DNA of 64,000 bases from Myxococcota bacterium (GTDB lineage Bacteria; Myxococcota_A; UBA9160; UBA6930). The DNA is taken from contig OZ245002.1 in the NCBI GenBank assembly GCA_965223415.1, positions 1,216,001 through 1,280,000 of the forward strand. The letters run 5' to 3'. The number at the start of each line of letters is the position of its first letter. The first letter of the stretch is position 1. The notes beneath the pieces were generated by a model. It ran no database searches. It was not told the origin of the DNA and worked only from the letters and a program-made list of their open reading frames with translations. Below, piece by piece: positions 1 to 64,000 of this stretch. A program made the position numbers and the translations under genes.

Positions 1-111
1 CCGAACATCAACCCAGGGGGGTGCGCAAAACTAGCCGTCCTCTTAGCGCGCAAGAGATGACGTCCCTCGACACTCAGACACCCGCATGGAACAGCGGGCG
101 GGCCGCTCCAG

Positions 112-765
112 CTAGGCTTCGGGGTGGGACAGGCGGCTGGCCGCCTTCCGGAAAGCCGCCAGCTCCCGGCTCGAGGCCGGCGGCAGGTCCGGCTCGCCGC
201 CGTGCATGGCCACCCGCTCGAGCTCGTCGGTGATGTGACGCATGGGTCGCAGCAGGCCGCCCCGGACCAGCACGAAGATCACTCCGGAGAAGGCAGCGGA
301 CGCCACAACCACGGCGATGAGCAGATCGATGATGAGCCGAACCGAGTCGCGCTTCAGCACCGCGATGTCGTACTTCGTCTCGAGGCGCCAGTGCGTGCCG
401 TCGGCCGCGCGAACCGGCGGCGCGGTGTAGGTGAGGGTCGTCCCGTCGACGTCGCTCTGCCCGCGCCCCCAGTCTTCCGAGGCCCTGGCCTCGGTCGGCG
501 GCAGCGGCTCCAGGCGGATGCCGGCGTCGGAGATGCTGCGGAGCCGCTCGAGCAGCACGTCCACGTCGGTCCCGTTCTCGAGGGCCCGGGCGACGGAGGC
601 GTGCACGAGCCCCGACGTGCGGTGGGCGTAGAGCTTCGCGTTGCGGATGTCGCGCTCGTACAGCCGGTAGGGCAGGATGGCCAGCGTGCCGACGATCGCG
701 ATCACGGCGATCACGCCGAGTGCCAGGAGGAGCCGGCGCTCGAAGCTCGGTAGGTCGGTCACCAT
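112..765 (-). CDS. Host two-TM membrane protein with HAMP-like C-terminus (in frame with the run-on integrase ORF)
   Basis: ATG at 765 after GGAAGG; hydrophobic segments LLLALGVIAVIAIVGTLAIL and LIIDLLIAVVVASAAFSGVIFVLV, then HAMP-like LLRPMRHITDELERVA. Confidence 0.6.
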   Translation of the reverse strand: MVTDLPSFERRLLLALGVIAVIAIVGTLAILPYRLYERDIRNAKLYAHRTSGLVHASVARALENGTDVDVLLERLRSISDAGIRLEPLPPTEARASEDWGRGQSDVDGTTLTYTAPPVRAADGTHWRLETKYDIAVLKRDSVRLIIDLLIAVVVASAAFSGVIFVLVRGGLLRPMRHITDELERVAMHGGEPDLPPASSRELAAFRKAASRLSHPEA

Positions 766-1011
766 GGCGCTGCCTTCCTGCTGTCCCCGGGGTCGAGGGT
801 ACCGCGCCGTGGCGCCCTCGCGATGGGGCAGCGCGCCCCTCCGTGTCGGGCGGACGCGGCGGCCCCGCGCGCCTCGACGAATCGCCGGTGGGTGGCCAGC
901 GGGAAGATCAGGTCCAGCTCGATGGACTCGATCGCGAAACCCTGGGCGGCCGCGCCTCGGCGCGGGAATTTGACGGCGGTCCCCGGGTTCCCGAGACTCC
1001 TCGGGGCTCAC

Positions 1012-1088
1012 GCGCCGGTAGCTCAGCTGGATAGAGCACCAGGCTTCGAACCTGGGGGTCGGGGGTTCGAATCCCTCCCGGCGTGCCA
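1012..1088 (+). tRNA. tRNA-Arg (anticodon TCG)
   Basis: 77-nt cloverleaf GCGCCGG...CCGGCGTGCCA; anticodon arm CCAGG-CTTCGAA-CCTGG; T-loop GTTCGAATC; encoded CCA. Confidence 0.97.
1039..1088 (+). repeat. attL core (3' part of the tRNA)
   Basis: 50 bp identical to 40793-40842; after one mismatch the match continues for 10 bp (AGATTCCGCG). Confidence 0.95.
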
Positions 1089-2280
1089 AAGATTCCGCGT
1101 ACTTGGAGAGCTCACGAGTACGCTCCCTATCGGCCGGTGCCGAATAGTGCCGTCCGGTGCCGCTTGGAAACTCCGCAAACGTCAGGTCCGTCTCTTCCTC
1201 GCGCATCGCGTGCGCGTAGACCCGAAGCGTGAGCGCCGGGTCGGCGTGCCCGAGGACGTCAGCGACCCAGCGGACAGACTTCCCCGATTGAAGCGCGAAC
1301 GTGGCCCAGGTGTGGCGGGTGGCGTGAAGCTTCAGAGGGCGAACTCCGTAGGCCTCCTGTGCCTTCTCTCGAACACGCTCCCAGGTTCGGCTGAGATTCC
1401 GGGGCGTGATGGGGGTTCCGTTTCGAGTCGAGAAGACCCACGGCGGCGCATCCTGGCCGCGCTCGGAGGCCGTGGCGCGGGCTTTCGCGAGGACATCGAA
1501 CAAGTCCTCAGCGAGGGCTTCTGTCATCGGGACGCGCCTCGACTTGCCGCTCTTCGGCGCGGTGATTCCCTGCTGAAGCAGCGAGCGGCGAATCCAGATT
1601 CTCCGGGAATCGAAATCGACGTCACTCCACCTGAGCGCCAGGACCTCGCCGCGGCGGACTCCGGTCGAAAGGAGCGTGGAGAGGATGGGTGCGAATTCAG
1701 GCTCAGAATCTCGGGCAGTCTGGAGGAGACTCTCAATCTCTTCGCGGGTCCAGTGCTCCGTGACTTCGGCGCCAGTGGAGCCAGCGCGCGAGACGCGGCG
1801 CATGAGCTCACCTACGTGCGAAGCCGGATTCCGCTCGAGCCTTCCCTCTCGAACGAGGAGAGTGCACACCCGGCGAAGTACGCCGAGCGCGTTCAGAATC
1901 GTCTTCGGGGACAGTCCATCGTCTAGCTTCGCCCTTACGAACCGAAGGAGGTCTGCCTCCTTGACCGCTCGAAGGTCCTTCGAGCGAAAGAACGGGATGA
2001 GATGATGTTCGATGAGCCCGTGGCTCAGTTCTGCCGTGGAGGGCTTGAGCGTCGCCGAGTACGCCTTGAACCAAGCGCGAAGCTCCGCATCAGCTCGAAG
2101 CGGCTTCTCGCCGTGCGGGTCGAAGGTGCCGAGTGCAAGCGAGGCGTTGACCTTTGCAGCGATGGTCTCCGCCGTGGCCTTGTCGCGCTTCGTGGGACCA
2201 ACGCGCTTCGTGGTCCGGGTGGAGCGGTAGTGGGTCACGACCCACCAAGCGCTGCGCATCCACTTGACCTTGGCTGCCAC
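1039..2280 (-). CDS. int: Tyrosine integrase; frame stays open through attL
   Basis: Catalytic residues R (TGVRRGE), K (PKSGK), HxxR (HATRH), H (LGH), Y (VYAH); N-terminal arm-binding-like domain. Confidence 0.93.
1136..1165 (+). promoter_or_regulatory. Candidate integrase arm-type sites (left arm)
   Basis: Three tandem 10-mers GGTGCCGAAT/AGTGCCGTCC/GGTGCCGCTT; AGTGCCGTCC recurs at 40686-40695. Confidence 0.6.
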
Positions 2281-2292
2281 GTTCTGGCTCCC

Positions 2293-2664
2293 CTACTCGC
2301 GTTCCCGGCGGTTTCGACTACCGGCCGGAAGCGAACCCTCGTCGCCGAAACTGGGGTCAGAGAGGGCCGAGAGAGCTTCTCCGACGGCGTCATGGACCTC
2401 GCCGTCCTGGGCGGTGATGAGCGAGTGGAGCCAGTCCCTCAGCGCAGCGAGCGGATAGACCCGAATCCGGGTGCCGGGCAGATACACTCCGGGCACGTGG
2501 TGAGAGATCTCGCGGAACTTCCTGGGGCTAATCCCTAGGGCCGCCGCAGCCTCAGGGGCGCGAAGGGCAATCGGTTCGATGGTCCTCTCGGGTGATTCGG
2601 CCACGGCTTGGGGGTCCTGCGCTCGGTGCACCCAAGAGGGTATGCAGACCCGGATGGCCGTCAA
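2293..2664 (-). CDS. Excisionase-like HTH protein
   Basis: ALRAPEAAAALGISPRKFREI helix-turn-helix; directly upstream of the integrase; start uncertain. Confidence 0.65.
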   Translation of the reverse strand: MTAIRVCIPSWVHRAQDPQAVAESPERTIEPIALRAPEAAAALGISPRKFREISHHVPGVYLPGTRIRVYPLAALRDWLHSLITAQDGEVHDAVGEALSALSDPSFGDEGSLPAGSRNRRERE

Positions 2665-3761
2665 CTAGCTGTTTTAGATGGAGAATCTCGGGAGAGGCTC
2701 TCCCGGGAACGCCACTCAGAGAACGACGGAATGCCCAGATCGGGCTCCAGAAGCCGATAGAGCTCGATTCGAACCAAGGTGGCCTCAGCCATCGGCTTCT
2801 CCCCGAACTCGGCGGAAACGGCTCGAGAGGCGGCCTCAACGAGACGCGCTCGCTCGCCATCAGGGAGCCGGTCGGCGGCGGCGCGAATCTCGTTCCGCTT
2901 CCACGCCTCGTAGCGAACGCGGGCGTCGTCCTCGGCGAGGCGTCGGGTTTGGTGCGCGTCACGGACCGAGCGAGCGAGTGCCTTGTCGAAGTCGGCCACG
3001 GCATCTTCGGCGTAGTCCATCACAGCCCCGAAGTGCTGCATCGGGTACTTGGTTCGCTGCGCCTCACAAAGCGCGTACTCAACGACATAGCGAGACTTCT
3101 CCTCGCCGTAGCTCTCAATGAGCGAGTGGGCCTGGTCAAGCTCGCGTGACTTCGGCTTCCGATGGGTTCGACCAAAGTGGTCATGAAAGAGCCGAACGAG
3201 TTCCCCTCCCCCTCCCTCGAGCACACCCCGTGTGTTCTTCTTCTCTACACACTTCTTGTTTATGTCGGGCCGGCCTGACACAGGCGTGCCTGACACTGGC
3301 CCAGTGTCAGGGCAAGCTGACACAGGCCCCTCGGGCGGCTTCGCTCGTCCGTACTTAAGCCCAGAAATCGGATGGATGAAGTACACGTTTCGGCCCCACC
3401 TAGTCGAGCCATCTGGGGCCGTCTCACGGCGGCGCTTCGTTGAAAGAACCGGGCGTCCTCGAAACCTGTACCTCTCGAGCCGGTTGATTCTGCCGTTCGC
3501 CCCTTGTCGGCTTATTCCGAGGTCTCGACCGATACGAGCCTGGCTCGGGCTGCAGTAGCCGTCTTCATCCACGTAGAGGGCCATCGCTGAGAGCGTCTTC
3601 CAGAGGTCATCGGGGATGTCGGCCAGAAGCCCAGAATCGCGCGCCTCGGTGTACATCTTTACGAACCGACGCTTGACCCGGTCTCCGGTCGACAGGTCGA
3701 CTTCGGTCTGAAACTCAACCGTGAGAAATGGGCTCTCCTGTGGGGTTCCTTTCTTTCGCAT
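2661..3761 (-). CDS. Replication initiator-like winged-HTH protein
   Basis: YCSPSQARIGRDLGISRQGANGRINRL (HTH_36-like); repetitive linker PVSACPDTGPVSGTPVSGRPD encoded by iterons. Confidence 0.7.
   Translation of the reverse strand: MRKKGTPQESPFLTVEFQTEVDLSTGDRVKRRFVKMYTEARDSGLLADIPDDLWKTLSAMALYVDEDGYCSPSQARIGRDLGISRQGANGRINRLERYRFRGRPVLSTKRRRETAPDGSTRWGRNVYFIHPISGLKYGRAKPPEGPVSACPDTGPVSGTPVSGRPDINKKCVEKKNTRGVLEGGGGELVRLFHDHFGRTHRKPKSRELDQAHSLIESYGEEKSRYVVEYALCEAQRTKYPMQHFGAVMDYAEDAVADFDKALARSVRDAHQTRRLAEDDARVRYEAWKRNEIRAAADRLPDGERARLVEAASRAVSAEFGEKPMAEATLVRIELYRLLEPDLGIPSFSEWRSRESLSRDSPSKTAS
3275..3326. repeat. Iterons inside rep (candidate origin)
   Basis: CTGACAC(A/T)GG at 3275, 3290 and 3317, inverted copy at 3301-3310, beside a T-rich tract at about 3235-3263. 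Confidence 0.7.
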
Positions 3762-3867
3762 ATCAGTTCCTGCCTAGGGCGAGATTCACCGTTGACGGTC
3801 CGTACGGATTCGGAGTAGGTAGGAGTTAATCCAGTTCTACCGCCGGGGTGCTGTCACACCCCGCTCC

Positions 3868-3904
3868 GAAAAGAGCGACCCGACTAGTCGGAGTCGCTTT
3901 TTTC
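3868..3904 (+). terminator. Intrinsic terminator-like hairpin in the rep leader, possibly bidirectional
   Basis: GAAAAGAGCGAC-CCGACTAGTCGG-AGTCGCTTTTTTC. Confidence 0.7.
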
Positions 3905-4027
3905 GTCTCTGGTGTCCGCGTAGTCTGTTCAATCCAAGTGCATCACCAGTCTCGGTGAGCACTACTTCTGGTTTAACCTGCTTGAAGTAGCTCTCGCAAT
4001 CGGGTTTCTCTGCGATTACGCCGTCGC

Positions 4028-4390
4028 CTACTTCCGCTTCGGCCTACCGGTTCGAAGGGGACCCTCGCGCTCCTTGAATGGCCTTCGGTCGTTGTGCTCC
4101 CGCTCTAGCTTCTTGACGTGTGCCATGAGCGCTTCGTCCGCGAACTCAGAAAGTGTGTACCGGTGAGGTGGTCCCGATAGTGCATCCACGGCGTTTCGAA
4201 CCCGCTCAATCGTGGAGGCTCGAATCCAGTAACCCTCCTTCTGCTTAAGTGGCGGAGGGTCCGCACTGGGAGGGCTCGACTGAGGTTCCTTCGTTCGCTG
4301 GCTAGAAGCAGCGCCGAACTTCTTCTTTCCCGAGGGAAACCCGCCCTTTAGGGCCTGAAGTGGGCTATCGGAGATGGCCTTCCTACTCAT
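4028..4390 (-). CDS. Small centromere-binding partition protein (type Ib, RHH-like C-terminus)
   Basis: Overlaps the parA end; disordered N-terminus, C-terminal GYWIRASTIERVRNAVDAL...LSEFADEAL...LRTGRP. Confidence 0.7.
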   Translation of the reverse strand: MSRKAISDSPLQALKGGFPSGKKKFGAASSQRTKEPQSSPPSADPPPLKQKEGYWIRASTIERVRNAVDALSGPPHRYTLSEFADEALMAHVKKLEREHNDRRPFKEREGPLRTGRPKRK

Positions 4391-5201
4391 TGGCTGCATT
4401 CCCGGCCGGGGCTTCAAGGGCGACCTTAGAAACGAACTCATCTGCGAGCGCCCCGTAGTCCAGTGCTCCAGAGCTCTTCGGTCGATGATGGTCAATCGGG
4501 AGCTTCGCCTGAGAAGCGCGCTTCAAGTCGACGTTCATCCGGATGACCGTCTCAAAGACAAGCTCTCCGAAGTGCGCCCGAATGTCCTCTAACGCGGCGA
4601 TGCTCATCGACTCTCTAACGTCGAGCTTCGTTCCAAGCACCCCGCAGATTGGTATCTCGGCTCTAGCGTCTCGCTCGGTCTCGGTGATGAACTGAACGAC
4701 CATCGCGGTTGGCTCGAGCGAGAGATAGGCGAGCTCGACGGGAAGAAGGACAGAATCCGAGGCAAGGAGCGCGCACTGAGTGTCGATTCCGAGGCTTCCC
4801 GGCGTATCGATTAGAACGAGGTCCCAGTCTGCACCGGGAACGCTTCGAAGCCCTTCCAGAGCATCGCGGAGGACGAACTCAGGCCGGGCCTTAAGCGAGG
4901 CCAGAGCAGTTTCAAGCGTCAGCAGGTCGAGGCTACTTGGGACAACGTCTACTCCCGACGGGGTTTCATAGACGAGAGCCTCAAGGCCTTGGCGAGCTAC
5001 AAGGGCTTCCACCAGCGCTTGGCCGTGGCTTCTCTCGGTCTCTGACGAAGGCGTTCGAAGCCAGTCGGTGGTCTGGTGTTGCCTATCGAGGTCGATTGCT
5101 AGAACGCGCCAGCCCCGTCGAGCGAGGGCGCTCGCGAGGTTCACCACCGTTGTGGTCTTCCCCACTCCACCTTTTGTGTTCAATACAGAGACCGTCTGCA
5201 C
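4383..5201 (-). CDS. parA: ParA family ATPase
   Basis: Deviant Walker A KGGVGKTT, IDLD and LIDTPG motifs. Confidence 0.95.
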   Translation of the reverse strand: MQTVSVLNTKGGVGKTTTVVNLASALARRGWRVLAIDLDRQHQTTDWLRTPSSETERSHGQALVEALVARQGLEALVYETPSGVDVVPSSLDLLTLETALASLKARPEFVLRDALEGLRSVPGADWDLVLIDTPGSLGIDTQCALLASDSVLLPVELAYLSLEPTAMVVQFITETERDARAEIPICGVLGTKLDVRESMSIAALEDIRAHFGELVFETVIRMNVDLKRASQAKLPIDHHRPKSSGALDYGALADEFVSKVALEAPAGNAANE

Positions 5202-5256
5202 GGAACTCTCCCCAGAAACAAGACCTCAGGAGCGGAGGAGCGCCCGCTCAGCTCCG

Positions 5257-5492
5257 TTTCGCCCGATATGCCCACCATCTGATTCGGGCGACTTTCCGTC
5301 AATAGGGAAACTTCGCCCGCCAGGGTCGCTGGGAGAACTCGGCGAACTGGGGTCGGGGGGAACAACGCACCCGGTGGGCGAACCGGGGGAGATGGGAGCG
5401 AAGCCACCGGTTCGCCCGATTGGAGAACCGGCACCAGTTGACCCAGGAGCCAGCGAGACCAGAGAAGACCGAGCGGGCCCAGTGGGCGAAAC
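5257..5492. repeat. Array of GGGCGAA-like repeats upstream of parA (candidate centromere)
   Basis: About nine degenerate copies in both orientations, e.g. 5257, 5284, 5312, 5330, 5340, 5375, 5409, 5420, 5483. Confidence 0.6.
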
Positions 5493-5505
5493 GACCCCGT
5501 TTCGA

Positions 5506-6114
5506 CTAGGCAGCTCGACTTGTCTGTCTTCGGATGGACGCAGGCGCCTGGCGAAGTGTTGCGTAGACGCGCCGTTGGATGGGAGCGGCCGAGTAGGAGC
5601 GCGAAACCCGATACCGGATGAGGGGGACGCCCGCCGCGGCCAGGGCTGCATCTACAAAGCGGTCACGTTCTCTTCGGTCGGGCCGCCTGTGGGAAGCGTC
5701 ATCGAGCTCGATGCAGCAAGCCACTCGAAGCGAGTGTGGGTTCACGAGCGTGAAATCAAGGTGCTTTGAGGCGATTGGAGGGCCGTAGCCGTTCGACCAC
5801 TCGTCGTCAGAACAGTGAATCACGTCCGCGAGACGGACCTTGGGACACACCTTTAGGCCTGGCTCTACTGCATCGCGCAAGGCCGCGTAGAAGCGCGCTT
5901 CGGCCTTGGTGGCTAGGAAGGGGCGAGCCGAGTAGGGGAGCTCTGCCGGGTTGTTGGTGCGGTGAATCCTCCTGTAGCGCTCGTCTCGAAACTCATGAGC
6001 CCTGACGCCGGTGAGATAGAGAAACGTGACGACAATGAGGGCGCCAGTGAGCGAAAAGGGAAACACCGCGTGAAGTGCTGGAAGAAACGTCTCCATGGCC
6101 CAGAGTCTCACCAA
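5506..6114 (-). CDS. DUF2726 domain protein (REase-like fold, N-terminal TM)
   Basis: PKVRLADVI...KHLDFTLV...IELDDASH...RDRFVDAALAAAGVPLIRY. Confidence 0.9.
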   Translation of the reverse strand: MVRLWAMETFLPALHAVFPFSLTGALIVVTFLYLTGVRAHEFRDERYRRIHRTNNPAELPYSARPFLATKAEARFYAALRDAVEPGLKVCPKVRLADVIHCSDDEWSNGYGPPIASKHLDFTLVNPHSLRVACCIELDDASHRRPDRRERDRFVDAALAAAGVPLIRYRVSRSYSAAPIQRRVYATLRQAPASIRRQTSRAA

Positions 6115-6149
6115 TCCAGAATCTACGCAAACACCACGCGTGAGGTGAG

Positions 6150-7830
6150 TAGCGCCTCGGAGTGTGAGATGGTGCTCCGATGTAGGTCGCGAGACTCGTT
6201 ATGCACATGCACACGAGCTTGGCGATGTTCCTCATCGAGCACGGTGACGGGAAACAGGCACTACCAACGCCTGATAACCGGAAGCCTAACCAGCTTCGCT
6301 CGTCCGTGTCCTCGACGCGCCGGATGCATCGAGAGGTGCTTGTCCGGTGGAAGGAGGAGCTCTACGGGGAGAGCGCGAGCTCTCCGGAAACCCCTACCTG
6401 CAAGGTCAAACCAACGCCCCACGTGGGCAGACGAGAATGGAGGAAACGTTTTTGCTCTGCCGCATGGCAGAACTGTCTTTCTGGGGAAGTTCCCCAAGGA
6501 AGACCCGCCAGGAGGCGATTGACCACAGTAGGGACGGAATCCCGTAGTTCGACCTCATCAACCTCGGCCGCGAGTCGAGGAACTGGGGCGACCCTGAAAT
6601 CGTGTCGAGGGGAGACCTTCGGTGCGCGCGTGTTTCAAAGTCGAGACGAGAGTCTCGATGTTCCATGGCTGCGGCCTTGGGGCAGAGGTTTGAATCCTCT
6701 CAAGGGGAGAGTCCGTCGTGGTGTGGCTTGCTATCCACGGGCGGTGACGGCTGCGATGCCCAACTCACCTTGCTAGGCGCGGGAGTCAGTCTCGAGCAAT
6801 CGAGAGTGCCGGAAGTTGTCACTTCCGGGTGACCTTGGACCATGGTTTCACCATGAGGTCAAGGCACACGAATAGCTCAACGCGTTCATGGGCGAATGGA
6901 TGAAGCCCTACCTAGTACGGAATCTTGGAAGACGGGGGGTACCCGAAGGAAGTCGCGCGAAAACGGCGCGACTTCCCAAGCGGTACTGAAGGCCGAATCG
7001 TGAGAACCGGACTGTGACTACTTGGTAAGCGGGTGCTTTGTGGTTCTACCCGCCGAAAGCGTCTCCGCGGAGATGTGATTCCGATGACCTCGAGTGGGAG
7101 GCACGGACCCAGTACCGGAGTGCCCGTACGGGCTATGCGACGTGAGCCAAGATTCGATGATGCACGCTAAAGGGGGAGTCTCCTTCTGGGGACCGATGGT
7201 GGTTCATCGGTAAGCGGAGTGACGTCCGTTGGCGGTTCTTCGGAACCGACCCTTGAAGGAGAGGGAGCTCGACTGAGTAGGATGGCTCTGGGACTCGGAG
7301 TGAAACCATGGGGGTGGTTCCCGATGGTCACGCTCTTTCTGCTGGCAGTGGAAGGTCCTCTCCGTTTGAGCCTGGGTGGTACCAGGTGAGGAGCTAACGA
7401 AAGGTCGTTCGAGGACCTGGCGACAGGTCTCGGTGAGAACTAGCCAGAAGGCGCTTCGAACGAGAAGCGCGGGCAAGTGGCCACGAGAGGTTCTCCGGGA
7501 GGAGGCCTCTCGTGGCAGCTGGCACCAGCGAGAGCCGGAGTGATAGCTCCTGCTCTCGCACAAGTTGGGCGGAACCATCATGGAACATGATGGAGCTGTC
7601 TCTTCGTGGAACCACAGCTCTTGGCGCGAAGCGCCTGCACGATGCTGTGGCAACGGTCCGAAAACGAGGAAGGAGGTTTCAAGAACTGCGGCGAAACGGG
7701 GCCGTGGGCGAGCGCTGAAGTGAAGGGAGGCGAGACGATGGAAGGTCCATCGTCTCGCGCCGGCCCGGGGGCAGAAGGTTTGAGACGAAGGTCCGGGCAT
7801 TCGTGGAGTTGGCCGGCAACCTAACTCCAC
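6150..7830 (+). ncRNA. Candidate very large structured non-coding RNA (or folded ssDNA region)
   Basis: More than 20 back-to-back stem-loops, several with GNRA or C(UUCG)G loops on the + strand; no credible protein ORF; boundaries approximate. Confidence 0.55.
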
Positions 7831-7915
7831 CCCTTTCTCGGCTGTCGCATGCGGCGGTGGAGGACGGTGAGTTCGATGTTGATTCGCGACCTGACTTCGT
7901 GCGATGACGGGGGCT

Positions 7916-8389
7916 ATGGGAAAGGTTCGGCTTTCTTTCGAAGTCGACGAGGATGATGCCGCGGAGCTTTGCGAGGCAGCCACCGTGTGGTGCGAGGACG
8001 ACGTTCCAGGGCTCCTTCGACAGCTCGTCGGAAACCTTGCGAGTTGGTGTCGAGGGAATCGCGACTACGCTGAGGACCCCGATGAGTGGGCGGCATTCCT
8101 CGCATGGGACCCGGCGAACTTCGAATTCCTCGGGGACTTCGTTCGGGCGAACGCTCCGGCGTTCGAGACAGACTACGACCTCTCGCTAGGCGAGCTCCGG
8201 TACGGAAAGCAGATTTCGACGCGCGACTTCGCTGCTCTGAAACTCGAGGACGGCTCCATTTTTGTCTTCGATGACGGAAAGGCGTGGTTCCTTCGCGCCC
8301 CACGATTCGACCATCCGACGCTCTCAGCGCGGGCGCGTGATTCCATCCGGCGATTCACTGAGGCCAAGGTGGTGTCGTCGTGGAACTAG
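7916..8389 (+). CDS. Hypothetical protein
   Basis: Protein-like acidic ORF after a GGGG RBS-like motif, directly downstream of the structured region. Confidence 0.65.
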   Translation: MGKVRLSFEVDEDDAAELCEAATVWCEDDVPGLLRQLVGNLASWCRGNRDYAEDPDEWAAFLAWDPANFEFLGDFVRANAPAFETDYDLSLGELRYGKQISTRDFAALKLEDGSIFVFDDGKAWFLRAPRFDHPTLSARARDSIRRFTEAKVVSSWN

Positions 8390-8503
8390 CGGCTGCAAGC
8401 TACTCCACCGCATCGCACTGGAAGGAGCTCCGCAACCATCGCTGGAACGGCAAGAACCGGGGTGGTTGCTTGAGTAGGAACCGGGTTAGGTGCAGAATCG
8501 GCC

Positions 8504-9310
8504 ATGGCGACCGAACCTGCTTTCCCAACCGAATGCCCATCTATCGAAGCGCTTGTGCAGCGCGTGGTGAACCTTGCTGGCCACGGGTACTTCTACTTCT
8601 GTAATGGTGAGCTCGGAAAGGGAGACAACCGGAGTGAGCTCGACCGAAAGATGGTCGAGAAGTACTGCCTCCTCAAGCACGGCTGCCGCGCTCTCTCGAA
8701 ACCGAGGCGCTCTCGTCGCCGGAAAAATGGCCTCGCAAATGTCGACTACTTTCGCTTCCGGTACGGCTTTGTTCTGATGGCCACCGAAGGCCTGGTCGCC
8801 ATGGGAGTCGACGACCCGGACACCTTCCGAGACATTCGAGAGAGCCCGCTTCGCTTTGGCGACTACCAGGTAGCGGTGACGAACGTCGGGTTCTCAGAGG
8901 GGGGGGCACTCTCTGCGAAGGTCTGGACAGAACTCACGGACGTGGCGCTTCAGGCCCTTCGCCGCGAGTTCATGGCCCGAGCAGGCGACAGGCGAGCGGG
9001 TTGGCTTGAGAGCGAGTTCTACTCGGTTCAGTACAACTGCTACCGAGGAATTCGCGTTCAGCTTCGTTCAATTCTGGACGAGGTGAACCGCTATCGCAGG
9101 GTGAGGGGACTAGGAACACTCTCCCCTGGCTGCATCAAGTTCACACGGGAACTCCCGAAGCACTTCTCCGATGAACGGTTTAGTGCGTCGGATGCAAATG
9201 TGGTGCCTACTCAGACTCTCGCTGCTCCCAAACCGGCGGAAGCTCGACGCCAAGAACCAACCTGTAGAGCGAGAGCGTGGCGAGGTGAATCTCTACCGCA
9301 GCGCGCCTGA
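8504..9310 (+). CDS. Basic hypothetical protein of a plasmid/ICE-type family
   Basis: GYFYF...ELDRKMVEKY...RRRKNGLANVDYFR...VLMATEG...YRGIRVQLRSILDEVNRYR; resembles, from recollection, uncharacterised mobile-element proteins. Confidence 0.7.
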   Translation: MATEPAFPTECPSIEALVQRVVNLAGHGYFYFCNGELGKGDNRSELDRKMVEKYCLLKHGCRALSKPRRSRRRKNGLANVDYFRFRYGFVLMATEGLVAMGVDDPDTFRDIRESPLRFGDYQVAVTNVGFSEGGALSAKVWTELTDVALQALRREFMARAGDRRAGWLESEFYSVQYNCYRGIRVQLRSILDEVNRYRRVRGLGTLSPGCIKFTRELPKHFSDERFSASDANVVPTQTLAAPKPAEARRQEPTCRARAWRGESLPQRA

Positions 9311-9734
9311 CATCCGTTGAACTGAGGGCCTCAACCGAGGTCTTGAGCTTCCCGCGAGCTGAACCCGTGGCAATCAGGTGGTGTCCCGATCCGTCTGGGG
9401 CGATTCCGTCGTGCATGAAGCGATTCCTCTTTCGCTGGGCAACGCGGAGCTTCGAGAGCACTTCCTCATGCCCAAGAAGACGCGGGTCGTGCGGTCCGAG
9501 TTGCTCACATAGCGAACCAAGCGCATCGAGCTTCTGAGGGAAGCTCATGTGGTTGAAGAGGATGAAGGGAGTTGGGTCGTGCACCTCGTCGAAGCCAGCG
9601 AGCTTCCCGAGACAGAGGTTCATGAGCGAATCGAGCGTCGTCCAGAGAGACGCTACACGCCCAAGTTCCTCTAGGAAGTCGGCGGGTAGGGGCCATCCAG
9701 AGAGGTCGAGTGAGTCGAGCTCTGCGTTCTTCAT
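9207..9734 (-). CDS. HEPN-like protein
   Basis: All-helical 175 aa with RxxxxH motif RNRFMH; divergent from Gabija. Confidence 0.55.
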   Translation of the reverse strand: MKNAELDSLDLSGWPLPADFLEELGRVASLWTTLDSLMNLCLGKLAGFDEVHDPTPFILFNHMSFPQKLDALGSLCEQLGPHDPRLLGHEEVLSKLRVAQRKRNRFMHDGIAPDGSGHHLIATGSARGKLKTSVEALSSTDVRRAAVEIHLATLSLYRLVLGVELPPVWEQRESE

Positions 9735-9901
9735 ACCACTCCCTATTGCGCCCTTGTATTGGCATCGAACAACGCGATTCTGCCCCAACGCGAGATGCGC
9801 CGTCTCGTCAAGTTTGCCCCACCCAAACGGGTGGAGGGAGAGCGATAGCGCCCGCTTGTGGCTCAACGGCTATCGTCGAGGACTTGAACCGGAGGTCCGT
9901 T

Positions 9902-11668
9902 GTGTATATCTCCAGGTTAGTTGTCCGCAATCTTCGAAACTTTGAACGGTGTGACGTTGAGCTCCGCGATGGGGCGACTTGTGTCGTGGGCGAGAACAAC
10001 AGCGGAAAGTCCAACCTTCTCTATGCGATTCGGCTGGTTCTTGACCAGTCACTTCCGAACTACACCAGGGTCCTCACGGAGGACGACGTCCACTCAGGTT
10101 GCGATATCTCGCACCCTTCCGACGTATTGGTGTCTGTGGAGTTCCGGAACTGGGCTGATTCGGTGAAGGCTTCTGCGCTCGTTGGTGAGTGGGAAGTTGA
10201 GCCTGACCGAGCGCGGCTTACCTACCGGTTCCGCCCCCGGAAAGCTGTCCGAGATGACCTTGATGCGGGGGAGAGGCGGCCCGGGAGCCTGTCTATTGGT
10301 GACTACGGGTGGGAGCTCCGCGGCGGTGGCGCGGTGGACCCAGTGGAGCTCACTTGGGATGTCGACACCGGGACCAGCCCCCGGCCAGGGCATCTCCAGG
10401 CGTTCCAGGTCTCTTTCCTTCACCCACTCAGAGACGTGGAGAGAGACCTTAGGGCCGTCCGGACGTCCCCGCTGAATCGGATTCTGGAGGTTGTGGGGAT
10501 TCCAGATGCGGAGAAGGAGAAGCTTGTCGCACTACTCGCCAAGGCCAACGAGGAGATCGCAGCCTCTAAGACCGTTACGGAGGTAGGCAAGGACATCTCG
10601 AGCTCCTTCGGGGAAACCTCGGGGCCCGCCTCCAAGCTGGACTTGAAGCTGGGAGTCGCAGCACCGTCCTTCTCTACGGTGACCCGTGCCCTGCGGGTGT
10701 TGTTGTCGGATTCGGCCCTCTCAGACTTCGACACCTCGAGAAACGGGCTTGGGCTCAACAACGTGCTCTACATCAGCATGCTGCTTCAGGACTTCGAGGC
10801 TCGAGCGAAGACCGATGGAGTGGCCGGACAGCTGCTCTTGGTTGAGGAGCCCGAAGCTCATCTTCATCCGCAACTCCAGCGGACTCTGTACGACGTACTC
10901 GCGGAGAAGGACTTCCAGTCGATTCTCACGACGCACAGCACTCACGTCACCTCGAAGGCCAAGCTCAACTCGGTAGTGACGCTTGCTCGAACGGGCGGAC
11001 CAGCTGTGTCTGTGGCTCAACCGGGCCGCGTCGCCGGAGTAGCGGCGAAGGAAGTCGCGGACCTAGAGCGCTATCTCGACGCTACCCGCTCAACGCTGCT
11101 GTACGCGCGAGCGGTGATGCTCGTAGAGGGCCCTGCGGAACTGTTCCTCATCCCAGAGCTCGCTCTTTCCGTGATGGGGAAAGACCTCGACCGGGAGGGT
11201 ATTTCAGTCATCCCCATCTATGGGACCCACTTCGCGGCGTACGCACCCCTCTTCCGTGATGGGTCCATGAAGAAGCGCTGCGCGATTGTCGGAGACAAAG
11301 ACCTGAAGCCGTCTGACGCCGAGGATGCTCCTGACCCCGCGCGCGTAACCGAGCTTCTGGCACTTCAAAGCGACACCGTGAAGGTATTCTTGGGCGATAC
11401 CACCTTTGAACGCGAGCTCGCGGTTTCCGGCATGGTAGGGCCGCTGCTCGCTGCCGCGAAGGAGTTCAACGCAACGTCACTGATTGCAGAGGCGGAGGAA
11501 TCACAGCAGGCGGGTGAACCGACCGACGAGCTGGCCGAGCGAATCCTCGCAACGGCGCGACGCGTCGGGAAAGCCCGGTTCGCACAGGCGCTCTCGAAGC
11601 ACGTCGGCGATGCCACGGCGATGCCCGAGTACGTCAAGCAAGCGGTGGACTTCCTGGTGGCAGAGTAG
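9902..11668 (+). CDS. gajA: OLD-family ATP-dependent nuclease (Gabija GajA-like)
   Basis: GENNSGKS Walker A, VEEPEAHLHP, TTHS, TOPRIM VEGPAE and DKD; GGAGG RBS before GTG. Confidence 0.88.
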   Translation: MYISRLVVRNLRNFERCDVELRDGATCVVGENNSGKSNLLYAIRLVLDQSLPNYTRVLTEDDVHSGCDISHPSDVLVSVEFRNWADSVKASALVGEWEVEPDRARLTYRFRPRKAVRDDLDAGERRPGSLSIGDYGWELRGGGAVDPVELTWDVDTGTSPRPGHLQAFQVSFLHPLRDVERDLRAVRTSPLNRILEVVGIPDAEKEKLVALLAKANEEIAASKTVTEVGKDISSSFGETSGPASKLDLKLGVAAPSFSTVTRALRVLLSDSALSDFDTSRNGLGLNNVLYISMLLQDFEARAKTDGVAGQLLLVEEPEAHLHPQLQRTLYDVLAEKDFQSILTTHSTHVTSKAKLNSVVTLARTGGPAVSVAQPGRVAGVAAKEVADLERYLDATRSTLLYARAVMLVEGPAELFLIPELALSVMGKDLDREGISVIPIYGTHFAAYAPLFRDGSMKKRCAIVGDKDLKPSDAEDAPDPARVTELLALQSDTVKVFLGDTTFERELAVSGMVGPLLAAAKEFNATSLIAEAEESQQAGEPTDELAERILATARRVGKARFAQALSKHVGDATAMPEYVKQAVDFLVAE

Positions 11669-13426
11669 GTGAAACTCACCAACGACCAGCGAGATGCGAC
11701 CCGGATTCCGGGCGACGTCTTGCTCGAGGCCTGCCCCGGAAGCGGCAAGACGACCACCCTCATCGCGAAGCTCCTGCGATGTGCCGACGATGTCCGCGAC
11801 TCGGTACGGCGTGTCGGGTGCATCACCTACACAAACGCAGCAGTTCATGAAATTGAGCACCGTCTTCGACTCTACGCCATCGCGGATGACGAAGAGCGAT
11901 TCGACATCGCGACGATTCACTCATTCTGTCTACGCAACATCCTTGGGCCGTTCCATTGGATGCTCCCCGAGTACCGAGACGGCTTCGAGGTTGCGGCGCC
12001 CGACAGCGAGGCGTTTCAAAGCCGGGCCGATACGGTGGCGGATGACTTCTTGCTCAACCACCGCTCAGCTCGCGAGAGCTTCGAAGTCGCTAACCGACTT
12101 CCGGATGGCTCCCCGGTTGTGCGCCCTCCCACGCCACCCGAAGCGGTGCTTCAGTTCTGGGACTCTCTGTCTAGCGACGGCCTTATCGACTTCACCAACA
12201 TCGTGTTTCGTTCGTTCGAGCTCCTCACTCAGCACCCAAGCCTCCTCTCCAGCATCCAGGCGAAGTACGCCTGGGTTCTCCTAGACGAGTTCCAGGACAC
12301 GACAGCACTTCAGGTCGAGCTCTTGAAGCTCATCGCAGATGGCGAAAGGACGAGGTTCTTCCTCGTAGGGGACACACGCCAGTCCATCTTCGGCTTCGCT
12401 GGTAGCGACCCTTCGCTCATGTCCGAGTTCGGCAACCACGTTGGCGCCACCCAGGGCCCGCCGCTGGTCGAGAACTTTCGGTCGAGCTGGAAGGTCGTAG
12501 AGCACGCCGAGAGACTCCTCGAAGGCTCCGCGCCGATGGAAGCGAAGGGCGAATGGGCGGATTACGGCGCAGAGCCCAAGCTAGTCGAGTGTGAGAATCC
12601 CTTTGTCTCCATCACGGACCACTTTCTTCCCGCGCTTGCCGACCATGGAATCGGGTACGGCGATGCGGCGGTTCTTGCCGCCCAGTGGTTCAGCCTCTAT
12701 CCGCTTGCGGGCCGACTGCGGGAGTTCGGAGTACCCGTGGTAGGGCCCGGTGCGCGACCGTATCGACGTTTGCACTTCTACGCGTCACTGGCGGAGCAGC
12801 TTTGTGCTCAAGCTGAGAACCCTCGACCGGACCGCATTAGGCAGGTGGAACGCGAGGTCTTCTTCCTGCTGAACGACCTCACGGGCGATGCACTAAACAG
12901 CGTTTACTCCTTCCGCGGCCGCATGGTGATTGAGCGGCTCATCCGCCTCGCGCATGAGAAGCGAGAACAACACGACGGGGCACTGGCCTGGTTGCGGGAG
13001 TCAGCGGAGGAAGTCGGTGCGGTACTCCAGCATGAAGGATGGCTCGGGTCGGCGGACGTGACTCGCTTGGTGGAGTCTGTGGACGGCATGGTGGCCGACA
13101 TGGAGAAGAACGACGTCGACGTCGAGAATCTCCTTGTGTCGGACCTGGGGATGTTCGCGGACCCAGCGGAGAGCCTGAAGCTCCTGACTCTCCATCGGGC
13201 CAAGGGGAGAGAGTTCGACGCCGTTGCGATAATCGACGTGCACGATGGGATGATTCCACACTCGTCGGCCAAGACTGAGGAGGCGGTCGACGAAGGCAGG
13301 CGCTTGTTCTACGTGGGTATTACGCGAGCGAAGAGGCTTCTCTTCTACTTCACAAGCAGCGAGAACTGGCGACCACTGAGCAGGTTCTTGGGCCCGGGAG
13401 AGCTCGAGTTGCTGGACGCCCCTTAG
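11669..13426 (+). CDS. gajB: UvrD-like SF1 helicase (Gabija GajB-like)
   Basis: ACPGSGKT, LDEFQD, VGDTRQSIFGF, ENFRS, TLHRAKGREF, YVGITRA; abuts the OLD gene. Confidence 0.88.
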   Translation: MKLTNDQRDATRIPGDVLLEACPGSGKTTTLIAKLLRCADDVRDSVRRVGCITYTNAAVHEIEHRLRLYAIADDEERFDIATIHSFCLRNILGPFHWMLPEYRDGFEVAAPDSEAFQSRADTVADDFLLNHRSARESFEVANRLPDGSPVVRPPTPPEAVLQFWDSLSSDGLIDFTNIVFRSFELLTQHPSLLSSIQAKYAWVLLDEFQDTTALQVELLKLIADGERTRFFLVGDTRQSIFGFAGSDPSLMSEFGNHVGATQGPPLVENFRSSWKVVEHAERLLEGSAPMEAKGEWADYGAEPKLVECENPFVSITDHFLPALADHGIGYGDAAVLAAQWFSLYPLAGRLREFGVPVVGPGARPYRRLHFYASLAEQLCAQAENPRPDRIRQVEREVFFLLNDLTGDALNSVYSFRGRMVIERLIRLAHEKREQHDGALAWLRESAEEVGAVLQHEGWLGSADVTRLVESVDGMVADMEKNDVDVENLLVSDLGMFADPAESLKLLTLHRAKGREFDAVAIIDVHDGMIPHSSAKTEEAVDEGRRLFYVGITRAKRLLFYFTSSENWRPLSRFLGPGELELLDAP

Positions 13427-13601
13427 CACTGCCCACTCGTAGCTCCCGATGCTCTAGACTCAGGCGGGTGGTTGCCCGGGGCCACCCCCCTCGCGTCTCT
13501 GGCAGGGGAGCGGGGGGAATGAGCCCGGGCAGCATCCAACCGGTGGCTTCGGCAGATGCCCCACTTGAGACGCCCCGGGGTCTAGGCCCCGGGGCGCTGC
13601 A

Positions 13602-14096
13602 CTATCTGGAGAAATCAAACGGCTCGTCGTCGTCTAGCTCGTCCTTCTCCCACTTCTGGAGGGGTGCGGCCTCCTTCAACGCCTCGAGGAAGCCCGCCAA
13701 GTCAACGCTGAGGCCTGCCTTTGTCCTTCTGACGGAGACCCACCCCTTTCTATCGAGCTCGCGAAGTCGCTTCTCGAATCGTTCAACGGAGAGCCCAGCC
13801 AGGAACGCGAGATACTCAGTGCTCGGTGGCCGGCTGACCCGCGGCCGGCGGTAGTCGACGATGGCAAGGAGCACGGCAAGTTGCTCCGCTTCAGGCCGCC
13901 CACCGAATAGCCCTGAGAGACCTCGGAGAAGCCTCTTCGGGAACGGGACAAACCCCTCGACAAGGACCTTCCCTGGCCATTTCTCGAGCAACACGGGCGT
14001 GAGGCTGCTCGCCGCCACCCGCTGACGTTCGAACTCGTCCTCGGCAAACGGGTCGTCTGCCTCAGGGTCAAGGCTGTCTCTCGGGTCCTTGCTCAT
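13602..14096 (-). CDS. Winged-HTH protein (DnaD/HTH_36-like)
   Basis: GFVPFPKRLL...PSTEYLAFLAGLSVERFEKRLRELDRKGWV. Confidence 0.65.
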   Translation of the reverse strand: MSKDPRDSLDPEADDPFAEDEFERQRVAASSLTPVLLEKWPGKVLVEGFVPFPKRLLRGLSGLFGGRPEAEQLAVLLAIVDYRRPRVSRPPSTEYLAFLAGLSVERFEKRLRELDRKGWVSVRRTKAGLSVDLAGFLEALKEAAPLQKWEKDELDDDEPFDFSR

Positions 14097-14368
14097 TCGA
14101 ACTCGCCTCGTAGTTCTAAGGCTAATTAGTAGCTAAGACCTGCGTTCGTCGCCAAGAGCCGGCCAAGGCGCTCGTGCTCCCAGGACGCCGGCTACCGGGC
14201 GGGGGAGAATAAGTTTCAACAAAAACGATGACTTAGCCCCGGGCCTGCGGTCCAAGCCGAGCTTCCAATCAGGTCGAGGGCGGAATGAGCCTCGCTTGAG
14301 CCGACGCCTCCGACTCGCTTGCCCCGCGATTAACCGTGCTTAGACATTGCTCTATGGGGTGAGAGCGC

Positions 14369-17300
14369 ATGGCCGAAGGCCTGAGGACCATCAGAACGCC
14401 TGAGCTTTCGTGGCGCCGCCGCCACGACGTGGGGGAGTTCTGGCACGTCGTCGAACCGGCACGAGAGCGGCCAATCACGAAGAGCGACACCACGCTCGTC
14501 TCGGCCAAGGTCGAACAGCCCCTGCTGACCCTCGATGGCGATGAGGCCTTCGTCGTCACGGACCGGCGAAGGTGCCCGCACCCCAAAGGCGCCCGCGGTG
14601 TCTTGCGCAATGGACCCGAGGGCGAGCTTGAGTGGCTCTCTCACAAGCTCATCCCATCGACTGACCCGCCGCCTGCGCAGTGGAAAGAGCGCCGCGCCCA
14701 GGCGACAAAGTCCTGGGAAGCTGGAATTCGCTATGTCGCCGAAGACCCGGAAGACCCCATATCGAAGGGGTTTCGGCCACCGCAGCTCGGCGCACTCCAT
14801 GGACTTGGTTCGCACTGGAGTTCCACCTTTTCCGCGGCCACGGTTGTCATGCCGACCGGCACTGGAAAGACCGAAGCAGCGCTTGCTCTTCTCATCGCTC
14901 AGGCCCGAGGGACACTTCTCGTGGTGGTCCCCAACCGCGCGCTTCGAGACCAGACTGTTCGAAAGTTTAAGACGCTCGGGCTTCTCCGTGAGCTCGAGGT
15001 GGTCGACCCACACGTGTTGAACCCAGTGGTGGGTGTCCTCACCAAGCGCCCGCGAACTACCGGGGACCTCGACATCTTCGAGGACTCGAACGTGGTCGTC
15101 GCAACGATGGACGCCATCGGCTACGGCACCGCCCTCCCGCTCGCCTCGGAGATTGCGGCCAGAGTGGACATGCTCGTGGTCGATGAGGCGCACCACATTC
15201 CGGCCAAGGGCTGGCAGACGTTTCGAGACGCCTTCGCCGACAAGGTCCGGGTGGTTCAGTTCACGGCGACCCCGTTTCGACGGGACCAGAAGCTCGTCGA
15301 AGGCGAAGTGGCCTACGAGTACACGCTTCGCCAAGCCCAGAAGGCCGGCTACTTCAAGCCTATCCACTTCGACCCGGTGTTCGAAGTCGACTCAGATGAT
15401 GGCGACAAGGCCATCGCGGAGAAAGCGGTCGCGAAGCTCGAGGCGGATATCGCTGGCGGGCTTGACCACCTGCTGATGGCGCGGTGCAAGAGCATCGAGC
15501 GGGCGCGAGGCCTACACGCCCTCTACGAGCGTATCGCCGCCAAGCACTCTCCCATCCTCGTTCACTCGCAAGAGGCCGACTCGGCGAAGCGGATTCAGCA
15601 GCTCTTCTCGCGCGATAGCCGAATCGTGGTTTGCGTAGACATGCTGGGTGAGGGGTTTGACCTCCCGGAGCTAAAGGTTGCCGCCGTCCACGACATGCAC
15701 CAGAGCCTCCCTGTGCTGCTCCAGTTCGCTGGTCGATTCGTTCGGACCGCAGGAGACACCGTTGGCGACGCGACGGTCATCGCGAACATCGCCGATGTCG
15801 AAGTCTCCGACGCACTCGAGCAGCTCTACGGCGACGACGCGGACTGGAACCACCTTCTCTCCGAGCTCAGCTCGCAGGCGGCCAGAGAACACAAAGCACT
15901 CGTGGACTTCCTCAACGAGTCCGAGGCCATCCACGAAGAGAGCGAGGTTCCCCTCCAGTCGCTCTCGAGCAGTTTGCTTCGCCCGAAGCTCAGCGCCGTC
16001 GCCTACCGGGCGACTAGCTTCTACCCCCGGCGCTTCATCGACGCCGTGGCGAAGGGCACGGAGGTGCACTCCGTCTGGCTCCACTCGGACTCGAACACGC
16101 TCTACTTCGTGACGCGAACCGAGCCGGCCGTACCGTGGACGCGCTCCAAGGAGGTGCGCGACCGGCAGTGGGACCTCTTCGTGGTCCACCACGAGCCCGA
16201 GCTTGGGCTTCTCTTCATCAACTCGAGCGACAAGAACTCGCTCCACAAGGAACTCGCCGCCGCCGTCTCAGACGATGAGCCGACGCTCATCAACGGGGAC
16301 GCCGTCTTTAGGTCGCTCTCGAACGTGAAGCGGCTTCGGATTCCGAACCTTGGGGTGAGCCGACACGCTCGGCGAAACCTCCGCCACGCCCAGTACATGG
16401 GTGCAGACGTGAAGCAAGGCCTCGACAACGCACAGCTCGTGGGCGCAACGAAGTCCAACTTGAGCGCCACGGGGTTTGAAGAGGGGCGGCCCGTGAACCT
16501 CGGATGCTCCTACAAGGGGCGCGTGTGGTCGGTGAAGAACGGCGTCATCCCCGAGCTACTCGACTGGTGCGGCCACGTCGGCCGAAAGCTCGTCGATGAG
16601 AGCATCAACACGAACGAAATCATCGACAACGTGATGATTCCCGAGGAGGTCGCGGAGCTTCCGGATGCGGAGGTTCTGAGCCTTGAATGGCCGCTCGAGC
16701 TCCTCAACAAGCCCGAAGAGCGCGTGACCGTCAGAACCGCCGACAACGAGACCCCGCTTGCGTTCACTGAGCTCGTGTTCGATGAGCTCCGCCGGGCTGA
16801 TAGCGTGGTCGCGTTCCACGTCGAAGGTCCCGAGGGAAGGGCTGACCTAGAACTTCGAATCGGAGTCCAGGCGGGGTTTGAGGTGCACCAGGTGGCTGGC
16901 CCTCAAGCCAACATCGCCTTCGGGCGAACCGACAAGCCTCTGGCTGACTACCTCTCGGACTACCCGCCGCTTGTTCGCTTCGTCGACCTGAGTGAGCTCG
17001 ACGGACACCTCCTCGTTCGCCCGAAGGACATCTCCGAGCTCACCTTCCCGGCGGAAAGGTTCGAGGTCTGGGACTGGACGGGCGTAAACGTCAAGACCGA
17101 GTCCATCTGGAAGTACGGAGAGAGACGCGAGAACTCGATTCAGGAGCGGGTCGCCCAACACTTCATCGAGGGCGGCTTCGACATCGTCTTCGACGATGAC
17201 GATGCTGGCGAGGCCGCGGACTTGGTCTGCATGAAGGCAGAGGAAGACCACATTCGGCTCGTGCTCGTCCACTGCAAGTTCACCAAGAGCCCCTCTGGCG

Positions 17301-17632
17301 AGCGTGTGAAGGATGTCGTGGAGGTCTGCTCCCAGGCCGTCCGGTCTGCCCACTGGCTCTGGAAGTTCCGAACGCTCTGCCGGCATCTCTCAAAGCGCGA
17401 GAAAGACAACCTCGCTGGACGCGGAACGAGGTTCCTGAAGGGCGACGCCCAAGAGCTCAACAAGCTGCTCCGGCTGAGCCGCTTCCAGGAGGTCCGCGGC
17501 GAAATCGTCGTCGCGCAGCCCGGCGTCTCCGAAGCGAGTCACACCCCCGACCAGGTCGCCGTGCTCTCCGCTGCTCACTCGTTCCTGTTGGATACGGTGG
17601 GGCGACCGCTCGACGTCATCTGCGGCGCCTAG
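14369..17632 (+). CDS. SF2 (ResIII/DEAH) helicase with C-terminal PD-(D/E)XK-like nuclease, probable defence protein
   Basis: MPTGTGKT, DEAHH, FTATP, EGFDLP, QFAGRFVR; C-terminal DDDAGEAADL...LVHCK. Confidence 0.8.
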   Translation: MAEGLRTIRTPELSWRRRHDVGEFWHVVEPARERPITKSDTTLVSAKVEQPLLTLDGDEAFVVTDRRRCPHPKGARGVLRNGPEGELEWLSHKLIPSTDPPPAQWKERRAQATKSWEAGIRYVAEDPEDPISKGFRPPQLGALHGLGSHWSSTFSAATVVMPTGTGKTEAALALLIAQARGTLLVVVPNRALRDQTVRKFKTLGLLRELEVVDPHVLNPVVGVLTKRPRTTGDLDIFEDSNVVVATMDAIGYGTALPLASEIAARVDMLVVDEAHHIPAKGWQTFRDAFADKVRVVQFTATPFRRDQKLVEGEVAYEYTLRQAQKAGYFKPIHFDPVFEVDSDDGDKAIAEKAVAKLEADIAGGLDHLLMARCKSIERARGLHALYERIAAKHSPILVHSQEADSAKRIQQLFSRDSRIVVCVDMLGEGFDLPELKVAAVHDMHQSLPVLLQFAGRFVRTAGDTVGDATVIANIADVEVSDALEQLYGDDADWNHLLSELSSQAAREHKALVDFLNESEAIHEESEVPLQSLSSSLLRPKLSAVAYRATSFYPRRFIDAVAKGTEVHSVWLHSDSNTLYFVTRTEPAVPWTRSKEVRDRQWDLFVVHHEPELGLLFINSSDKNSLHKELAAAVSDDEPTLINGDAVFRSLSNVKRLRIPNLGVSRHARRNLRHAQYMGADVKQGLDNAQLVGATKSNLSATGFEEGRPVNLGCSYKGRVWSVKNGVIPELLDWCGHVGRKLVDESINTNEIIDNVMIPEEVAELPDAEVLSLEWPLELLNKPEERVTVRTADNETPLAFTELVFDELRRADSVVAFHVEGPEGRADLELRIGVQAGFEVHQVAGPQANIAFGRTDKPLADYLSDYPPLVRFVDLSELDGHLLVRPKDISELTFPAERFEVWDWTGVNVKTESIWKYGERRENSIQERVAQHFIEGGFDIVFDDDDAGEAADLVCMKAEEDHIRLVLVHCKFTKSPSGERVKDVVEVCSQAVRSAHWLWKFRTLCRHLSKREKDNLAGRGTRFLKGDAQELNKLLRLSRFQEVRGEIVVAQPGVSEASHTPDQVAVLSAAHSFLLDTVGRPLDVICGA

Positions 17633-17677
17633 GTCCAGACGAAAAGGTGGGACCTGGCCCGGCAGGGAGGGGTATCG

Positions 17678-18180
17678 GCAGCCTCATCGAGCGACCCAGA
17701 TGGGGACTCGCTCTCGTTCGACTGGTCCGGTCCGTTTGGCTCTGCTCAAGGCGAACAGGTTGATGTCATCTCGCCACTAGGCGAACAAGAGATAGTGCTG
17801 GTGGTCACCGACTCGCACGGAGCAACCGCGTCAGACTCCCTAACAGTCACTGTGGAGGACTCAACTCCGCCGGTTCTGGGTGTGGCGGTATCGCCTGAAA
17901 TCCTATGGCCGCCGAACCACGTACTCGTAGCTGTAGAGCCGACTCTAAACGTAGTGAACTCGTGCGACCCCAACCCCGGGGCTCAGCTGATTCGTGTTGT
18001 CTCGAGTGAAGGCGAGACGACAAACACCGACGACCCAACTTCGACTCCTCTCCCGGTGTAGGACTCACAAGTGATGACGATGTCTACGACACTGCGGGTG
18101 GGCTCTGGCTACGAGCCGAACGTCTGGGAACCGGCGAAGGCCGCACATACTCGATTGAGTTCGCGGCCACCGACAAGTTC
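17678..18180 (+). pseudogene. Remnant of a secreted PKD-domain protein C-terminus
   Basis: SSDPDGDSLSFDWSG...VTDSHGAT...LWPPNH then stop/frameshift and LRAERLGTGEGRTY; no N-terminus. Confidence 0.7.
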
Positions 18181-18543
18181 GTCGGCGAGTTGTGCACAGA
18201 TTTCGCTCGACGAGTCAGAGGGTGCGAAGTAGACCTCGGAGTCTGCGGATGGTAGCCCGGCTGCCGAAGGAAGTGCGTGCGCTTCGACGCCGCGTGGTCC
18301 GCCTTGAGGCTCTCGAGAACCTGGGCCCCTTCATCGACTGGCGGCGATTGGTAGGGCTCGAGCTCTAGGAAAGGAAGCCATGCTGCAAGATGTGGCTTCC
18401 AGGATGACGCCGCCAAACAGGCTCCGTCAGAGGAACTCTACACGCCGCCTGTCGGGATACCGACGGAACACCGCTTGTGCGACGACGACTGGCCGGCGCC
18501 CGCTGATACCCCGCCAAGTCAAGAGGGGAGGGGGTTAGTTGGG

Positions 18544-20159
18544 CTACCTCGGAAACCGAAAGAACTTCCAAAGGGAAAGCGCTTCGAGCTCCTTAGCTTC
18601 ATCTCCACCAAGGCGCGAGTCTAGTCTACCAACTGCCTCGTCGAGCTCGTTGCCCTGCAGCTCTTGGAAGCCGAGAAGAGCTCCGGTGTGGCTGTTCAGC
18701 TCGACGGCATGCGCTGCAGCGGCCTGGCCAGCGTAGAACCCAGCCTCGCACGCCGCGCGCTTCTCGCGGGGCTGTGATGCAATCACCTCCTCAGCCGCAC
18801 GAAACATCGTCCGTATTCTGACCGCCGGATGACCATGGGTCTGTCGTCCCCCGGGCTCAATGCCATCAAGAGATGAGTAGAGCATCACCATCGCGAATGA
18901 CCAGAGCATCCATAGCGAGTAGTCGTCGTATGGCTCCTGGTCCGGCATCTCATACGTGAGTGTCCGCCGGTCGACCAATCCCCGCGACGGGAATTGCAGT
19001 AGCATGACCGCTGCGTGCCTGTCAGCGAGCGCCTCGGCGGTCAGACTCACCCAAGACGGGTTCTCACCTACCTGCGCAATGCGTGAGCTCCCAAGTTTCG
19101 CCCCGTACTCGAGATGACCATCGAGGATGTGCGAGAGCTCATGCGAGAACATCGCATCGAGCGCGAAGTCAACCATCAGCCGGGCGGCATAGGTTCGCAC
19201 TCTTCCTCTAACTGCCGGAGTGCTGTTCCAGAATGCGCCGAGCAACACGGCTTCAAGGTTGAAGGCGGAGCCCTGTTCCTCTCCTGGCTTCCCGATATCG
19301 GGGAGAACATCGGGAATGCTCATGAGATATGAGAAGGCGTTGGTGAACCTGACTAGGCTCCCAATGCTGAGGCCGATGAAATACTGGCCATACCCCCCGC
19401 GCATTGAGCAGCTATGTCGAGGGAGGTGACCGGTGAGAAGTGGATGCTCACGCCAGGACCGAAGTAGTGTCCGAGCTCTCGCAGCAGACTGTTGAAGCCT
19501 TCGTCCATTCGGCGGACATCTTCGCTGTAGGCGCCGCAATCCTCGGGACGCACTCGTCCCCCAAGGTCCAAGAAGTGGCGATTGAAGACCACCTGGTTGG
19601 CGACCTCGACGTTCCCGGGGTAGCCAATCGGCTGTGGCGCACTCCCCGCCCCGACTGACCGACGGCGCCTCGCGTAGTCATCGTGGCGGAAGTGTGGCAC
19701 TTCCGCGAGCAGGCGGTCGAACTCAGCGGCCCGAACTTCACTCGAAGGCTCCCTGAGACTCCTCAACGTCTGGCGCATATATCCGAGGAACGCATGCGCG
19801 AACTCCGAGTAGGAGTACACAAGAACGCCCTCGCTCTCGAGCGACCTCCGCCTGGCTGTGGTGATTCGAGTGCCGTACACGAACGCGAACGTCTGGAACC
19901 TGGACTTGGCCCGTACATGTTGGATTTTGTGCAGCAGCGAGTTCGATGAGCGCTTTCGCTGCTGACATTCGACCAAGTACTCAGACCGCTCATGTGGAAG
20001 GTCAAGGACGACCGAGAAGTCTGGAACCACGATGTCGCCGCTTTGAAGCTCCAGCCGAGGTTGACGAGCAAACGAGAAATTCGAGGGGAACGCTGCTGCG
20101 AGCGATTCTACGAGCGCCTCGACGCGGGCTTCGAGGGCATAGCCGTCGGCTTGGCTCAT
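18544..20159 (-). pseudogene. Frameshifted fusion: N-terminal PD-(D/E)XK-like nuclease plus HExxH metalloprotease resembling Lit (peptidase U49)
   Basis: PDF...LVECQ in the upstream frame, HELSHILDGH...EALAD in the downstream frame; the frames can be joined at a G6 run (19393-19398). Confidence 0.55.
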
Positions 20160-20220
20160 CTCTTCTCCGACACCCACCAGAGCGTGTCTGCACCATACTG
20201 CACGGGACCCCGATTGGTGC

Positions 20221-20784
20221 CTAGCCGTATGTGCTCGGGTCGTCCGATTCTACGCTTGCCTCGCGTTGGGCGTTCTCTTCGTCCTGTGCTCGTTGCGCCG
20301 CGGCTTGACGGTCGCTGTCCCTCGCATAGGCCTCTTGCTGCGCTCGGCGCGCATCGTCTTCCGTCCAAGGACGGAGTGGGGGCGGAGGTCCACCGAATCG
20401 CACGGCAGCTGCGTCCCAGATGATTGCGGCGACGAACGGGAAGAAGATGATGCTGAGATACACCAGCCAGTAGCTAAGTGGCATCTCGGCGCGCATCCTT
20501 GAGAGCATGGCGGGAAGGAAGGTCCACGCCGCTGCGAGCGCCGCACCAACACAGACCGCGACCGCGGCCGGACGTGCTATGCGCGCCGCACCAACTCGAG
20601 CAGCGTCGAGGAGCAAGCGCAGACGGAACAGAATCGGCGTCGGCCCAGGGCCGCCGTCGGTGACCATTCGAAGGCCCCCCAACTGGGATAGCGCGCGATT
20701 GCGTCGGGCTCCCGCAAAGGGCGGGCCCTCCGTCAGGCGCACAATTGCACCCGGTTCAGATTGTACGCCTTGCGGCTCCTTCAT
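20221..20784 (-). CDS. Hypothetical two-TM membrane protein
   Basis: Hydrophobic AAVAVCVGAALAAAWTFL and YWLVYLSIIFFPFVAAIIW; start uncertain. Confidence 0.45.
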   Translation of the reverse strand: MKEPQGVQSEPGAIVRLTEGPPFAGARRNRALSQLGGLRMVTDGGPGPTPILFRLRLLLDAARVGAARIARPAAVAVCVGAALAAAWTFLPAMLSRMRAEMPLSYWLVYLSIIFFPFVAAIIWDAAAVRFGGPPPPLRPWTEDDARRAQQEAYARDSDRQAAAQRAQDEENAQREASVESDDPSTYG

Positions 20785-20798
20785 AAAAGTGGTTATGA
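20781..20798 (+). promoter_or_regulatory. dif-like recombination core site 1
   Basis: TCATAA-AAGTGG-TTATGA (inverted arms, 6-bp spacer) 30 bp before the recombinase. Confidence 0.7.
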
Positions 20799-20828
20799 TG
20801 TGTCAATTGCCACCCTCAAGAACGACCT

Positions 20829-21893
20829 GTGAGCGGAGAACTCGTACCCAAAGCCCAAGCCGGAGCCCCTAAGCCGGCCGCCTCGATGAAGGCCCTCCCC
20901 GTCCTGGTCCAGCGAGCGGGTGGTCGAGCCACCAAGCGCTTCATCGAGTTCTTCGCAGCCCAGTACCGGAACCGAAACACCCGCGAGGCCTACGCCCGGG
21001 CAGTGTCGGTTTTCTTCGATTGGTGTGAAGCCAGCGGAACTCAGGACCTAGGCGACATCGAACCGCTCACCGTTGCGGCCTACATCGAGCTCCTCGAGAC
21101 CCAAGGTCTTCCGGCGAGCTTCCTTCTTCCCAGATGGAGCGGGCGCGGAAGGCCTCCGCTTGCAGACACGCCGTACTCGAAGCCCACGGTGAAGCAGCAC
21201 CTGGCAGCGATTCGAAAGTGCTTCGATTGGCTCGTGACGGGTGGGATTCTCTCCATCAACCCCGCTGCTTCTGTCCAAGCACCCAAGTACCGAGTGACCA
21301 AGGGGCTCACACCGGTTCTCTCTGATGAGGAGGCAAGGCAGCTCTTTCGAGCGATTCCGCCTGACACTCCGGCCGGGGTTCGAGACAGAGCGCTAGTCGC
21401 TGTGATGCTACATAGCTTCGCTCGAATCGGTGCCGTCGTCTCAATGAACGTGGAGGACTACTTCTACGAGAACCACAAGCACTGGTTCCGTCTCCACGAG
21501 AAGAACTCAGTCTTTCATGCGGTACCGGCCCACCACACAGCGAGAGAGCTTCTCGAGAAGTACCTCGAGGTCGCTGGAATCGCTGACCAGAAGAAGACAC
21601 CGCTCTTTAGAAGCGTGAGCAGGCGACGCGAGTTCACGGAAAGCGCCCTCACCCGAAACGATGCACTTCGGATGTGTAAGCGCCGAGCCCGAGACGCGGG
21701 GCTCGAGGTTGATATCTGCAATCACAGCTTCAGAGCCACTGGGATTACGAACTTCGTTCAAAACGGTGGCGATGTCGACGAAGCACAGAAGATTGCAGCG
21801 CACGCGGACAAACGAACGACTGCTCTCTACGTGAGGACCCAGGACGAAATCACGCTAGACGAGATAGAACGGATTCGGATACTGAGCGAGTAG
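20829..21893 (+). CDS. XerC/D-like tyrosine recombinase (resolvase type)
   Basis: NTREAYARA SAM-like domain; FARIG, EKN, HSFR, AAHAD, LYVR catalytic residues. Confidence 0.92.
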   Translation: MSGELVPKAQAGAPKPAASMKALPVLVQRAGGRATKRFIEFFAAQYRNRNTREAYARAVSVFFDWCEASGTQDLGDIEPLTVAAYIELLETQGLPASFLLPRWSGRGRPPLADTPYSKPTVKQHLAAIRKCFDWLVTGGILSINPAASVQAPKYRVTKGLTPVLSDEEARQLFRAIPPDTPAGVRDRALVAVMLHSFARIGAVVSMNVEDYFYENHKHWFRLHEKNSVFHAVPAHHTARELLEKYLEVAGIADQKKTPLFRSVSRRREFTESALTRNDALRMCKRRARDAGLEVDICNHSFRATGITNFVQNGGDVDEAQKIAAHADKRTTALYVRTQDEITLDEIERIRILSE

Positions 21894-21919
21894 CCTCCCC
21901 AGTCCGACGAGGAGCCTCG

Positions 21920-22483
21920 ATGGGAACAGTCACAGATGACGAGACAGTACTCGCTACCTCGCTACAGGGCATGCTCACTCCGGAGACTGAGCTAGTCCTC
22001 ATCGACGGGTTCGGCGGCTCAGGAAAGACGACTCTCTCAGAGAGCCTCGCTTCCGCCCTAGGTCTCCCCTTGGTGCATCTAGACAGTTCCTTCACCAAAC
22101 ACCAAGGCTCGTTCCTTCAACACCTGAACATCCAGTCTGTCAAAGCTGATTTGGCCCAGAAGTCGAGGGGCGGTGGGCCCGTTCTAGTAGAGGGCATCTG
22201 TGGTCTCGCAGCGCTCGAACTAGCTGAGAAGGCGCACGACCTCCTCATCCATGTTGCAAAGGAACAAGGAGGCGAGTGGGCGGATGAGGTCCATATTCCG
22301 CGGTCACTCTCAGACGAAGAGCTACTGGATTGCTACGGCCCCGAGATTCCGCCTGGCTCCTTGCCGCCGGGGCCACCTCGGCTCTTTCCAGGAAGCGTGA
22401 GCGTGACCACCGAGGTAGGCATCTACCATTTCGACTACAAGCCTCACAAGAGGTACGACCTGGGCTTTGGTCGAAAGGCGTAG
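21920..22483 (+). CDS. P-loop NTPase, nucleoside/nucleotide kinase-like
   Basis: LIDGFGGSGKTT...VHLD...LVEG. Confidence 0.7.
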   Translation: MGTVTDDETVLATSLQGMLTPETELVLIDGFGGSGKTTLSESLASALGLPLVHLDSSFTKHQGSFLQHLNIQSVKADLAQKSRGGGPVLVEGICGLAALELAEKAHDLLIHVAKEQGGEWADEVHIPRSLSDEELLDCYGPEIPPGSLPPGPPRLFPGSVSVTTEVGIYHFDYKPHKRYDLGFGRKA

Positions 22484-22690
22484 ATGGAGCTGTCCTCAGA
22501 CGGGGCGAGAGCCCGCTGGGTGGCGGCAACGAGCTTGGCGACCACTGGCCTTATGTGTCAGATGTTCGCAAGGATTTGGAGGCTTGTGGTCGCCAAGCCG
22601 CGTAGGCCTCACTGAAGCGGTTTATTCCCCACCTAGGTATGAGCCAACACACCCGCAGCGTGGGTGGAGGGAGCGGGCCCGCGCTCTCTT

Positions 22691-22708
22691 TCATAGCCAC
22701 TCTTATGA
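22691..22708 (-). promoter_or_regulatory. dif-like recombination core site 2 (inverted relative to site 1)
   Basis: Reverse complement TCATAA-GAGTGG-CTATGA, 16/18 identical to site 1. Confidence 0.6.
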
Positions 22709-22902
22709 GCGGCCAACAAGAAGATGAAATCTGACCCGAGGGGATTGCTCGAGAGGATTCCGGAAAAGACACGCGCAAGCGGAGTTCATGTTGCGCGTGG
22801 GGTCACCCTAGAGCCACCGGTCGCCAAGACACGCCTCAGGCGAGTCGAACTTGGAGAGCTTGAACAACGGTCTGAACCGCCCCGGGTTCATCGGAGACTC
22901 GG

Positions 22903-24131
<1,229 letters not shown>

Positions 24132-25350
24132 GACTCCATTCTCTCAAGAATTGGAGCCTCCGGGAAACCCGGGGCGGTTCAGTCTGTGGGTCACCTTCCC
24201 AAGGGATGTAGAGCTTGTCGCGCAGCAGTGGCAGCGCCTCAAGGACCTGGACGCGTTCGTTTTCGTCCCCGAGGAGGAGCGGGAGAATCTTGACCCCCCC
24301 TTCGGATGCTTCGAAGCCCAGTGCTGCCTGGAGTTCTCGTTGCGGCCAAGGCTTCGAAAGGAAGGAGGCCGAAAGCACGACAAGAACAAAGCGAGAGGTC
24401 CGCATGCCCTCATTGACTTGTTTGGTAAGCGAGTCGCCCCAGCGAACGTTCAGGCGGTCATACCAATAGGTGATTCCGGCGTCTTCAAGGGCCGAGCATA
24501 GAGGCTCAAGGACCTGTTCCTTGTCCTCACTTGCGTGGCAAAGGAACACGTCGCTCACGCCATCACGAGCGCCATCCGAAGATGAGCGGTCGCTGTAGGG
24601 AATACCGGTGGTGAGGTCGCTCATGACTTCGGCACTAAGAACCGGCGATTCCCCTTTGCCTTGGCGCTCTCGAATCCAATCGCTAAGTGCAACCGAGGAC
24701 TCCCTGGTTGGGTGAAGACGCGCAGGCAGCAATGACTCCGCTGCTTCAACTAGTTCAAACATCCCACACCTAGAGCACTCGAACGAGTGGCTTCCTCCTT
24801 CCGTCGGCAGGGCGGGGGCAAGGAGTGCCTCGCTGCAGACGGGGCACGAGGCAAACTGCCTCCCCTCATTGGTCAGGTCGAAGAATGCGCCAGCATATTC
24901 CGACCCAAGCAGCCTGGGCAACCACCTACTCGGAGTCCACTGAATGAAGACCAGTCGGTGGTAGCTAAGCGCCTTGATGTCGCGAAGTATTGTGTGGCGC
25001 CAGGGGAGTTCGGGGTGGGAGAGAGATATTTCGTCCTCCTCCTTGTAGGGACGGAGGTCAAGGAAGTCCACGCGCGAGTCCGGTCGACGGATCAAGAACG
25101 GGTGTCTGTCCCCGTGCCGGTCGTGGCGGCGTTTGTCGGCTTCGACAACCGCAGCCAGCAGACGGAACTGCTCCAGGGTGACGGGGAAGGACGCCCTCAT
25201 TTGAGTTGACCGTACCGCTTCTCCACAAGTCAAAGCGAGCGTCGTAGCCCACGCCCGGAGATGCTAGGAATTGACTGAGTGCACGACGTAACTAGTGGAA
25301 ATGGCTGGGTTTCTCATCCTGCATCAGGCAGCGGCGACCAAGAACGATCG

Positions 25351-25386
25351 CTAATACTTGCGAATTATTAGTGTTCATGCGATACT
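25351..25386 (+). promoter_or_regulatory. TA promoter with overlapping operator
   Basis: -35 TTGCGA (25358), 17-bp spacer, extended -10 TGC-GATACT (25381); inverted repeat CTAATA-N9-TATTAG over the -35. Confidence 0.55.
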
Positions 25387-25392
25387 GGGACC

Positions 25393-25668
25393 ATGGCAGA
25401 ACAAGACCTAGAGACCTGGTCCGTACCGGTGCCAAGCGATTTCGCTGCTGAGCTCAAGAACGCGATGCAAGCCGAGGGCTTCAACTCGAAGGCTGAGTTC
25501 ACGCGCGCAGCGCTTCGCGAGAAACTCGAGCGCTCGGCCAGGCGCCGCCTCGAAACGGCGCTTCTAGAGGGCATCGGAAGCGGCGTCTCAAGCGAGTCAA
25601 CCGAGGACTTCTTTGCGCGGCTTCGGCGAATCGCGCGCGGCGAGGAATCGTCGGACGGAGGGTCGTGA
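25393..25668 (+). CDS. parD: ParD-like RHH antitoxin
   Basis: SVPVPSD...GFNSKAEFTRAALRE...LETALLEGIGSG; overlaps the toxin start. Confidence 0.85.
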   Translation: MAEQDLETWSVPVPSDFAAELKNAMQAEGFNSKAEFTRAALREKLERSARRRLETALLEGIGSGVSSESTEDFFARLRRIARGEESSDGGS

Positions 25669-25991
25669 AACGACTCCCTGTCGTCCGAACGAACAGAGCA
25701 GACCGTGATGTGGCGGAGGCCGTCTCGTACCTGGCCGAGCAAGCGAGCCAAGAGGTGGCGCTTCGCTTTGTCGAGGAGCTCGAAGGGACCTTCGCCCTAC
25801 TCTCTTCGGAGCCAGAGGTCGGGAGTATCTACCGCCCAAACAACCCCGAGCTTGGCGGCGTCCGCGCGTGGCGAGTTCACCGCTTCGAGCGCTACCTCAT
25901 CTTCTATCGCGTACTAGACGAGGCGCTCGAAATAGAGCGCGTCCTCCACGGCTCGCGCGACATCTGGTCTCTTCTCGGTCTCGAGGAGTAG
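25665..25991 (+). CDS. parE: ParE/RelE-family toxin
   Basis: ADRDV...ALRFVEEL...YLIFYR...IERVLHGSRD. Confidence 0.92.
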   Translation: MKRLPVVRTNRADRDVAEAVSYLAEQASQEVALRFVEELEGTFALLSSEPEVGSIYRPNNPELGGVRAWRVHRFERYLIFYRVLDEALEIERVLHGSRDIWSLLGLEE

Positions 25992-25994
25992 GCG

Positions 25995-26183
25995 ATGCCC
26001 CGATTCTCTCGCGCGAACCACAAGCTCGACCACTGCTTAGCCTGTCGAAAACGGAGGAGCGAGTGCAGGCGCACCTTTCGAGTAGGCGAGGGAATCGTCT
26101 GCCAAGAGTGCGTCGAGCTCCTGCACGGGATGCTCGAAGAAGACAAGGCTCGGGCGCTTACGCTCGACCCGCCTCGGAGCTAG
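25995..26183 (+). CDS. Stand-alone ClpX-type C4 zinc-finger protein
   Basis: CLAC...GIVCQECVELLHGML; RBS GAGGAG, 3 nt after the toxin stop. Confidence 0.6.
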   Translation: MPRFSRANHKLDHCLACRKRRSECRRTFRVGEGIVCQECVELLHGMLEEDKARALTLDPPRS

Positions 26184-26717
26184 CGGAGAAGCAGGTAGAC
26201 CTCGGCTCCCCTTCGCTTCTCGAACTCGGCTTCGACGAGGGCCGAGGCAAGGCGAAGAAGGGAACCCCCAGAATCCGGGCGGAAGGCGGGCCCCCTCATC
26301 CAGCGCGCGGACGCAGTCGGCCCAGCGCGAGCTGGTTTGACCAGGTCAATTCAGGAGCTTCGCCGAGCTCATGAACGGGGAGACGGCGTCGAGGTATTCG
26401 CGCATCGTCGGGTTCTGCGGAATTTTAGCGCCTGCTTCGACCGCGGCGGCTTCCGCTTGCGCGACCCAGTTCTCGGCATCCGCTGTGGGCGCGTAGTAGC
26501 CGTCTTTCGTCCGAACCAGGAGCCCCGCCCCTCAGGCATCGGCAAGGAGCTGGTCGAGCTCGGCATCGCTCGGGCTGGAACCAGTTTCGCTATCAGGCTT
26601 TTTCGTTTGCCCCCCTCGGGTCCGGCGGCCAAGAGCCGCTGCTCAAGGAGGTAGTCCTGAAGCCGAACTTCCACAGCGGGAAAGCGCAGCTCCGTGCGAG
26701 GGACCGAGAGCAACGCG

Positions 26718-27455
26718 CTAGTGGAGACAGCGGCGAAGGCCGAATGCGAGAGCGCCTGAGGCGAAGAGCAGCAACGTGGCCGGCTCGGGGACGGTGTTGA
26801 GGGTCAGGCTGAAATTGTCGTAGCCGCCCGTGATATCGAAGATGCCGCCAGAGTTGGCTGTGAAGAACCCCCACTCGATTGGCGAGCCGGATGCGGAGAA
26901 GTCGGGACCGCCCGGGGCCGTGTGACTAAAGAAGTGAGTCGCGTCGATAGGCTCACACGTGAACCCGATGTCGAGGTAGAACTGCAGACAGGGCGTCGGA
27001 CTCCCCAACCCCACCACATTCTCAAAATGGATTCGCTCCCATACTCCCAACTGCCCGACGCTTCCGCCGTGGAGAAAGACGTGGCCGTCCTGGCGAAAGG
27101 CGAGCCCCGCGGCCTGGGTCTGGCCCGGAAGGGCCGCGAGGAGCGCCCCATCCATTCCGCCAGTCAGGTCCTGAATAGCACCCTGAGTTGAGGGGTCGTA
27201 GAGCATCCCATCGAGGGCATGGAAGACCCAGATGTTATCCCCGCCAGCGGTCGTGCTGAGGTTCACGCGCAGGTACGAATCGGGATTGCCGCCGGTCGGC
27301 AGCTGGTCGGCGACGAAACCCGAGAACGCCGTGGCGGTGATTACCTGGGAATCGACGTTTGCGAACTCGGTATCTGAGAACAGGATGGTGGCCGCAGACG
27401 CCGGCTGAGCGAGACCAAGGCATACAAGAGCAAGGGTGCAGAGGAATCGGCGCAT
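26718..27455 (-). CDS. PEP-CTERM sorted surface protein
   Basis: Signal peptide MRRFLCTLALVCLGLAQPASA; C-terminal VPEPATLLLFASGALAFGLRR. Confidence 0.92.
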   Translation of the reverse strand: MRRFLCTLALVCLGLAQPASAATILFSDTEFANVDSQVITATAFSGFVADQLPTGGNPDSYLRVNLSTTAGGDNIWVFHALDGMLYDPSTQGAIQDLTGGMDGALLAALPGQTQAAGLAFRQDGHVFLHGGSVGQLGVWERIHFENVVGLGSPTPCLQFYLDIGFTCEPIDATHFFSHTAPGGPDFSASGSPIEWGFFTANSGGIFDITGGYDNFSLTLNTVPEPATLLLFASGALAFGLRRCLH

Positions 27456-27492
27456 CGGGCCCTCCACGGATGGGTGCTTCGGGCCACAGATA

Positions 27493-27511
27493 ATATCTAC
27501 CTTTTAGATAT
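27493..27511. promoter_or_regulatory. Palindromic operator between the divergent PEP-CTERM and XRE genes
   Basis: ATATCTA-CCTTT-TAGATAT perfect inverted repeat in an AT-rich patch. Confidence 0.6.
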
Positions 27512-27553
27512 CTGCAAACGGCATCGAATCTCTGGGCGTCCGGAGACGCCCCG

Positions 27554-27787
27554 ATGCCGAGCTCCCTTCACAGCAAGAGGTACCGAGTTCTTGTCGCTCG
27601 ACTCCGCGAAGCGAGGATTGCTGCAGGGCTGACCCAAGAGCAGGTCGCAAAGAAAATGAGGCGACCCCAGAGCTGGATTTCTCGCTGTGAGAGCCGAAAG
27701 CGACGCATCGACCTAGTGGAGCTAGAAGACCTCGCGGACCTCTATGGGGTCCCGCTCGACTTCTTCAGGACCAGCCGGCGGCGGTAG
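27554..27787 (+). CDS. XRE-family HTH regulator
   Basis: LREARIAAGLTQEQVAKKMRRPQSWISRCE...RRIDLVEL. Confidence 0.92.
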   Translation: MPSSLHSKRYRVLVARLREARIAAGLTQEQVAKKMRRPQSWISRCESRKRRIDLVELEDLADLYGVPLDFFRTSRRR

Positions 27788-27912
27788 AGCCCACGTCATA
27801 ACTCACGCCGCCAGGGCCTCTGGCGCCTCTTCCGCAGGCGCTCGAAGAGCTCCTTCCGGAGCGCTTCGGCTAGAGCTCGCGCGTTTCCGGCTCCAGTAGC
27901 CCGGCGAGGGCG

Positions 27913-28380
27913 CTACTCGTCGAGCGGGACCTCTTGATAGAGATACTGGCCCTCGGGGCCTGCCGTCCGCTCGAGGCGGGTCCCTCTCTCCTTCATGGTT
28001 CGTTGGACGTCGCGCATCGCGCGGGCTTCAGCAAGTTCGTCCCGCCGCTCGTCCATAGCAACCCTGTTTCGAGCCACCCAGTCGAGGAGCTCCCGCCAGA
28101 TCTGCTCGGGCGGTGCTTCGTCGGACCACTCCGGGCAGGAACGGCAAAGCATCGCATAGAAGAGCTCCCCAGGGTTGTCGCAACCGGCTTCATCCGCGAA
28201 ATCGACGATCCACCTGGCAATGAAGTCTTCGTCTGGAAGTCCAAATGGCATGCCTTCCGAATCGCACGGAACCGGTTTGAAGTCAAAGCCCCTCGGCTCA
28301 AAGCCGAGAGCCCGGGCTTTCGGCGACAACCAACCCTCCCCACACCCCGAAGGCGGGGTCAAGAACTTATCGACGCGCAA
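27913..28380 (-). CDS. Hypothetical protein
   Basis: Protein-like ORF at the end of the minus-strand operon; start uncertain. Confidence 0.5.
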   Translation of the reverse strand: MRVDKFLTPPSGCGEGWLSPKARALGFEPRGFDFKPVPCDSEGMPFGLPDEDFIARWIVDFADEAGCDNPGELFYAMLCRSCPEWSDEAPPEQIWRELLDWVARNRVAMDERRDELAEARAMRDVQRTMKERGTRLERTAGPEGQYLYQEVPLDE

Positions 28381-28435
28381 CGCGCGCCCGAAGGGGAATC
28401 GAGAAGTCCTTGATGCCGACGAAGTGGTGTGGTCC

Positions 28436-28732
28436 CTAGCCCTCTCGCTGCGCGTGGCGGGCCAGTACGCGCCGCTCCCACTGCTCGACCGCGGCGCGGA
28501 GCTTGAACGGTTCGAGCTCCTCGGGGAGCTTTCCTCCGCACTCCCACTCGTAGAGCATCCGCTTCACAACCTCGTAGACGGTTCGGCCAGTGTCTCGCGC
28601 ACAACCAAGTGCGCCCTCCCAACGGGGGAACCCGTGGAGGAGCCAGGCGGCAAAGAGCGGCTCCCAATCGCGCATCATCTCGGCCTGGAGAAGGCCTGGG
28701 GTGTATGGGTCTGGTTCCCTGGGCATGCTCAA
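28436..28732 (-). CDS. Hypothetical protein
   Basis: Protein-like ORF co-oriented with the operon. Confidence 0.5.
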   Translation of the reverse strand: MSMPREPDPYTPGLLQAEMMRDWEPLFAAWLLHGFPRWEGALGCARDTGRTVYEVVKRMLYEWECGGKLPEELEPFKLRAAVEQWERRVLARHAQREG

Positions 28733-28808
28733 TCGTTGCCCAAGACGCGCTCGCTAAGCAAGCGAAGAGTAAGGTGCGCCAGGTGGAGTTGACGCATGAG
28801 GATTGTCG

Positions 28809-29057
28809 TTACGCCGCCCCTCGAAGCCTGTCGGCCATCTTCTGGAAGATGAAGCCAACGGCATCGGGGATGCACCGAACGAGCGAGAGAAGGTCGTAGA
28901 AGGAGTAACTGTCCGTATCGTGATACTCGCCGTCCTTCTTGTACTGGACCTTGAAGGTGGTGTTGTAGAACGCCCCTTCGCTCCCGTGGTTCTCCCAGAC
29001 CGCGACCTGGACTCTGCCGTGCCTCGCGTCGAACGCGGGCTTTCGTTTCTCCGTCAT
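28809..29057 (-). CDS. Small putative ssDNA-binding protein (PC4/Whirly-like)
   Basis: KPAFDARHGRVQVAVWEN...FYNTTFKVQYKKDGEYHDTDSYSFYDL; aromatic beta-rich pattern. Confidence 0.6.
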   Translation of the reverse strand: MTEKRKPAFDARHGRVQVAVWENHGSEGAFYNTTFKVQYKKDGEYHDTDSYSFYDLLSLVRCIPDAVGFIFQKMADRLRGAA

Positions 29058-29333
29058 GTAGTAGTACCTCTCTGGCGAGACGTTCGTAGCGAACACCTCG
29101 CGCGGGTCATAGCCACGCTCCCGAAGAAGCCTGGCAAGTTTCCAATCCGGAATCGGCCCTTGCTCGCCAACGACGAGCACGAACCGACGTCAGGTCGGCC
29201 TCCCGTCGCGCGCTTCCACGCGCTCGAGAAACCGTTCGACTGTCAGTGTTTCATGGTGGAGGTCCACCACGTGTATCACCTCCTTTCTCTGCGCCGTTTC
29301 CACCTGGGCGTAGGTGTTATGGGCGGGGAGGCG

Positions 29334-29777
29334 CTAAAGGTGACGGCCAAAGAGGAGCGCTTGAACGGGCTCGCCAAAGCACTCAATCCGAACAGAAAAC
29401 CCCGGGGCGGTCGAGACGAGGTCCCGAGAGAGGGACTCGAGCGTTTCCTCAAGCAACGCCCGCTCTTCCGCAGGAGCGTCTCGGTGCTCCAGGTGGGCGT
29501 CGACCGACCAGGTTTCGCTGTGCGCGTCGTAGCGAACGAAGAGGGTGGGCTTCTCACCGAGCGCCTCGCGCGCCTCTTCGGTGTAGTGCTCGAGGGTAGC
29601 CTCGAAACGCTTCGGAAGGTTCTCCCATTCGGGCACGTGGATGGTCGAAGCCTCGGGGGCCGGTGCGACGGTAGGGTGTTCGGAGCGGCGTTCGGTGGCC
29701 GACGCTTTTTCGGGGTCACGACGCTCGAGAAGGTCTCGAAGCGCTTCGAACGGGCGGTAGCGGTCTTCGTCTTCCAT
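29334..29777 (-). CDS. Hypothetical acidic protein
   Basis: AGGAG RBS; shares an alpha/beta motif with the neighbouring gene. Confidence 0.6.
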   Translation of the reverse strand: MEDEDRYRPFEALRDLLERRDPEKASATERRSEHPTVAPAPEASTIHVPEWENLPKRFEATLEHYTEEAREALGEKPTLFVRYDAHSETWSVDAHLEHRDAPAEERALLEETLESLSRDLVSTAPGFSVRIECFGEPVQALLFGRHL

Positions 29778-29789
29778 GTTGGGGGTCTC

Positions 29790-30515
29790 CTAGCGGATGA
29801 TTCCGAAGTGGTTCTCGAAGTTCTGCTCATGGCCGAGCGCCTGGCTAACTTCCTTGCCGTTCGCGGAGAGGTCGAAATCCAAGTCCCCGTGCTTCGCAAG
29901 GAGCACCTCTCCATAGCTTCGAAGGCGGGCCTCGAGCCGCCCCTCAAGGTCTTCGGGCTCTTCAAGAGTCACCTTCACGGCGAGCGCCCCACCCGGCCGC
30001 TCGTAGACTGAAATCACGGGCGTTTCTCCGAGGTTCTCTCGGATGTTGGTCTCGATGTCGTGGGCGAGCTCTTTCACCTCCAGGAGCCGGCCGGAGGACT
30101 CGAGGAAGAAGCTCGTCTCGGCCCAGTGCTTGTGTTGATGGAGCTGGGCATCCTCCCTCCCTGCGAGGAGGAACTCGAACTCGAGCCGGTCGCCAGTGAG
30201 AAGTGTCAGATGCTCGTCGGCCTTTACGAGGACCTCACGAAGGGCCTCGGTATCCGCAACCCAGCGGGCGCTCTCGCGACCCTCGTAGACGCCTCGGGGG
30301 TTCACATCGACCGTCCACCGACCGTTATCTTCGGTGAGAAGAATCGCCGCCCTCCAGCCGAGCTCCTGTTCCGTGGTCTCTTCGACTGCGGTAAGGGCAT
30401 GGCGCAGTTCTTCGGGCATCTCCCCGGGAAAGCTCGGTTCCGAGCCAAACCACCTCTCGAGGTAGGTATCGAGGAGTTTCGAGAGAAACGGAAGCCGGTC
30501 GCGTTCGGCTTGCAT
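29790..30515 (-). CDS. Hypothetical acidic protein with apparent internal duplication
   Basis: AGGAG RBS; two similar E(L)G-x-hydrophobic strand units. Confidence 0.65.
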   Translation of the reverse strand: MQAERDRLPFLSKLLDTYLERWFGSEPSFPGEMPEELRHALTAVEETTEQELGWRAAILLTEDNGRWTVDVNPRGVYEGRESARWVADTEALREVLVKADEHLTLLTGDRLEFEFLLAGREDAQLHQHKHWAETSFFLESSGRLLEVKELAHDIETNIRENLGETPVISVYERPGGALAVKVTLEEPEDLEGRLEARLRSYGEVLLAKHGDLDFDLSANGKEVSQALGHEQNFENHFGIIR

Positions 30516-30527
30516 CGCGGGGTGCTC

Positions 30528-31346
30528 CTAGTAGAGGCAGGTTCGGGGAACGAACGTCTGGGCGTGGTCGCGGGCTGCTCGAAGGTCTCGGTCGAGCGTG
30601 CCGTTCCCGAAGAGCTCCGAATAGGCGCGCGTGGTGGCCTCGCTCGGCTTTTGGGCAAGCGCTTCGTTGAGTGTCTCCAAGCGTGTTTCGCCAAAGAACC
30701 CGGAACAGGTGGCTTTCGTGGAGCGGAGCCGTCGTCTAAGCGAGCGGGCTTGCTCCCGGTCGTGCCCCTTGACGATTGGAGCAAAGGGGAGCGGCACGGG
30801 CGCCTCTTTGGCTTGCGCCTCTTGCATGGCGCGCCGAATGGAGCGCCTGCGCGTTTCGGCGCGACGGTTTGCTTCCTCAAGCTCTCGCCATTCCTCTCGC
30901 TTCTTCTGGACGACCAGCGCCTCTTTCATCTTGTGGAGCTTCTCGAGGCAGATCGGGTCCCAGTGCCGTTCGCAGGAAGGCTCAATGCGGGCCCGGGCGT
31001 CCGATCGGGCCCGGGCAACCGCGTCTCGGAAGCCACGCCGGAAACGCGCCACCTTTTCTTGGTCGACCCCTTCGCCAATGGGAAGGAAAGGCGGAATGCC
31101 GACACCGCGCGCGATGTCACTGTCGGAAGGAATGGCGGAGAGCTCCAGACCGCCATAGCGGCGCTGCCCCTCGAGGTAACCGCCGCGATACCACTTGAGG
31201 AACGGGCCATCCGGGGCCCGCTGAACGTGAATGACATCGGGTCCGCTGGCACACGCGGTGACGAGCGCCAGAGCTAGGACGGCGACGACAGCACGTCGTT
31301 TCCGCGTCGCAGCTCCCAGGCGGCACGAGCGGTTTCGCCTTCGCAT
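30528..31346 (-). CDS. Putative lipoprotein with coiled coil
   Basis: Basic N-region, AVVAVLALALVTAC lipobox. Confidence 0.65.
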   Translation of the reverse strand: MRRRNRSCRLGAATRKRRAVVAVLALALVTACASGPDVIHVQRAPDGPFLKWYRGGYLEGQRRYGGLELSAIPSDSDIARGVGIPPFLPIGEGVDQEKVARFRRGFRDAVARARSDARARIEPSCERHWDPICLEKLHKMKEALVVQKKREEWRELEEANRRAETRRRSIRRAMQEAQAKEAPVPLPFAPIVKGHDREQARSLRRRLRSTKATCSGFFGETRLETLNEALAQKPSEATTRAYSELFGNGTLDRDLRAARDHAQTFVPRTCLY

Positions 31347-32137
31347 GTATCGCTCCCAGAGGCCTCGAGGGCTCGTTGGGTTTGGGCCCAGCTTCTGACG
31401 TACTTCGCCGGGTCCTGCTGGATTTCCACAGGGCAGTCGCCGCGCTCGGCGACCCGGGCGACAAAGGAGATGTTGAGATAAGGAGCCGCAACAGTCGGTG
31501 CCTCCTCCCGCGCGGCCTCACGGAACGCCTCCTCCTGCTCTGACGAGAGGAGTCCCCAGTACACGAACGGGCCTTCGCGATACTCAGTCACGACGTCTCT
31601 AGCCCGAACCTCCGTCGGGATGAGATACGAAAGCAGCGCTCCCCAGAGAGAGGCGTTCGAGAACGGCACCTCAACGCGCTCTGGGTAGCGGCCCATCTGG
31701 CGCGCGCAGGCCGCGATCGCCGCAAAGGCGGCCGTCTGGCCGCGCTTCGATGCATCGGGCATGCGGACAGTGAATCCGTGGGCGGAGACCGTGGCGGGCC
31801 GGTCATCACCTTGGAAGTCCACCTGCTCGTCCCCGCCTCCTGCCTCGGAGACGTACCGGGCGGCGCTGCCAGCGACGCGGTGCTCACTCCGGGCGGGACG
31901 TTTCGTGGTAGGTCTCTCCGGGGGCGCGGCAAAGCGGCGGACCAGGGCGAGCAGGCCAGCCACAAAGACGAATGACGCGACGAGCGCAGGAAGGTGCCAG
32001 AGCGGATTCAGTACCGAGAACTCCCCGGCAAAGAGCCGCGCCGCGTTCTCTCCCGGTCGAAGCGCGAGGAAGAGGTAGAGCGCGAGCCCGGAAAGCGACG
32101 CTGTCACCCAAAGGTGCGCGAAGAGCCAGTGAATCAT
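31274..32137 (-). CDS. Membrane protein downstream of the coupling protein
   Basis: ATG 32137 next to the T4CP stop; two N-terminal TM segments. Confidence 0.6.
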   Translation of the reverse strand: MIHWLFAHLWVTASLSGLALYLFLALRPGENAARLFAGEFSVLNPLWHLPALVASFVFVAGLLALVRRFAAPPERPTTKRPARSEHRVAGSAARYVSEAGGGDEQVDFQGDDRPATVSAHGFTVRMPDASKRGQTAAFAAIAACARQMGRYPERVEVPFSNASLWGALLSYLIPTEVRARDVVTEYREGPFVYWGLLSSEQEEAFREAAREEAPTVAAPYLNISFVARVAERGDCPVEIQQDPAKYVRSWAQTQRALEASGSDTCEGETARAAWELRRGNDVLSSPS

Positions 32138-32138
32138 G

Positions 32139-34472
32139 TCAGCTACTCCGTCGGAGGATTTCGTCGAGGATGTCCGGCTGCGTTGAGTGGCCTTCGCCGA
32201 AGAGCCGCCGCCGGTCTTCGTCGGTCCAGCCCCGCCACGGGTAGAGCCGCATGTCGAGGCGTTCTTCAACAGGTACGTCGGGAGGCATCGGTACGTCGTG
32301 CTCGTCGACCCAGTTGGCGTGGATGCGCGGAGCAAAGAGCAGCTCATCCCTGCGCACGAGGGCGACGAGGCCGTTGGTCGGGGAAGGCACGGGAATGCGA
32401 AGCGGAAGCGACGGGTCAACTAGCGGCTCGGAGTGTCGGTTCGTGGTACCGCCATGGTTCCACGTCTCGGACCAATTCCATTGGTCCACGTAGTAGCCGC
32501 CACCCGAGCTTCCACCTTCGTTCCACGAGAGGCCCTCCCGAACGTAGACCTGATTCCCGAACAGCCTGCTCACTTCCTGGGCGGTGTGTGCACAATCGAG
32601 GCGGGTTACGAGATGCCAGCGGTGGAGGCCAAGGAACGCCTCCGCTTTGTCGCGAGAGCCGAAGGCCACAGCCAGCGCCGGGAAATCCTGAGCGGCGCTC
32701 CAGACCGAGGTGTTGAGCTCTCGCCCTAGTGTCAGCAGGTCGTGGAGGGAGTCGAAGAACCCAGGGGGTGCCATCTGGAGCTCATCCACGAAAAAGAGAC
32801 TCTTCGGGAAGTCGACGGTCGTTTCCGTGGTTGAAAGCCGCGCGTTCTTCGCGAACGTGAGCATCAATGAGGCGGCAATGTCCATGCTCCCCTTGGAGGC
32901 GTCCATCGAGCGGCCGAGCACTACGGCGCGCTGCTTCGTCTCACGCCCTGCCCAGGCACGGAGCGAGAAACGGCGCCCAGCCTGGTAGTGCACCTCGGCT
33001 GCCTGGGCGTAGCTCTTCAAGCGGTCCAAATTGCTCGCGACCGTGGCACGCAAGTCGTTCCACCGATCTACTCGCGAGTTCTTGTTCTGCGTGAGCCAGT
33101 TGTCCACGAAGGCGCGACCGAACTCGGTAGCCACCAGCACCTTGTTGAAGCTCTGCTGTTCGGTGGCGCAGATGACATCCCGAAGCGAGAACTTGCCCCC
33201 CGAGAGCTCCATCACACCGAGGAGAACGGCCTTGGTTCCTTCGATTCCACCCCGCTCGAAGAAGTCCGCGTGGTGCTTCACGTCCTCTCCGGGAACCGTC
33301 TGACTGACGGCGATAGCGACAGCCTCAGCGTCCGCCTCCGAGAGAACATCGGAGGCGAGGTCCCACGAACTTGCTCGCGCGTCCAGGGGGAAGAGCGTGA
33401 CTATCTCATGGGCCGGAAGCAGAGAGTGGAGCCGAGCGTACGCACGCCTCTTAGGGTCGTAGAACATCGAGTACACACCCGGATGCGACGCGACACCCTT
33501 CGCGAGCGCCCACATCAACCTGGTCTTCCCACTGTCGGGCGCGCCGAGCAGGAGCCCGCCTCCCGCAATCAACGCACTCGGCGGCCAACGGAAACCCGCG
33601 ATGTTCACCCGCGGCTGCGGAGGCGCGTCACGAGGCTCCGAGGCCCAGTAGCCTGCGAGGTCCCGCCAGAGCGCGGGAATCGAAGTGAAGTAGGAACCCG
33701 CGATGTACCACGAGCATTCCTCGAGGTCGCACGGCATGCGGGCTTCCTGCCACTGGATGTGGGGGCACTCAGGAAGCCGTCCCTTGTCTCCCTCCGGAAA
33801 GAAGAGCGCGCGCCTTTCGAGAATCCACGAGTGGAACATCCAAACGGCGGAAACCACGAGCGGGAAGACGAGAAGCACCGGAGCGCCCGCTGCGCTCGAG
33901 AGCGCAGCGCCTGTAGCGGCGAGGGAAGCACCGCGAGGAAGGCGTCGGGGAAGACTGAACCAGACGACGATTCCACAGAGCGCCACAACGAGGGACTCGA
34001 AGATGAAGCTATGGACGCCGGTGGTCGCGTGCTCTTCGAACACCTCAAAGAGCAACGAAAGAGGGATGGAGAGAGCAAAGAGAGCCAGAAACGAAAAAGC
34101 CCCACGCACCACCCAGCGAGCGGAATCCTCCACCCAGTAGCGGTGATGGCGAGCGGTCCGGATTTCGTCCTGGAGCACATTGATTCGGCGCGTGAGGCGT
34201 GCGGGCTCGGCCGTCGGGTTCTCGAGCCAGGAGAGAAGCTCCGCTTCCGGCCGACGGTGCCACCGGAGAAGCTCCGAAGCGAGCGCTTCGATGATGGGCT
34301 TTGCTTCCGCCGCGTCGACGAAGAAGCCCGAGAGCTTCGCATCCTGGAGCGCCGCGTACGGCTCAAGGGGAATCCCGGTCTGCTCCGGGGAGTCCTTCAT
34401 GCGGACACCCACGCGCCCTTCCCAAGGGCGCTTGTAGATCCGCATTCCAGCGGCATCGAAGACCTCGCTCAT
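32139..34472 (-). CDS. Type IV coupling protein (TrwB/TraD-like)
   Basis: N-terminal TMs, Walker A GAPDSGKT, FYDPK, PLDARASSWD, Walker B FFVDEL, AAQDFPAL. Confidence 0.88.
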   Translation of the reverse strand: MSEVFDAAGMRIYKRPWEGRVGVRMKDSPEQTGIPLEPYAALQDAKLSGFFVDAAEAKPIIEALASELLRWHRRPEAELLSWLENPTAEPARLTRRINVLQDEIRTARHHRYWVEDSARWVVRGAFSFLALFALSIPLSLLFEVFEEHATTGVHSFIFESLVVALCGIVVWFSLPRRLPRGASLAATGAALSSAAGAPVLLVFPLVVSAVWMFHSWILERRALFFPEGDKGRLPECPHIQWQEARMPCDLEECSWYIAGSYFTSIPALWRDLAGYWASEPRDAPPQPRVNIAGFRWPPSALIAGGGLLLGAPDSGKTRLMWALAKGVASHPGVYSMFYDPKRRAYARLHSLLPAHEIVTLFPLDARASSWDLASDVLSEADAEAVAIAVSQTVPGEDVKHHADFFERGGIEGTKAVLLGVMELSGGKFSLRDVICATEQQSFNKVLVATEFGRAFVDNWLTQNKNSRVDRWNDLRATVASNLDRLKSYAQAAEVHYQAGRRFSLRAWAGRETKQRAVVLGRSMDASKGSMDIAASLMLTFAKNARLSTTETTVDFPKSLFFVDELQMAPPGFFDSLHDLLTLGRELNTSVWSAAQDFPALAVAFGSRDKAEAFLGLHRWHLVTRLDCAHTAQEVSRLFGNQVYVREGLSWNEGGSSGGGYYVDQWNWSETWNHGGTTNRHSEPLVDPSLPLRIPVPSPTNGLVALVRRDELLFAPRIHANWVDEHDVPMPPDVPVEERLDMRLYPWRGWTDEDRRRLFGEGHSTQPDILDEILRRSS

Positions 34473-36484
34473 CGGTTCTTCTCCAGGTCGAGCGCGTCTC
34501 GCTTCGGAAGGAGTGAGGGTCCCGGGGTCTTCTTCTCGCGCTCGGGTGTTCGCTCTAGCGACTCAAGGCGAACGGTTCTCTCGTCTCGGGCAAGGCCCGA
34601 AAACACGCTCTCGCGAAGCCTCGAGTCACCAAAGAGAAAAACCGATGCACCTCGCTCCGCCGCTTCTCGAAGGGTTGGAGCGAGGGTCTCCGGAAAGCAC
34701 CGCTCAGCTCCGGAGACGAGCACCGCTACGCCCTGAAGGGGCCGCCTTGCAGAGCGCGATAGGTCGAGCGGCGCTCGGTCACGCTGCCAAGCGTTGAATC
34801 GCGCCTTTCGTGCGGTCATGCCCGGAAGACCCAGAAGGGCACCGATGCGGTCCTGGATGGCGTCGGTCCGCGGAGTGACGAAGGGAGCACCCTTCGGATG
34901 GAGCCAACTGGGCCGGGCTCGGTTCCACTCGAGCGCGGCCTTGGCGGCCGTCACCACCGGGACCTTGAGCTCACGGCGTAGCCGGTCGCGCTCCTTTCGC
35001 GTGGCGGTGATGACCACCACCTTGTTGCCCGAACGCTCGAGCGTCTCCTTTGCGGCCCGAAGCACCTGGTCACGCTCCTTGGAGGCCGGAGCATCGAGCG
35101 CCGCGAATCCCTTCTCTTCACGAAAGAGGCCAAGGACGGCTCGAGAAACCGCGGGGTCTTTGACGCCGCGAAGACCCCGCTCGAGCGCGCGGCAGTGAAC
35201 AGGCTTTGCGTTCCGCTCGCGAAGCGCTTCGACGAATCGGGGAATCTCAAGCCGGGCCTTCTCGCGCTTCTTCCGGTCGAAGTAGAGCGTGGTTCCCTTG
35301 GGGGTCTCGGCGATGTATCGGCCCGAGGCGAGGAGCTGTCGGGTCCCGTAGAGAACCGCATCAGCGCCGAGCCGTGCAGGCGAACGCTTGGCCATCGTCT
35401 CGACGACGTCGCGCTCGGAAACGGGTGCCGAGCGCTTTGAAAGCTCGTCGACGGTTTCCGTCCTCGCGCGCTCGAGTCTCGAGGAGAGGGGCTCCACGTC
35501 ACGGCCCTTTTCCATCGCCTGCTCGCGGAGCTTCTCAATCGAGTGGCCGAGATCCCGTACCTGGTCCTGCCACTTCTCGATGGCGTCACCGAGGGTGAGG
35601 CCCTTGGTCACGTCTTTCGGGGGTCGGTCGACCGACTGGGCGATGAACCGCTTTTCTGCGTAGCTCGTCTGGCCGCGCACTTCCGCGATTCGGTTCACAT
35701 CCCGGCTTCGAGTCGAGAATTCATCCCGAATCTTGTCAAAGGCCGGGTTGCGCCAGCGGCCATCGTCAGAGCGAACAACCTCAAAGCCGAGCCGCTCCGC
35801 CAAGGCTGCGCACTCGGCAGAAAAGAGGGCTCGGGCGGCCGCGTGGTTTCGGTACATCTCGACAGCGTGAAGCGAGCCCGTGGAGCCATCTGGTCGAACA
35901 ACGCTACCCATCGCCAGGAAGTGGAGTCCGATGAGCGGGTCTCCGGCGCGGGAAAAGACGTCGAACGTGGCGGCGAAGGCGACCGAAGCGGGAACGACCC
36001 GCATCTCGCCGTCAATCTGTTGGCGGCTCTGGGCGAACTGCCCGAGGTACCCCGCGAACTTGCGACCGGCCGCCCAGACCCCTTCAACGAGCTCGGGAGC
36101 CTTCTCTGGAGCAACCACGAGAATGGCCGAAAGGTCCTTTTCGGTATCGGCGTGGAAGTCGTGCGCGCTCTGGCGCCATCCGCGACCGTCAGAGACCTTC
36201 CCAGCGTTTTGCGCTAGCGGCGTGGTCCCGTCTCGCGGGTCGAATCCGTCTAGCCAACGGCCGAGCTCCAGGTGGCGGACCCCCTGGCCATGGAGCCCGT
36301 AGACCTTCGAAGCCTCCCCGAACCAGCCCGTCGTCAGTGGTTCGGTCCGCTCGAGAAGGGGAACTTCTTCCTTCTCGACGTCGGGGCCGAGCTGGTAGTC
36401 GACCTGCGGGTTTCGCTCCGGTTCTTCACCGAGCCAGTAGCTGGGGTTCTGCCGGCCGGAGGCGGAGATCTTCTGGGGCGGCAC
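34469..36484 (-). CDS. MOBF (TrwC-like) relaxase with degenerate His triad and degenerate helicase region
   Basis: SYW/DYQ tyrosines, WFGEASKVYGL, SRAGDP, EFSTRS, RPPK; HxH replaced by GLH. Confidence 0.8.
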   Translation of the reverse strand: MPPQKISASGRQNPSYWLGEEPERNPQVDYQLGPDVEKEEVPLLERTEPLTTGWFGEASKVYGLHGQGVRHLELGRWLDGFDPRDGTTPLAQNAGKVSDGRGWRQSAHDFHADTEKDLSAILVVAPEKAPELVEGVWAAGRKFAGYLGQFAQSRQQIDGEMRVVPASVAFAATFDVFSRAGDPLIGLHFLAMGSVVRPDGSTGSLHAVEMYRNHAAARALFSAECAALAERLGFEVVRSDDGRWRNPAFDKIRDEFSTRSRDVNRIAEVRGQTSYAEKRFIAQSVDRPPKDVTKGLTLGDAIEKWQDQVRDLGHSIEKLREQAMEKGRDVEPLSSRLERARTETVDELSKRSAPVSERDVVETMAKRSPARLGADAVLYGTRQLLASGRYIAETPKGTTLYFDRKKREKARLEIPRFVEALRERNAKPVHCRALERGLRGVKDPAVSRAVLGLFREEKGFAALDAPASKERDQVLRAAKETLERSGNKVVVITATRKERDRLRRELKVPVVTAAKAALEWNRARPSWLHPKGAPFVTPRTDAIQDRIGALLGLPGMTARKARFNAWQRDRAPLDLSRSARRPLQGVAVLVSGAERCFPETLAPTLREAAERGASVFLFGDSRLRESVFSGLARDERTVRLESLERTPEREKKTPGPSLLPKRDALDLEKNR

Positions 36485-36864
36485 TACTTCCCCCGCCTCT
36501 TTCGACGAAGCGTCTCCATCACGAAGGGTTTCACCTTGGCCTTAGGCCAGGCAGGCGCAGGCTCAGTTGCAAGACGTTCCATCAAGGCCTCCGCGACGTC
36601 TGCCATCCCGGCCTGAAACCGTGCGAGGTCCCGGTCGCCCATCTCCACGACGCTGGAGAGACGTGCGAGCTCCTTCGCGACGGCTTCCAGAGCCTCGAGG
36701 ACGACCAGGGGAGCCTCAGGTCCGGAAGGACCACCTTCGAGGGCTTCAGCCAGAAGCCTCGTAGCAAGAGAAGCGCGAGTCGTACCGAGCCTCTCCGCCT
36801 CCGCGCGAAGAGCCTGGTCGAGCCCCTCCGGGACAGTGACCGAGAAGCGAACAGCGCCACTCAC
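36484..36864 (-). CDS. RHH relaxosome accessory protein (TrwA-like)
   Basis: VRFSVTVPEGLDQALRAEAERLGTTRASLATRLL; GTGA overlap with the upstream gene. Confidence 0.65.
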   Translation of the reverse strand: MSGAVRFSVTVPEGLDQALRAEAERLGTTRASLATRLLAEALEGGPSGPEAPLVVLEALEAVAKELARLSSVVEMGDRDLARFQAGMADVAEALMERLATEPAPAWPKAKVKPFVMETLRRKRRGK

Positions 36865-37370
36865 CTCGAGCGCTCCAGAGCAGGTGCGCGGAAGCAGAGA
36901 CCAGGCGAACAAAGGACGCAAGAGGCCGACGAACCGGAGACCGAACAACAAACCGGATGCAGCTCGCGCTGCGAAAGGGAATCACTGCCGAAACGCCGCC
37001 TAGCGCCCGCCCGAAGGGGTCTATTGTTGAGGTGATTCAGGTGAGCATCCGGACATGAATCGCGAGGAATCACCTCATCGGGGTTTGAGTCCATGTGGCG
37101 ATGCTCGTCGTGGTGGTGCAGCACCAGGTCGTAGAGAAGCGCCACGGTGGCGAGCTCCGCGACGTTCGGCGCGCGGTGGGTTGGCGCTCGCGGGACCGGG
37201 TCGCCCGTAGACGTGGGCACAAGGACGCCTAGGCCAAGCACGGCGACCAAGGTGCGGAAGGTGAGCTTCGAGACGCGGGAGCCGACATCCACAGCTGTAG
37301 CCGCATCGTCTGCAGCACGAATGACCTCGCCTGCGCGACCGAACCGAAAGAGCTCTCGAAGGCGCTGCAC
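36861..37370 (-). CDS. Hypothetical protein with hydrophobic segment
   Basis: Translationally coupled on both sides. Confidence 0.45.
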   Translation of the reverse strand: MQRLRELFRFGRAGEVIRAADDAATAVDVGSRVSKLTFRTLVAVLGLGVLVPTSTGDPVPRAPTHRAPNVAELATVALLYDLVLHHHDEHRHMDSNPDEVIPRDSCPDAHLNHLNNRPLRAGARRRFGSDSLSQRELHPVCCSVSGSSASCVLCSPGLCFRAPALERSR

Positions 37371-37603
37371 TAGTGGTCCCCCCGCTCGCGGTGAAGCTCT
37401 TCAGCGATGAGGTCGGAGAGGATTCGTCCTGCATCTGAGAGATTCCGAGCGAGTTCGTTCCTTCCCTCTCGGGCAAGCTCAGCAGAAACGCGGTAGCTCG
37501 CGCTCCTTGCGGCACGGAGCCTCAGGAGGCGCACCCTCTCACGAGGCAGTGCTTCCGCGAGCGAGGTCTTCGGAGGCGAGTAGCGGCGATAGCGGTGGGT
37601 CAT
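37370..37603 (-). CDS. Small hypothetical protein
   Basis: Coupled ORF in the operon. Confidence 0.45.
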   Translation of the reverse strand: MTHRYRRYSPPKTSLAEALPRERVRLLRLRAARSASYRVSAELAREGRNELARNLSDAGRILSDLIAEELHRERGDH

Positions 37604-37820
37604 GACAGGGAATCCGGCCCGCCGGGGACCTCATGCTGGGGCTCGACGAGACCTCCACGAAAGCGCTTGGTGCGGCTGGGAACGAGAGACTGCGGGCTAG
37701 CGACCACCCGCTGGAGATTCATGAGCTCGTGCGGGGTCTCGTGGAGGTTCACTTCGAGGGTCGCGACGCGCGCTAGCAGCATCCCGGCGAGTTCCCCTTC
37801 CAGGTCGTCGTCTTGGGCGG

Positions 37821-38165
37821 TCACTCCGGTAGTTCCCATCTTTCGGGGTCGTCGGTTCCAGCGAGCAAACCGCGGCTCGCCGTCTCGAGACCCTCGGCCG
37901 TCTCGATTCGGAACTGCAGGTCACACACTCGATGAAGCAGCGCATTCGACTGGCGATACACCTCGTCGAGCTCGTGGCTCCAGTACTGCACTGCAGACGG
38001 AGCCAGAGGAGAGAGCTTCTCGAGGGTTTCGACGCTGCGGCGCAAGAGCAGACGGGTCGTGCGAAGTGTGTCTCGGGTGAGGTCAGACCTCACGCGGACG
38101 TCATTGAGCGGGTCCGGCAGTGGGAGCCGAAGGAGTTGGCGCTTGTCGGTGCGTGACTTGGGCAT
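37821..38165 (-). CDS. Hypothetical coiled-coil protein
   Basis: GAGGAG RBS, helical composition. Confidence 0.55.
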   Translation of the reverse strand: MPKSRTDKRQLLRLPLPDPLNDVRVRSDLTRDTLRTTRLLLRRSVETLEKLSPLAPSAVQYWSHELDEVYRQSNALLHRVCDLQFRIETAEGLETASRGLLAGTDDPERWELPE

Positions 38166-38192
38166 GGGTAGTCTCCTCGTGTCTGGGATGGG

Positions 38193-38441
38193 TCACTTCT
38201 TCGCGACGACGCTTACGAGCGCGCGGAGACGCCGTTCAAGGTCGTCGAATCGAGCATCAATGAGCGCGGCCAGCTCGCTGTTCGTGGGGTGATCGTCGAG
38301 CACGGCAGCAGCGCCGATCTCGAGCACCTGGCGAGCAGCAACAGCCACGGGCTTGTCTTCGTGGATGGCGACCTTCTCGATCACCTGAAGGGTTCGGGCG
38401 TCGACGCGGAGCGACAGCTGGACGCGACGGACGCGGCTCAT
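38193..38441 (-). CDS. RHH-like DNA-binding protein heading the mobilization operon
   Basis: VQLSLRVDARTLQVIEKVA...VAVAARQVLEIG. Confidence 0.6.
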   Translation of the reverse strand: MSRVRRVQLSLRVDARTLQVIEKVAIHEDKPVAVAARQVLEIGAAAVLDDHPTNSELAALIDARFDDLERRLRALVSVVAKK

Positions 38442-38726
38442 CGAGCACCCCGCGGGCGGTCGACGGCACAGCAGACGTCCGGAAGCACGGGGTCGAACTC
38501 GCCGGAATCGAGCGACCAAGGCGGACCGACGGGGCCGTGGATAGTTGAACCGGACGGTCTAGTACTCGGGGGCTTGGGCAAGTCGAACACCGACGCCGGC
38601 ATGGGTAGCCGGGCATCCTTGTGCTCGCCTCCGAAGTGCCCAAGCGCCGCGCTCGGTTTCCGGTCTGGCGGCCGAGCAGAAAAAATGCCTCAAGCGCGGA
38701 GGCTCGTCAAGCGGCGCCGCCGAAGC

Positions 38727-40061
38727 CTATGTGACGCCCGCTTGCCAGGCCCTGATGTGCTCGAGGATTCGGGCTGCAGTCTTGTCGAATGGAGGGTGAA
38801 ACACCCGAGGGTTGTGGCGGGACACGAGCCAGGTCACCCGGCTGGCACTGTAGGCGGGAGCGTAGTTCCAAGGTTCCTGAATCAACCACTGCTTGGGCAG
38901 CAGCTCAGGATCGGGGCTGGTCCAAACGTTGACGCCCAGCTCCTTTCGAAGTCGCTTTCGAGAGCCGACCGACCGAATCGAAATCACGACATCCAGACCG
39001 TCGGGGAGGTCCTTCTCGAGCAGCGAGAGAATTCCACCTGCGTAGTCGATGGGGCGGGCGTTCGAATAGCTGACTGCGTGCTGGTCGCGGACGACGTCAG
39101 GGTAGTTGTGGGGCGCGGGCCCGGTTCCTGTCAGGCGAGTGACCGGAAGCCCGCCGAGAGGAAGGTCGCGGACGACACCAGACGTCCTCAGAGCTTCGTT
39201 GAGTCCAGGCACGGGGTGTTTTGTGAAGTTTCGCAGCTTCCAGAAGCCAGTCAGCCAGGACGCACGCGCGAGGATCGAGCCGCGGTGCTCGTTGTTCCCA
39301 GAAAGAACGCCCGCGACCTGCAGCGAGTGGTCTTCCCTTTCAACCATGAATCGAACTCGCTGGACCGCTGTCGTTTCGGCTACATGCGTTCCGAAGAAGC
39401 AGCGGCTCCGCGAGTTGTACATCACCGTCATTTGATCCGCGGGATTCGCGCTGAGGCGGTGCGCGGGAGGGCCTACCGGCCAGGGTCGTTCGAGCGCGGG
39501 AACCGGCTGTTCGATATCGAGCCTAATTCTTGGCTGCTTGAACGCACTTGCGGACATGTCAACGTCGGCGTGGAACGTGGCGAACGGGTACTGGCCAACC
39601 AAGAGAACCCTAGGCCGCGTCACGTCAGCGACTTGTACGAGCACGCCAGAATATTCGAGGCAAGCGGGCGGCTTGAAAAAGGCATTGCGAGCTAGTCGCA
39701 GCCCGCGCCAAGCGAGGCGCGCTACGAGTCGAGGTAGTGAGCCGCTGGTCTCAACGCCAGTCCTACCTCGGGCGACGATCACGGGGATATTTAGGCGTGT
39801 TTCGCCATCCAAGAGCTGCAATAGAAGCGTGTCGCGGAGCCCGACAGAAATGAGCTTGTGGGTGTACGAAAGCGTCCGAGTCTCACCCGGGACGAGCGAC
39901 TCAAGGTACGGGGTAGGAATCCTGAGGGGCTCGGGAATGTGAAATCGCAGATCAGTCAAGGGGGAAACCAGGGCTAGGGGTGAACTAGTGTCGTGTCCCA
40001 GAGGTCCTGTGCGAATCCTACTTGCGTGAGGCCGCCCCTCGCCGTCAAGAGGCGGACTCAA
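38727..40061 (-). CDS. Orphan hypothetical protein (~410-444 aa)
   Basis: Long ORF with protein-like composition; no motif recognised; start may be TTG at 39959. Confidence 0.55.
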   Translation of the reverse strand: MSPPLDGEGRPHASRIRTGPLGHDTSSPLALVSPLTDLRFHIPEPLRIPTPYLESLVPGETRTLSYTHKLISVGLRDTLLLQLLDGETRLNIPVIVARGRTGVETSGSLPRLVARLAWRGLRLARNAFFKPPACLEYSGVLVQVADVTRPRVLLVGQYPFATFHADVDMSASAFKQPRIRLDIEQPVPALERPWPVGPPAHRLSANPADQMTVMYNSRSRCFFGTHVAETTAVQRVRFMVEREDHSLQVAGVLSGNNEHRGSILARASWLTGFWKLRNFTKHPVPGLNEALRTSGVVRDLPLGGLPVTRLTGTGPAPHNYPDVVRDQHAVSYSNARPIDYAGGILSLLEKDLPDGLDVVISIRSVGSRKRLRKELGVNVWTSPDPELLPKQWLIQEPWNYAPAYSASRVTWLVSRHNPRVFHPPFDKTAARILEHIRAWQAGVT

Positions 40062-40107
40062 TAGGAAGCGAACGGCTGGGACACGACACTAGAACCTCTC
40101 CCCTAGC
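39973..40107. repeat. Long inverted repeat / rod-like hairpin
   Basis: Perfect 17-bp IR CTAGTGTCGTGTCCCAG (39985-40001 / 40076-40092) plus outer GCTAGGGG/CCCCTAGC and inner stems. Confidence 0.85.
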
Positions 40108-40429
40108 GGCGAAGAACCTTCTGGACCAGTAGGGTAGTTGCATCCGGATTGCCCTCCAAGTGGAGGTCTCCGGCCCGCAACGTCCCCTACTGGCGGTGCA
40201 CCGCGTCCTAGGTTCTCGCAGCGCAGAGCGCGCGAAGGCCCCTGTTCGACGGAGACCAATCAACAGCAAGCTGCTGACCCCAAACCAGGCTCAAGGGTCC
40301 GTGTACTACGGGAAACCCCTAAATGCCCGCGACCGCAAACCCGTCTGGGCGCTTCGACTCAAGAACGAGGAGCACAGCAGGACGGATGACCCTTGTTGCA
40401 CGTTCCGCGCGGTGGAGTCAAGTCGACGT

Positions 40430-40590
40430 AAACTGGACCGCGGCCTGGTGCGCACGCATCGGGTCATCGCGCACCGGCTCTCGGCCGTGCGGCACGCGAT
40501 TGGCTTCCTCGTGCTGGCTGACGAAGGCATCGCCGACGGGGGCACGCATGACCAACTCCTGCAGCCGAGGGCGCATGCGCACCTAGTTAC
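40430..40590 (+). pseudogene. C-terminal remnant of an ABC exporter ATPase
   Basis: VIAHRLSAVRHAIGFLVLADEGIADGGTHDQLL matches the IAHRLST...GTHDELL tail. Confidence 0.65.
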
Positions 40591-40792
40591 GGACGGGCGA
40601 GCATCTGACCGGGGGTCTAGGGCCCGGACGAACCGAACCTGGGCCTTGGTCTTGGACAGCGAGCCTCTCCCGAGAGGCGCCGCCCAGTGCCGTCCACAGA
40701 CCTGGTGCCGTCGAAACGACCCTCCTGCGCCGCGCTATGCCGCGCTCTGCCACCCGTTAGGAGCTATCCCCGCGCTTCTTCTTGCGTCGGCC

Positions 40793-40842
40793 CCAGGCTT
40801 CGAACCTGGGGGTCGGGGGTTCGAATCCCTCCCGGCGTGCCA
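40793..40842 (+). repeat. attR (duplicated tRNA-Arg 3' part)
   Basis: Identical to 1039-1088. Confidence 0.95.
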
Positions 40843-40853
40843 TAGATTCCGCG

Positions 40854-42148
40854 GTCCATTCCGGGCACATGGTTTACAGATCATTCCGGGGACATGGTTG
40901 ACACTTTCTGGGGCCCGAAGGGGTTCGGGGCGGGCTCGATCCGGCCCTCGTCCTGGTCGAAGAAGCCCAGATCGAAGTCCAGGAAGCTGACGAGCCAGAC
41001 CTGGTCGTCGACCTCGCGGAGGCCCACGGTCTGGCCCGCGAAGACGGTGCTGAGATTGATCTTGCGGCGTCCGAGGCAGATCCGACCGCACTGGGTGACC
41101 CGGACGGATCGGTCGTGGAACGGGTACTCGGGCTCCCCGGGCGGCTCGTAGGCGCGCGGCGAAGGTGTATAGACGTCGCCGGGGTACGCCCCGTCCAGGG
41201 CCTGGTGCGGTCGCTCGTGATTGTAAACGCCTGTGAACCGGTCGAAGCGCTCCTGCTGCTGCAGGAAGTTGAACGACGCGGGCTTGGTGGCTTCTTTCTT
41301 GAGCGTGAGATGCATGCGTTCGTGCCGTCCGTTCTGCTGGGGGCAGCCCGGCTTGATGCGCTGGATCTGGATGCCGAGCTTGAGCCACCAGATCGAGAGC
41401 TTCGAGAGACCGAAGAGTGCGTTGGGCGACGCGAAGGGAACCCCGTTGTCGGTGCGGATCGCCGTCGGCAGCCCGAAGTCCTTGAAGGTCCTCTCGAAGA
41501 CGGAGAAGGCGAAGTCCGACCGCGTCGACGAGAGACCCTCGCAGGCGAGTAGGTAGCGCGTTCGGTAGTCGGTGATCGTCAGCGGGTAGCAGTACTGCTT
41601 GCTGCCGAGCATGAACTCGCCCTTGAAGTCTGCGCACCACAGGCCGTTCGGAGCGTGGGCCGCCTTGAGCTCCGTGCCCTTGGCCTTGTGGCGTCTCCGC
41701 TTCCGCCGCTTGACCAGTCCGTTGCGATCCAGCACGGCATGCACCGTGCTCACCGCGGGCGGTTTGATCATCGGGAAGTCGCGGATCAGCTTGTCGCGGA
41801 TCTTCGGAGCCCCCCAGGAGGGGTACTCCTTCTTGATCCCCAGGATCGCGCGTTCGACCTGGTACGGCAGCTGGTTGGCGTGGCGATAGGGCCGGCGGGA
41901 GCGGTCGTTCAGGCCCTCGAGGCCGCAGGTCTTGTAGCGCTCGTAGATCTTGTACCCGGTGACCCGGGAGATCCCGAACTCGCGGCAGAGCGGCGCCATC
42001 TTCTCGCCATCGAGGAGCCGGGCCACGAATCGGAGTCGTTCGCCCACCTTGCAACACTCCTTCCACGGCACCTTTGCTCCCCTCGCAGAGCGCCAGAAGT
42101 GTTACCTATGTGCCCGGAATCAAGTGTCACCCCTCTCTCGGGAGGCTC
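40854..42148 (-). mobile_element. IS481-family insertion sequence (ends approximate)
   Basis: Subterminal repeats ATTCCGGGCACAT at 40858 and inverted ending at 42120; single DDE transposase. Confidence 0.85.
40881..42071 (-). CDS. IS481 transposase
   Basis: MPWKE...LCREFGISRVTGYK; WCADFKG, RTDNG, NGRHERMH. Confidence 0.95.
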   Translation of the reverse strand: MPWKECCKVGERLRFVARLLDGEKMAPLCREFGISRVTGYKIYERYKTCGLEGLNDRSRRPYRHANQLPYQVERAILGIKKEYPSWGAPKIRDKLIRDFPMIKPPAVSTVHAVLDRNGLVKRRKRRRHKAKGTELKAAHAPNGLWCADFKGEFMLGSKQYCYPLTITDYRTRYLLACEGLSSTRSDFAFSVFERTFKDFGLPTAIRTDNGVPFASPNALFGLSKLSIWWLKLGIQIQRIKPGCPQQNGRHERMHLTLKKEATKPASFNFLQQQERFDRFTGVYNHERPHQALDGAYPGDVYTPSPRAYEPPGEPEYPFHDRSVRVTQCGRICLGRRKINLSTVFAGQTVGLREVDDQVWLVSFLDFDLGFFDQDEGRIEPAPNPFGPQKVSTMSPE

Positions 42149-42333
42149 GCGGCACTCCGGCGACCCTGTCTTGGGAAGCACATCGGCGTTTGGCGGCCTG
42201 GAGTCCTACCGGGAAGATCCGCACCAGGCTATGGGTTCGTCGGTGGTAGTCGCGCTCACTCTCGACGTCATGCTCGAGGCCGAGCGCCGGATCGATGCCG
42301 CCGCCTGACGAGGACCAACGTCGGGGTCTACCT

Positions 42334-43185
42334 TCACCCCTTCGGTACCAGCAGCGGCTCCGCGTTGTCCAGGAACTCCTGACGCGGCGGGCCTCCCATC
42401 ATCCCGATGATCATCTCGGCGTCGGCTCCGACGGGGTTGTGGACTGGAGTCTCGGTGGTGGCGCACTCGTAGATCTTGTCCGCGACCTCCTGCGGGTCGG
42501 CGGTGTCGCCGCCCTGCTGGCTGACGGAGGCCAGGAAGTGCTCACGCAGTCTCTTCGCGTGGTCGACGAGCTCCGGGGGGCCGGCAGCCGCGTCGTTGGA
42601 ATGCGCGTTCGCGTTTAGGTCCGTGCTGACGTAGGCGCCCGGCGCGACGGTCTTCGCCCGAAGGCCGAACCCCTTCAACTCGAAGGCCAACGCTTCGGTC
42701 ATCCCTTCTACCGCGTACTTGGTCCCGCAGTAGCTGGTCTCTAGGGGTAGACCCATCAGCCCGGCCATCGAAGTGATGTTGATGATGCACCCGTCCTTTC
42801 GCTTCCGCATGTGCGGAAGGACGGCGCGGCATACGTTCATGACGCCGAAGACGTTGGTCTCGTACATCTCTCGGGTCAGCTTGTCGGTCGACTGCTCGAG
42901 CAGCGCGTACCCACTGTGCGCGGCGTTGTTGACGACGACGTCGATGGCACCGAAACGCTCGAGACCTTCCTCAACGGCCTGCCGGATGCTCGCCTGGTCG
43001 GTCACGTCGAGTCGGGTGACGAGCACGCCGTCGAGCTGCGTGAGCTCGGTCTCGCGCTCTGGCGTTCGCATCGTGGCGATCACGTTCCAGCCCTTGGCTT
43101 GGAACGTCCGAGCGGTGAGCGCTCCGATTCCGCTCGAGCAACCGGTAATCAGTACCGTTTTATTGTCCATCGTGTGTTCTCCCAT
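42334..43185 (-). CDS. Short-chain dehydrogenase/reductase
   Basis: TGCSSGIG, NNA, YCGTK. Confidence 0.93.
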   Translation of the reverse strand: MGEHTMDNKTVLITGCSSGIGALTARTFQAKGWNVIATMRTPERETELTQLDGVLVTRLDVTDQASIRQAVEEGLERFGAIDVVVNNAAHSGYALLEQSTDKLTREMYETNVFGVMNVCRAVLPHMRKRKDGCIINITSMAGLMGLPLETSYCGTKYAVEGMTEALAFELKGFGLRAKTVAPGAYVSTDLNANAHSNDAAAGPPELVDHAKRLREHFLASVSQQGGDTADPQEVADKIYECATTETPVHNPVGADAEMIIGMMGGPPRQEFLDNAEPLLVPKG

Positions 43186-43678
43186 GGTGTTCGAAGTCGG
43201 GCCCGCATACGGCCCCCCAAGCGCGCTCCATGCCCGCCCCTTCAGTCGAGGTCGATCACCACCAGCGTTCCCGTCCAGGAGGGCGCGGTGGGGCGCAGTC
43301 TCTCGAAGACGGAGGTGCGCAGCTCCGGATCGTCCTCCACGGCCCGCATGTGGCCCTCGAGGGTCTCCCCGCGAACCAGAACTCGGCCGCGTCCGCCGTC
43401 ACCGCGCAGTTCCCGCCACCACGGGAAGTCTGCCGCGGCGTACACGGTTCCACCGTCTCGTAGGTAGTTCACCGGGATCTCCTTGCCCGACGGCAAGGTC
43501 AGGGGCATCACCTTTGTCATTTCTCACGGGCATGACTCACCTTTTCTCACGGGCATGACCCAGGCCTGACCGCGGTTTTCTCACGAGCATGACCCACCCC
43601 AGATGGGGGGGGCTCAGGAGGAGGCCGGTCCCGTGGCCGACCCAGGCCATTCTGCGGCGCCAGAGGAGGCGCAGGCAG

Positions 43679-45391
43679 ATGGCGTATCGCGAGGTCGGCA
43701 TGTGGGAGATTCTGGAGGTGCTCCGCCGGGCGCACCGAGGCGAGAGCCAGGTGGCGATGGCGCGGGCCACGGGGCACACGCGCAAGACGATCCGGCGCTA
43801 CGTGCAAGTCGCCGGGGAGCTGGGCTGGGTCGCCAGGGGGCCGAGGGAGCCGGATGAGGCCCTGGCCCAAGGGGTGGCGGCTCGGGTGCGGCCTGTGCCC
43901 ACGCAGCGCGACGCGGGAGAGAGCGAGGCGCAGCTGGCGCCGCATGCCGACCGGATCCGAGCGTGGCTCCAGCCCGAGGCGGGTGGCCGAGGACTGCGGC
44001 TGACGAAGGTCTACGACCTGCTCGGGCGCGAGGGCGTGCGCGTCCCCTACAGCTCGCTCCACCGCTTCGCGGTCCGCCACTGCGGGTTCCAAGACCGGCG
44101 CCGGGTGACGGTGCGCATGGCGGCGGTGGCCCCCGGCGAGCTCGCCGAGGTCGACTTCGGCCGCCTCGGCATGGTCTGGGATCCGGAGACCGGGCGCCGC
44201 CGCACCGTTCATGCCCTGATCGTCACCCTCGTCCATAGCCGCCACCAGTACGTCCACGTGACCTACGGCCAGAAGCTCCCCGATCTGCTCGAGGGGCTCG
44301 AGGACGCCTGGGCGTTCTTCGGCGGGGTCCCGGTGCGCGTGGTGCTGGACAATCTGAAGGCGGCCGTCACGAAGGCCGACCGCTACGAGCCGATCTTCCA
44401 GCGCACCTTCGCCGAGTACGCCCACTACCGCGGCTTCGTCATCGATGCCGCCGTGCCTCGGCATCCCAAGGGCAAGCCCCACGTCGAGCGCCAGGTGCAG
44501 TACGTGCGCGAGCGCTTCTTCCGTGGCGAGCAGTGGCTGGGACGCGACCACGTGCAGCGCGAGGCCGCGCGCTGGTGCCTGGAGGTCGCCGGCCAGCGCA
44601 CTCACGGGACGACGCGCAAGAGGCCCCTGGCCGTCTTCGAGAACACGGAGAAGCCGGCTCTGCAGCCCCTCGTGCGCCCGCGCTTCGATCCGCCCACCTG
44701 GGCCGAGGCGAAGGTCCACCCCGACCACCACGTCCAGTTCCAAAAGGCCTTCTACACCGTGCCCACCCGCCACGTGGGCAAGCGCGTCTGGGTTCGCGGC
44801 GACTCGAAGCTCATCCGCATGTACGTCGACGGCGAGTGCATCAAGACCCACGAGCGCGTGGACCCTGGCTGCCGCTCCACCGACTACCACGACTATCCGC
44901 CCGAGCGTGCCCCCTACGCCATGCGGGACCCGGAAGCGGCGATCCGCCAGGCGCGCGACCAGGGGCCTCACATTGGGCGCTTCGCCGAGAAGCTCCTGGC
45001 CGGCCCCTTCCCCTGGTCCAAGCTCCGCCAGGCCCAGAAGCTGCTTCGCCTCGGCCACAAGTACGGCCTGCCGCGCGTCGACGCCGGCTGCCGCAGGGCC
45101 CTCGCCTTCGACCTCATCAACACGAAGCGCCTCGAACGCATCGTGGCCGAAGGCATCCAGCCGCTCGGCGACCCCAGCACCCCCGGACAGCTCCTGCTCC
45201 TGCCGCCCCGTTTCCTGCGCCCGCAAGGGCACTTCACCCACCCCAACGACAACCCCGACAAGGAGACCACCCCCCATGACGACCGAGATCAACCCGTCCC
45301 TCAAGACCCTGCTCAAACGCCTGAAGCTCTCGGGCATGCTGGCCACGCTCCCCGATCGCGTGGCCTACACCCGGAAGACGAAGCTCCCTGA
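43679..45391 (+). CDS. istA: IS21 transposase IstA
   Basis: PGELAEVDFG, VVLDNLKAAV, KPHVERQV. Confidence 0.94.
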   Translation: MAYREVGMWEILEVLRRAHRGESQVAMARATGHTRKTIRRYVQVAGELGWVARGPREPDEALAQGVAARVRPVPTQRDAGESEAQLAPHADRIRAWLQPEAGGRGLRLTKVYDLLGREGVRVPYSSLHRFAVRHCGFQDRRRVTVRMAAVAPGELAEVDFGRLGMVWDPETGRRRTVHALIVTLVHSRHQYVHVTYGQKLPDLLEGLEDAWAFFGGVPVRVVLDNLKAAVTKADRYEPIFQRTFAEYAHYRGFVIDAAVPRHPKGKPHVERQVQYVRERFFRGEQWLGRDHVQREAARWCLEVAGQRTHGTTRKRPLAVFENTEKPALQPLVRPRFDPPTWAEAKVHPDHHVQFQKAFYTVPTRHVGKRVWVRGDSKLIRMYVDGECIKTHERVDPGCRSTDYHDYPPERAPYAMRDPEAAIRQARDQGPHIGRFAEKLLAGPFPWSKLRQAQKLLRLGHKYGLPRVDAGCRRALAFDLINTKRLERIVAEGIQPLGDPSTPGQLLLLPPRFLRPQGHFTHPNDNPDKETTPHDDRDQPVPQDPAQTPEALGHAGHAPRSRGLHPEDEAP

Positions 45392-46082
45392 GCTCGACCT
45401 CCTGGAGCTCGTCCTTCAGGACGAAGTCGATCGCCGCGACCACAAGAACCTCGAGACGCGCCTTTCCCGCGCCGGCTTCGAGGAAGAGCAGACCCTCGAG
45501 GCCTTCGACTGGGATGCCCCCGTCACCTTCGATCGCGATCGCGTGAAGGACCTCTTCTCCCTCGGCTTCCTCGAGCGCCACGAGGACGTCATCCTGCTCG
45601 GCCCCGTGGGCGTGGGCAAGACCTTCCTGGCCTCCGCCCTGGGACACGCCGCCTGCCGGGCCGGGCACCACGTCCTCTTCCTCCGCGTCGACCGCATGTT
45701 CCACTGGCTCCACCAGTCGCGAGCCGACCTCTCGACCGAGAAGGTCTTCCGACGCCTCCTCGCCCCGGACCTCCTCGTCCTCGACGACTTCGGCCTCCGG
45801 CGCCTCTCCGCCGAGCAGTCGAGCGATCTCTACGAGGTCGTCCTCGAACGCCACCGCCGCGCTTCGACGATCGTCACCAGCAACCGCGCCATCGAGGAAT
45901 GGATCCCCCTCTTCGACGACCCCATCCTGGCCCAGAGCGCCCTCGACCGCCTCGCCCACAACGCCTACCAGCTCGTCATCGAGGGCGAGAGCTACCGCAA
46001 GCAACAGCGCCCCGGCGAAATGCCGACCCACACCCCCGCCAATCCCCAGCGCCGAAGCCGCCGCCGAACCCGCGTCCGCTGA
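45276..46082 (+). CDS. istB: IS21 helper ATPase IstB
   Basis: GPVGVGKT, LVLDDFG, TSNR, ALDRLAH. Confidence 0.95.
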   Translation: MTTEINPSLKTLLKRLKLSGMLATLPDRVAYTRKTKLPELDLLELVLQDEVDRRDHKNLETRLSRAGFEEEQTLEAFDWDAPVTFDRDRVKDLFSLGFLERHEDVILLGPVGVGKTFLASALGHAACRAGHHVLFLRVDRMFHWLHQSRADLSTEKVFRRLLAPDLLVLDDFGLRRLSAEQSSDLYEVVLERHRRASTIVTSNRAIEEWIPLFDDPILAQSALDRLAHNAYQLVIEGESYRKQQRPGEMPTHTPANPQRRSRRRTRVR

Positions 46083-46440
46083 CGCCAAACAAGGAGCGTG
46101 CTACCTCATCCACCGGCCCGGGACCCATGGGTCAACCCCGTGAGAATACCTGGGTCATGCCCGCGGGAATCGACAACCTTCCGGGCGCGCTCTCCGTCCG
46201 GGTCTTCGCGTAGCTCGCGGACCACGCCCGCGTTCCCGCACGCCGAGAGGAAGGAGGCGGCGCCGAGGAGAAGTCCCAGCGCGCTGGCGGCGAGCCACTT
46301 GTTGGTGCTTCTTGCCCGTTCCGTTCCGGCCGTCGGGTCGATGCCTGCCGAGTGACTCTTCATGGGCTTGTCCTCCTGTCCGTGAGTCCCATCCCCGCTC
46401 CGCTTCTCCGCAGCAGATGGACCCTCCGAGGGTAAAATAG

Positions 46441-46475
46441 GTGACCGATGGTTTTCCATTAGATGACCGGTGGTC
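46441..46475. promoter_or_regulatory. Candidate TetR operator pair
   Basis: GTGACCGATGGTT and ATGACCGGTGGTC in the divergent intergenic region. Confidence 0.5.
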
Positions 46476-46505
46476 TCTTGTCAATCCCCCGTCTAACCTT
46501 CCTGC

Positions 46506-47210
46506 ATGACGAGTCCCAATGACGAAATCGAGGCCGTTCCGCACAGCCCGGACTGGCAGCGGGCCCGCCGCCCGGAACAGAAGAAGCAGCGGCGCGACGC
46601 CATCACGACTGCGGCCCGCTCGCTACTCGATGAGGCCGGCGTCGACGGAACGACGCTGTCGGAGATCGCCCGCCGAGCCGGGCTCTCCAAAGCCAACTGC
46701 TACCGATACTTCGAGACGCGGGAAGCAATCCTGTTGGAGCTCGCCATCGACGAGGCGCGCGTGTGGAGCGTGGCCCTTCGGGCAAGCCTCGCGCCGCTCT
46801 CGGGCTCGGGCGACGTAGTGGCCGTTGCGAACGCGCTCGCTCACACGACGGCGGATCATCCAAGGCTGTGCTCTCTGCTCAGCGCTCTGTCCTCGGTGCT
46901 CGAGCACAATGTCAGCGTGGGCGCCGTCGCCGACTTCAAGCGGACTTTCAACGGTCTGATCTTCGGAACGACGGACGCATTCCATTCCACCTTGCCGATG
47001 CTGGCCGTCGAACAGCTCGAGACGTTCCTGCGCCTGACGGGCCCGTTCATCGCGGGCATCTGGCCCAACGCAAACCCGCCTCCGGCCGTGGCGGAGGTCC
47101 TGGCGCGAGAGGAGTTCGCATCATGGAGCGTCCAGTTCGAGCCTACACTCGCAGCCCACACCCGCCTATTGCTGACCGGGCTCCTCGCCGAAGCGCGGAA
47201 CGTACGCTGA
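46506..47210 (+). CDS. TetR-family regulator
   Basis: TTLSEIARRAGLSKANCYRYFETRE. Confidence 0.93.
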   Translation: MTSPNDEIEAVPHSPDWQRARRPEQKKQRRDAITTAARSLLDEAGVDGTTLSEIARRAGLSKANCYRYFETREAILLELAIDEARVWSVALRASLAPLSGSGDVVAVANALAHTTADHPRLCSLLSALSSVLEHNVSVGAVADFKRTFNGLIFGTTDAFHSTLPMLAVEQLETFLRLTGPFIAGIWPNANPPPAVAEVLAREEFASWSVQFEPTLAAHTRLLLTGLLAEARNVR

Positions 47211-47582
47211 TCCTCTCGCCGTTCCTGGCTGATCGCTGGTGACTGCGCGGTACGCGCGGAGTTGCCACGAGCTTCCGCTCGAACCTCGCGGAGAACGACC
47301 AAGGACAGCTCTCGAGGCGCACACATCCGCTCGGAGCTGTTGGCCCGGTCCTTCCGATGCAGCCGCATTGCGGCGGGTCGCCGCGCGACGCACGACGCAC
47401 GACGCACGAGCTGGTCACACGCATCGGCTGCCGCGTTGGATGCGAATATGTCCGAGCTTTCGGCAAAAGCGCAGCTCGAACCGCCGATACCTGACGAGTC
47501 GACCGCGGCACCGAGCGCGGCTGGTCGAGGCGACCCCCTTGGCAGTGCCACACGCATCGGGTGGACATGCAAGACTGTAGGC

Positions 47583-49298
47583 ATGCATGAAGGTCAGCTC
47601 TTCATCTTCCTGCTCCAAGTGCTCCTGCTGCTAGGGATCGCTCGGGGCGCCGGCGAGATCCTGACCCGCTGGTCCCAGCCTGCGCTCGTCGGCGAGATTT
47701 TGGTCGGCGTCCTCCTCGGACCGACGATCCTCGGACGGGCGGCGCCCGAGCTGCAGGCCGCCATCTTCCCCGTCGATCCCGTCCAGCACGCGATGCTCGA
47801 GGCGCTCTCGTGGTTCGGCGTGCTGTTCCTGCTGCTCGAGACAGGACTCGAGATCGACGTGAGCGCGGCTTGGCGACAGCGGGGTCCCGCCTTGCGCATC
47901 GGCATCATCGGCGTGCTGGTGCCACTGGCCGTCGGCTTCGTGCTCACGCTCGCACTCCCGGCGAGCTACTTCCCCGACCCAGACCACCCGTACCCGTTCG
48001 CGCTCTTCCTTGGCACGACGATGGCGATCAGCGCGATGGTCATCATCGCGCGCGTCCTCCACGACCTCGACCTGGTGAAGAGCGACCTCGGACTCGTGAC
48101 GCTGTGCGGCTACGCCGTCAACGACCTGCTCGCGTGGCTGATCTTCAGCATGGTGCTCGCCTATGCGACGAGCCAGACAACGGACCTCTGGGGAGTGGTC
48201 GGTCTGCTCGCGCTTACCGTCGCGTTCGTCGCACTGTGCCTCACGATCGGCTTGCGTCTCGTAGAAGGCGCGATCACATCGCTCGCCCGCCGCTACCCGA
48301 ACCAGCCGGGCTTCGTGTTGAGCGCGGTCTGCTGTTTCGGTCTCCTGATCGGGACGATCACGGAGTGGATGGGTGTCACGGCGCTGCTCGGGTTCTTCCT
48401 CGCCGGCATCATGGCCGGGCAGACGCGCGCGCTCTCCGAGCGGACCCGCCAGATCATCTCGCAGATGGTCCACTCGATCTTCGTGCCGCTCTACTTCGCG
48501 AGCATCGGGCTCGGCCTCGACTTCTTGATGAACTTCGATGCGCTCATCGTCGCCTTCGTCACCATCGTGTCGATCGTCGCGAAGTTCGCGGGCGCGTGGC
48601 TTGGCGCGATCGGCTCGAACCTGTCGAGCGAGGACCGCATCTCCGTAGGCATCGCGTTCACGCCGAGCGGGGTTACTGGCATCGTCGTGGCCGGCGTCGC
48701 GCTCGACGCCGGCATCCTGACCGCGACGGTCTTTGTCGCGATCGTTGTCTCGACGATCGTCTCGTGCCTGCTCGTCGCGCCGTGGCTCGAGTGGTCGATT
48801 CGCCGACGCAAGGCCGTGAGCATCCTCGACTTTCTCCATCGACGCGCGGTCGTCCCGGACCTCCGAGGTGCGACACGCTGGGACGCGATCGACGAGCTCT
48901 GCGCGTCGGTCTCCGAGTTGGCGGGGATGCCGCCGCGCGAGCAGATCGTCGAAGCCGTTCGTGCGCGCGAGGAGGCCGCGGGGACGGCAGTCGGCCATGG
49001 CATCGCGATCCCCCACGCACGGATGACGAGCCTGCGCAGCCCCACGTTGGCCCTCGGCCGCTCGGAGGGCGGGGTCGAATGGGACGCCCCCGATGGAGAA
49101 CCGGTGCGACTCGCGTTCCTGCTTCTCACGCCCGAGAGCGGGCACGGCCTGCAGCTGCAGATCCTCGCCGCGATCGCGGCCGCGATGGTCGACGAGCAGG
49201 CGCGCGCGAGCATCGCGACCGCGCCCGACGCCGCCGCGATCCTCCTCGCGTTTCGGGAGGCGCTTCGACGGCAGGACCTCGCGCAGGTCGCGACGTGA
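47583..49298 (+). CDS. Cation:proton antiporter (CPA2) fused to a PTS EIIA domain
   Basis: QPALVGEILVGVLLGP, many TMs; RE...TAVGHGIAIPHAR. Confidence 0.9.
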   Translation: MHEGQLFIFLLQVLLLLGIARGAGEILTRWSQPALVGEILVGVLLGPTILGRAAPELQAAIFPVDPVQHAMLEALSWFGVLFLLLETGLEIDVSAAWRQRGPALRIGIIGVLVPLAVGFVLTLALPASYFPDPDHPYPFALFLGTTMAISAMVIIARVLHDLDLVKSDLGLVTLCGYAVNDLLAWLIFSMVLAYATSQTTDLWGVVGLLALTVAFVALCLTIGLRLVEGAITSLARRYPNQPGFVLSAVCCFGLLIGTITEWMGVTALLGFFLAGIMAGQTRALSERTRQIISQMVHSIFVPLYFASIGLGLDFLMNFDALIVAFVTIVSIVAKFAGAWLGAIGSNLSSEDRISVGIAFTPSGVTGIVVAGVALDAGILTATVFVAIVVSTIVSCLLVAPWLEWSIRRRKAVSILDFLHRRAVVPDLRGATRWDAIDELCASVSELAGMPPREQIVEAVRAREEAAGTAVGHGIAIPHARMTSLRSPTLALGRSEGGVEWDAPDGEPVRLAFLLLTPESGHGLQLQILAAIAAAMVDEQARASIATAPDAAAILLAFREALRRQDLAQVAT

Positions 49299-49312
49299 AG
49301 GCGATCGGCCGG

Positions 49313-49333
49313 ACCAGGCTTCGAACCTGGGGG
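49313..49333 (+). repeat. Third, short att-like copy (anticodon stem-loop of tRNA-Arg)
   Basis: ACCAGGCTTCGAACCTGGGGG identical to 1038-1058. Confidence 0.85.
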
Positions 49334-49364
49334 GCCTATATCGCGAGTACATAGATAGGAACCG

Positions 49365-49548
49365 ATGAGCGAAATCCCGGAACGGATTGACTCAGGCCGA
49401 TTTCGCTCGGGCCATCGAGATCAGCGTCCACACGCTGCGCAACTGGGAGCAGGGACGGCGGCGGCCCGAGGGGCCCGTGATTGCTCTGCTGCGAATCGCT
49501 GCGCGGCATCCCAGGATCATCCGCGAGAACCTGAAATCGGCAGCCTGA
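49365..49548 (+). pseudogene. Broken XRE/HigA-like HTH gene
   Basis: ATG at 49365 is out of frame with GLTQADFARAIEISVHTLRNWEQGRRRPEGP. Confidence 0.75.
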
Positions 49549-49568
49549 CTCGCCCATGAGCTGCGGAT

Positions 49569-51815
49569 TCAGCTCACGGGCGTTCGGGCGTAGTCCACGA
49601 AGATGGGCGAGGACCAGGCGCGCGGCTCGGCCGGTGACAAGCAGTCGTCCTCGTAGGGCGCGGAGGCGCCGCAGGGCTCGACACTCACGCAGTTCCCGTC
49701 CGCGTCGTAGGTGCAGCGCAGCGGGTTCGAGCCGTGGATCAGCTGGTCCTCGGCCTCGATCGCACGCACGTAGTAGATCGTGTCGCGACGCGCTTCCGCG
49801 AACCCCGGGTCGGCGAACTCGACCACGCAGCCGTTGCCGTCGGCCGGACAGGGCAGCACGCGCCAGGGATCCTCGACGAGCGGGTCGACCGGCTCGTCGG
49901 CCCGGGTCTGGGGCCGGATGCGCACGACCTCGATGCGGGTGATCGGCCGCCGCACGTCGCCCGGGTGGTCGCACTCGCCCAGGCAGACGCGCCGGGTGCG
50001 CTCCTCGCCCAGCGCGGCGATGGCCGAAGCGGGACAGCCCGGCTTCTGCTCGAAGGACCCGGCCGCGCGTACGCGGAAACGCGGCGGGTCGGAACGGCGC
50101 ACCACCTGACCCATCGGCACCCGACGCTCGCCGTCGATCAAGTCGAACCACAACAGGATGCGGCGACCGCTGGTCGCGTAGACCTCCTTGCGCTGGAGCG
50201 CCTCCCAGATCGACTGGCGATCGCGACCTGTGGAGTGGGCGGCCACCAGGCCTCCGGTGGCCAGGTACGCCGAGGAGCGCTCCGTCTCGAAGAGCTGTAA
50301 CGGGCTCATGCCCGCCGCGTCGAAAGGCACCGCCTCGGCGACCGGTTCGCCCTCCGCGTGCTGGCCGAACAGACCTCCACCAGGCGCGTCGATCCCCTCG
50401 ACCCGGCCGCGGCCGTCGCTCATCTCCCCGCGACGCAGCTCCTTGTAGCCGGTGCCCGGTCGCGCGGTGTGGATGTCGCTCGAGCCGATGAATCCGAAGT
50501 CGAAGCGTTTGGGATCCTCGGGGTCAGTGAAATCGCGGACCGCCAGCATGTACTGGGCGCTCGACCGTGGTCGGAAGTTGAAGGCCGGCTGGAACATGTC
50601 CGGCGCCTGTCCGGCGTCGAGCCAGTCGGCGATCGGCTGGCCCGGAAGCGTCTTCCATCCGGCCTGGTGATGGTCGACGTACATCTGGCGCGCTTCTTCG
50701 GCCCGCCGCGCGCACTCCACGGCATCGATGCCCTGGGTCCTGCACGTCGCTTCGATCAACGCGCCAGCTCGCCAGCAGCTCGGCGTGTAGCCGTAGCTGG
50801 GCGCCGGGCAACTCTGGCTGCCGTCCGCCGCCACGTCGACCTCGCGCCACGGCGGCAGCTGCTCGGAGTTGCCGTGCCCGGAGTACAGCTCGAGCAGAGT
50901 CTGGCGCTTCGGGTCCTGGCCGGGCAGCTGCTTGCGCCAGTCCGAACCCGCGGGCGTATACATCCCCCAGGCCGTGCCGTGGGGGATCACGATCGACGGC
51001 ACGCCCCAGTCGTCGAGCTTGGCGAAGAGCGTCTCGGGATCGGGGGCCGCCTCCAGGCAGTCGGCGGGAAGCTCACGAACCGGCACACCCTGGGGACAGC
51101 GCTCGGCGGAGAAGAACTCGGAGAAGAACCGCGCGGTGTCGTGCCCGCGTTCGCCGAGCACCATCGCCAAACCGGCGCGCTGCAGCACGCCCGGAAGCTG
51201 CAGGCTCCGGGTCGCGGGCGAGACTGCTCCGATGGGGCGCGTCGGCACCTGGCCGTCGTCGGTGTGCAGCAGCACCACGTTCTTGTGCCCGTAGTGGTTC
51301 TCGGGCGTGTTGCCGATGTGGCTCCACTCCCAGCCCAGGTAGGTCACCAGATCCGGGTCGGAGGCATCTCCCGCCACCGCATTGCACTGGCGCACGGCGT
51401 CCACGGTCTCCGACCAGAGGCGCGCGTGGAGGTTCTCGGCGTGATCGTTGATCGACCAGAAGTCCAGGTTGGAGCAGAAGCGCGCGAAGTCACAGGCATC
51501 GGCCGGCGGCAGACTGCCCGGGCCGCCCCCTGCCGGCTGGTTCATCATGAGGGCGTCGAAGCTGAACGTGGTGTGAACGTGGAAGTCGCCGAACAGGATC
51601 TGCTTGGAGGCGTCGGCGCTCAGGGCCGAGATCGCCCGTTGCTGCGCGGCGCGGGCCGCAGCGCGAACCTGTGGCGAGCGCTCCCTGACGACCGGCTCGC
51701 CGGCCGTCTCCGGCTCGCCGAACCATCCCATGCCCACCGCGTACACGCCGGCGCCGAGCAGCGCCAGCACCACCACCAGTCCCGAAGCGATCCGTGCCCA
51801 CATCGTGGTACGCAT
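49569..51815 (-). CDS. DUF3604 domain protein (PHP-like)
   Basis: FGDFHVHT, INDHAE, SSDIHTARPG, YATSG, RAWSSPIF. Confidence 0.9.
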   Translation of the reverse strand: MRTTMWARIASGLVVVLALLGAGVYAVGMGWFGEPETAGEPVVRERSPQVRAAARAAQQRAISALSADASKQILFGDFHVHTTFSFDALMMNQPAGGGPGSLPPADACDFARFCSNLDFWSINDHAENLHARLWSETVDAVRQCNAVAGDASDPDLVTYLGWEWSHIGNTPENHYGHKNVVLLHTDDGQVPTRPIGAVSPATRSLQLPGVLQRAGLAMVLGERGHDTARFFSEFFSAERCPQGVPVRELPADCLEAAPDPETLFAKLDDWGVPSIVIPHGTAWGMYTPAGSDWRKQLPGQDPKRQTLLELYSGHGNSEQLPPWREVDVAADGSQSCPAPSYGYTPSCWRAGALIEATCRTQGIDAVECARRAEEARQMYVDHHQAGWKTLPGQPIADWLDAGQAPDMFQPAFNFRPRSSAQYMLAVRDFTDPEDPKRFDFGFIGSSDIHTARPGTGYKELRRGEMSDGRGRVEGIDAPGGGLFGQHAEGEPVAEAVPFDAAGMSPLQLFETERSSAYLATGGLVAAHSTGRDRQSIWEALQRKEVYATSGRRILLWFDLIDGERRVPMGQVVRRSDPPRFRVRAAGSFEQKPGCPASAIAALGEERTRRVCLGECDHPGDVRRPITRIEVVRIRPQTRADEPVDPLVEDPWRVLPCPADGNGCVVEFADPGFAEARRDTIYYVRAIEAEDQLIHGSNPLRCTYDADGNCVSVEPCGASAPYEDDCLSPAEPRAWSSPIFVDYARTPVS

Positions 51816-51851
51816 GGCGTCACGAACCGCGAGAGAGCGCGAGCGGAACGG

Positions 51852-53516
51852 TCACGGCGCCTCGGCGTCCTCCGCGCGGTGCGCTGGCTCGAAGACGAAG
51901 CCCTCGTAGTCCTTGCTCGCGACTTCGGCGATGCGGTGGTAGTAGAGCATGCCCCCGAGGTACGCGGAGAAATAGCGGGGCTTGCCGGGGATGTTGGCGC
52001 CCGTCCACCAGGAGTCGGTGCGGGGAAAGAGCGTGGCGTTCGCGATCCCGGTGACCTCGTTGCCCCAGGCCTCTTCGCTGTCGGTCGTGGGCTCGACGGC
52101 CCCGACCCCTTGCTGGTGCAGATGGCGCATGAAGTCGCCGATCCAGTCGATCTGGCGCTCCGCGCCGAGCGGCATGTTGTAGAAGACGCCGGGCGACCCG
52201 GGACCGTGGATCATGAACAGGTTGGGAAAGCCGGCAATCGTGAGACCGAGGTAGTTGTGGAAGCGGTCCTGCCATCTCTCCTCCAGGCTCATCTCCCCGC
52301 GTCCCTTGGGGTTGAGACGCAGCATCGAGCCGCTGATGGCATCGAAGCCGGTCGCCAGCACGAGCATGTCGATGGGGTGCTCGCCCGTCCTGGTCACCAC
52401 GCTGGTGGGCGTGAACCGCTCGATGGGGTCCTCGCGCAGGTCGACCAACGTCACGTTGTCGCGGTTGTAGGCCTCGAAGTAGCCGTCCTCCAGAATCGGC
52501 CGCTTGGTCATCACGAAGTGGTCGGGCATCAGCTTTTCGGCGATCTTGGGGTCGCGCACGATCCCGCGGATCTTGGCGCGCACGAAGTCGGCCAGCGTCT
52601 GGTTGGCTTCCTCGCTGGTCGCGATGTCGTTGTAGAGGTTCAGGAAGAACCCGAAGCCACCTCGCTGCCACAGCCTCTCGTACAGCGCCTCCCGCTGCTC
52701 GGGAGTGTCTTCGAGGGCGGAGCGCTCTGGGTTCGGATCGAAGGGGAAGCCCCCGGCGTTCGCGTGCATCTTCGCGCGGATGGCCGCGAAGTCCGCTCTC
52801 GCTTCCGCCATCTCCTCGGGTGTGAGAGGGCGGTTCCTTGCCGGGAAGGCGAACTGCGGCGTGCGCTGCAGGACGGTCACGTGCGCCGCCTCCTTGGCGA
52901 TCTCGGGGATCGACTGGATCCCCGAGGAGCCGGTACCGATCACGGCGACGCGCTTGCCTTCGAAGGAGACCGGCTCGTGCGGCCACGTTCCGGTGTGGTA
53001 GCACTCGCCCGCGAAGTCGTGGATCCTCGGGATGTCGGGCATGTTCGCCGTCGAGAGCGCGCCCACCGCACAGATCAGGAACGGGGCAGTTGCGCGCACC
53101 CCGGTGTTGGTCTCCACCGTCCAGCGCTGTGCCTCTTCGTCGTAGCGGGCGTCCTGCACCCAGGTCTCGAACCGGATGTCGCGGCGGAGGTCGAACCGAT
53201 CAGCAACGTGTTCGAGGTACGCCAGTACCGCGGACCACTCGGACTGGGTCTCTTCCCAGTCCCACTCCTTCATGAGCTCTTCCGAGAACGTGTAGCAGTA
53301 GAACGGGCTCCCCGGGCCATCGACCCGTGCTCCCGGGTAGCGGTTGTGCCACCAGGTGCCGCCGATGTCGCTGGCGCCGTCGTACACGCGGACCGAAAGG
53401 CCCATCTCGCGCAGGTGATGCAGGGCGTACATCCCGCTGACACCCGCTCCGATGACCACCACGTCGTAGTGCTCGATTCGCTCGCTCTTTCGCGGTGACT
53501 GGTTCGTGCTCGTCAT
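51852..53516 (-). CDS. Baeyer-Villiger monooxygenase
   Basis: GAGVSG, GGTWWHNRYPG, FAGECYHTGTWP, GTGSSG, ATGFD. Confidence 0.95.
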   Translation of the reverse strand: MTSTNQSPRKSERIEHYDVVVIGAGVSGMYALHHLREMGLSVRVYDGASDIGGTWWHNRYPGARVDGPGSPFYCYTFSEELMKEWDWEETQSEWSAVLAYLEHVADRFDLRRDIRFETWVQDARYDEEAQRWTVETNTGVRATAPFLICAVGALSTANMPDIPRIHDFAGECYHTGTWPHEPVSFEGKRVAVIGTGSSGIQSIPEIAKEAAHVTVLQRTPQFAFPARNRPLTPEEMAEARADFAAIRAKMHANAGGFPFDPNPERSALEDTPEQREALYERLWQRGGFGFFLNLYNDIATSEEANQTLADFVRAKIRGIVRDPKIAEKLMPDHFVMTKRPILEDGYFEAYNRDNVTLVDLREDPIERFTPTSVVTRTGEHPIDMLVLATGFDAISGSMLRLNPKGRGEMSLEERWQDRFHNYLGLTIAGFPNLFMIHGPGSPGVFYNMPLGAERQIDWIGDFMRHLHQQGVGAVEPTTDSEEAWGNEVTGIANATLFPRTDSWWTGANIPGKPRYFSAYLGGMLYYHRIAEVASKDYEGFVFEPAHRAEDAEAP

Positions 53517-53580
53517 TCCTTGCTCCTGCTTGACAGCGACTATAGCCGCGACCGGGTCGTTTCAGTAGCGCGCCGATCGT

Positions 53581-53809
53581 CTAGGACCCGGAGACGTCGT
53601 CGGCGACGGGGGTGGCGATGGAGGCGCCACTGCGCTTGTACCGCGCCTTGCGCTCGGCGCTCCACGGGTCGATTTCGTCCTTGAGTACGCCCGCGGCGAG
53701 CAGCGAGGTTGATGGCCCGCGCCTCATGGGGGAGACCGCACTCTTCGAGCATGATGGTGGCATTCCACCCGTTGGGGGTGGGAGACGCAGAGACCTGGAT
53801 GGAGTCCAT
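53581..53809 (-). pseudogene. Internally deleted glutathione S-transferase (YfcG/YghU-like)
   Basis: PTPNGW...IMLEECGLP N-terminus joined to an out-of-frame C-terminal tail. Confidence 0.65.
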
Positions 53810-53934
53810 GGCACAGGCCTCTCGGGAGGCGGCTACTCGTCGGCATGCTAGCGCGGGTCCCGTGCAGTCGTTCCGAGATCGACGGGACCTGTGATGGGCA
53901 TTGCGCGCCGCGACGAGGGACGCAGAATACGTCC

Positions 53935-54938
53935 ATGCCCGACCGACCGTTGCGCGTGATCGGCCTCCCGATGTCGCCCTACTCGCTCAAAGTGCGCGCG
54001 TACCTGCGCTACAAGACGATCCCGTTCGAGTGGATCGACCGCAACCGGCGCAACGAGAAGCTGTTCCAACGGCATGCGCGCGTGCAGCTGATCCCGCTCG
54101 TTCTCTTCCCGAACGGCGAGGCGATGCAGGACTCGACGCCTATCATCGAACAGCTCGAAGAGGAGTACCCGGAGCCTTCGATCCATCCGAAAGCCCCGGC
54201 GCCGCGCTTCCTCTCGGCCCTGCTCGAGGAGTACGGAGACGAGTGGTGCAACAAGCTGATGTTCCAGTACCGCTGGGCCCGAGAGAGGACGCACGTTCGG
54301 CGGCGAAGCGGATCTCGGACCAGATGCTCCGCGGTTCGCCTCTCCGCCCGCTCCAACCGCTGCTGGTGCCGTTCATCCACCGACGGATGGTCCCGCGCAT
54401 GGCCTTCGCCGGAGCCAACGAGACGAACGCGCCGCACCTTCAGGAGTCGTGGTTCCGAACGGTCGAGCTGCTCGACGCACACCTGGCGAACCGCGCGTAT
54501 CTGTTCGGCGCCCGGCCCTCCTTCGGCGACTTCGGGATCTGGGGAAACCTGAACCAGGCCTACTCCGACCCGACTTGCGGACGGCACATCCGCGAGACGG
54601 CGCCGGCGCTCGAGCGATGGATCCTGCGCATGGACGATCCCGCTGCGGAAGGAGCGTTCGAGGAGCTCCATGCGCTGCTTCCGACACTCGGACCGCTCCT
54701 GGAAGAACAGGTCGCCGGGCGCTTCCTCCCCTGGAGCGTGGCGAACGAGAAGGCCCTCGCGGCGGGCGAAGACCGGACGCGCCTCGTCTTCGACGGGCAG
54801 CCCTACGAACAGAAGACCTTCAAGTACCACGCGTGGTCGCTCGACCAGCTGCGCCGGAAGCTCGAGCCGATGCGCGACGATCCGGCGTTGCGGAAGGTCC
54901 TGACGAAGACCGGCTGCGCGGAGTGGCTCTTCACCTGA
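53935..54938 (+). pseudogene. Glutathione S-transferase family gene with one frameshift (possible sequencing error)
   Basis: SPYSLKVRAYL...QDSTPIIE; frame changes at GGG 54275-54277. Confidence 0.8.
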
Positions 54939-54956
54939 CCTTCGCCGGGCGCCGTC

Positions 54957-55160
54957 TGGCAGGACCCGGACTTCGCCGCCTCGCGCGACGCGGTGTACTA
55001 CGCGCGCGTGCTCGAGAACCCGAGCTGCCGCTGGAGCTCGATCCAGTGCATGGCGATTCCGGAGGCGGAGCGGCCCGATGGCTGCGCGCACCCGCGCATC
55101 GACAAGACGATCCAGGAGCGCGCCTGGACCTCGCCGGTCTGGTATTCGCCGGACGCGTGA
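54957..55160 (+). pseudogene. DUF3604 C-terminal fragment
   Basis: WQDPDF...YYARVLENPSCRWS...IQERAWTSPVWY with no N-terminus. Confidence 0.8.
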
Positions 55161-55469
55161 TCCAACCCCATCCGCGCACGGGCGGGGAAGCGGTCATGCC
55201 GACCCGGACCGCCCGCCGCGTCCGTGGTCAGCCGGATTCCGCCGTCCGGGACCGGCAGGCCGAGAGCTGCGTCCGAAGGAGCCCCGCCTCGCGATGGTGG
55301 ATGCCCGCCTGGTACCGGGAGTCGGCGAGCATAGCGAGCATGGGCCCCGGCTCCGCGACCACGTCGAGCAGCACGCCGGACACGAGACCGACGTGTCCAC
55401 CGACCTCTTTCGCGGCCCGGGCGACCCGCGACTCGGAGGTCCTTCGGCTCTTCCGGCCCGACGCCGCCG

Positions 55470-56248
55470 GGCGGTCGGGCGAGACCCATGCGACGGTGGT
55501 GAACGATCTCCGCGAAGAGCGCCTCGAACGCGACGTCCGGTCGGCCACGCAGCTCTCCCCGGGGCCACGCCTCCGTCGGCCACGGCGTTCCGGGCGGCTG
55601 GGTCGGGAGCGGGAGGAGCGAGCGGTCGGGCATGGATGGAGAGTAGTGCGCCGAGCCAGCCAGTCGGCTAAGCGGCCTCCTCGACCTCGTCCGCGCGGAG
55701 GAGCCGAGGGGCCGACCAGGGACCGGACACGACCCTGATCTCCTGGTCCGTGGCGAAGAGCATCCTGCACGCGCTCGTGGGGATCCTGGTCCGAGAAGGA
55801 CGGCTCGACGTGCATCGGCCCGCACCGGTTGGAGACCCCCGCTCCGCCATCACGACCGAGCACCTGCTGCACATGGTCGACGGCCTCGACTTCATCGAGG
55901 ACTACATCGAGAGCGATGCGTCCAACGTCATCGATATGCTGTTCGGCTCCGGCAAGGCCGACGTGGCCGCCTATGCGGAAGCGCTCTCACCGGCGCATCT
56001 GCCGGGCCGGGTCTGGAGCTACTCGAGCGAGACCTCGAACATCGTGTCGGCCATCGAACGGGTCCGGGGTCTTCCACTGCTCGGGCTATCAGGGGCAGTT
56101 CATCGCGATCGATCCGTCTCGCGACGTCGTCCTCGTCCGCCTCGGACGCTCGGAGCCGGAGCAGCGCGGTGCGGTCTACCGCAGCCTCGATCGGATGCTT
56201 CGGGCCTTCCCCGTCCAGGGCGGCACGATCGGAACGGACCCGACCTAG
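55470..56248. pseudogene. Fragmented serine beta-lactamase-like hydrolase
   Basis: SWSVAKS (SxxK) and WSYSS on +; N-terminal PLPTQPPGTPWPTEAWP on the - strand; deletions and frameshift. Confidence 0.65.
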
Positions 56249-56292
56249 TCCGAACGGGGGCGGAGTCGCGAGCTTCGCGTCACACTCCTGCG

Positions 56293-56625
56293 ATGGCCTT
56301 CGGCAAGCAATCCGGCCCGCCCGCCACCCGGCAGCAGCTCGAAGAGCTCCTCGAGCTGCTCGAGCGAGCGGGCCACTCGGGCTTTCGCGACGCCCGCGGG
56401 CCGATGGGCTTCAGCCAGCGTCAGGCCGGCGGACGCTTCACGCGGGACGAGGCACAGGCCTTCATCGACCAGCTGATCGCCGAGGAGGACGCGAAGGTGG
56501 TCCCGCCGGCGCCAAAGCTCTCGATCGTGAGGCCGCCCGAGGTGGAGGCGACGCTGCGCGGGCTCTCGGACGCGGCTCTCGCCGACGAGCTGCGCCGGCG
56601 AGGCTGGACCGTCACCAAGGAGTAG
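56293..56625 (+). CDS. Small hypothetical protein
   Basis: MAFGKQSGPPA...LADELRRRGW; protein-like codon usage. Confidence 0.7.
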   Translation: MAFGKQSGPPATRQQLEELLELLERAGHSGFRDARGPMGFSQRQAGGRFTRDEAQAFIDQLIAEEDAKVVPPAPKLSIVRPPEVEATLRGLSDAALADELRRRGWTVTKE

Positions 56626-56865
56626 GGGCGCAGCGCGGCCGGCAAGCCTCCCTCGGCGAGGCCCGGGGGCCGGAGCACTGGATCGTGGCACTCGCCGGAC
56701 CCGTAACCTGCTCCTCCGGTGCGATTCGACCCCGCTCTAGGGCAGCGGGAGCCGCCGAGAGCGCCGGCGTCCGCCGCAGTCAAGCCTCTCCGGCAGGCAG
56801 CCGATAGGCAGCTTGCGGCGCGATCCCTGCGTCGGTCCGTTCCCCGCGAACACCCGGGAGGCCGA

Positions 56866-59715
56866 ATGATCGCGCGTGCCTTGCTGCTCTTCGTCTTCTC
56901 CCTCTCGGGCGCGAGCGCCCTGATCTTCGAGACGCTCTGGTTCCACGGCGCGGGGATCGCCCTCGGCAACAGCGTCTGGGCGTCGAGCCTCGTGCTCGCG
57001 GCCTTCATGGCGGGGCTCGCCCTGGGCAACGCCCTGGCACTCCGGGGCGTGCAGCGCTGGCAGCGTCCGATCCGTCTGTACGCGCTGCTCGAGATCGCGA
57101 TCGGGCTCATCGGGCTCGCACTCGTCTATGGGCTTCCGCTCCAGGCCCACGTCCTCGCCCCGTTCCTCGGCGGCATCGATTCCCCCCTGGCCCTGAACGT
57201 CGCGCGCTTCATCCTCGCTTTCGGTGCGCTCCTCGTTCCCTCGACGGCAATGGGACTGACCCTCCCCGTCCTGACGCGCGCCTTGAGCCGACGGGATTCG
57301 AATTTCGGCTCCGTGCTCGGCGCTCTGTACGGAGCCAACACGGCCGGCGCCGTCGTCGGGGCCGTGGGCGCGGAGGTGCTCCTGATCGGAGCGTTCGGAG
57401 TCCATGGGACAGCAGGGATCGCCGCCGGAATGAACCTCGTCGCCGCCGGACTCGCCTGGCGCCTGGATCGACGCGAAGATGCGACGGAGGCGCCCGACGC
57501 CCCTCCGGCCGACGCCTCCGTTCTCCAGCGGCCACGCATGCTCGTCGGTCTCGGTGCCGCAGCGCTCTCCGGCTTCCTGCTCCTCGCCCTCGAGGTGATC
57601 TGGTTTCGCTTCCTCTCCCTCTATGTCCTCTCGCGCTCCGAGTCCTTCGCGGTGATGATGGGCGTCGTCCTCGCGGGGATATCCGCCGGCGGGTGGTTGG
57701 CAGCGCACGCCCTGCGCCGGGGTCTCGACGCCGAACGCGCCGCGCCGCATGTCGCGCTGCTCGCCGGCGCCGCTTGCGTCGCCTGCTATGCGGCGGCGCC
57801 CCTCTACCTGGCGCCCTTCGCCGTGCGGCCCGCCCTCGGAATCGCGCCGGTCATCGCCGTCGCGCTGCCGCTGATGTTCCCGGTCTCGATGCTCTCGGGC
57901 CTGTTCTTCACCGTCGTCGGCGTCGTGGTGCGCCGCTCGCTGCACCAGGAGGGCCGCGCGGCGAGCGCGCTGACCCTGGCCAACACCCTCGGCGCCTCCG
58001 TGGGCCCGCTGGCTGCAGGCTTCGTGATGCTGCCGACCCTCGGAATCGAGCGTTCGATCTTCGTCATCGCCAGCCTCTACGCGGCGATCGGCCTCACCTG
58101 GGCGCTGTTCAGCGGGGCCCTGCGGCAGCCTCGTGCCCTTGTAGGGGTCGGCACGGCGGCCGTCGCACTGCTGGCCTTCCCCTGGGGCGCGATGCACGAC
58201 GACCATCTTCCCAACGCAGCGAAGCGCTGGCTCTCCGACACGCCTCATCGCATCTTCGAGGTGCGGGAAGGCGTGCAGGAGACCGCGATCTACGTGAGGG
58301 GATTCGTGCTCGGCGAGGCGTACTCGACGCGGCTCGTGACCAATGCGCTCTCGATGTCGGGAAACGACGCCCGTTCGCGGCGCTACATGAAGCTCTTCAG
58401 CTACTGGCCGCTCGTCTTTCACGAGGACCCCAAGCGCGCGTTGCTCATCAGCTACGGCCTCGGCTCGACGGCGAAGTCACTCACCGATCAAGCGAGCTTC
58501 GAGGCGATCGATATCGTCGACATCTCGAGAGACATCTTCGAGATGAGCGAGCTCGTTTTCCCACCGGTCGCCCACCCGCTCCGCGATTCGCGGGTTCGTC
58601 GCCATGTCGAAGACGGCCGCTACTTCCTGCAGACGACCCACGAACGCTACGACGTGATCACCGGCGAACCTCCGCCGCCCGCGGCCTCGGGTGTCGTGAA
58701 CCTCTACACGCGCGAGTACTTCGGGCTGGTTCGGGACCGTCTCGCCGACGGGGGCATCTTCACGTACTGGCTTCCGGTCCACTCGATCACCGAAGGGACG
58801 ACGCGCTCGATCCTCCGCGCCTTCTGCGACGTGTTCCCGGACTGCTCACTGTGGCACGGAAGCGGCGAGGACCTGATGATGGTCGGAACGAACGGCCTGC
58901 GCGTGCCACCGGACGTCGCCCGCTTCACCGCGTTGTGGCGAGACGAAGGCCAGCGTGCGGAGCTGGAAGCTCTGGGCTTCGAGCGCCCCGAGCAGTGGGG
59001 CGCGCTCTTCGTCGGCGACGCGAACTACCTGCGTGAGATCACCCGCGAGGCGCTGCCGGCCCTCGACGCGTGGCCGAAACGGGTCGCTGGGCCCCGCTCC
59101 GTTCGGAAACGGCTCGAGCCGCTCCACCACAGCTTCGCCGACGCGACCGCCTCCCGGCGCCGCTTCGAGACGAGCGGATGGATCGGGACCATCTGGCCTC
59201 GGGAGATGCGCGACGCGTCGCTCGCCTACTTCGGGCCCCAGCAGATCATGAACGACGTCTACTTCGCGACGCGCTCGGAGGAGCGCTCTGCGATCCGCGA
59301 CGCACACGACCTGCTGACCGGGACCTCGCTCCGGGCGCCGTTCCTGCTGCTGCTGCGCAGCGACGCCGACTTGCTGCGGCTGGCGCGGAAGGCCAGTGCA
59401 ACCGGCCCGATGGGGCCGGGACCTGCCTACCACCTGGCCGTGGATGCCCTCGCCGACCGCGACTATCGCGCGGCGCTTCCCCTCCTGGAACGCGCCGAGG
59501 CCTCGGGCGAGCTTCGGGGGACCGCGCTGGCGCTACGCATCTTCACCCTGGCGATGCTGGATGAACGGGAAGCCGCCGAGCAGCTCGCGAACGCTCGCTA
59601 CCAGGAGCTCGGGGTCGGCTCGAAGATCACGGACTACTGGGCGGGCCTCGACGAGCTCTTCGGCATCCGCCCCGCGGCGTTGCGTGACGACGCTCCGCTT
59701 GCGCGGAGGCCTTGA
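56866..59715 (+). CDS. Fused MFS-like membrane / spermidine synthase-like protein
   Basis: SGASALIFE TM repeats; LLISYGLGSTA, VEDGR, YDVITGEPPPP, NLYTREYF. Confidence 0.9.
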   Translation: MIARALLLFVFSLSGASALIFETLWFHGAGIALGNSVWASSLVLAAFMAGLALGNALALRGVQRWQRPIRLYALLEIAIGLIGLALVYGLPLQAHVLAPFLGGIDSPLALNVARFILAFGALLVPSTAMGLTLPVLTRALSRRDSNFGSVLGALYGANTAGAVVGAVGAEVLLIGAFGVHGTAGIAAGMNLVAAGLAWRLDRREDATEAPDAPPADASVLQRPRMLVGLGAAALSGFLLLALEVIWFRFLSLYVLSRSESFAVMMGVVLAGISAGGWLAAHALRRGLDAERAAPHVALLAGAACVACYAAAPLYLAPFAVRPALGIAPVIAVALPLMFPVSMLSGLFFTVVGVVVRRSLHQEGRAASALTLANTLGASVGPLAAGFVMLPTLGIERSIFVIASLYAAIGLTWALFSGALRQPRALVGVGTAAVALLAFPWGAMHDDHLPNAAKRWLSDTPHRIFEVREGVQETAIYVRGFVLGEAYSTRLVTNALSMSGNDARSRRYMKLFSYWPLVFHEDPKRALLISYGLGSTAKSLTDQASFEAIDIVDISRDIFEMSELVFPPVAHPLRDSRVRRHVEDGRYFLQTTHERYDVITGEPPPPAASGVVNLYTREYFGLVRDRLADGGIFTYWLPVHSITEGTTRSILRAFCDVFPDCSLWHGSGEDLMMVGTNGLRVPPDVARFTALWRDEGQRAELEALGFERPEQWGALFVGDANYLREITREALPALDAWPKRVAGPRSVRKRLEPLHHSFADATASRRRFETSGWIGTIWPREMRDASLAYFGPQQIMNDVYFATRSEERSAIRDAHDLLTGTSLRAPFLLLLRSDADLLRLARKASATGPMGPGPAYHLAVDALADRDYRAALPLLERAEASGELRGTALALRIFTLAMLDEREAAEQLANARYQELGVGSKITDYWAGLDELFGIRPAALRDDAPLARRP

Positions 59716-59945
59716 GGCCGTCGGTCACCGGGCCACGTCGGCCGGCGGCCCGGGCCTGCCTCGGGGTCCGGGCACCAGGCGGGATGCTTCGGCTCCACGG
59801 CCCGGGAGGCGGCGACGGCCCAGCGATCGGCCCGTACGAGGCCCTCGACTTCCGCGCCGAGCCGTACGACGATCCGGCTCCCCTGCGTTCGGCGGAGTCC
59901 CTCGATCCCCGCCGAGCCGGTGGCCCCCAGGCGAGGGAGTGACGG

Positions 59946-61076
59946 ATGAGGATCACGAGAGCAGCTCTGCGGCATGGCATCCTCACGGGCGGGGCGGCAT
60001 GGCTGATGCTCGCCCTGCTCCCCGGGTGCTCGAGCCCGCCCTGGACCGTCGCGGACGGCCCGGGCGCACTGCTGGGCGAGCTCACCCCCGAGCGCCTCGC
60101 CGCACGGGCGGGCGCGGCCAGGGATCCGGCCCTCCCGCTCGAGCGCATTGCCTTCGGGTCGTGCAGCCGTACCGATCTCCCCCAGCCGATGTGGGCGCCG
60201 ATCGCGGACGCGCGTCCGGACCTCTGGGTCTGGCTGGGCGACAACGTGTATGCGGACACCGACGACATGCACGTCATGCGCCGCAGGTACGAAGAGGCGC
60301 TCTCGAACCCCGGCTACGCCTCGCTCCTGCGATCCATGCCGGTGATGGGCACCTGGGACGACCACGATTTTGGCAAGAACAACGCAGGCGCCGGCTACTC
60401 GCAGCGGGAGGCAAGCCAGAAGGAAATGCTCGACTTCCTGGGCGAGCCTCGGGACAGCCCACGCCGCGCGAGGGCCGGCGTGTACACGAGCGCCAGCTAC
60501 GGGGAAGCACCCCACAAGACCAAGCTGATCCTCCTCGACGCGCGCTACCACCGGGAAGATCCGGGGCCGGGCTCGACGATCCTGGGCGAGGCGCAGTGGC
60601 GCTGGCTCGAGCGGGAGCTGACGCACAGCGACGCCCAGATCCACCTGATCGGCGGCGGCATCCAGTTCCTGGCGGTGGATCACCGCTTCGAGAAGTGGGC
60701 CGATTTCGCCGAGGAGCGAGCACGGCTCCTCGAGCTGATCGGCCGCTCCGGGGCGCCGGGCGTTTTGCTGCTGAGCGGCGACCGCCACATGTCCGAGATC
60801 ATGCGCGTCGAGGATCCCGCCCTCGCCTACCCCCTCTGGGAGGTGACCTCCTCCGGGCTGACCCATTCGTGGAGCCGGAACCCGGGCGAGCCCAATCGGC
60901 ACCGGGTCGGAGGGCTCGTGACCGTGCTGAGCTTCGGCCTGATCGCGATCGACTGGGAAACGCAGGCACTCCAGATCGAGCTTCGCGACGAGTCCGGCGC
61001 AGCCGTCGAGAGCCGGACGATCCCCTTGGCGGAGCTGCGAGCCGACGACAACGCAACGAGCGGAACCGGCCCCTAA
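59946..61076 (+). CDS. phoD: PhoD-family alkaline phosphatase (lipoprotein)
   Basis: FGSC, GDNVYAD, WDDHD, LDARYHR, SGDRH. Confidence 0.9.
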   Translation: MRITRAALRHGILTGGAAWLMLALLPGCSSPPWTVADGPGALLGELTPERLAARAGAARDPALPLERIAFGSCSRTDLPQPMWAPIADARPDLWVWLGDNVYADTDDMHVMRRRYEEALSNPGYASLLRSMPVMGTWDDHDFGKNNAGAGYSQREASQKEMLDFLGEPRDSPRRARAGVYTSASYGEAPHKTKLILLDARYHREDPGPGSTILGEAQWRWLERELTHSDAQIHLIGGGIQFLAVDHRFEKWADFAEERARLLELIGRSGAPGVLLLSGDRHMSEIMRVEDPALAYPLWEVTSSGLTHSWSRNPGEPNRHRVGGLVTVLSFGLIAIDWETQALQIELRDESGAAVESRTIPLAELRADDNATSGTGP

Positions 61077-61084
61077 CGCAACGC

Positions 61085-62356
61085 CTAGCGAACCCCGGTG
61101 GGGGCGGGAGCGCCGGTCGCGATGATCCTTGCGGTGGAGAGGTAGAGGCTGCGAGAGACGAAGCTCGGGGTGCGGTCCGCGAGCTCCCGACAGAGCTCCG
61201 CCTTGAGGGCGCGGGCGGCGACGACGTCGGGGTCGTCGCCCGGGGCGAGGGCGAGGACGTCGACGACGTGGAGCGCCAGCTGGGTCTCGCCTTCGGCGGC
61301 CAGGGCACGGGCGCGATCCAGCACCGCCCCTCGATCCGCGATCGCGGAGAGCACCGCGGCACCGGCCGTATCGGGATGGGCCGGGTGGAGATGCGTCGGA
61401 TTGCGATCCCACCAGCCGGTCTCGGCCCGGTAGATGTCCCGCACGATGTACTCGGGGCATCCGTAGAGCGGCGTCATCCACGGCTGGTCGAACAGGTCGG
61501 CGGGGTACTCCACGTCGTGGATGATCTCCTCGATGCCGAGCCCGCGGTTCAGACGCTCCACGACCTCCCTGCGCAGGTAGCGGAGCGCCTCGGCGGTCCG
61601 ACGCAGGATGGCCTGGATCCGGGCGGGGTCCTCGAGCGGCGGCCCGAATTCCATGATCACGAGGCGCGGCTCGAGATCGGCCAGCCGCTCCAGGGTGTCG
61701 GCCCAGCGCACCGGATCCCGCAGGCTGCGAAGCGGCGTGCCGACGTTCGGGATGCTGGGCGTCACGGCCGCACCGCCGTAGAGGATGCGCTTCTCCGGGA
61801 GCCAGATCGCGACGGCGTCGTCGGTCTCCGACGGCGCCCACAGGACCTGCAGCCGGTTCTCGCCGGAGCCGAGCTCGAGCTCGTTCCGAAAGGTCTCGCC
61901 GGGCATGGGCAGCGGAAGCGGGCCCGGAACGCCGCCCCGCGGAACCCGGAACTGCAGCTCGACGAAGTAGCGCTGGAGCCCCTCGGTCTCGCGATAGCGC
62001 TGCCAGCGCCTCACCAGGTTCTCGTGGGCGATTCGCCGGGGCGGCGGGTCGCCGCGGAGGGCGGCGTCCTCGACCCAGACCGCGGCGGCGCTGTTGTAGC
62101 CCAGGTGCCCGTGGCTGTAGACGATGGCACACACCGGCGCATCGCTGATCTCGCGCAGCCGCGCGATCATCTCGCGGGCCTGAGCTTCGTGCTGCCCCGT
62201 GTCGACCTGGACGATGCCGTCGGGCGTCTCGACACTGAGCGCGTTGCCCATCCCTCCGACGACATGGATCCCCGATGAGAGGGTTCCGGTGAAGGACGGC
62301 GCCGCTACCGGGTTGCCCGCATCCGCGGCCGTTCGCGTTCGCTCGCGATCGTTCAC
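61085..62356 (-). CDS. Alkyl-sulfatase-like metallo-beta-lactamase-fold protein
   Basis: VDTG, YSHGHLGY, SETDD, PNVGTPLR, GWWDRNP; metal motif partly degenerate. Confidence 0.85.
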   Translation of the reverse strand: MNDRERTRTAADAGNPVAAPSFTGTLSSGIHVVGGMGNALSVETPDGIVQVDTGQHEAQAREMIARLREISDAPVCAIVYSHGHLGYNSAAAVWVEDAALRGDPPPRRIAHENLVRRWQRYRETEGLQRYFVELQFRVPRGGVPGPLPLPMPGETFRNELELGSGENRLQVLWAPSETDDAVAIWLPEKRILYGGAAVTPSIPNVGTPLRSLRDPVRWADTLERLADLEPRLVIMEFGPPLEDPARIQAILRRTAEALRYLRREVVERLNRGLGIEEIIHDVEYPADLFDQPWMTPLYGCPEYIVRDIYRAETGWWDRNPTHLHPAHPDTAGAAVLSAIADRGAVLDRARALAAEGETQLALHVVDVLALAPGDDPDVVAARALKAELCRELADRTPSFVSRSLYLSTARIIATGAPAPTGVR

Positions 62357-63023
62357 TTCGCGTTCCTCCGAAGGTCGGGCACCGGGTTCGCAGGATCCAT
62401 CAGTGCGTACTCGCGCTCGTTCCAGAACACCTTGCCCGTGGGCCCGTCGGGCGGCAGGGTCGCCAGCATCTGGGCTGTCGGGTAGACGGCCTCCGGCGAT
62501 TGGAGCCGGGGAATGTCCCGACCCCAGATCCCCGTATTCGTGGGGCCGGGGATGAGCCCGTTCACGAGGACGTCGCTCTCGGCGCACTCGCGCGCCGCCG
62601 AGCGGGTCGCCGCCCAGACGGCCGCCTTCGCGGCGCTGTAGGCCGAATCGCCGGCGCATGGCGCATCCCGTAGATCGTCCCGAAGAGGTGGACCGCGATC
62701 ATGCGCTCGAACTCACCCTCCCCGAGCTCGGCGACGTTCTTGCGCGAGCCGAAGCCCGCGTTGTTGAAGAGCGCATCGAGCCGGCCGGTCTCGCCATGGG
62801 CCCGCTCGATGAGCGCCTTCACCGCTTCGGGCGAGCTCACGTCGGTCTGCTTCGTGATGGCGCCCTCTTCCGCCAGAGCCGCGAGGCCCGGCTCGCGGAT
62901 GTCGCAGGCGACGACCCGCGCCCCGTCGCGCAGGAAGCCGAAGGCGATGGCCCTTCCGATCCCGCTCCCCGCGCCGGTGACGACGACCGTCCTCCCGGCG
63001 ATGTCTAGGGACCGATCGTTCAA
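62353..63023 (-). pseudogene. SDR oxidoreductase with internal deletion/frameshift
   Basis: TGAGSGIG and NNAG in one frame; YSAAK and NGLIPGP in another; the segment between them is missing. Confidence 0.8.
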
Positions 63024-63226
63024 CGGGCACGAAAGGAACGGTGGAGCTGCTCTTCCGGCGGCGAGCTCCGGGCGACGTGCGCGGGTGTGAACTCCACCGG
63101 AATCGACATCGGGCAGCCTCTGGGTTCGGTTGGCGTCGCTCCGGGCTTTGTAGCAGAGACGCGGGCCGGGGACTCCTCGGGGCCGGCTTCTGCGGTACCG
63201 TGCTGGATCACCCGATCCGGAGCGCC

Positions 63227-63823
63227 ATGATGGCCCAGACGAAGGAACACGAAATCGTATCGATCTACCCCTTCACCGAGGAGGAGGTCGACCAGCTGAT
63301 GGACAACGCCGGCGAAGCGGTCCTGATGTGGGCCACCAAAGACGGCTGGCCGGTCGGCGTGACCCACGCCTTCTTCTGGAGGGACGGGAAGATCTGGCTG
63401 ACCTTCGCCGCGCACCGCCACCGCACGGCCGCCATCAAGCGCGACAACCGCGTGTCGGTGAACGTCAGCAGCCAGAGCTACCCGGCCGGCGCCGACCCGG
63501 GGCTCCCCTCCGGCGCGATCACCTTCAAGGGAACCGCCGAGTTCTTCGACGACGACGCCACCAAGGAGTGGTTCTATCCGGCTCTCTCGAAGAAGGTCAG
63601 CCCGACGAACGAGGCCTTCGAGCAGTTCTTCAACCAGCTCCTCGATACCCCGCTGCGCACGATCATCGCCGTGACGCCGGTCAAGAGGATCATGTACAAC
63701 GCCGGAACGGCGAATCGGCACATGCTCGGGACCGTCAGCGAAGACGAGCTGGGCGAGCGCCTCGAGAGCGACGCGGTGCGCATGAACGAGCTGCGCAAGA
63801 AGAAGGGCCTGGAGCCGGCCTAG
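63227..63823 (+). CDS. Pyridoxamine 5'-phosphate oxidase-like split-barrel protein
   Basis: WATKDGWPVGV...IWLT...AIKRDNRVSV. Confidence 0.8.
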   Translation: MMAQTKEHEIVSIYPFTEEEVDQLMDNAGEAVLMWATKDGWPVGVTHAFFWRDGKIWLTFAAHRHRTAAIKRDNRVSVNVSSQSYPAGADPGLPSGAITFKGTAEFFDDDATKEWFYPALSKKVSPTNEAFEQFFNQLLDTPLRTIIAVTPVKRIMYNAGTANRHMLGTVSEDELGERLESDAVRMNELRKKKGLEPA

Positions 63824-64000
63824 CTACGGCCGCCGAAGAGCTTCCGCAGCCGGATCCCCGCCTTCATGAACGGGTAGACATAGGGCAGCGCCTTCAGGAG
63901 CTTCTCGATCTCCCAGTCGATCAGAGCCGCGTCGAGCCGCGAGTAGAACCGGTGGAAGAGCCTCTGGGCGCGCTCCGAGCTCTGGTCGATCGCGTCCATC

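What the first reader, a model, noticed from the sequence alone, without database searches (positions are those of the whole stretch)
6150..7830. ~1.7 kb densely folded non-coding region: candidate giant structured RNA on a mobile element
Seen: the gap between DUF2726 and the next real gene is almost continuous stem-loops. Examples: GCATC-GAGA-GGTGC (6326), GGAGAGC-GCGA-GCTCTCC (6368), TCGAGAC-GAGA-GTCTCGA (6641), TCTCGA-GCAA-TCGAGA (6790), CCGGAAGT-TGTC-ACTTCCGG (6809), CGGTTC-TTCG-GAACCG (7233), GACCTG-GCGA-CAGGTC (7414), a ~16-bp stem with GGGA loop (7480-7516) and a 13-bp perfect stem (7730-7758). The stems have unrelated sequences, so this is not a repeat array. The loops read as GNRA/UUCG on the + strand and G-T pairs occur. 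Known: such loops typify structured RNAs; large ncRNAs such as GOLLD, ROOL and OLE are under about 1 kb. Inference: an undescribed large ncRNA, or a folded ssDNA origin/promoter region, beside the rep-par module.
Basis: partly seen in the sequence, partly recalled or inferred. Interest (0 to 1): 0.88.

Follow-up and report, generated by a model that had tools for sequence, protein, structure and literature searches.

The report
Circularly permuted group II ribozyme
The densely folded "non-coding gap" is a circularly permuted group II self-splicing ribozyme, a known but rare RNA class predicted to cut out a tiny RNA circle, carried here with its partner-protein gene on a conjugative element.

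Summary
Window 6100-7900 folds 5-8 SD better than dinucleotide shuffles while flanking genes sit near zero. It has no conserved ORF and no repeats.

It is not an undescribed RNA. [quoted passage not shown] 2021, PMC8637638), with domain order D5-D6-[27-nt circle]-D1-D2-D3-D4. The class hallmarks are present in order:
- D5 at 6317-6350
- bulged branch A6552
- 3' splice site after U6558
- linker with hairpin at 6559-6585
- class-specific 5' splice site GGGCGA at 6586-6591
- EBS1/IBS1 pairing and the P2-D2 kissing loop

Covariance models built only from six relatives hit the window in the right order. They also hit published CP RNAs at their published coordinates (junction model 4 of 4) and gave nothing better than E = 0.6 in 66 canonical-intron loci. 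Covariation is strong.

A conserved structured 3' extension reaches about 7833. The 268-aa gene downstream is a divergent AcpG (HHalign 94.7%).

New lead: AcpG-like proteins weakly but repeatedly resemble group II intron reverse transcriptase/maturases.

The parts
6231..6370 (+). 5' module of the CP ribozyme. It contains a closing helix (6234-6240 with 6359-6365), a P1-like arm (6248-6280, hairpin 6255-6273), the P2 hairpin (6281-6298, loop CUAACCA) and D5.
   Evidence: Model R1, built from six relatives only, matches full length at 46.2 bits, E = 4.6e-11. The same model hits the 5' end of the published G. diazotrophicus plasmid CP RNA (27 bits, E = 1.4e-5). Covariation: 94.7% of cells paired and 25 of 39 pairs changed on both sides.
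6317..6350 (+). Domain V (catalytic hairpin). Triad C6318-G6319-C6320 pairs with G6347-U6348-G6349 and includes the G-U wobble. Then come 5 bp, a U6340-U6341 bulge, a 5-bp upper stem and a GAGA loop (6331-6334).
   Evidence: Rfam Intron_gpII match at 6315-6403: 27.1 bits, below the gathering score of 40, E = 0.011. 13 of 14 consensus pairs form. The sequence is nearly identical to the D5 of L003, which passes Rfam at 47.6 bits. The 'UN bulge, five base pairs from the triad' description is from PMC8637638 section 9.
6351..6558 (+). Domain VI, enlarged to 208 nt by an expansion found only in the window (about 6371-6530). Base helix GAGG 6354-6357 with CCUC 6553-6556. The inferred branch point A6552 is bulged, and the 3' splice site follows A6557-U6558.
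   Evidence: The stand-alone MFE fold closes with this helix and leaves G6551-A6552 unpaired; z = -5.26 and 0 of 200 shuffles fold as well. The 3' strand UUCGACCUCAU matches rows of the published alignment, which read UUCGACCC-AAU. Model R3 match.
6559..6585 (+). Linker between the 3' and 5' splice sites, predicted to be released as a 27-nt circular RNA. Internal hairpin CCUCG 6562-6566 with CGAGG 6576-6580. The last 7 nt, GGAACUG (6579-6585), are the proposed IBS1.
   Evidence: Bounded by the class splice-site motifs. The length lies within the published 15-86 nt range, and a linker stem-loop is a described class feature (PMC8637638 sections 9 and 12). R3 match at 6531-6645, E = 2.2e-4. Circle formation itself is inferred, not shown.
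6586..7175 (+). Domain I. Contents: 5' splice-site motif GGGCGA (6586-6591); first hairpin 6603-6611 with 6616-6624; conserved GAAUAGCUCAACG (6870-6882); EBS1 hairpin 7028-7054 with loop UGGUUCU (7041-7047). Expansions found only in the window include 6790-6830 and about 6885-6985. The 3' boundary is approximate.
   Evidence: GGGCGA is invariant in all 7 aligned sequences and equals the class 5' splice-site consensus GGGCG (PMC8637638 section 12). R2 match at 6856-7061, 29.1 bits, E = 2.9e-6. nhmmer hit at 6991-7182, E = 3.2e-8. EBS1/IBS1 complementarity of 7 bp, 4 Watson-Crick and 3 G-U.
7179..7261 (+). Domain II region. Hairpin 7193-7210 (CCGAUG-GUGGUU-CAUCGG) has loop UGGUU (7200-7204), complementary to the P2 loop AACCA (6288-6292). 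This is the proposed kissing-loop pseudoknot.
   Evidence: RNAalifold helices and covariation. Cognate P2/D2 loop complementarity is 5-6 nt in 5 of the 6 sequences that have both loops; 8 of 720 permutations score as high. The domain label is inferred from position.
7268..7430 (+). Domain III-like helix (7268-7274 with 7406-7413), with the GAGUAG motif just after its 5' strand, followed by a D4-like terminal hairpin GACCUG-GCGA-CAGGUC (7414-7429).
   Evidence: One search gives 43 consensus pairs, 29 with compensatory changes. One search gives 93.4% of cells paired against 34-48% for slid controls. The D4-like hairpin was read by eye in the alignment and was not scored. Domain labels are inferred from position.
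7435..7833 (+). Conserved structured 3' extension. Long hairpin 7476-7491 with 7505-7520 (14 of 14 pairs in the window); small conserved hairpin near 7561-7582; terminal hairpin GUGGAGUU 7803-7810 with AACUCCAC 7823-7830. In relatives the terminal loop is conserved as (U)GUGCC...AAAC. The hairpin at 7730-7758 is found only in the window.
   Evidence: RNAalifold on the window plus 5 relatives. 37 pairs, 23 changed on both sides, 85.1% of cells paired against 36-47% for slid controls, 0 of 500 shuffles as high. Function unknown.
7904..8389 (+). 161-aa ORF between the RNA and the AcpG-like gene. No relative has it at this position. It may or may not be a real gene.
   Evidence: Only itself was found among 5.8 billion clustered proteins. 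No Pfam, NCBIfam or PADLOC match.
8504..9310 (+). AcpG-like protein (268 aa), the conserved same-strand downstream partner of this ribozyme lineage.
   Evidence: A homologue lies downstream on the same strand in all 6 relatives; in two of them only the N-terminus is present, at the contig end. HHalign against Thermus AcpG (TTHC007) family: 87.4%, rising to 94.7%, E = 5.8e-8, 155 columns with a 90-sequence alignment. Both families match the protein next to the published G. diazotrophicus CP RNA.

Best explanation
Window ~6231-7435 (plus strand) encodes a circularly permuted group II ribozyme with domain order D5-D6-linker-D1-D2-D3-D4. It is followed by a conserved structured 3' extension to about 7833 and, further downstream on the same strand, a divergent acpG gene (8504-9310).

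By analogy with the members tested in vitro by Roth et al., the folded transcript would react in two steps:
1. [quoted passage not shown] D5 (CGC triad and UU bulge) forms the metal-ion active site, and the D1 loop UGGUUCU holds the linker end GGAACUG.
2. The freed 3'-OH attacks the 3' splice site after U6558. This back-splices the 27-nt linker into a circle and leaves a branched, T-shaped RNA.

In that product, D1-D4, the 3' extension and possibly the acpG message stay joined to D5-D6 through a 2'-5' bond.

Shown here: homology, permuted architecture, conserved structure and gene linkage.
Inferred: transcription, catalysis, the exact splice sites and any role of AcpG.

The module sits on an integrative conjugative element inserted at tRNA-Arg, next to a Gabija defence system. 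As for the whole class, its biological role is unknown.
For: 1. Ordered hallmarks are read directly from the sequence: D5, bulged A, AU 3' splice site, 27-nt linker with hairpin, then GGGCGA. These match the class description in PMC8637638 (sections 9 and 12) and rows of its Stockholm alignment.

2. Six relatives with the same layout were found:
- Leptolyngbya plasmid.
- Two Gemmataceae, Planctomicrobium, Phycisphaerae and Hydrogenedentales.
- All 4 relatives scanned pass Rfam Intron_gpII on D5/D6 at 45.9-49.4 bits.

3. Held-out covariance models, built from the relatives only:
- R1 hits window 6231-6370, E = 4.6e-11.
- R3 hits 6531-6645, E = 2.2e-4.
- R2 hits 6856-7061, E = 2.9e-6.
- The three hits are collinear, as in the relatives.

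4. The same models hit published CP RNAs inside their published coordinates and on the correct strand: R3 4 of 4 (E = 1.4e-4 to 0.014), R2 2 of 4 (E = 7.8e-4 and 0.065), R1 1 of 4 (E = 1.4e-5).

5. Negative controls: 66 canonical-intron loci (415,482 bases). Best E = 0.6 for R2 and 1.2 for R3.

6. Covariation:
- 94.7%, 93.5% and 89.0% of cells paired, with 25 of 39, 11 of 20 and 16 of 25 pairs changed on both sides. 0 of 500 shuffles reach the covariation score.
- 3' parts.

7. The class-specific P2-D2 kissing loop co-varies. EBS1/IBS1 pairs at one alignment column.

8. AcpG linkage.

9. The strongly negative folding z-scores include the expansions found only in the window.
Against: - The window copy is the most divergent member. 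Its Rfam D5/D6 score (27.1 bits) is below the gathering score of 40.
- It forms only 115 of 164 consensus pairs under my alignments, partly because of misalignment.
- Several relatives' helices are absent or replaced, and there are large insertions in D6 and D1. It could therefore be catalytically impaired.
- Profiles built from the four published RNAs alone gave only a non-significant hit in the window: E = 0.89, though at the right place, 6530-6600.
- R1 missed 3 and R2 missed 2 of the 4 published RNAs.
- EBS1/IBS1 fits poorly in L076, L012 and L069. The kissing loop fails in L012, and the window's partner hairpin was reassigned by eye after MAFFT aligned a different one.
- Alignments A10-A12 were fitted to the model structure. 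The A13 and A14 structures were predicted from the same alignments on which they were counted.
- R3 also gave two hits elsewhere in the window at E = 0.005-0.007. They lack GGGCGA and I judged them to be chance.
- No promoter-like site was found. There are no expression data.
Confidence: 0.9

Rival explanations
1. It is a decaying, catalytically dead relic of a CP group II ribozyme that still folds but no longer back-splices.
For: It is the most divergent member. It forms 115 of 164 consensus pairs and has a sub-threshold Rfam score. Large insertions lie in D6 and D1. An orphan ORF is inserted between the RNA and acpG.
Against: - Every catalytic landmark tested is intact: D5 with 13 of 14 pairs, triad, bulge and GNRA loop; bulged A6552; both splice-site motifs; 7-bp EBS1/IBS1; 5-bp kissing loop.
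- The insertions are themselves very well folded hairpins with GNRA or UUCG loops (z = -5 to -6). That looks like ordered expansion rather than drift.
- The acpG gene is intact.
Confidence: 0.12
2. It is an undescribed giant structured RNA class unrelated to known families.
For: No Rfam family reaches its gathering score in the region. No blastn match in the plasmid or phage collections. The conserved length of about 1.6 kb exceeds published CP RNAs, which are about 800-1170 nt (coordinates).
Against: [quoted passage not shown] Held-out models connect it to published members. Rfam's silence is explained by the absence of any CP model.
Confidence: 0.02
3. It is the D5-D6 remnant of a canonical group II intron lying next to unrelated structured DNA.
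For: The only Rfam signal is D5/D6. D5 here resembles canonical D5, with a GNRA loop.
Against: - There is no room for D1-D4 upstream: the DUF2726 gene ends at 6114.
- D1-like modules lie downstream instead.
- The 5' splice-site motif GGGCGA follows D6 by 27 nt.
- The same layout recurs in six genomes from several phyla.
- No RT ORF is present in the region.
Confidence: 0.02
4. The structure acts as single-stranded DNA, for example an oriT, a single-strand origin or a promoter region of the conjugative element.
For: It lies on an ICE that carries a relaxase and a coupling protein, and beside ParA/ParB. The 7300-7599 window folds equally well on both strands.
Against: It is homologous to RNAs with demonstrated ribozyme activity. 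Conserved G-U pairs make the structure strand-specific. Over 6100-6999 the plus strand folds better than the minus strand. The relaxase lies 27 kb away.
Confidence: 0.02

Closest known systems
Circularly permuted (CP) group II ribozymes (Roth, Weinberg, Vanderschuren, Murdock and Breaker 2021, PMC8637638; cryo-EM of Cte-1 and Gdi-1 as cited in PMC13717195)
   Same: - Domain order D5-D6-D1-D2-D3-D4.
- GGGCG 5' splice site and AU (NU) 3' splice site around a short linker that contains a hairpin.
- UN bulge in D5, five base pairs from the triad.
- Bulged branch adenosine.
- EBS1 loop pairing with the linker end.
- 5' P1/P2 module and P2-D2 kissing loop.
- No RT ORF inside.
- AcpG gene nearby.
- Located on plasmids and mobile DNA.
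   Different: - D5 has a canonical-type GNRA tetraloop and, in the window, a CGC triad. The visible published rows mostly show 6-nt GUAAUG-type loops and AGC.
- The relatives' D5/D6 pass Rfam Intron_gpII, whereas none of the four published RNAs tested does.
- The RNA is larger: about 1.2 kb core plus a conserved extension of about 0.4 kb.
- acpG is always downstream on the same strand (7 of 7), whereas the paper reports variable orientation.
- The hosts I found include Planctomycetota, Cyanobacteriota and Hydrogenedentota. These names are absent from the paper's supplementary files, and the paper names Deinococcus-Thermus, Firmicutes and Proteobacteria.
Canonical bacterial group II introns (Rfam RF00029; the intron-bearing loci among L004-L083)
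   Same: D5 sequence and shape, D6 with a bulged A, EBS/IBS logic, and overall domain content.
   Different: - The order is permuted.
- The 5' splice-site motif is GGGCG rather than GUGYG.
- There is no intron-encoded RT in D4.
- The splice sites are internal, so the predicted product is a small circle plus a branched RNA, not spliced exons plus a lariat.
- Models R2 and R3 do not match 66 canonical loci.
[quoted passage not shown]
   Same: Similar length (about 220-270 aa). Encoded next to a CP group II RNA. Collinear profile match over about 155 columns (94.7%). The two AlphaFold models have the same order of secondary-structure elements.
   Different: Only about 19% identity in the HHalign alignment. 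BLASTP and tblastn do not connect them directly. The window's family is far larger than was apparent: 1,629 representative clusters at E <= 1e-3.
Group II intron-encoded reverse transcriptase/maturase (IEP)
   Same: - It is the best Foldseek PDB hit for both AcpG models (8t2s_D for the window protein; 8fli_B for Thermus AcpG).
- In the viral library it is the highest-probability hit.
- HHalign against 15 IEPs gives 54%, E = 1.3e-4. The match lines up the RT5 hairpin and the RT7 FLG motif.
   Different: - About half the size.
- No YADD catalytic motif, and no fingers region aligned.
- No Pfam RVT_1 or maturase match in 0 of 90 members.
- All fold matches have E > 0.001 and TM-scores of 0.2-0.4.
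Other large bacterial ncRNAs (GOLLD, ROOL, OLE, HEARO; names recalled from memory)
   Same: Large, ornate and often linked to mobile elements.
   Different: None of Rfam's 4227 families matched the region even at E <= 10, apart from the D5/D6 signal and short low-scoring chance matches.

Membership tests
CP group II ribozyme | Permuted domain order: D5-D6 lie upstream of D1-D4 | tested here: met
   D5/D6 lie at 6315-6558. D1 modules lie downstream at 6586-7182. There is no room upstream, because a gene ends at 6114.
CP group II ribozyme | 5' splice-site consensus GGGCG at the start of D1 | tested here: met
   GGGCGA at 6586-6591 is invariant in 7 of 7 aligned sequences. The consensus is from PMC8637638 section 12 and is visible in rows of its alignment.
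CP group II ribozyme | D6 with a bulged branch adenosine and an NU 3' splice site | tested here: met
   UUCG[A6552]CCUCAU. The MFE fold leaves G6551-A6552 bulged, 6 nt before the site. Use of the branch point itself is not testable here.
CP group II ribozyme | Short linker (15-86 nt) between the 3' and 5' splice sites, often with a stem-loop | tested here: met
   27 nt (6559-6585), with hairpin CCUCG/CGAGG. R3 match at E = 2.2e-4.
CP group II ribozyme | D5 with a catalytic triad, five base pairs, then a UN bulge | tested here: met
   CGC triad with a G-U wobble, then 5 bp, then a UU bulge. The triad is CGC rather than AGC. Five of six relatives have AGC, and L003 has CGC.
CP group II ribozyme | EBS1 loop in D1 complementary to the 3' end of the linker (IBS1) | tested here: met
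   Window UGGUUCU (7041-7047) pairs with GGAACUG (6579-6585) over 7 bp, 3 of them G-U. The loop sits at the same alignment column in L040, L003 and L037, with co-varying positions. The fit is weaker in L076, L012 and L069.
CP group II ribozyme | Class-specific 5' P1/P2 stems upstream of D5 | tested here: met
   R1 matches full length in the window and in the published Gdi plasmid RNA. All pairs of helices 2-4 change on both sides.
CP group II ribozyme | P2 loop to D2 loop pseudoknot | tested here: met
   Window AACCA/UGGUU. It co-varies in L040, L076, L037 and L069 and fails in L012; L003 has no P2. 8 of 720 permutations score as high. The window hairpin was reassigned by eye.
CP group II ribozyme | P1 loop to 3' end pseudoknot, and D3 loop to D1 pseudoknot | not tested
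   The published structure lines beyond about column 400 were cut in the copy I could read. I did not search for these pairings.
CP group II ribozyme | No intron-encoded RT ORF within or beside the RNA | tested here: met
   No Pfam hit for ORFs in the gap and no conserved ORF.
CP group II ribozyme | AcpG gene nearby (frequent, not obligatory) | tested here: met
   The 268-aa protein against the AcpG family scores 94.7%, E = 5.8e-8. 7 of 7 loci of this lineage have it.
CP group II ribozyme | Back-splicing activity: a small circle plus a branched RNA | not testable with these tools
   Requires in vitro transcription and an RT-PCR assay.
Canonical group II intron | Order D1-D6, with a GUGYG 5' end and splice sites at the termini | tested here: not met
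   The order is permuted. The motif at the start of D1 is GGGCG.
Reverse transcriptase (RVT_1 / group II IEP), considered for the AcpG-like protein | Palm motifs including the catalytic YxDD, and a Pfam RVT_1 match | tested here: not met
   The aligned hairpin reads YLRxxRFF in place of RYADDF. 0 of 90 members match RVT_1 or a maturase family. The PDB sequence search finds no RT.
Reverse transcriptase (RVT_1 / group II IEP), considered for the AcpG-like protein | RT-like palm and thumb fold | tested here: inconclusive
   The top Foldseek hits are group II RTs for two independent models, but E is 0.012 and 0.11, and TM-scores are 0.29-0.42. HHalign gives 54%. Thermus AcpG against the IEPs gives 0.1%.

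The most novel reading that the evidence does not exclude
AcpG may be a catalytically dead palm-plus-thumb remnant of the group II intron-encoded reverse transcriptase/maturase. If so, CP group II ribozymes did not lose their protein partner. They moved a stripped-down maturase outside the RNA.

In this lineage the ribozyme, a conserved 0.4-kb structured extension and acpG would form one plus-strand transcription unit. Back-splicing would then leave the acpG message carrying a branched 2'-5' ribozyme cap at its 5' end. The protein could in turn bind the RNA to promote or regulate the reaction.
Probability: 0.3. Interest if true: 0.72.

Novelty: new member of a known kind. Interest (0 to 1): 0.45.

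Why it matters
CP group II ribozymes are one of the few large natural ribozyme classes with no known biological role. They are also of practical interest for making circular RNA.

This locus and its six relatives:
- extend the class to further phyla;
- show a lineage in which ribozyme and acpG are strictly co-oriented, with a conserved structured spacer between them;
- place the module inside a conjugative element next to partition genes and a Gabija defence system.

The partner protein family is large (1,629 representative clusters) and unannotated. The recurring, weak resemblance of two divergent AcpG models to group II intron RT/maturases gives a concrete, testable idea for what AcpG is. 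The 2021 paper reported that no homology had been found.

For genome annotation, Rfam 15 cannot detect this class, so such regions will keep being flagged as "novel giant RNAs".

Tried and rejected
- blastn of 6115-7903 against plasmids and phages found no match.
- tblastn and BLASTP of the 268-aa protein against pTT8 TTHC007 found nothing direct. The 161-aa ORF against TTHC007 also found nothing.
- An ordered-motif regex chain matched only 1 of 11 true RNAs and was abandoned as badly designed.
- An nhmmer profile of the four published RNAs gave only E = 0.89 in the window and 0.14-0.16 in L076 and L040.
- Whole-domain covariance models were not possible because of the tool's size and time limit. 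Three short models were used instead.
- R1 was not run on the canonical loci, because it contains D5 and would match them.
- Two extra R3 hits in the window (19244-19324 and 45468-45559, both minus strand) lack GGGCGA and have no R1 or R2 support. I judged them to be chance.
- Rfam placed the D6 closing at CCUACCU (~6394-6400). I rejected that in favour of 6546-6558, which matches both the relatives and the published consensus.
- MAFFT aligned the window hairpin 7213-7230 to the relatives' D2 hairpin. I rejected that in favour of 7193-7210.
- The promoter and terminator scan gave 0 promoter-like sites, and terminator-like sites were no more frequent than in shuffles.
- The AcpG-like profile against PDB sequences gave best E = 0.45 and no RT. 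Pfam on 90 members gave no RT. NCBIfam and PADLOC gave no family.
- Accessions NC_010683, NC_012790 and NC_012851 from the paper's alignment are not in the collections.

Left unchecked:
- 43 loci (L084-L126) have only 300-nt flanks and were not classified beyond their D5 context.
- The taxon of the window was not determined.
Full report
OBSERVATION

Folding was tested in 300-nt windows with 30 dinucleotide-preserving shuffles each:
- Plus strand: z = -5.08, -5.85, -5.27, -1.55, -8.06 and -2.15 from 6100 to 7899.
- The 16 flanking windows lie between -2.33 and +1.52.
- The minus strand is weaker over 6100-6999 (-1.56, -3.76, -3.29).

Other checks support a non-coding, non-repetitive region:
- No tandem repeats.
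- No Pfam match for the ORFs inside the gap.
- No conserved reading frame. Of 33 frames of at least 40 aa, the only translated matches to related loci are 12-46 aa long, occur in several frames on both strands, and mostly lie over the D5 nucleotides.

WHAT RFAM SAYS, AND WHY IT MISLEADS

At gathering thresholds the 64-kb window contains only a tRNA-Arg and an ALIL pseudoknot. At relaxed thresholds the one meaningful signal is group II intron domain V/VI at 6315-6403: 27.1 bits against a gathering score of 40, E = 0.011.

This D5 has the textbook shape: triad with a G-U wobble, five base pairs, a 2-nt bulge and a GNRA loop. But it lies at the 5' end of the structured region, with no room upstream for D1-D4. 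[quoted passage not shown] 2021. For PMC8637638 I read sections 8, 9, 10, 12 and 17, part 1 of section 18, part 1 of supplementary file 3, and term searches in the supplements.

Rfam 15 has no model for this class. None of four published CP RNAs gets any hit at gathering score.

HALLMARKS IN THE WINDOW (read)

- D5 at 6317-6350: CGC triad, U6340-U6341 bulge (the class has a "UN" bulge five pairs from the triad), GAGA loop.
- D6 at 6351-6558. Its 3' strand, UUCG-A6552-CCUCAU, resembles the UUCGACCC-AAU seen in rows of the published alignment. Folded alone it closes with GAGG/CCUC and leaves G6551-A6552 bulged.
- A 27-nt linker at 6559-6585 containing a hairpin. The published range for the excised circle is 15-86 nt.
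- GGGCGA at 6586-6591, which matches the class-specific 5' splice-site consensus GGGCG rather than the canonical GUGYG.

RELATIVES

blastn found nothing in plasmids or phages.

tblastn with the downstream 268-aa protein found a Leptolyngbya boryana plasmid. There, a D5/D6 that passes Rfam (47.6 bits) lies about 1 kb upstream of the homologous gene on the same strand, and its D5 is nearly identical to the window's.

Most are canonical introns. Five share the permuted layout: two Gemmataceae, Planctomicrobium, a Phycisphaerae MAG and a Hydrogenedentales MAG. Loci L084-L126 have only 300-nt flanks and were not classified further.

HELD-OUT HOMOLOGY TESTS

An nhmmer profile of the six relatives, built without the window, hits the window at D5 and again at 6991-7182 (E = 3.2e-8). 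The canonical loci match only around D5/D6.

Three covariance models were built from the six relatives only. In the window they hit in the same order as in the relatives:

| Model | Window hit | Bits | E-value |
|---|---|---|---|
| R1 (P1/P2 and D5) | 6231-6370 | 46.2 | 4.6e-11 |
| R3 (D6 3' strand, linker, 5'SS, first D1 hairpin) | 6531-6645 | 19.6 | 2.2e-4 |
| R2 (AUAGCUC core to EBS1 hairpin) | 6856-7061 | 29.1 | 2.9e-6 |

The same models were searched against bona fide CP RNAs. Their coordinates come from the paper's alignment, and the records were fetched as loci.
- R3 finds 4 of 4, inside the published coordinates and on the right strand: pTF62 1.4e-4, pTT8 4.1e-4, G. diazotrophicus plasmid 2e-3, Polaromonas 0.014.
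- R2 finds 2 of 4: Polaromonas 7.8e-4 and pTT8 0.065.
- R1 finds 1 of 4: the G. diazotrophicus plasmid at 1.4e-5, exactly at the RNA's 5' end.

In 66 canonical-intron loci (415,482 bases), R2 and R3 give nothing better than E = 0.6 and 1.2.

Two weak R3 hits elsewhere in the window lack GGGCGA and are treated as chance. The reciprocal profile built from the four published RNAs is too weak to be significant: E = 0.89 in the window, although at the right place.

STRUCTURE CONSERVATION

| Alignment | Sequences | Cells paired | Pairs changed on both sides | Slid controls, cells paired |
|---|---|---|---|---|
| A10 (R1) | 8 | 94.7% | 25 of 39 | 34-43% |
| A11 (R3) | 11 | 93.5% | 11 of 20 | 42-57% |
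| A12 (R2) | 10 | 89.0% | 16 of 25 | 36-47% |

The window and the published RNAs are included in these three alignments. In every case 0 of 500 shuffles reach the observed covariation score. These alignments were fitted to the models, which favours the structure.

On plain MAFFT alignments with RNAalifold structures:
- 7101-7440 has 43 pairs, 29 compensatory, 93.4% of cells paired against 34-48% for slid controls.
- 7432-7903 has 37 pairs, 23 compensatory, 85.1% against 36-47%.

For these two, the structures were predicted from the same alignments on which they were counted.

Two class-specific tertiary pairings were also checked.
- EBS1/IBS1: the D1 loop UGGUUCU (7041-7047) pairs with the linker end GGAACUG. 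The loop is at the same alignment column in L040, L003 and L037, with co-varying positions, but the fit is poorer in L076, L012 and L069.
- P2-D2 kissing loop: window AACCA/UGGUU; L040 CACCA/UGGUG; L076 UACCAC/GUGGUA; L037 UUACGA/UCGUAA; L069 UCACCA/UGGUGA. L012 fails and L003 has no P2. 8 of 720 permutations score as high. The window's partner hairpin was reassigned by eye from 7213-7230 to 7193-7210.

Under these alignments the window forms 115 of 164 consensus pairs. It is the most divergent member, with its own expansions in D6 (about 6371-6530) and D1 (for example 6790-6830, and a 98-nt insert seen by R2).

EXTENT

- The ribozyme core is about 6231-7435.
- Beyond it, the long hairpin at 7476-7520 (14 of 14 pairs in the window) and a terminal hairpin at 7803-7830 with a conserved loop in relatives are shared with the relatives.
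- The conserved structured RNA therefore reaches about 7833.
- In the relatives the terminal hairpin lies some tens of nucleotides before the acpG-like start codon. In the window an orphan 161-aa ORF intervenes.

PARTNER PROTEIN

A homologue of the 268-aa protein lies downstream on the same strand in 6 of 6 relatives. In two of them only the N-terminus is present, at the contig end.

The link to AcpG rests on profile comparisons:
- Its family matches the Thermus AcpG (TTHC007) family at 87.4% (E = 3.7e-6, 158 columns).
- With a 90-sequence alignment this rises to 94.7% (E = 5.8e-8, 155 columns).
- Both families match the 264-aa protein next to the published G. diazotrophicus RNA (91.8% and 90.3%).

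An exhaustive profile search finds 1,629 representative clusters at E <= 1e-3, 1,093 at <= 1e-10 and 346 at <= 1e-30. No Pfam, NCBIfam or PADLOC family covers them.

A search for "AcpG" together with "group II" returned only the 2021 paper as relevant. The two later structural papers concern RNA catalysis; I read the outline and Introduction of PMC13717195, and the outline and section 14 of the bioRxiv preprint.

A LEAD ON ACPG

An AlphaFold2 model of the window protein (pLDDT 87.9, pTM 0.78) has no Foldseek match at E <= 0.001. Even so, its best PDB matches are chains from:
- group II intron RNP or RT entries (8t2s_D at E = 0.012, probability 0.75; also 8h2h_D, 8t2r_D, 8fli_B, 9d5x, 6ar3/6ar1, 6me0_C);
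- retron and DRT reverse-transcriptase entries;
- viral RdRps;
- two spliceosome entries.

In the viral library the highest-probability match is annotated "group II intron reverse transcriptase/maturase" (probability 0.72).

An independent model of the Thermus-type AcpG (pLDDT 92.6, pTM 0.90) again has a group II intron RNP chain as its top hit (8fli_B, E = 0.11). Its highest TM-score, 0.42, is to 6me0_C. The rest of that list is low-probability noise.

Supporting and opposing evidence:
- HHalign of the AcpG-like family against 15 intron-encoded proteins taken from the canonical loci gives 54%, E = 1.3e-4 over 119 columns. It aligns the conserved hairpin YLRxxRFFVLLAT with RT5 (VRYADDFVI, aspartates lost) and F.GYSI with the RT7 FLGY.I motif.
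- The Atlas language-model search names RVT_1 as the nearest Pfam-bearing cluster, at a score of 0.79. The tool rates that as a lead only.
- Against: Thermus AcpG versus the IEPs gives 0.1%. Sequence HMMs see nothing. I identified the matched PDB chains as the intron proteins from the entry titles and chain lengths, not by inspection.

I rate this as a hypothesis with a probability of about 0.3-0.4.

CONTEXT

The module lies in an integrative conjugative element at tRNA-Arg (1012-1088). In order, the element carries:
- an integrase;
- ParB-like and ParA genes, then DUF2726;
- the ribozyme, the 161-aa ORF and acpG-like;
- Gabija GajA (E = 1.6e-213) and GajB (E = 1e-212);
- a ResIII/DEAD helicase, a second integrase and an IS3 with its ALIL frameshift element;
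- a TIR-domain protein;
- a TrwB-type coupling protein and a TrwC relaxase.

Partition genes also flank the Leptolyngbya and Planctomicrobium copies. Published members lie on small plasmids.

VERDICT

The claim of novelty is not.

This is a new, enlarged and divergent member of a known ribozyme class. Three features are worth follow-up:
- the strict co-orientation with acpG;
- the conserved 3' extension;
- the possible RT/maturase ancestry of AcpG.

Transcription, catalysis and function remain untested.

Noticed in passing
window 9710-13426 (+): A complete Gabija defence pair lies immediately downstream of the module: GajA (OLD-family ATPase/TOPRIM, PADLOC E = 1.6e-213) and GajB (UvrD helicase, E = 1e-212).
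   Followed up: partly
window 24103-25233 (-): A TIR-domain protein (Pfam TIR_2, E = 3.6e-23) matches the PADLOC candidate PDC-S66 and ThsB-like models. It is probably a second defence gene on the element.
   Followed up: no
window 1012-2280 and 20829-36484: The region has the hallmarks of an integrative conjugative element: tRNA-Arg with an adjacent tyrosine integrase, a second integrase (20829-21893), a TrwB/TraG coupling protein (32139-34472, minus strand) and a TrwC relaxase (34469-36484, minus strand). GC content falls from about 0.70 at the tRNA side to about 0.60 inside.
   Followed up: partly
window 22903-23853 (-): An IS3-family transposase (rve, HTH_21) with its ALIL programmed-frameshift pseudoknot at 23737-23853 (Rfam, 115.7 bits).
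   Followed up: no
window 7904-8389 (+): A 161-aa acidic ORF sits between the RNA's terminal hairpin and acpG-like. It has no homologue among 5.8 billion clustered proteins and no family match, and no relative has it at this position. It could be a lineage-specific insertion or not a gene at all.
   Followed up: partly
window 9207-9866 (-): A 219-aa ORF with no family match overlaps the 3' end of the acpG-like gene by about 100 nt, in convergent orientation. The C-terminal 45 residues or so of the 268-aa protein are not conserved in relatives and have low pLDDT, so the true acpG-like stop, or this ORF, may be mis-called.
   Followed up: no
L001 (B. cereus plasmid pMRY14-0075_3, 6009 bp) 5616-5989 and 311-955: This 6-kb plasmid carries an AcpG-like gene (311-955). 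Just upstream across the origin it has matches to the junction model (5616-5722, E = 1.3e-4) and the D1 model (5869-5989, E = 0.08). It is probably an unannotated CP group II ribozyme taking up about a fifth of the plasmid. No D5 was detected by Rfam or R1.
   Followed up: partly
L128 (G. diazotrophicus pGDIPal5I) locus 2029-5050: About 3 kb is unannotated around the published CP RNA (locus 3091-3959). The divergently oriented 264-aa hypothetical protein (1235-2029, minus strand) bridges the Thermus AcpG family and the window's family in profile comparisons.
   Followed up: partly
AcpG-like protein family (P0088-P0236 and beyond): The family has 1,629 representative clusters at E <= 1e-3 but no Pfam, NCBIfam or PADLOC model. 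Many members are 280-430 aa long with N-terminal extensions of 50-200 residues, which I did not examine.
   Followed up: no
L048/L049 (Candidatus Phytoplasma australasiaticum contig): Two D5 matches lie 2,066 bp apart on the same strand, and several phytoplasma loci carry CGC- or AGC-type D5 variants. These may be multiple or tandem group II introns. I did not examine them.
   Followed up: no
L126 (300-nt flanks only): Its D5 context (GGGCGCCGG...GGUGCUAG) resembles the window/Leptolyngbya type rather than the canonical type. It may be a further CP relative, but the flank is too short to tell.
   Followed up: no
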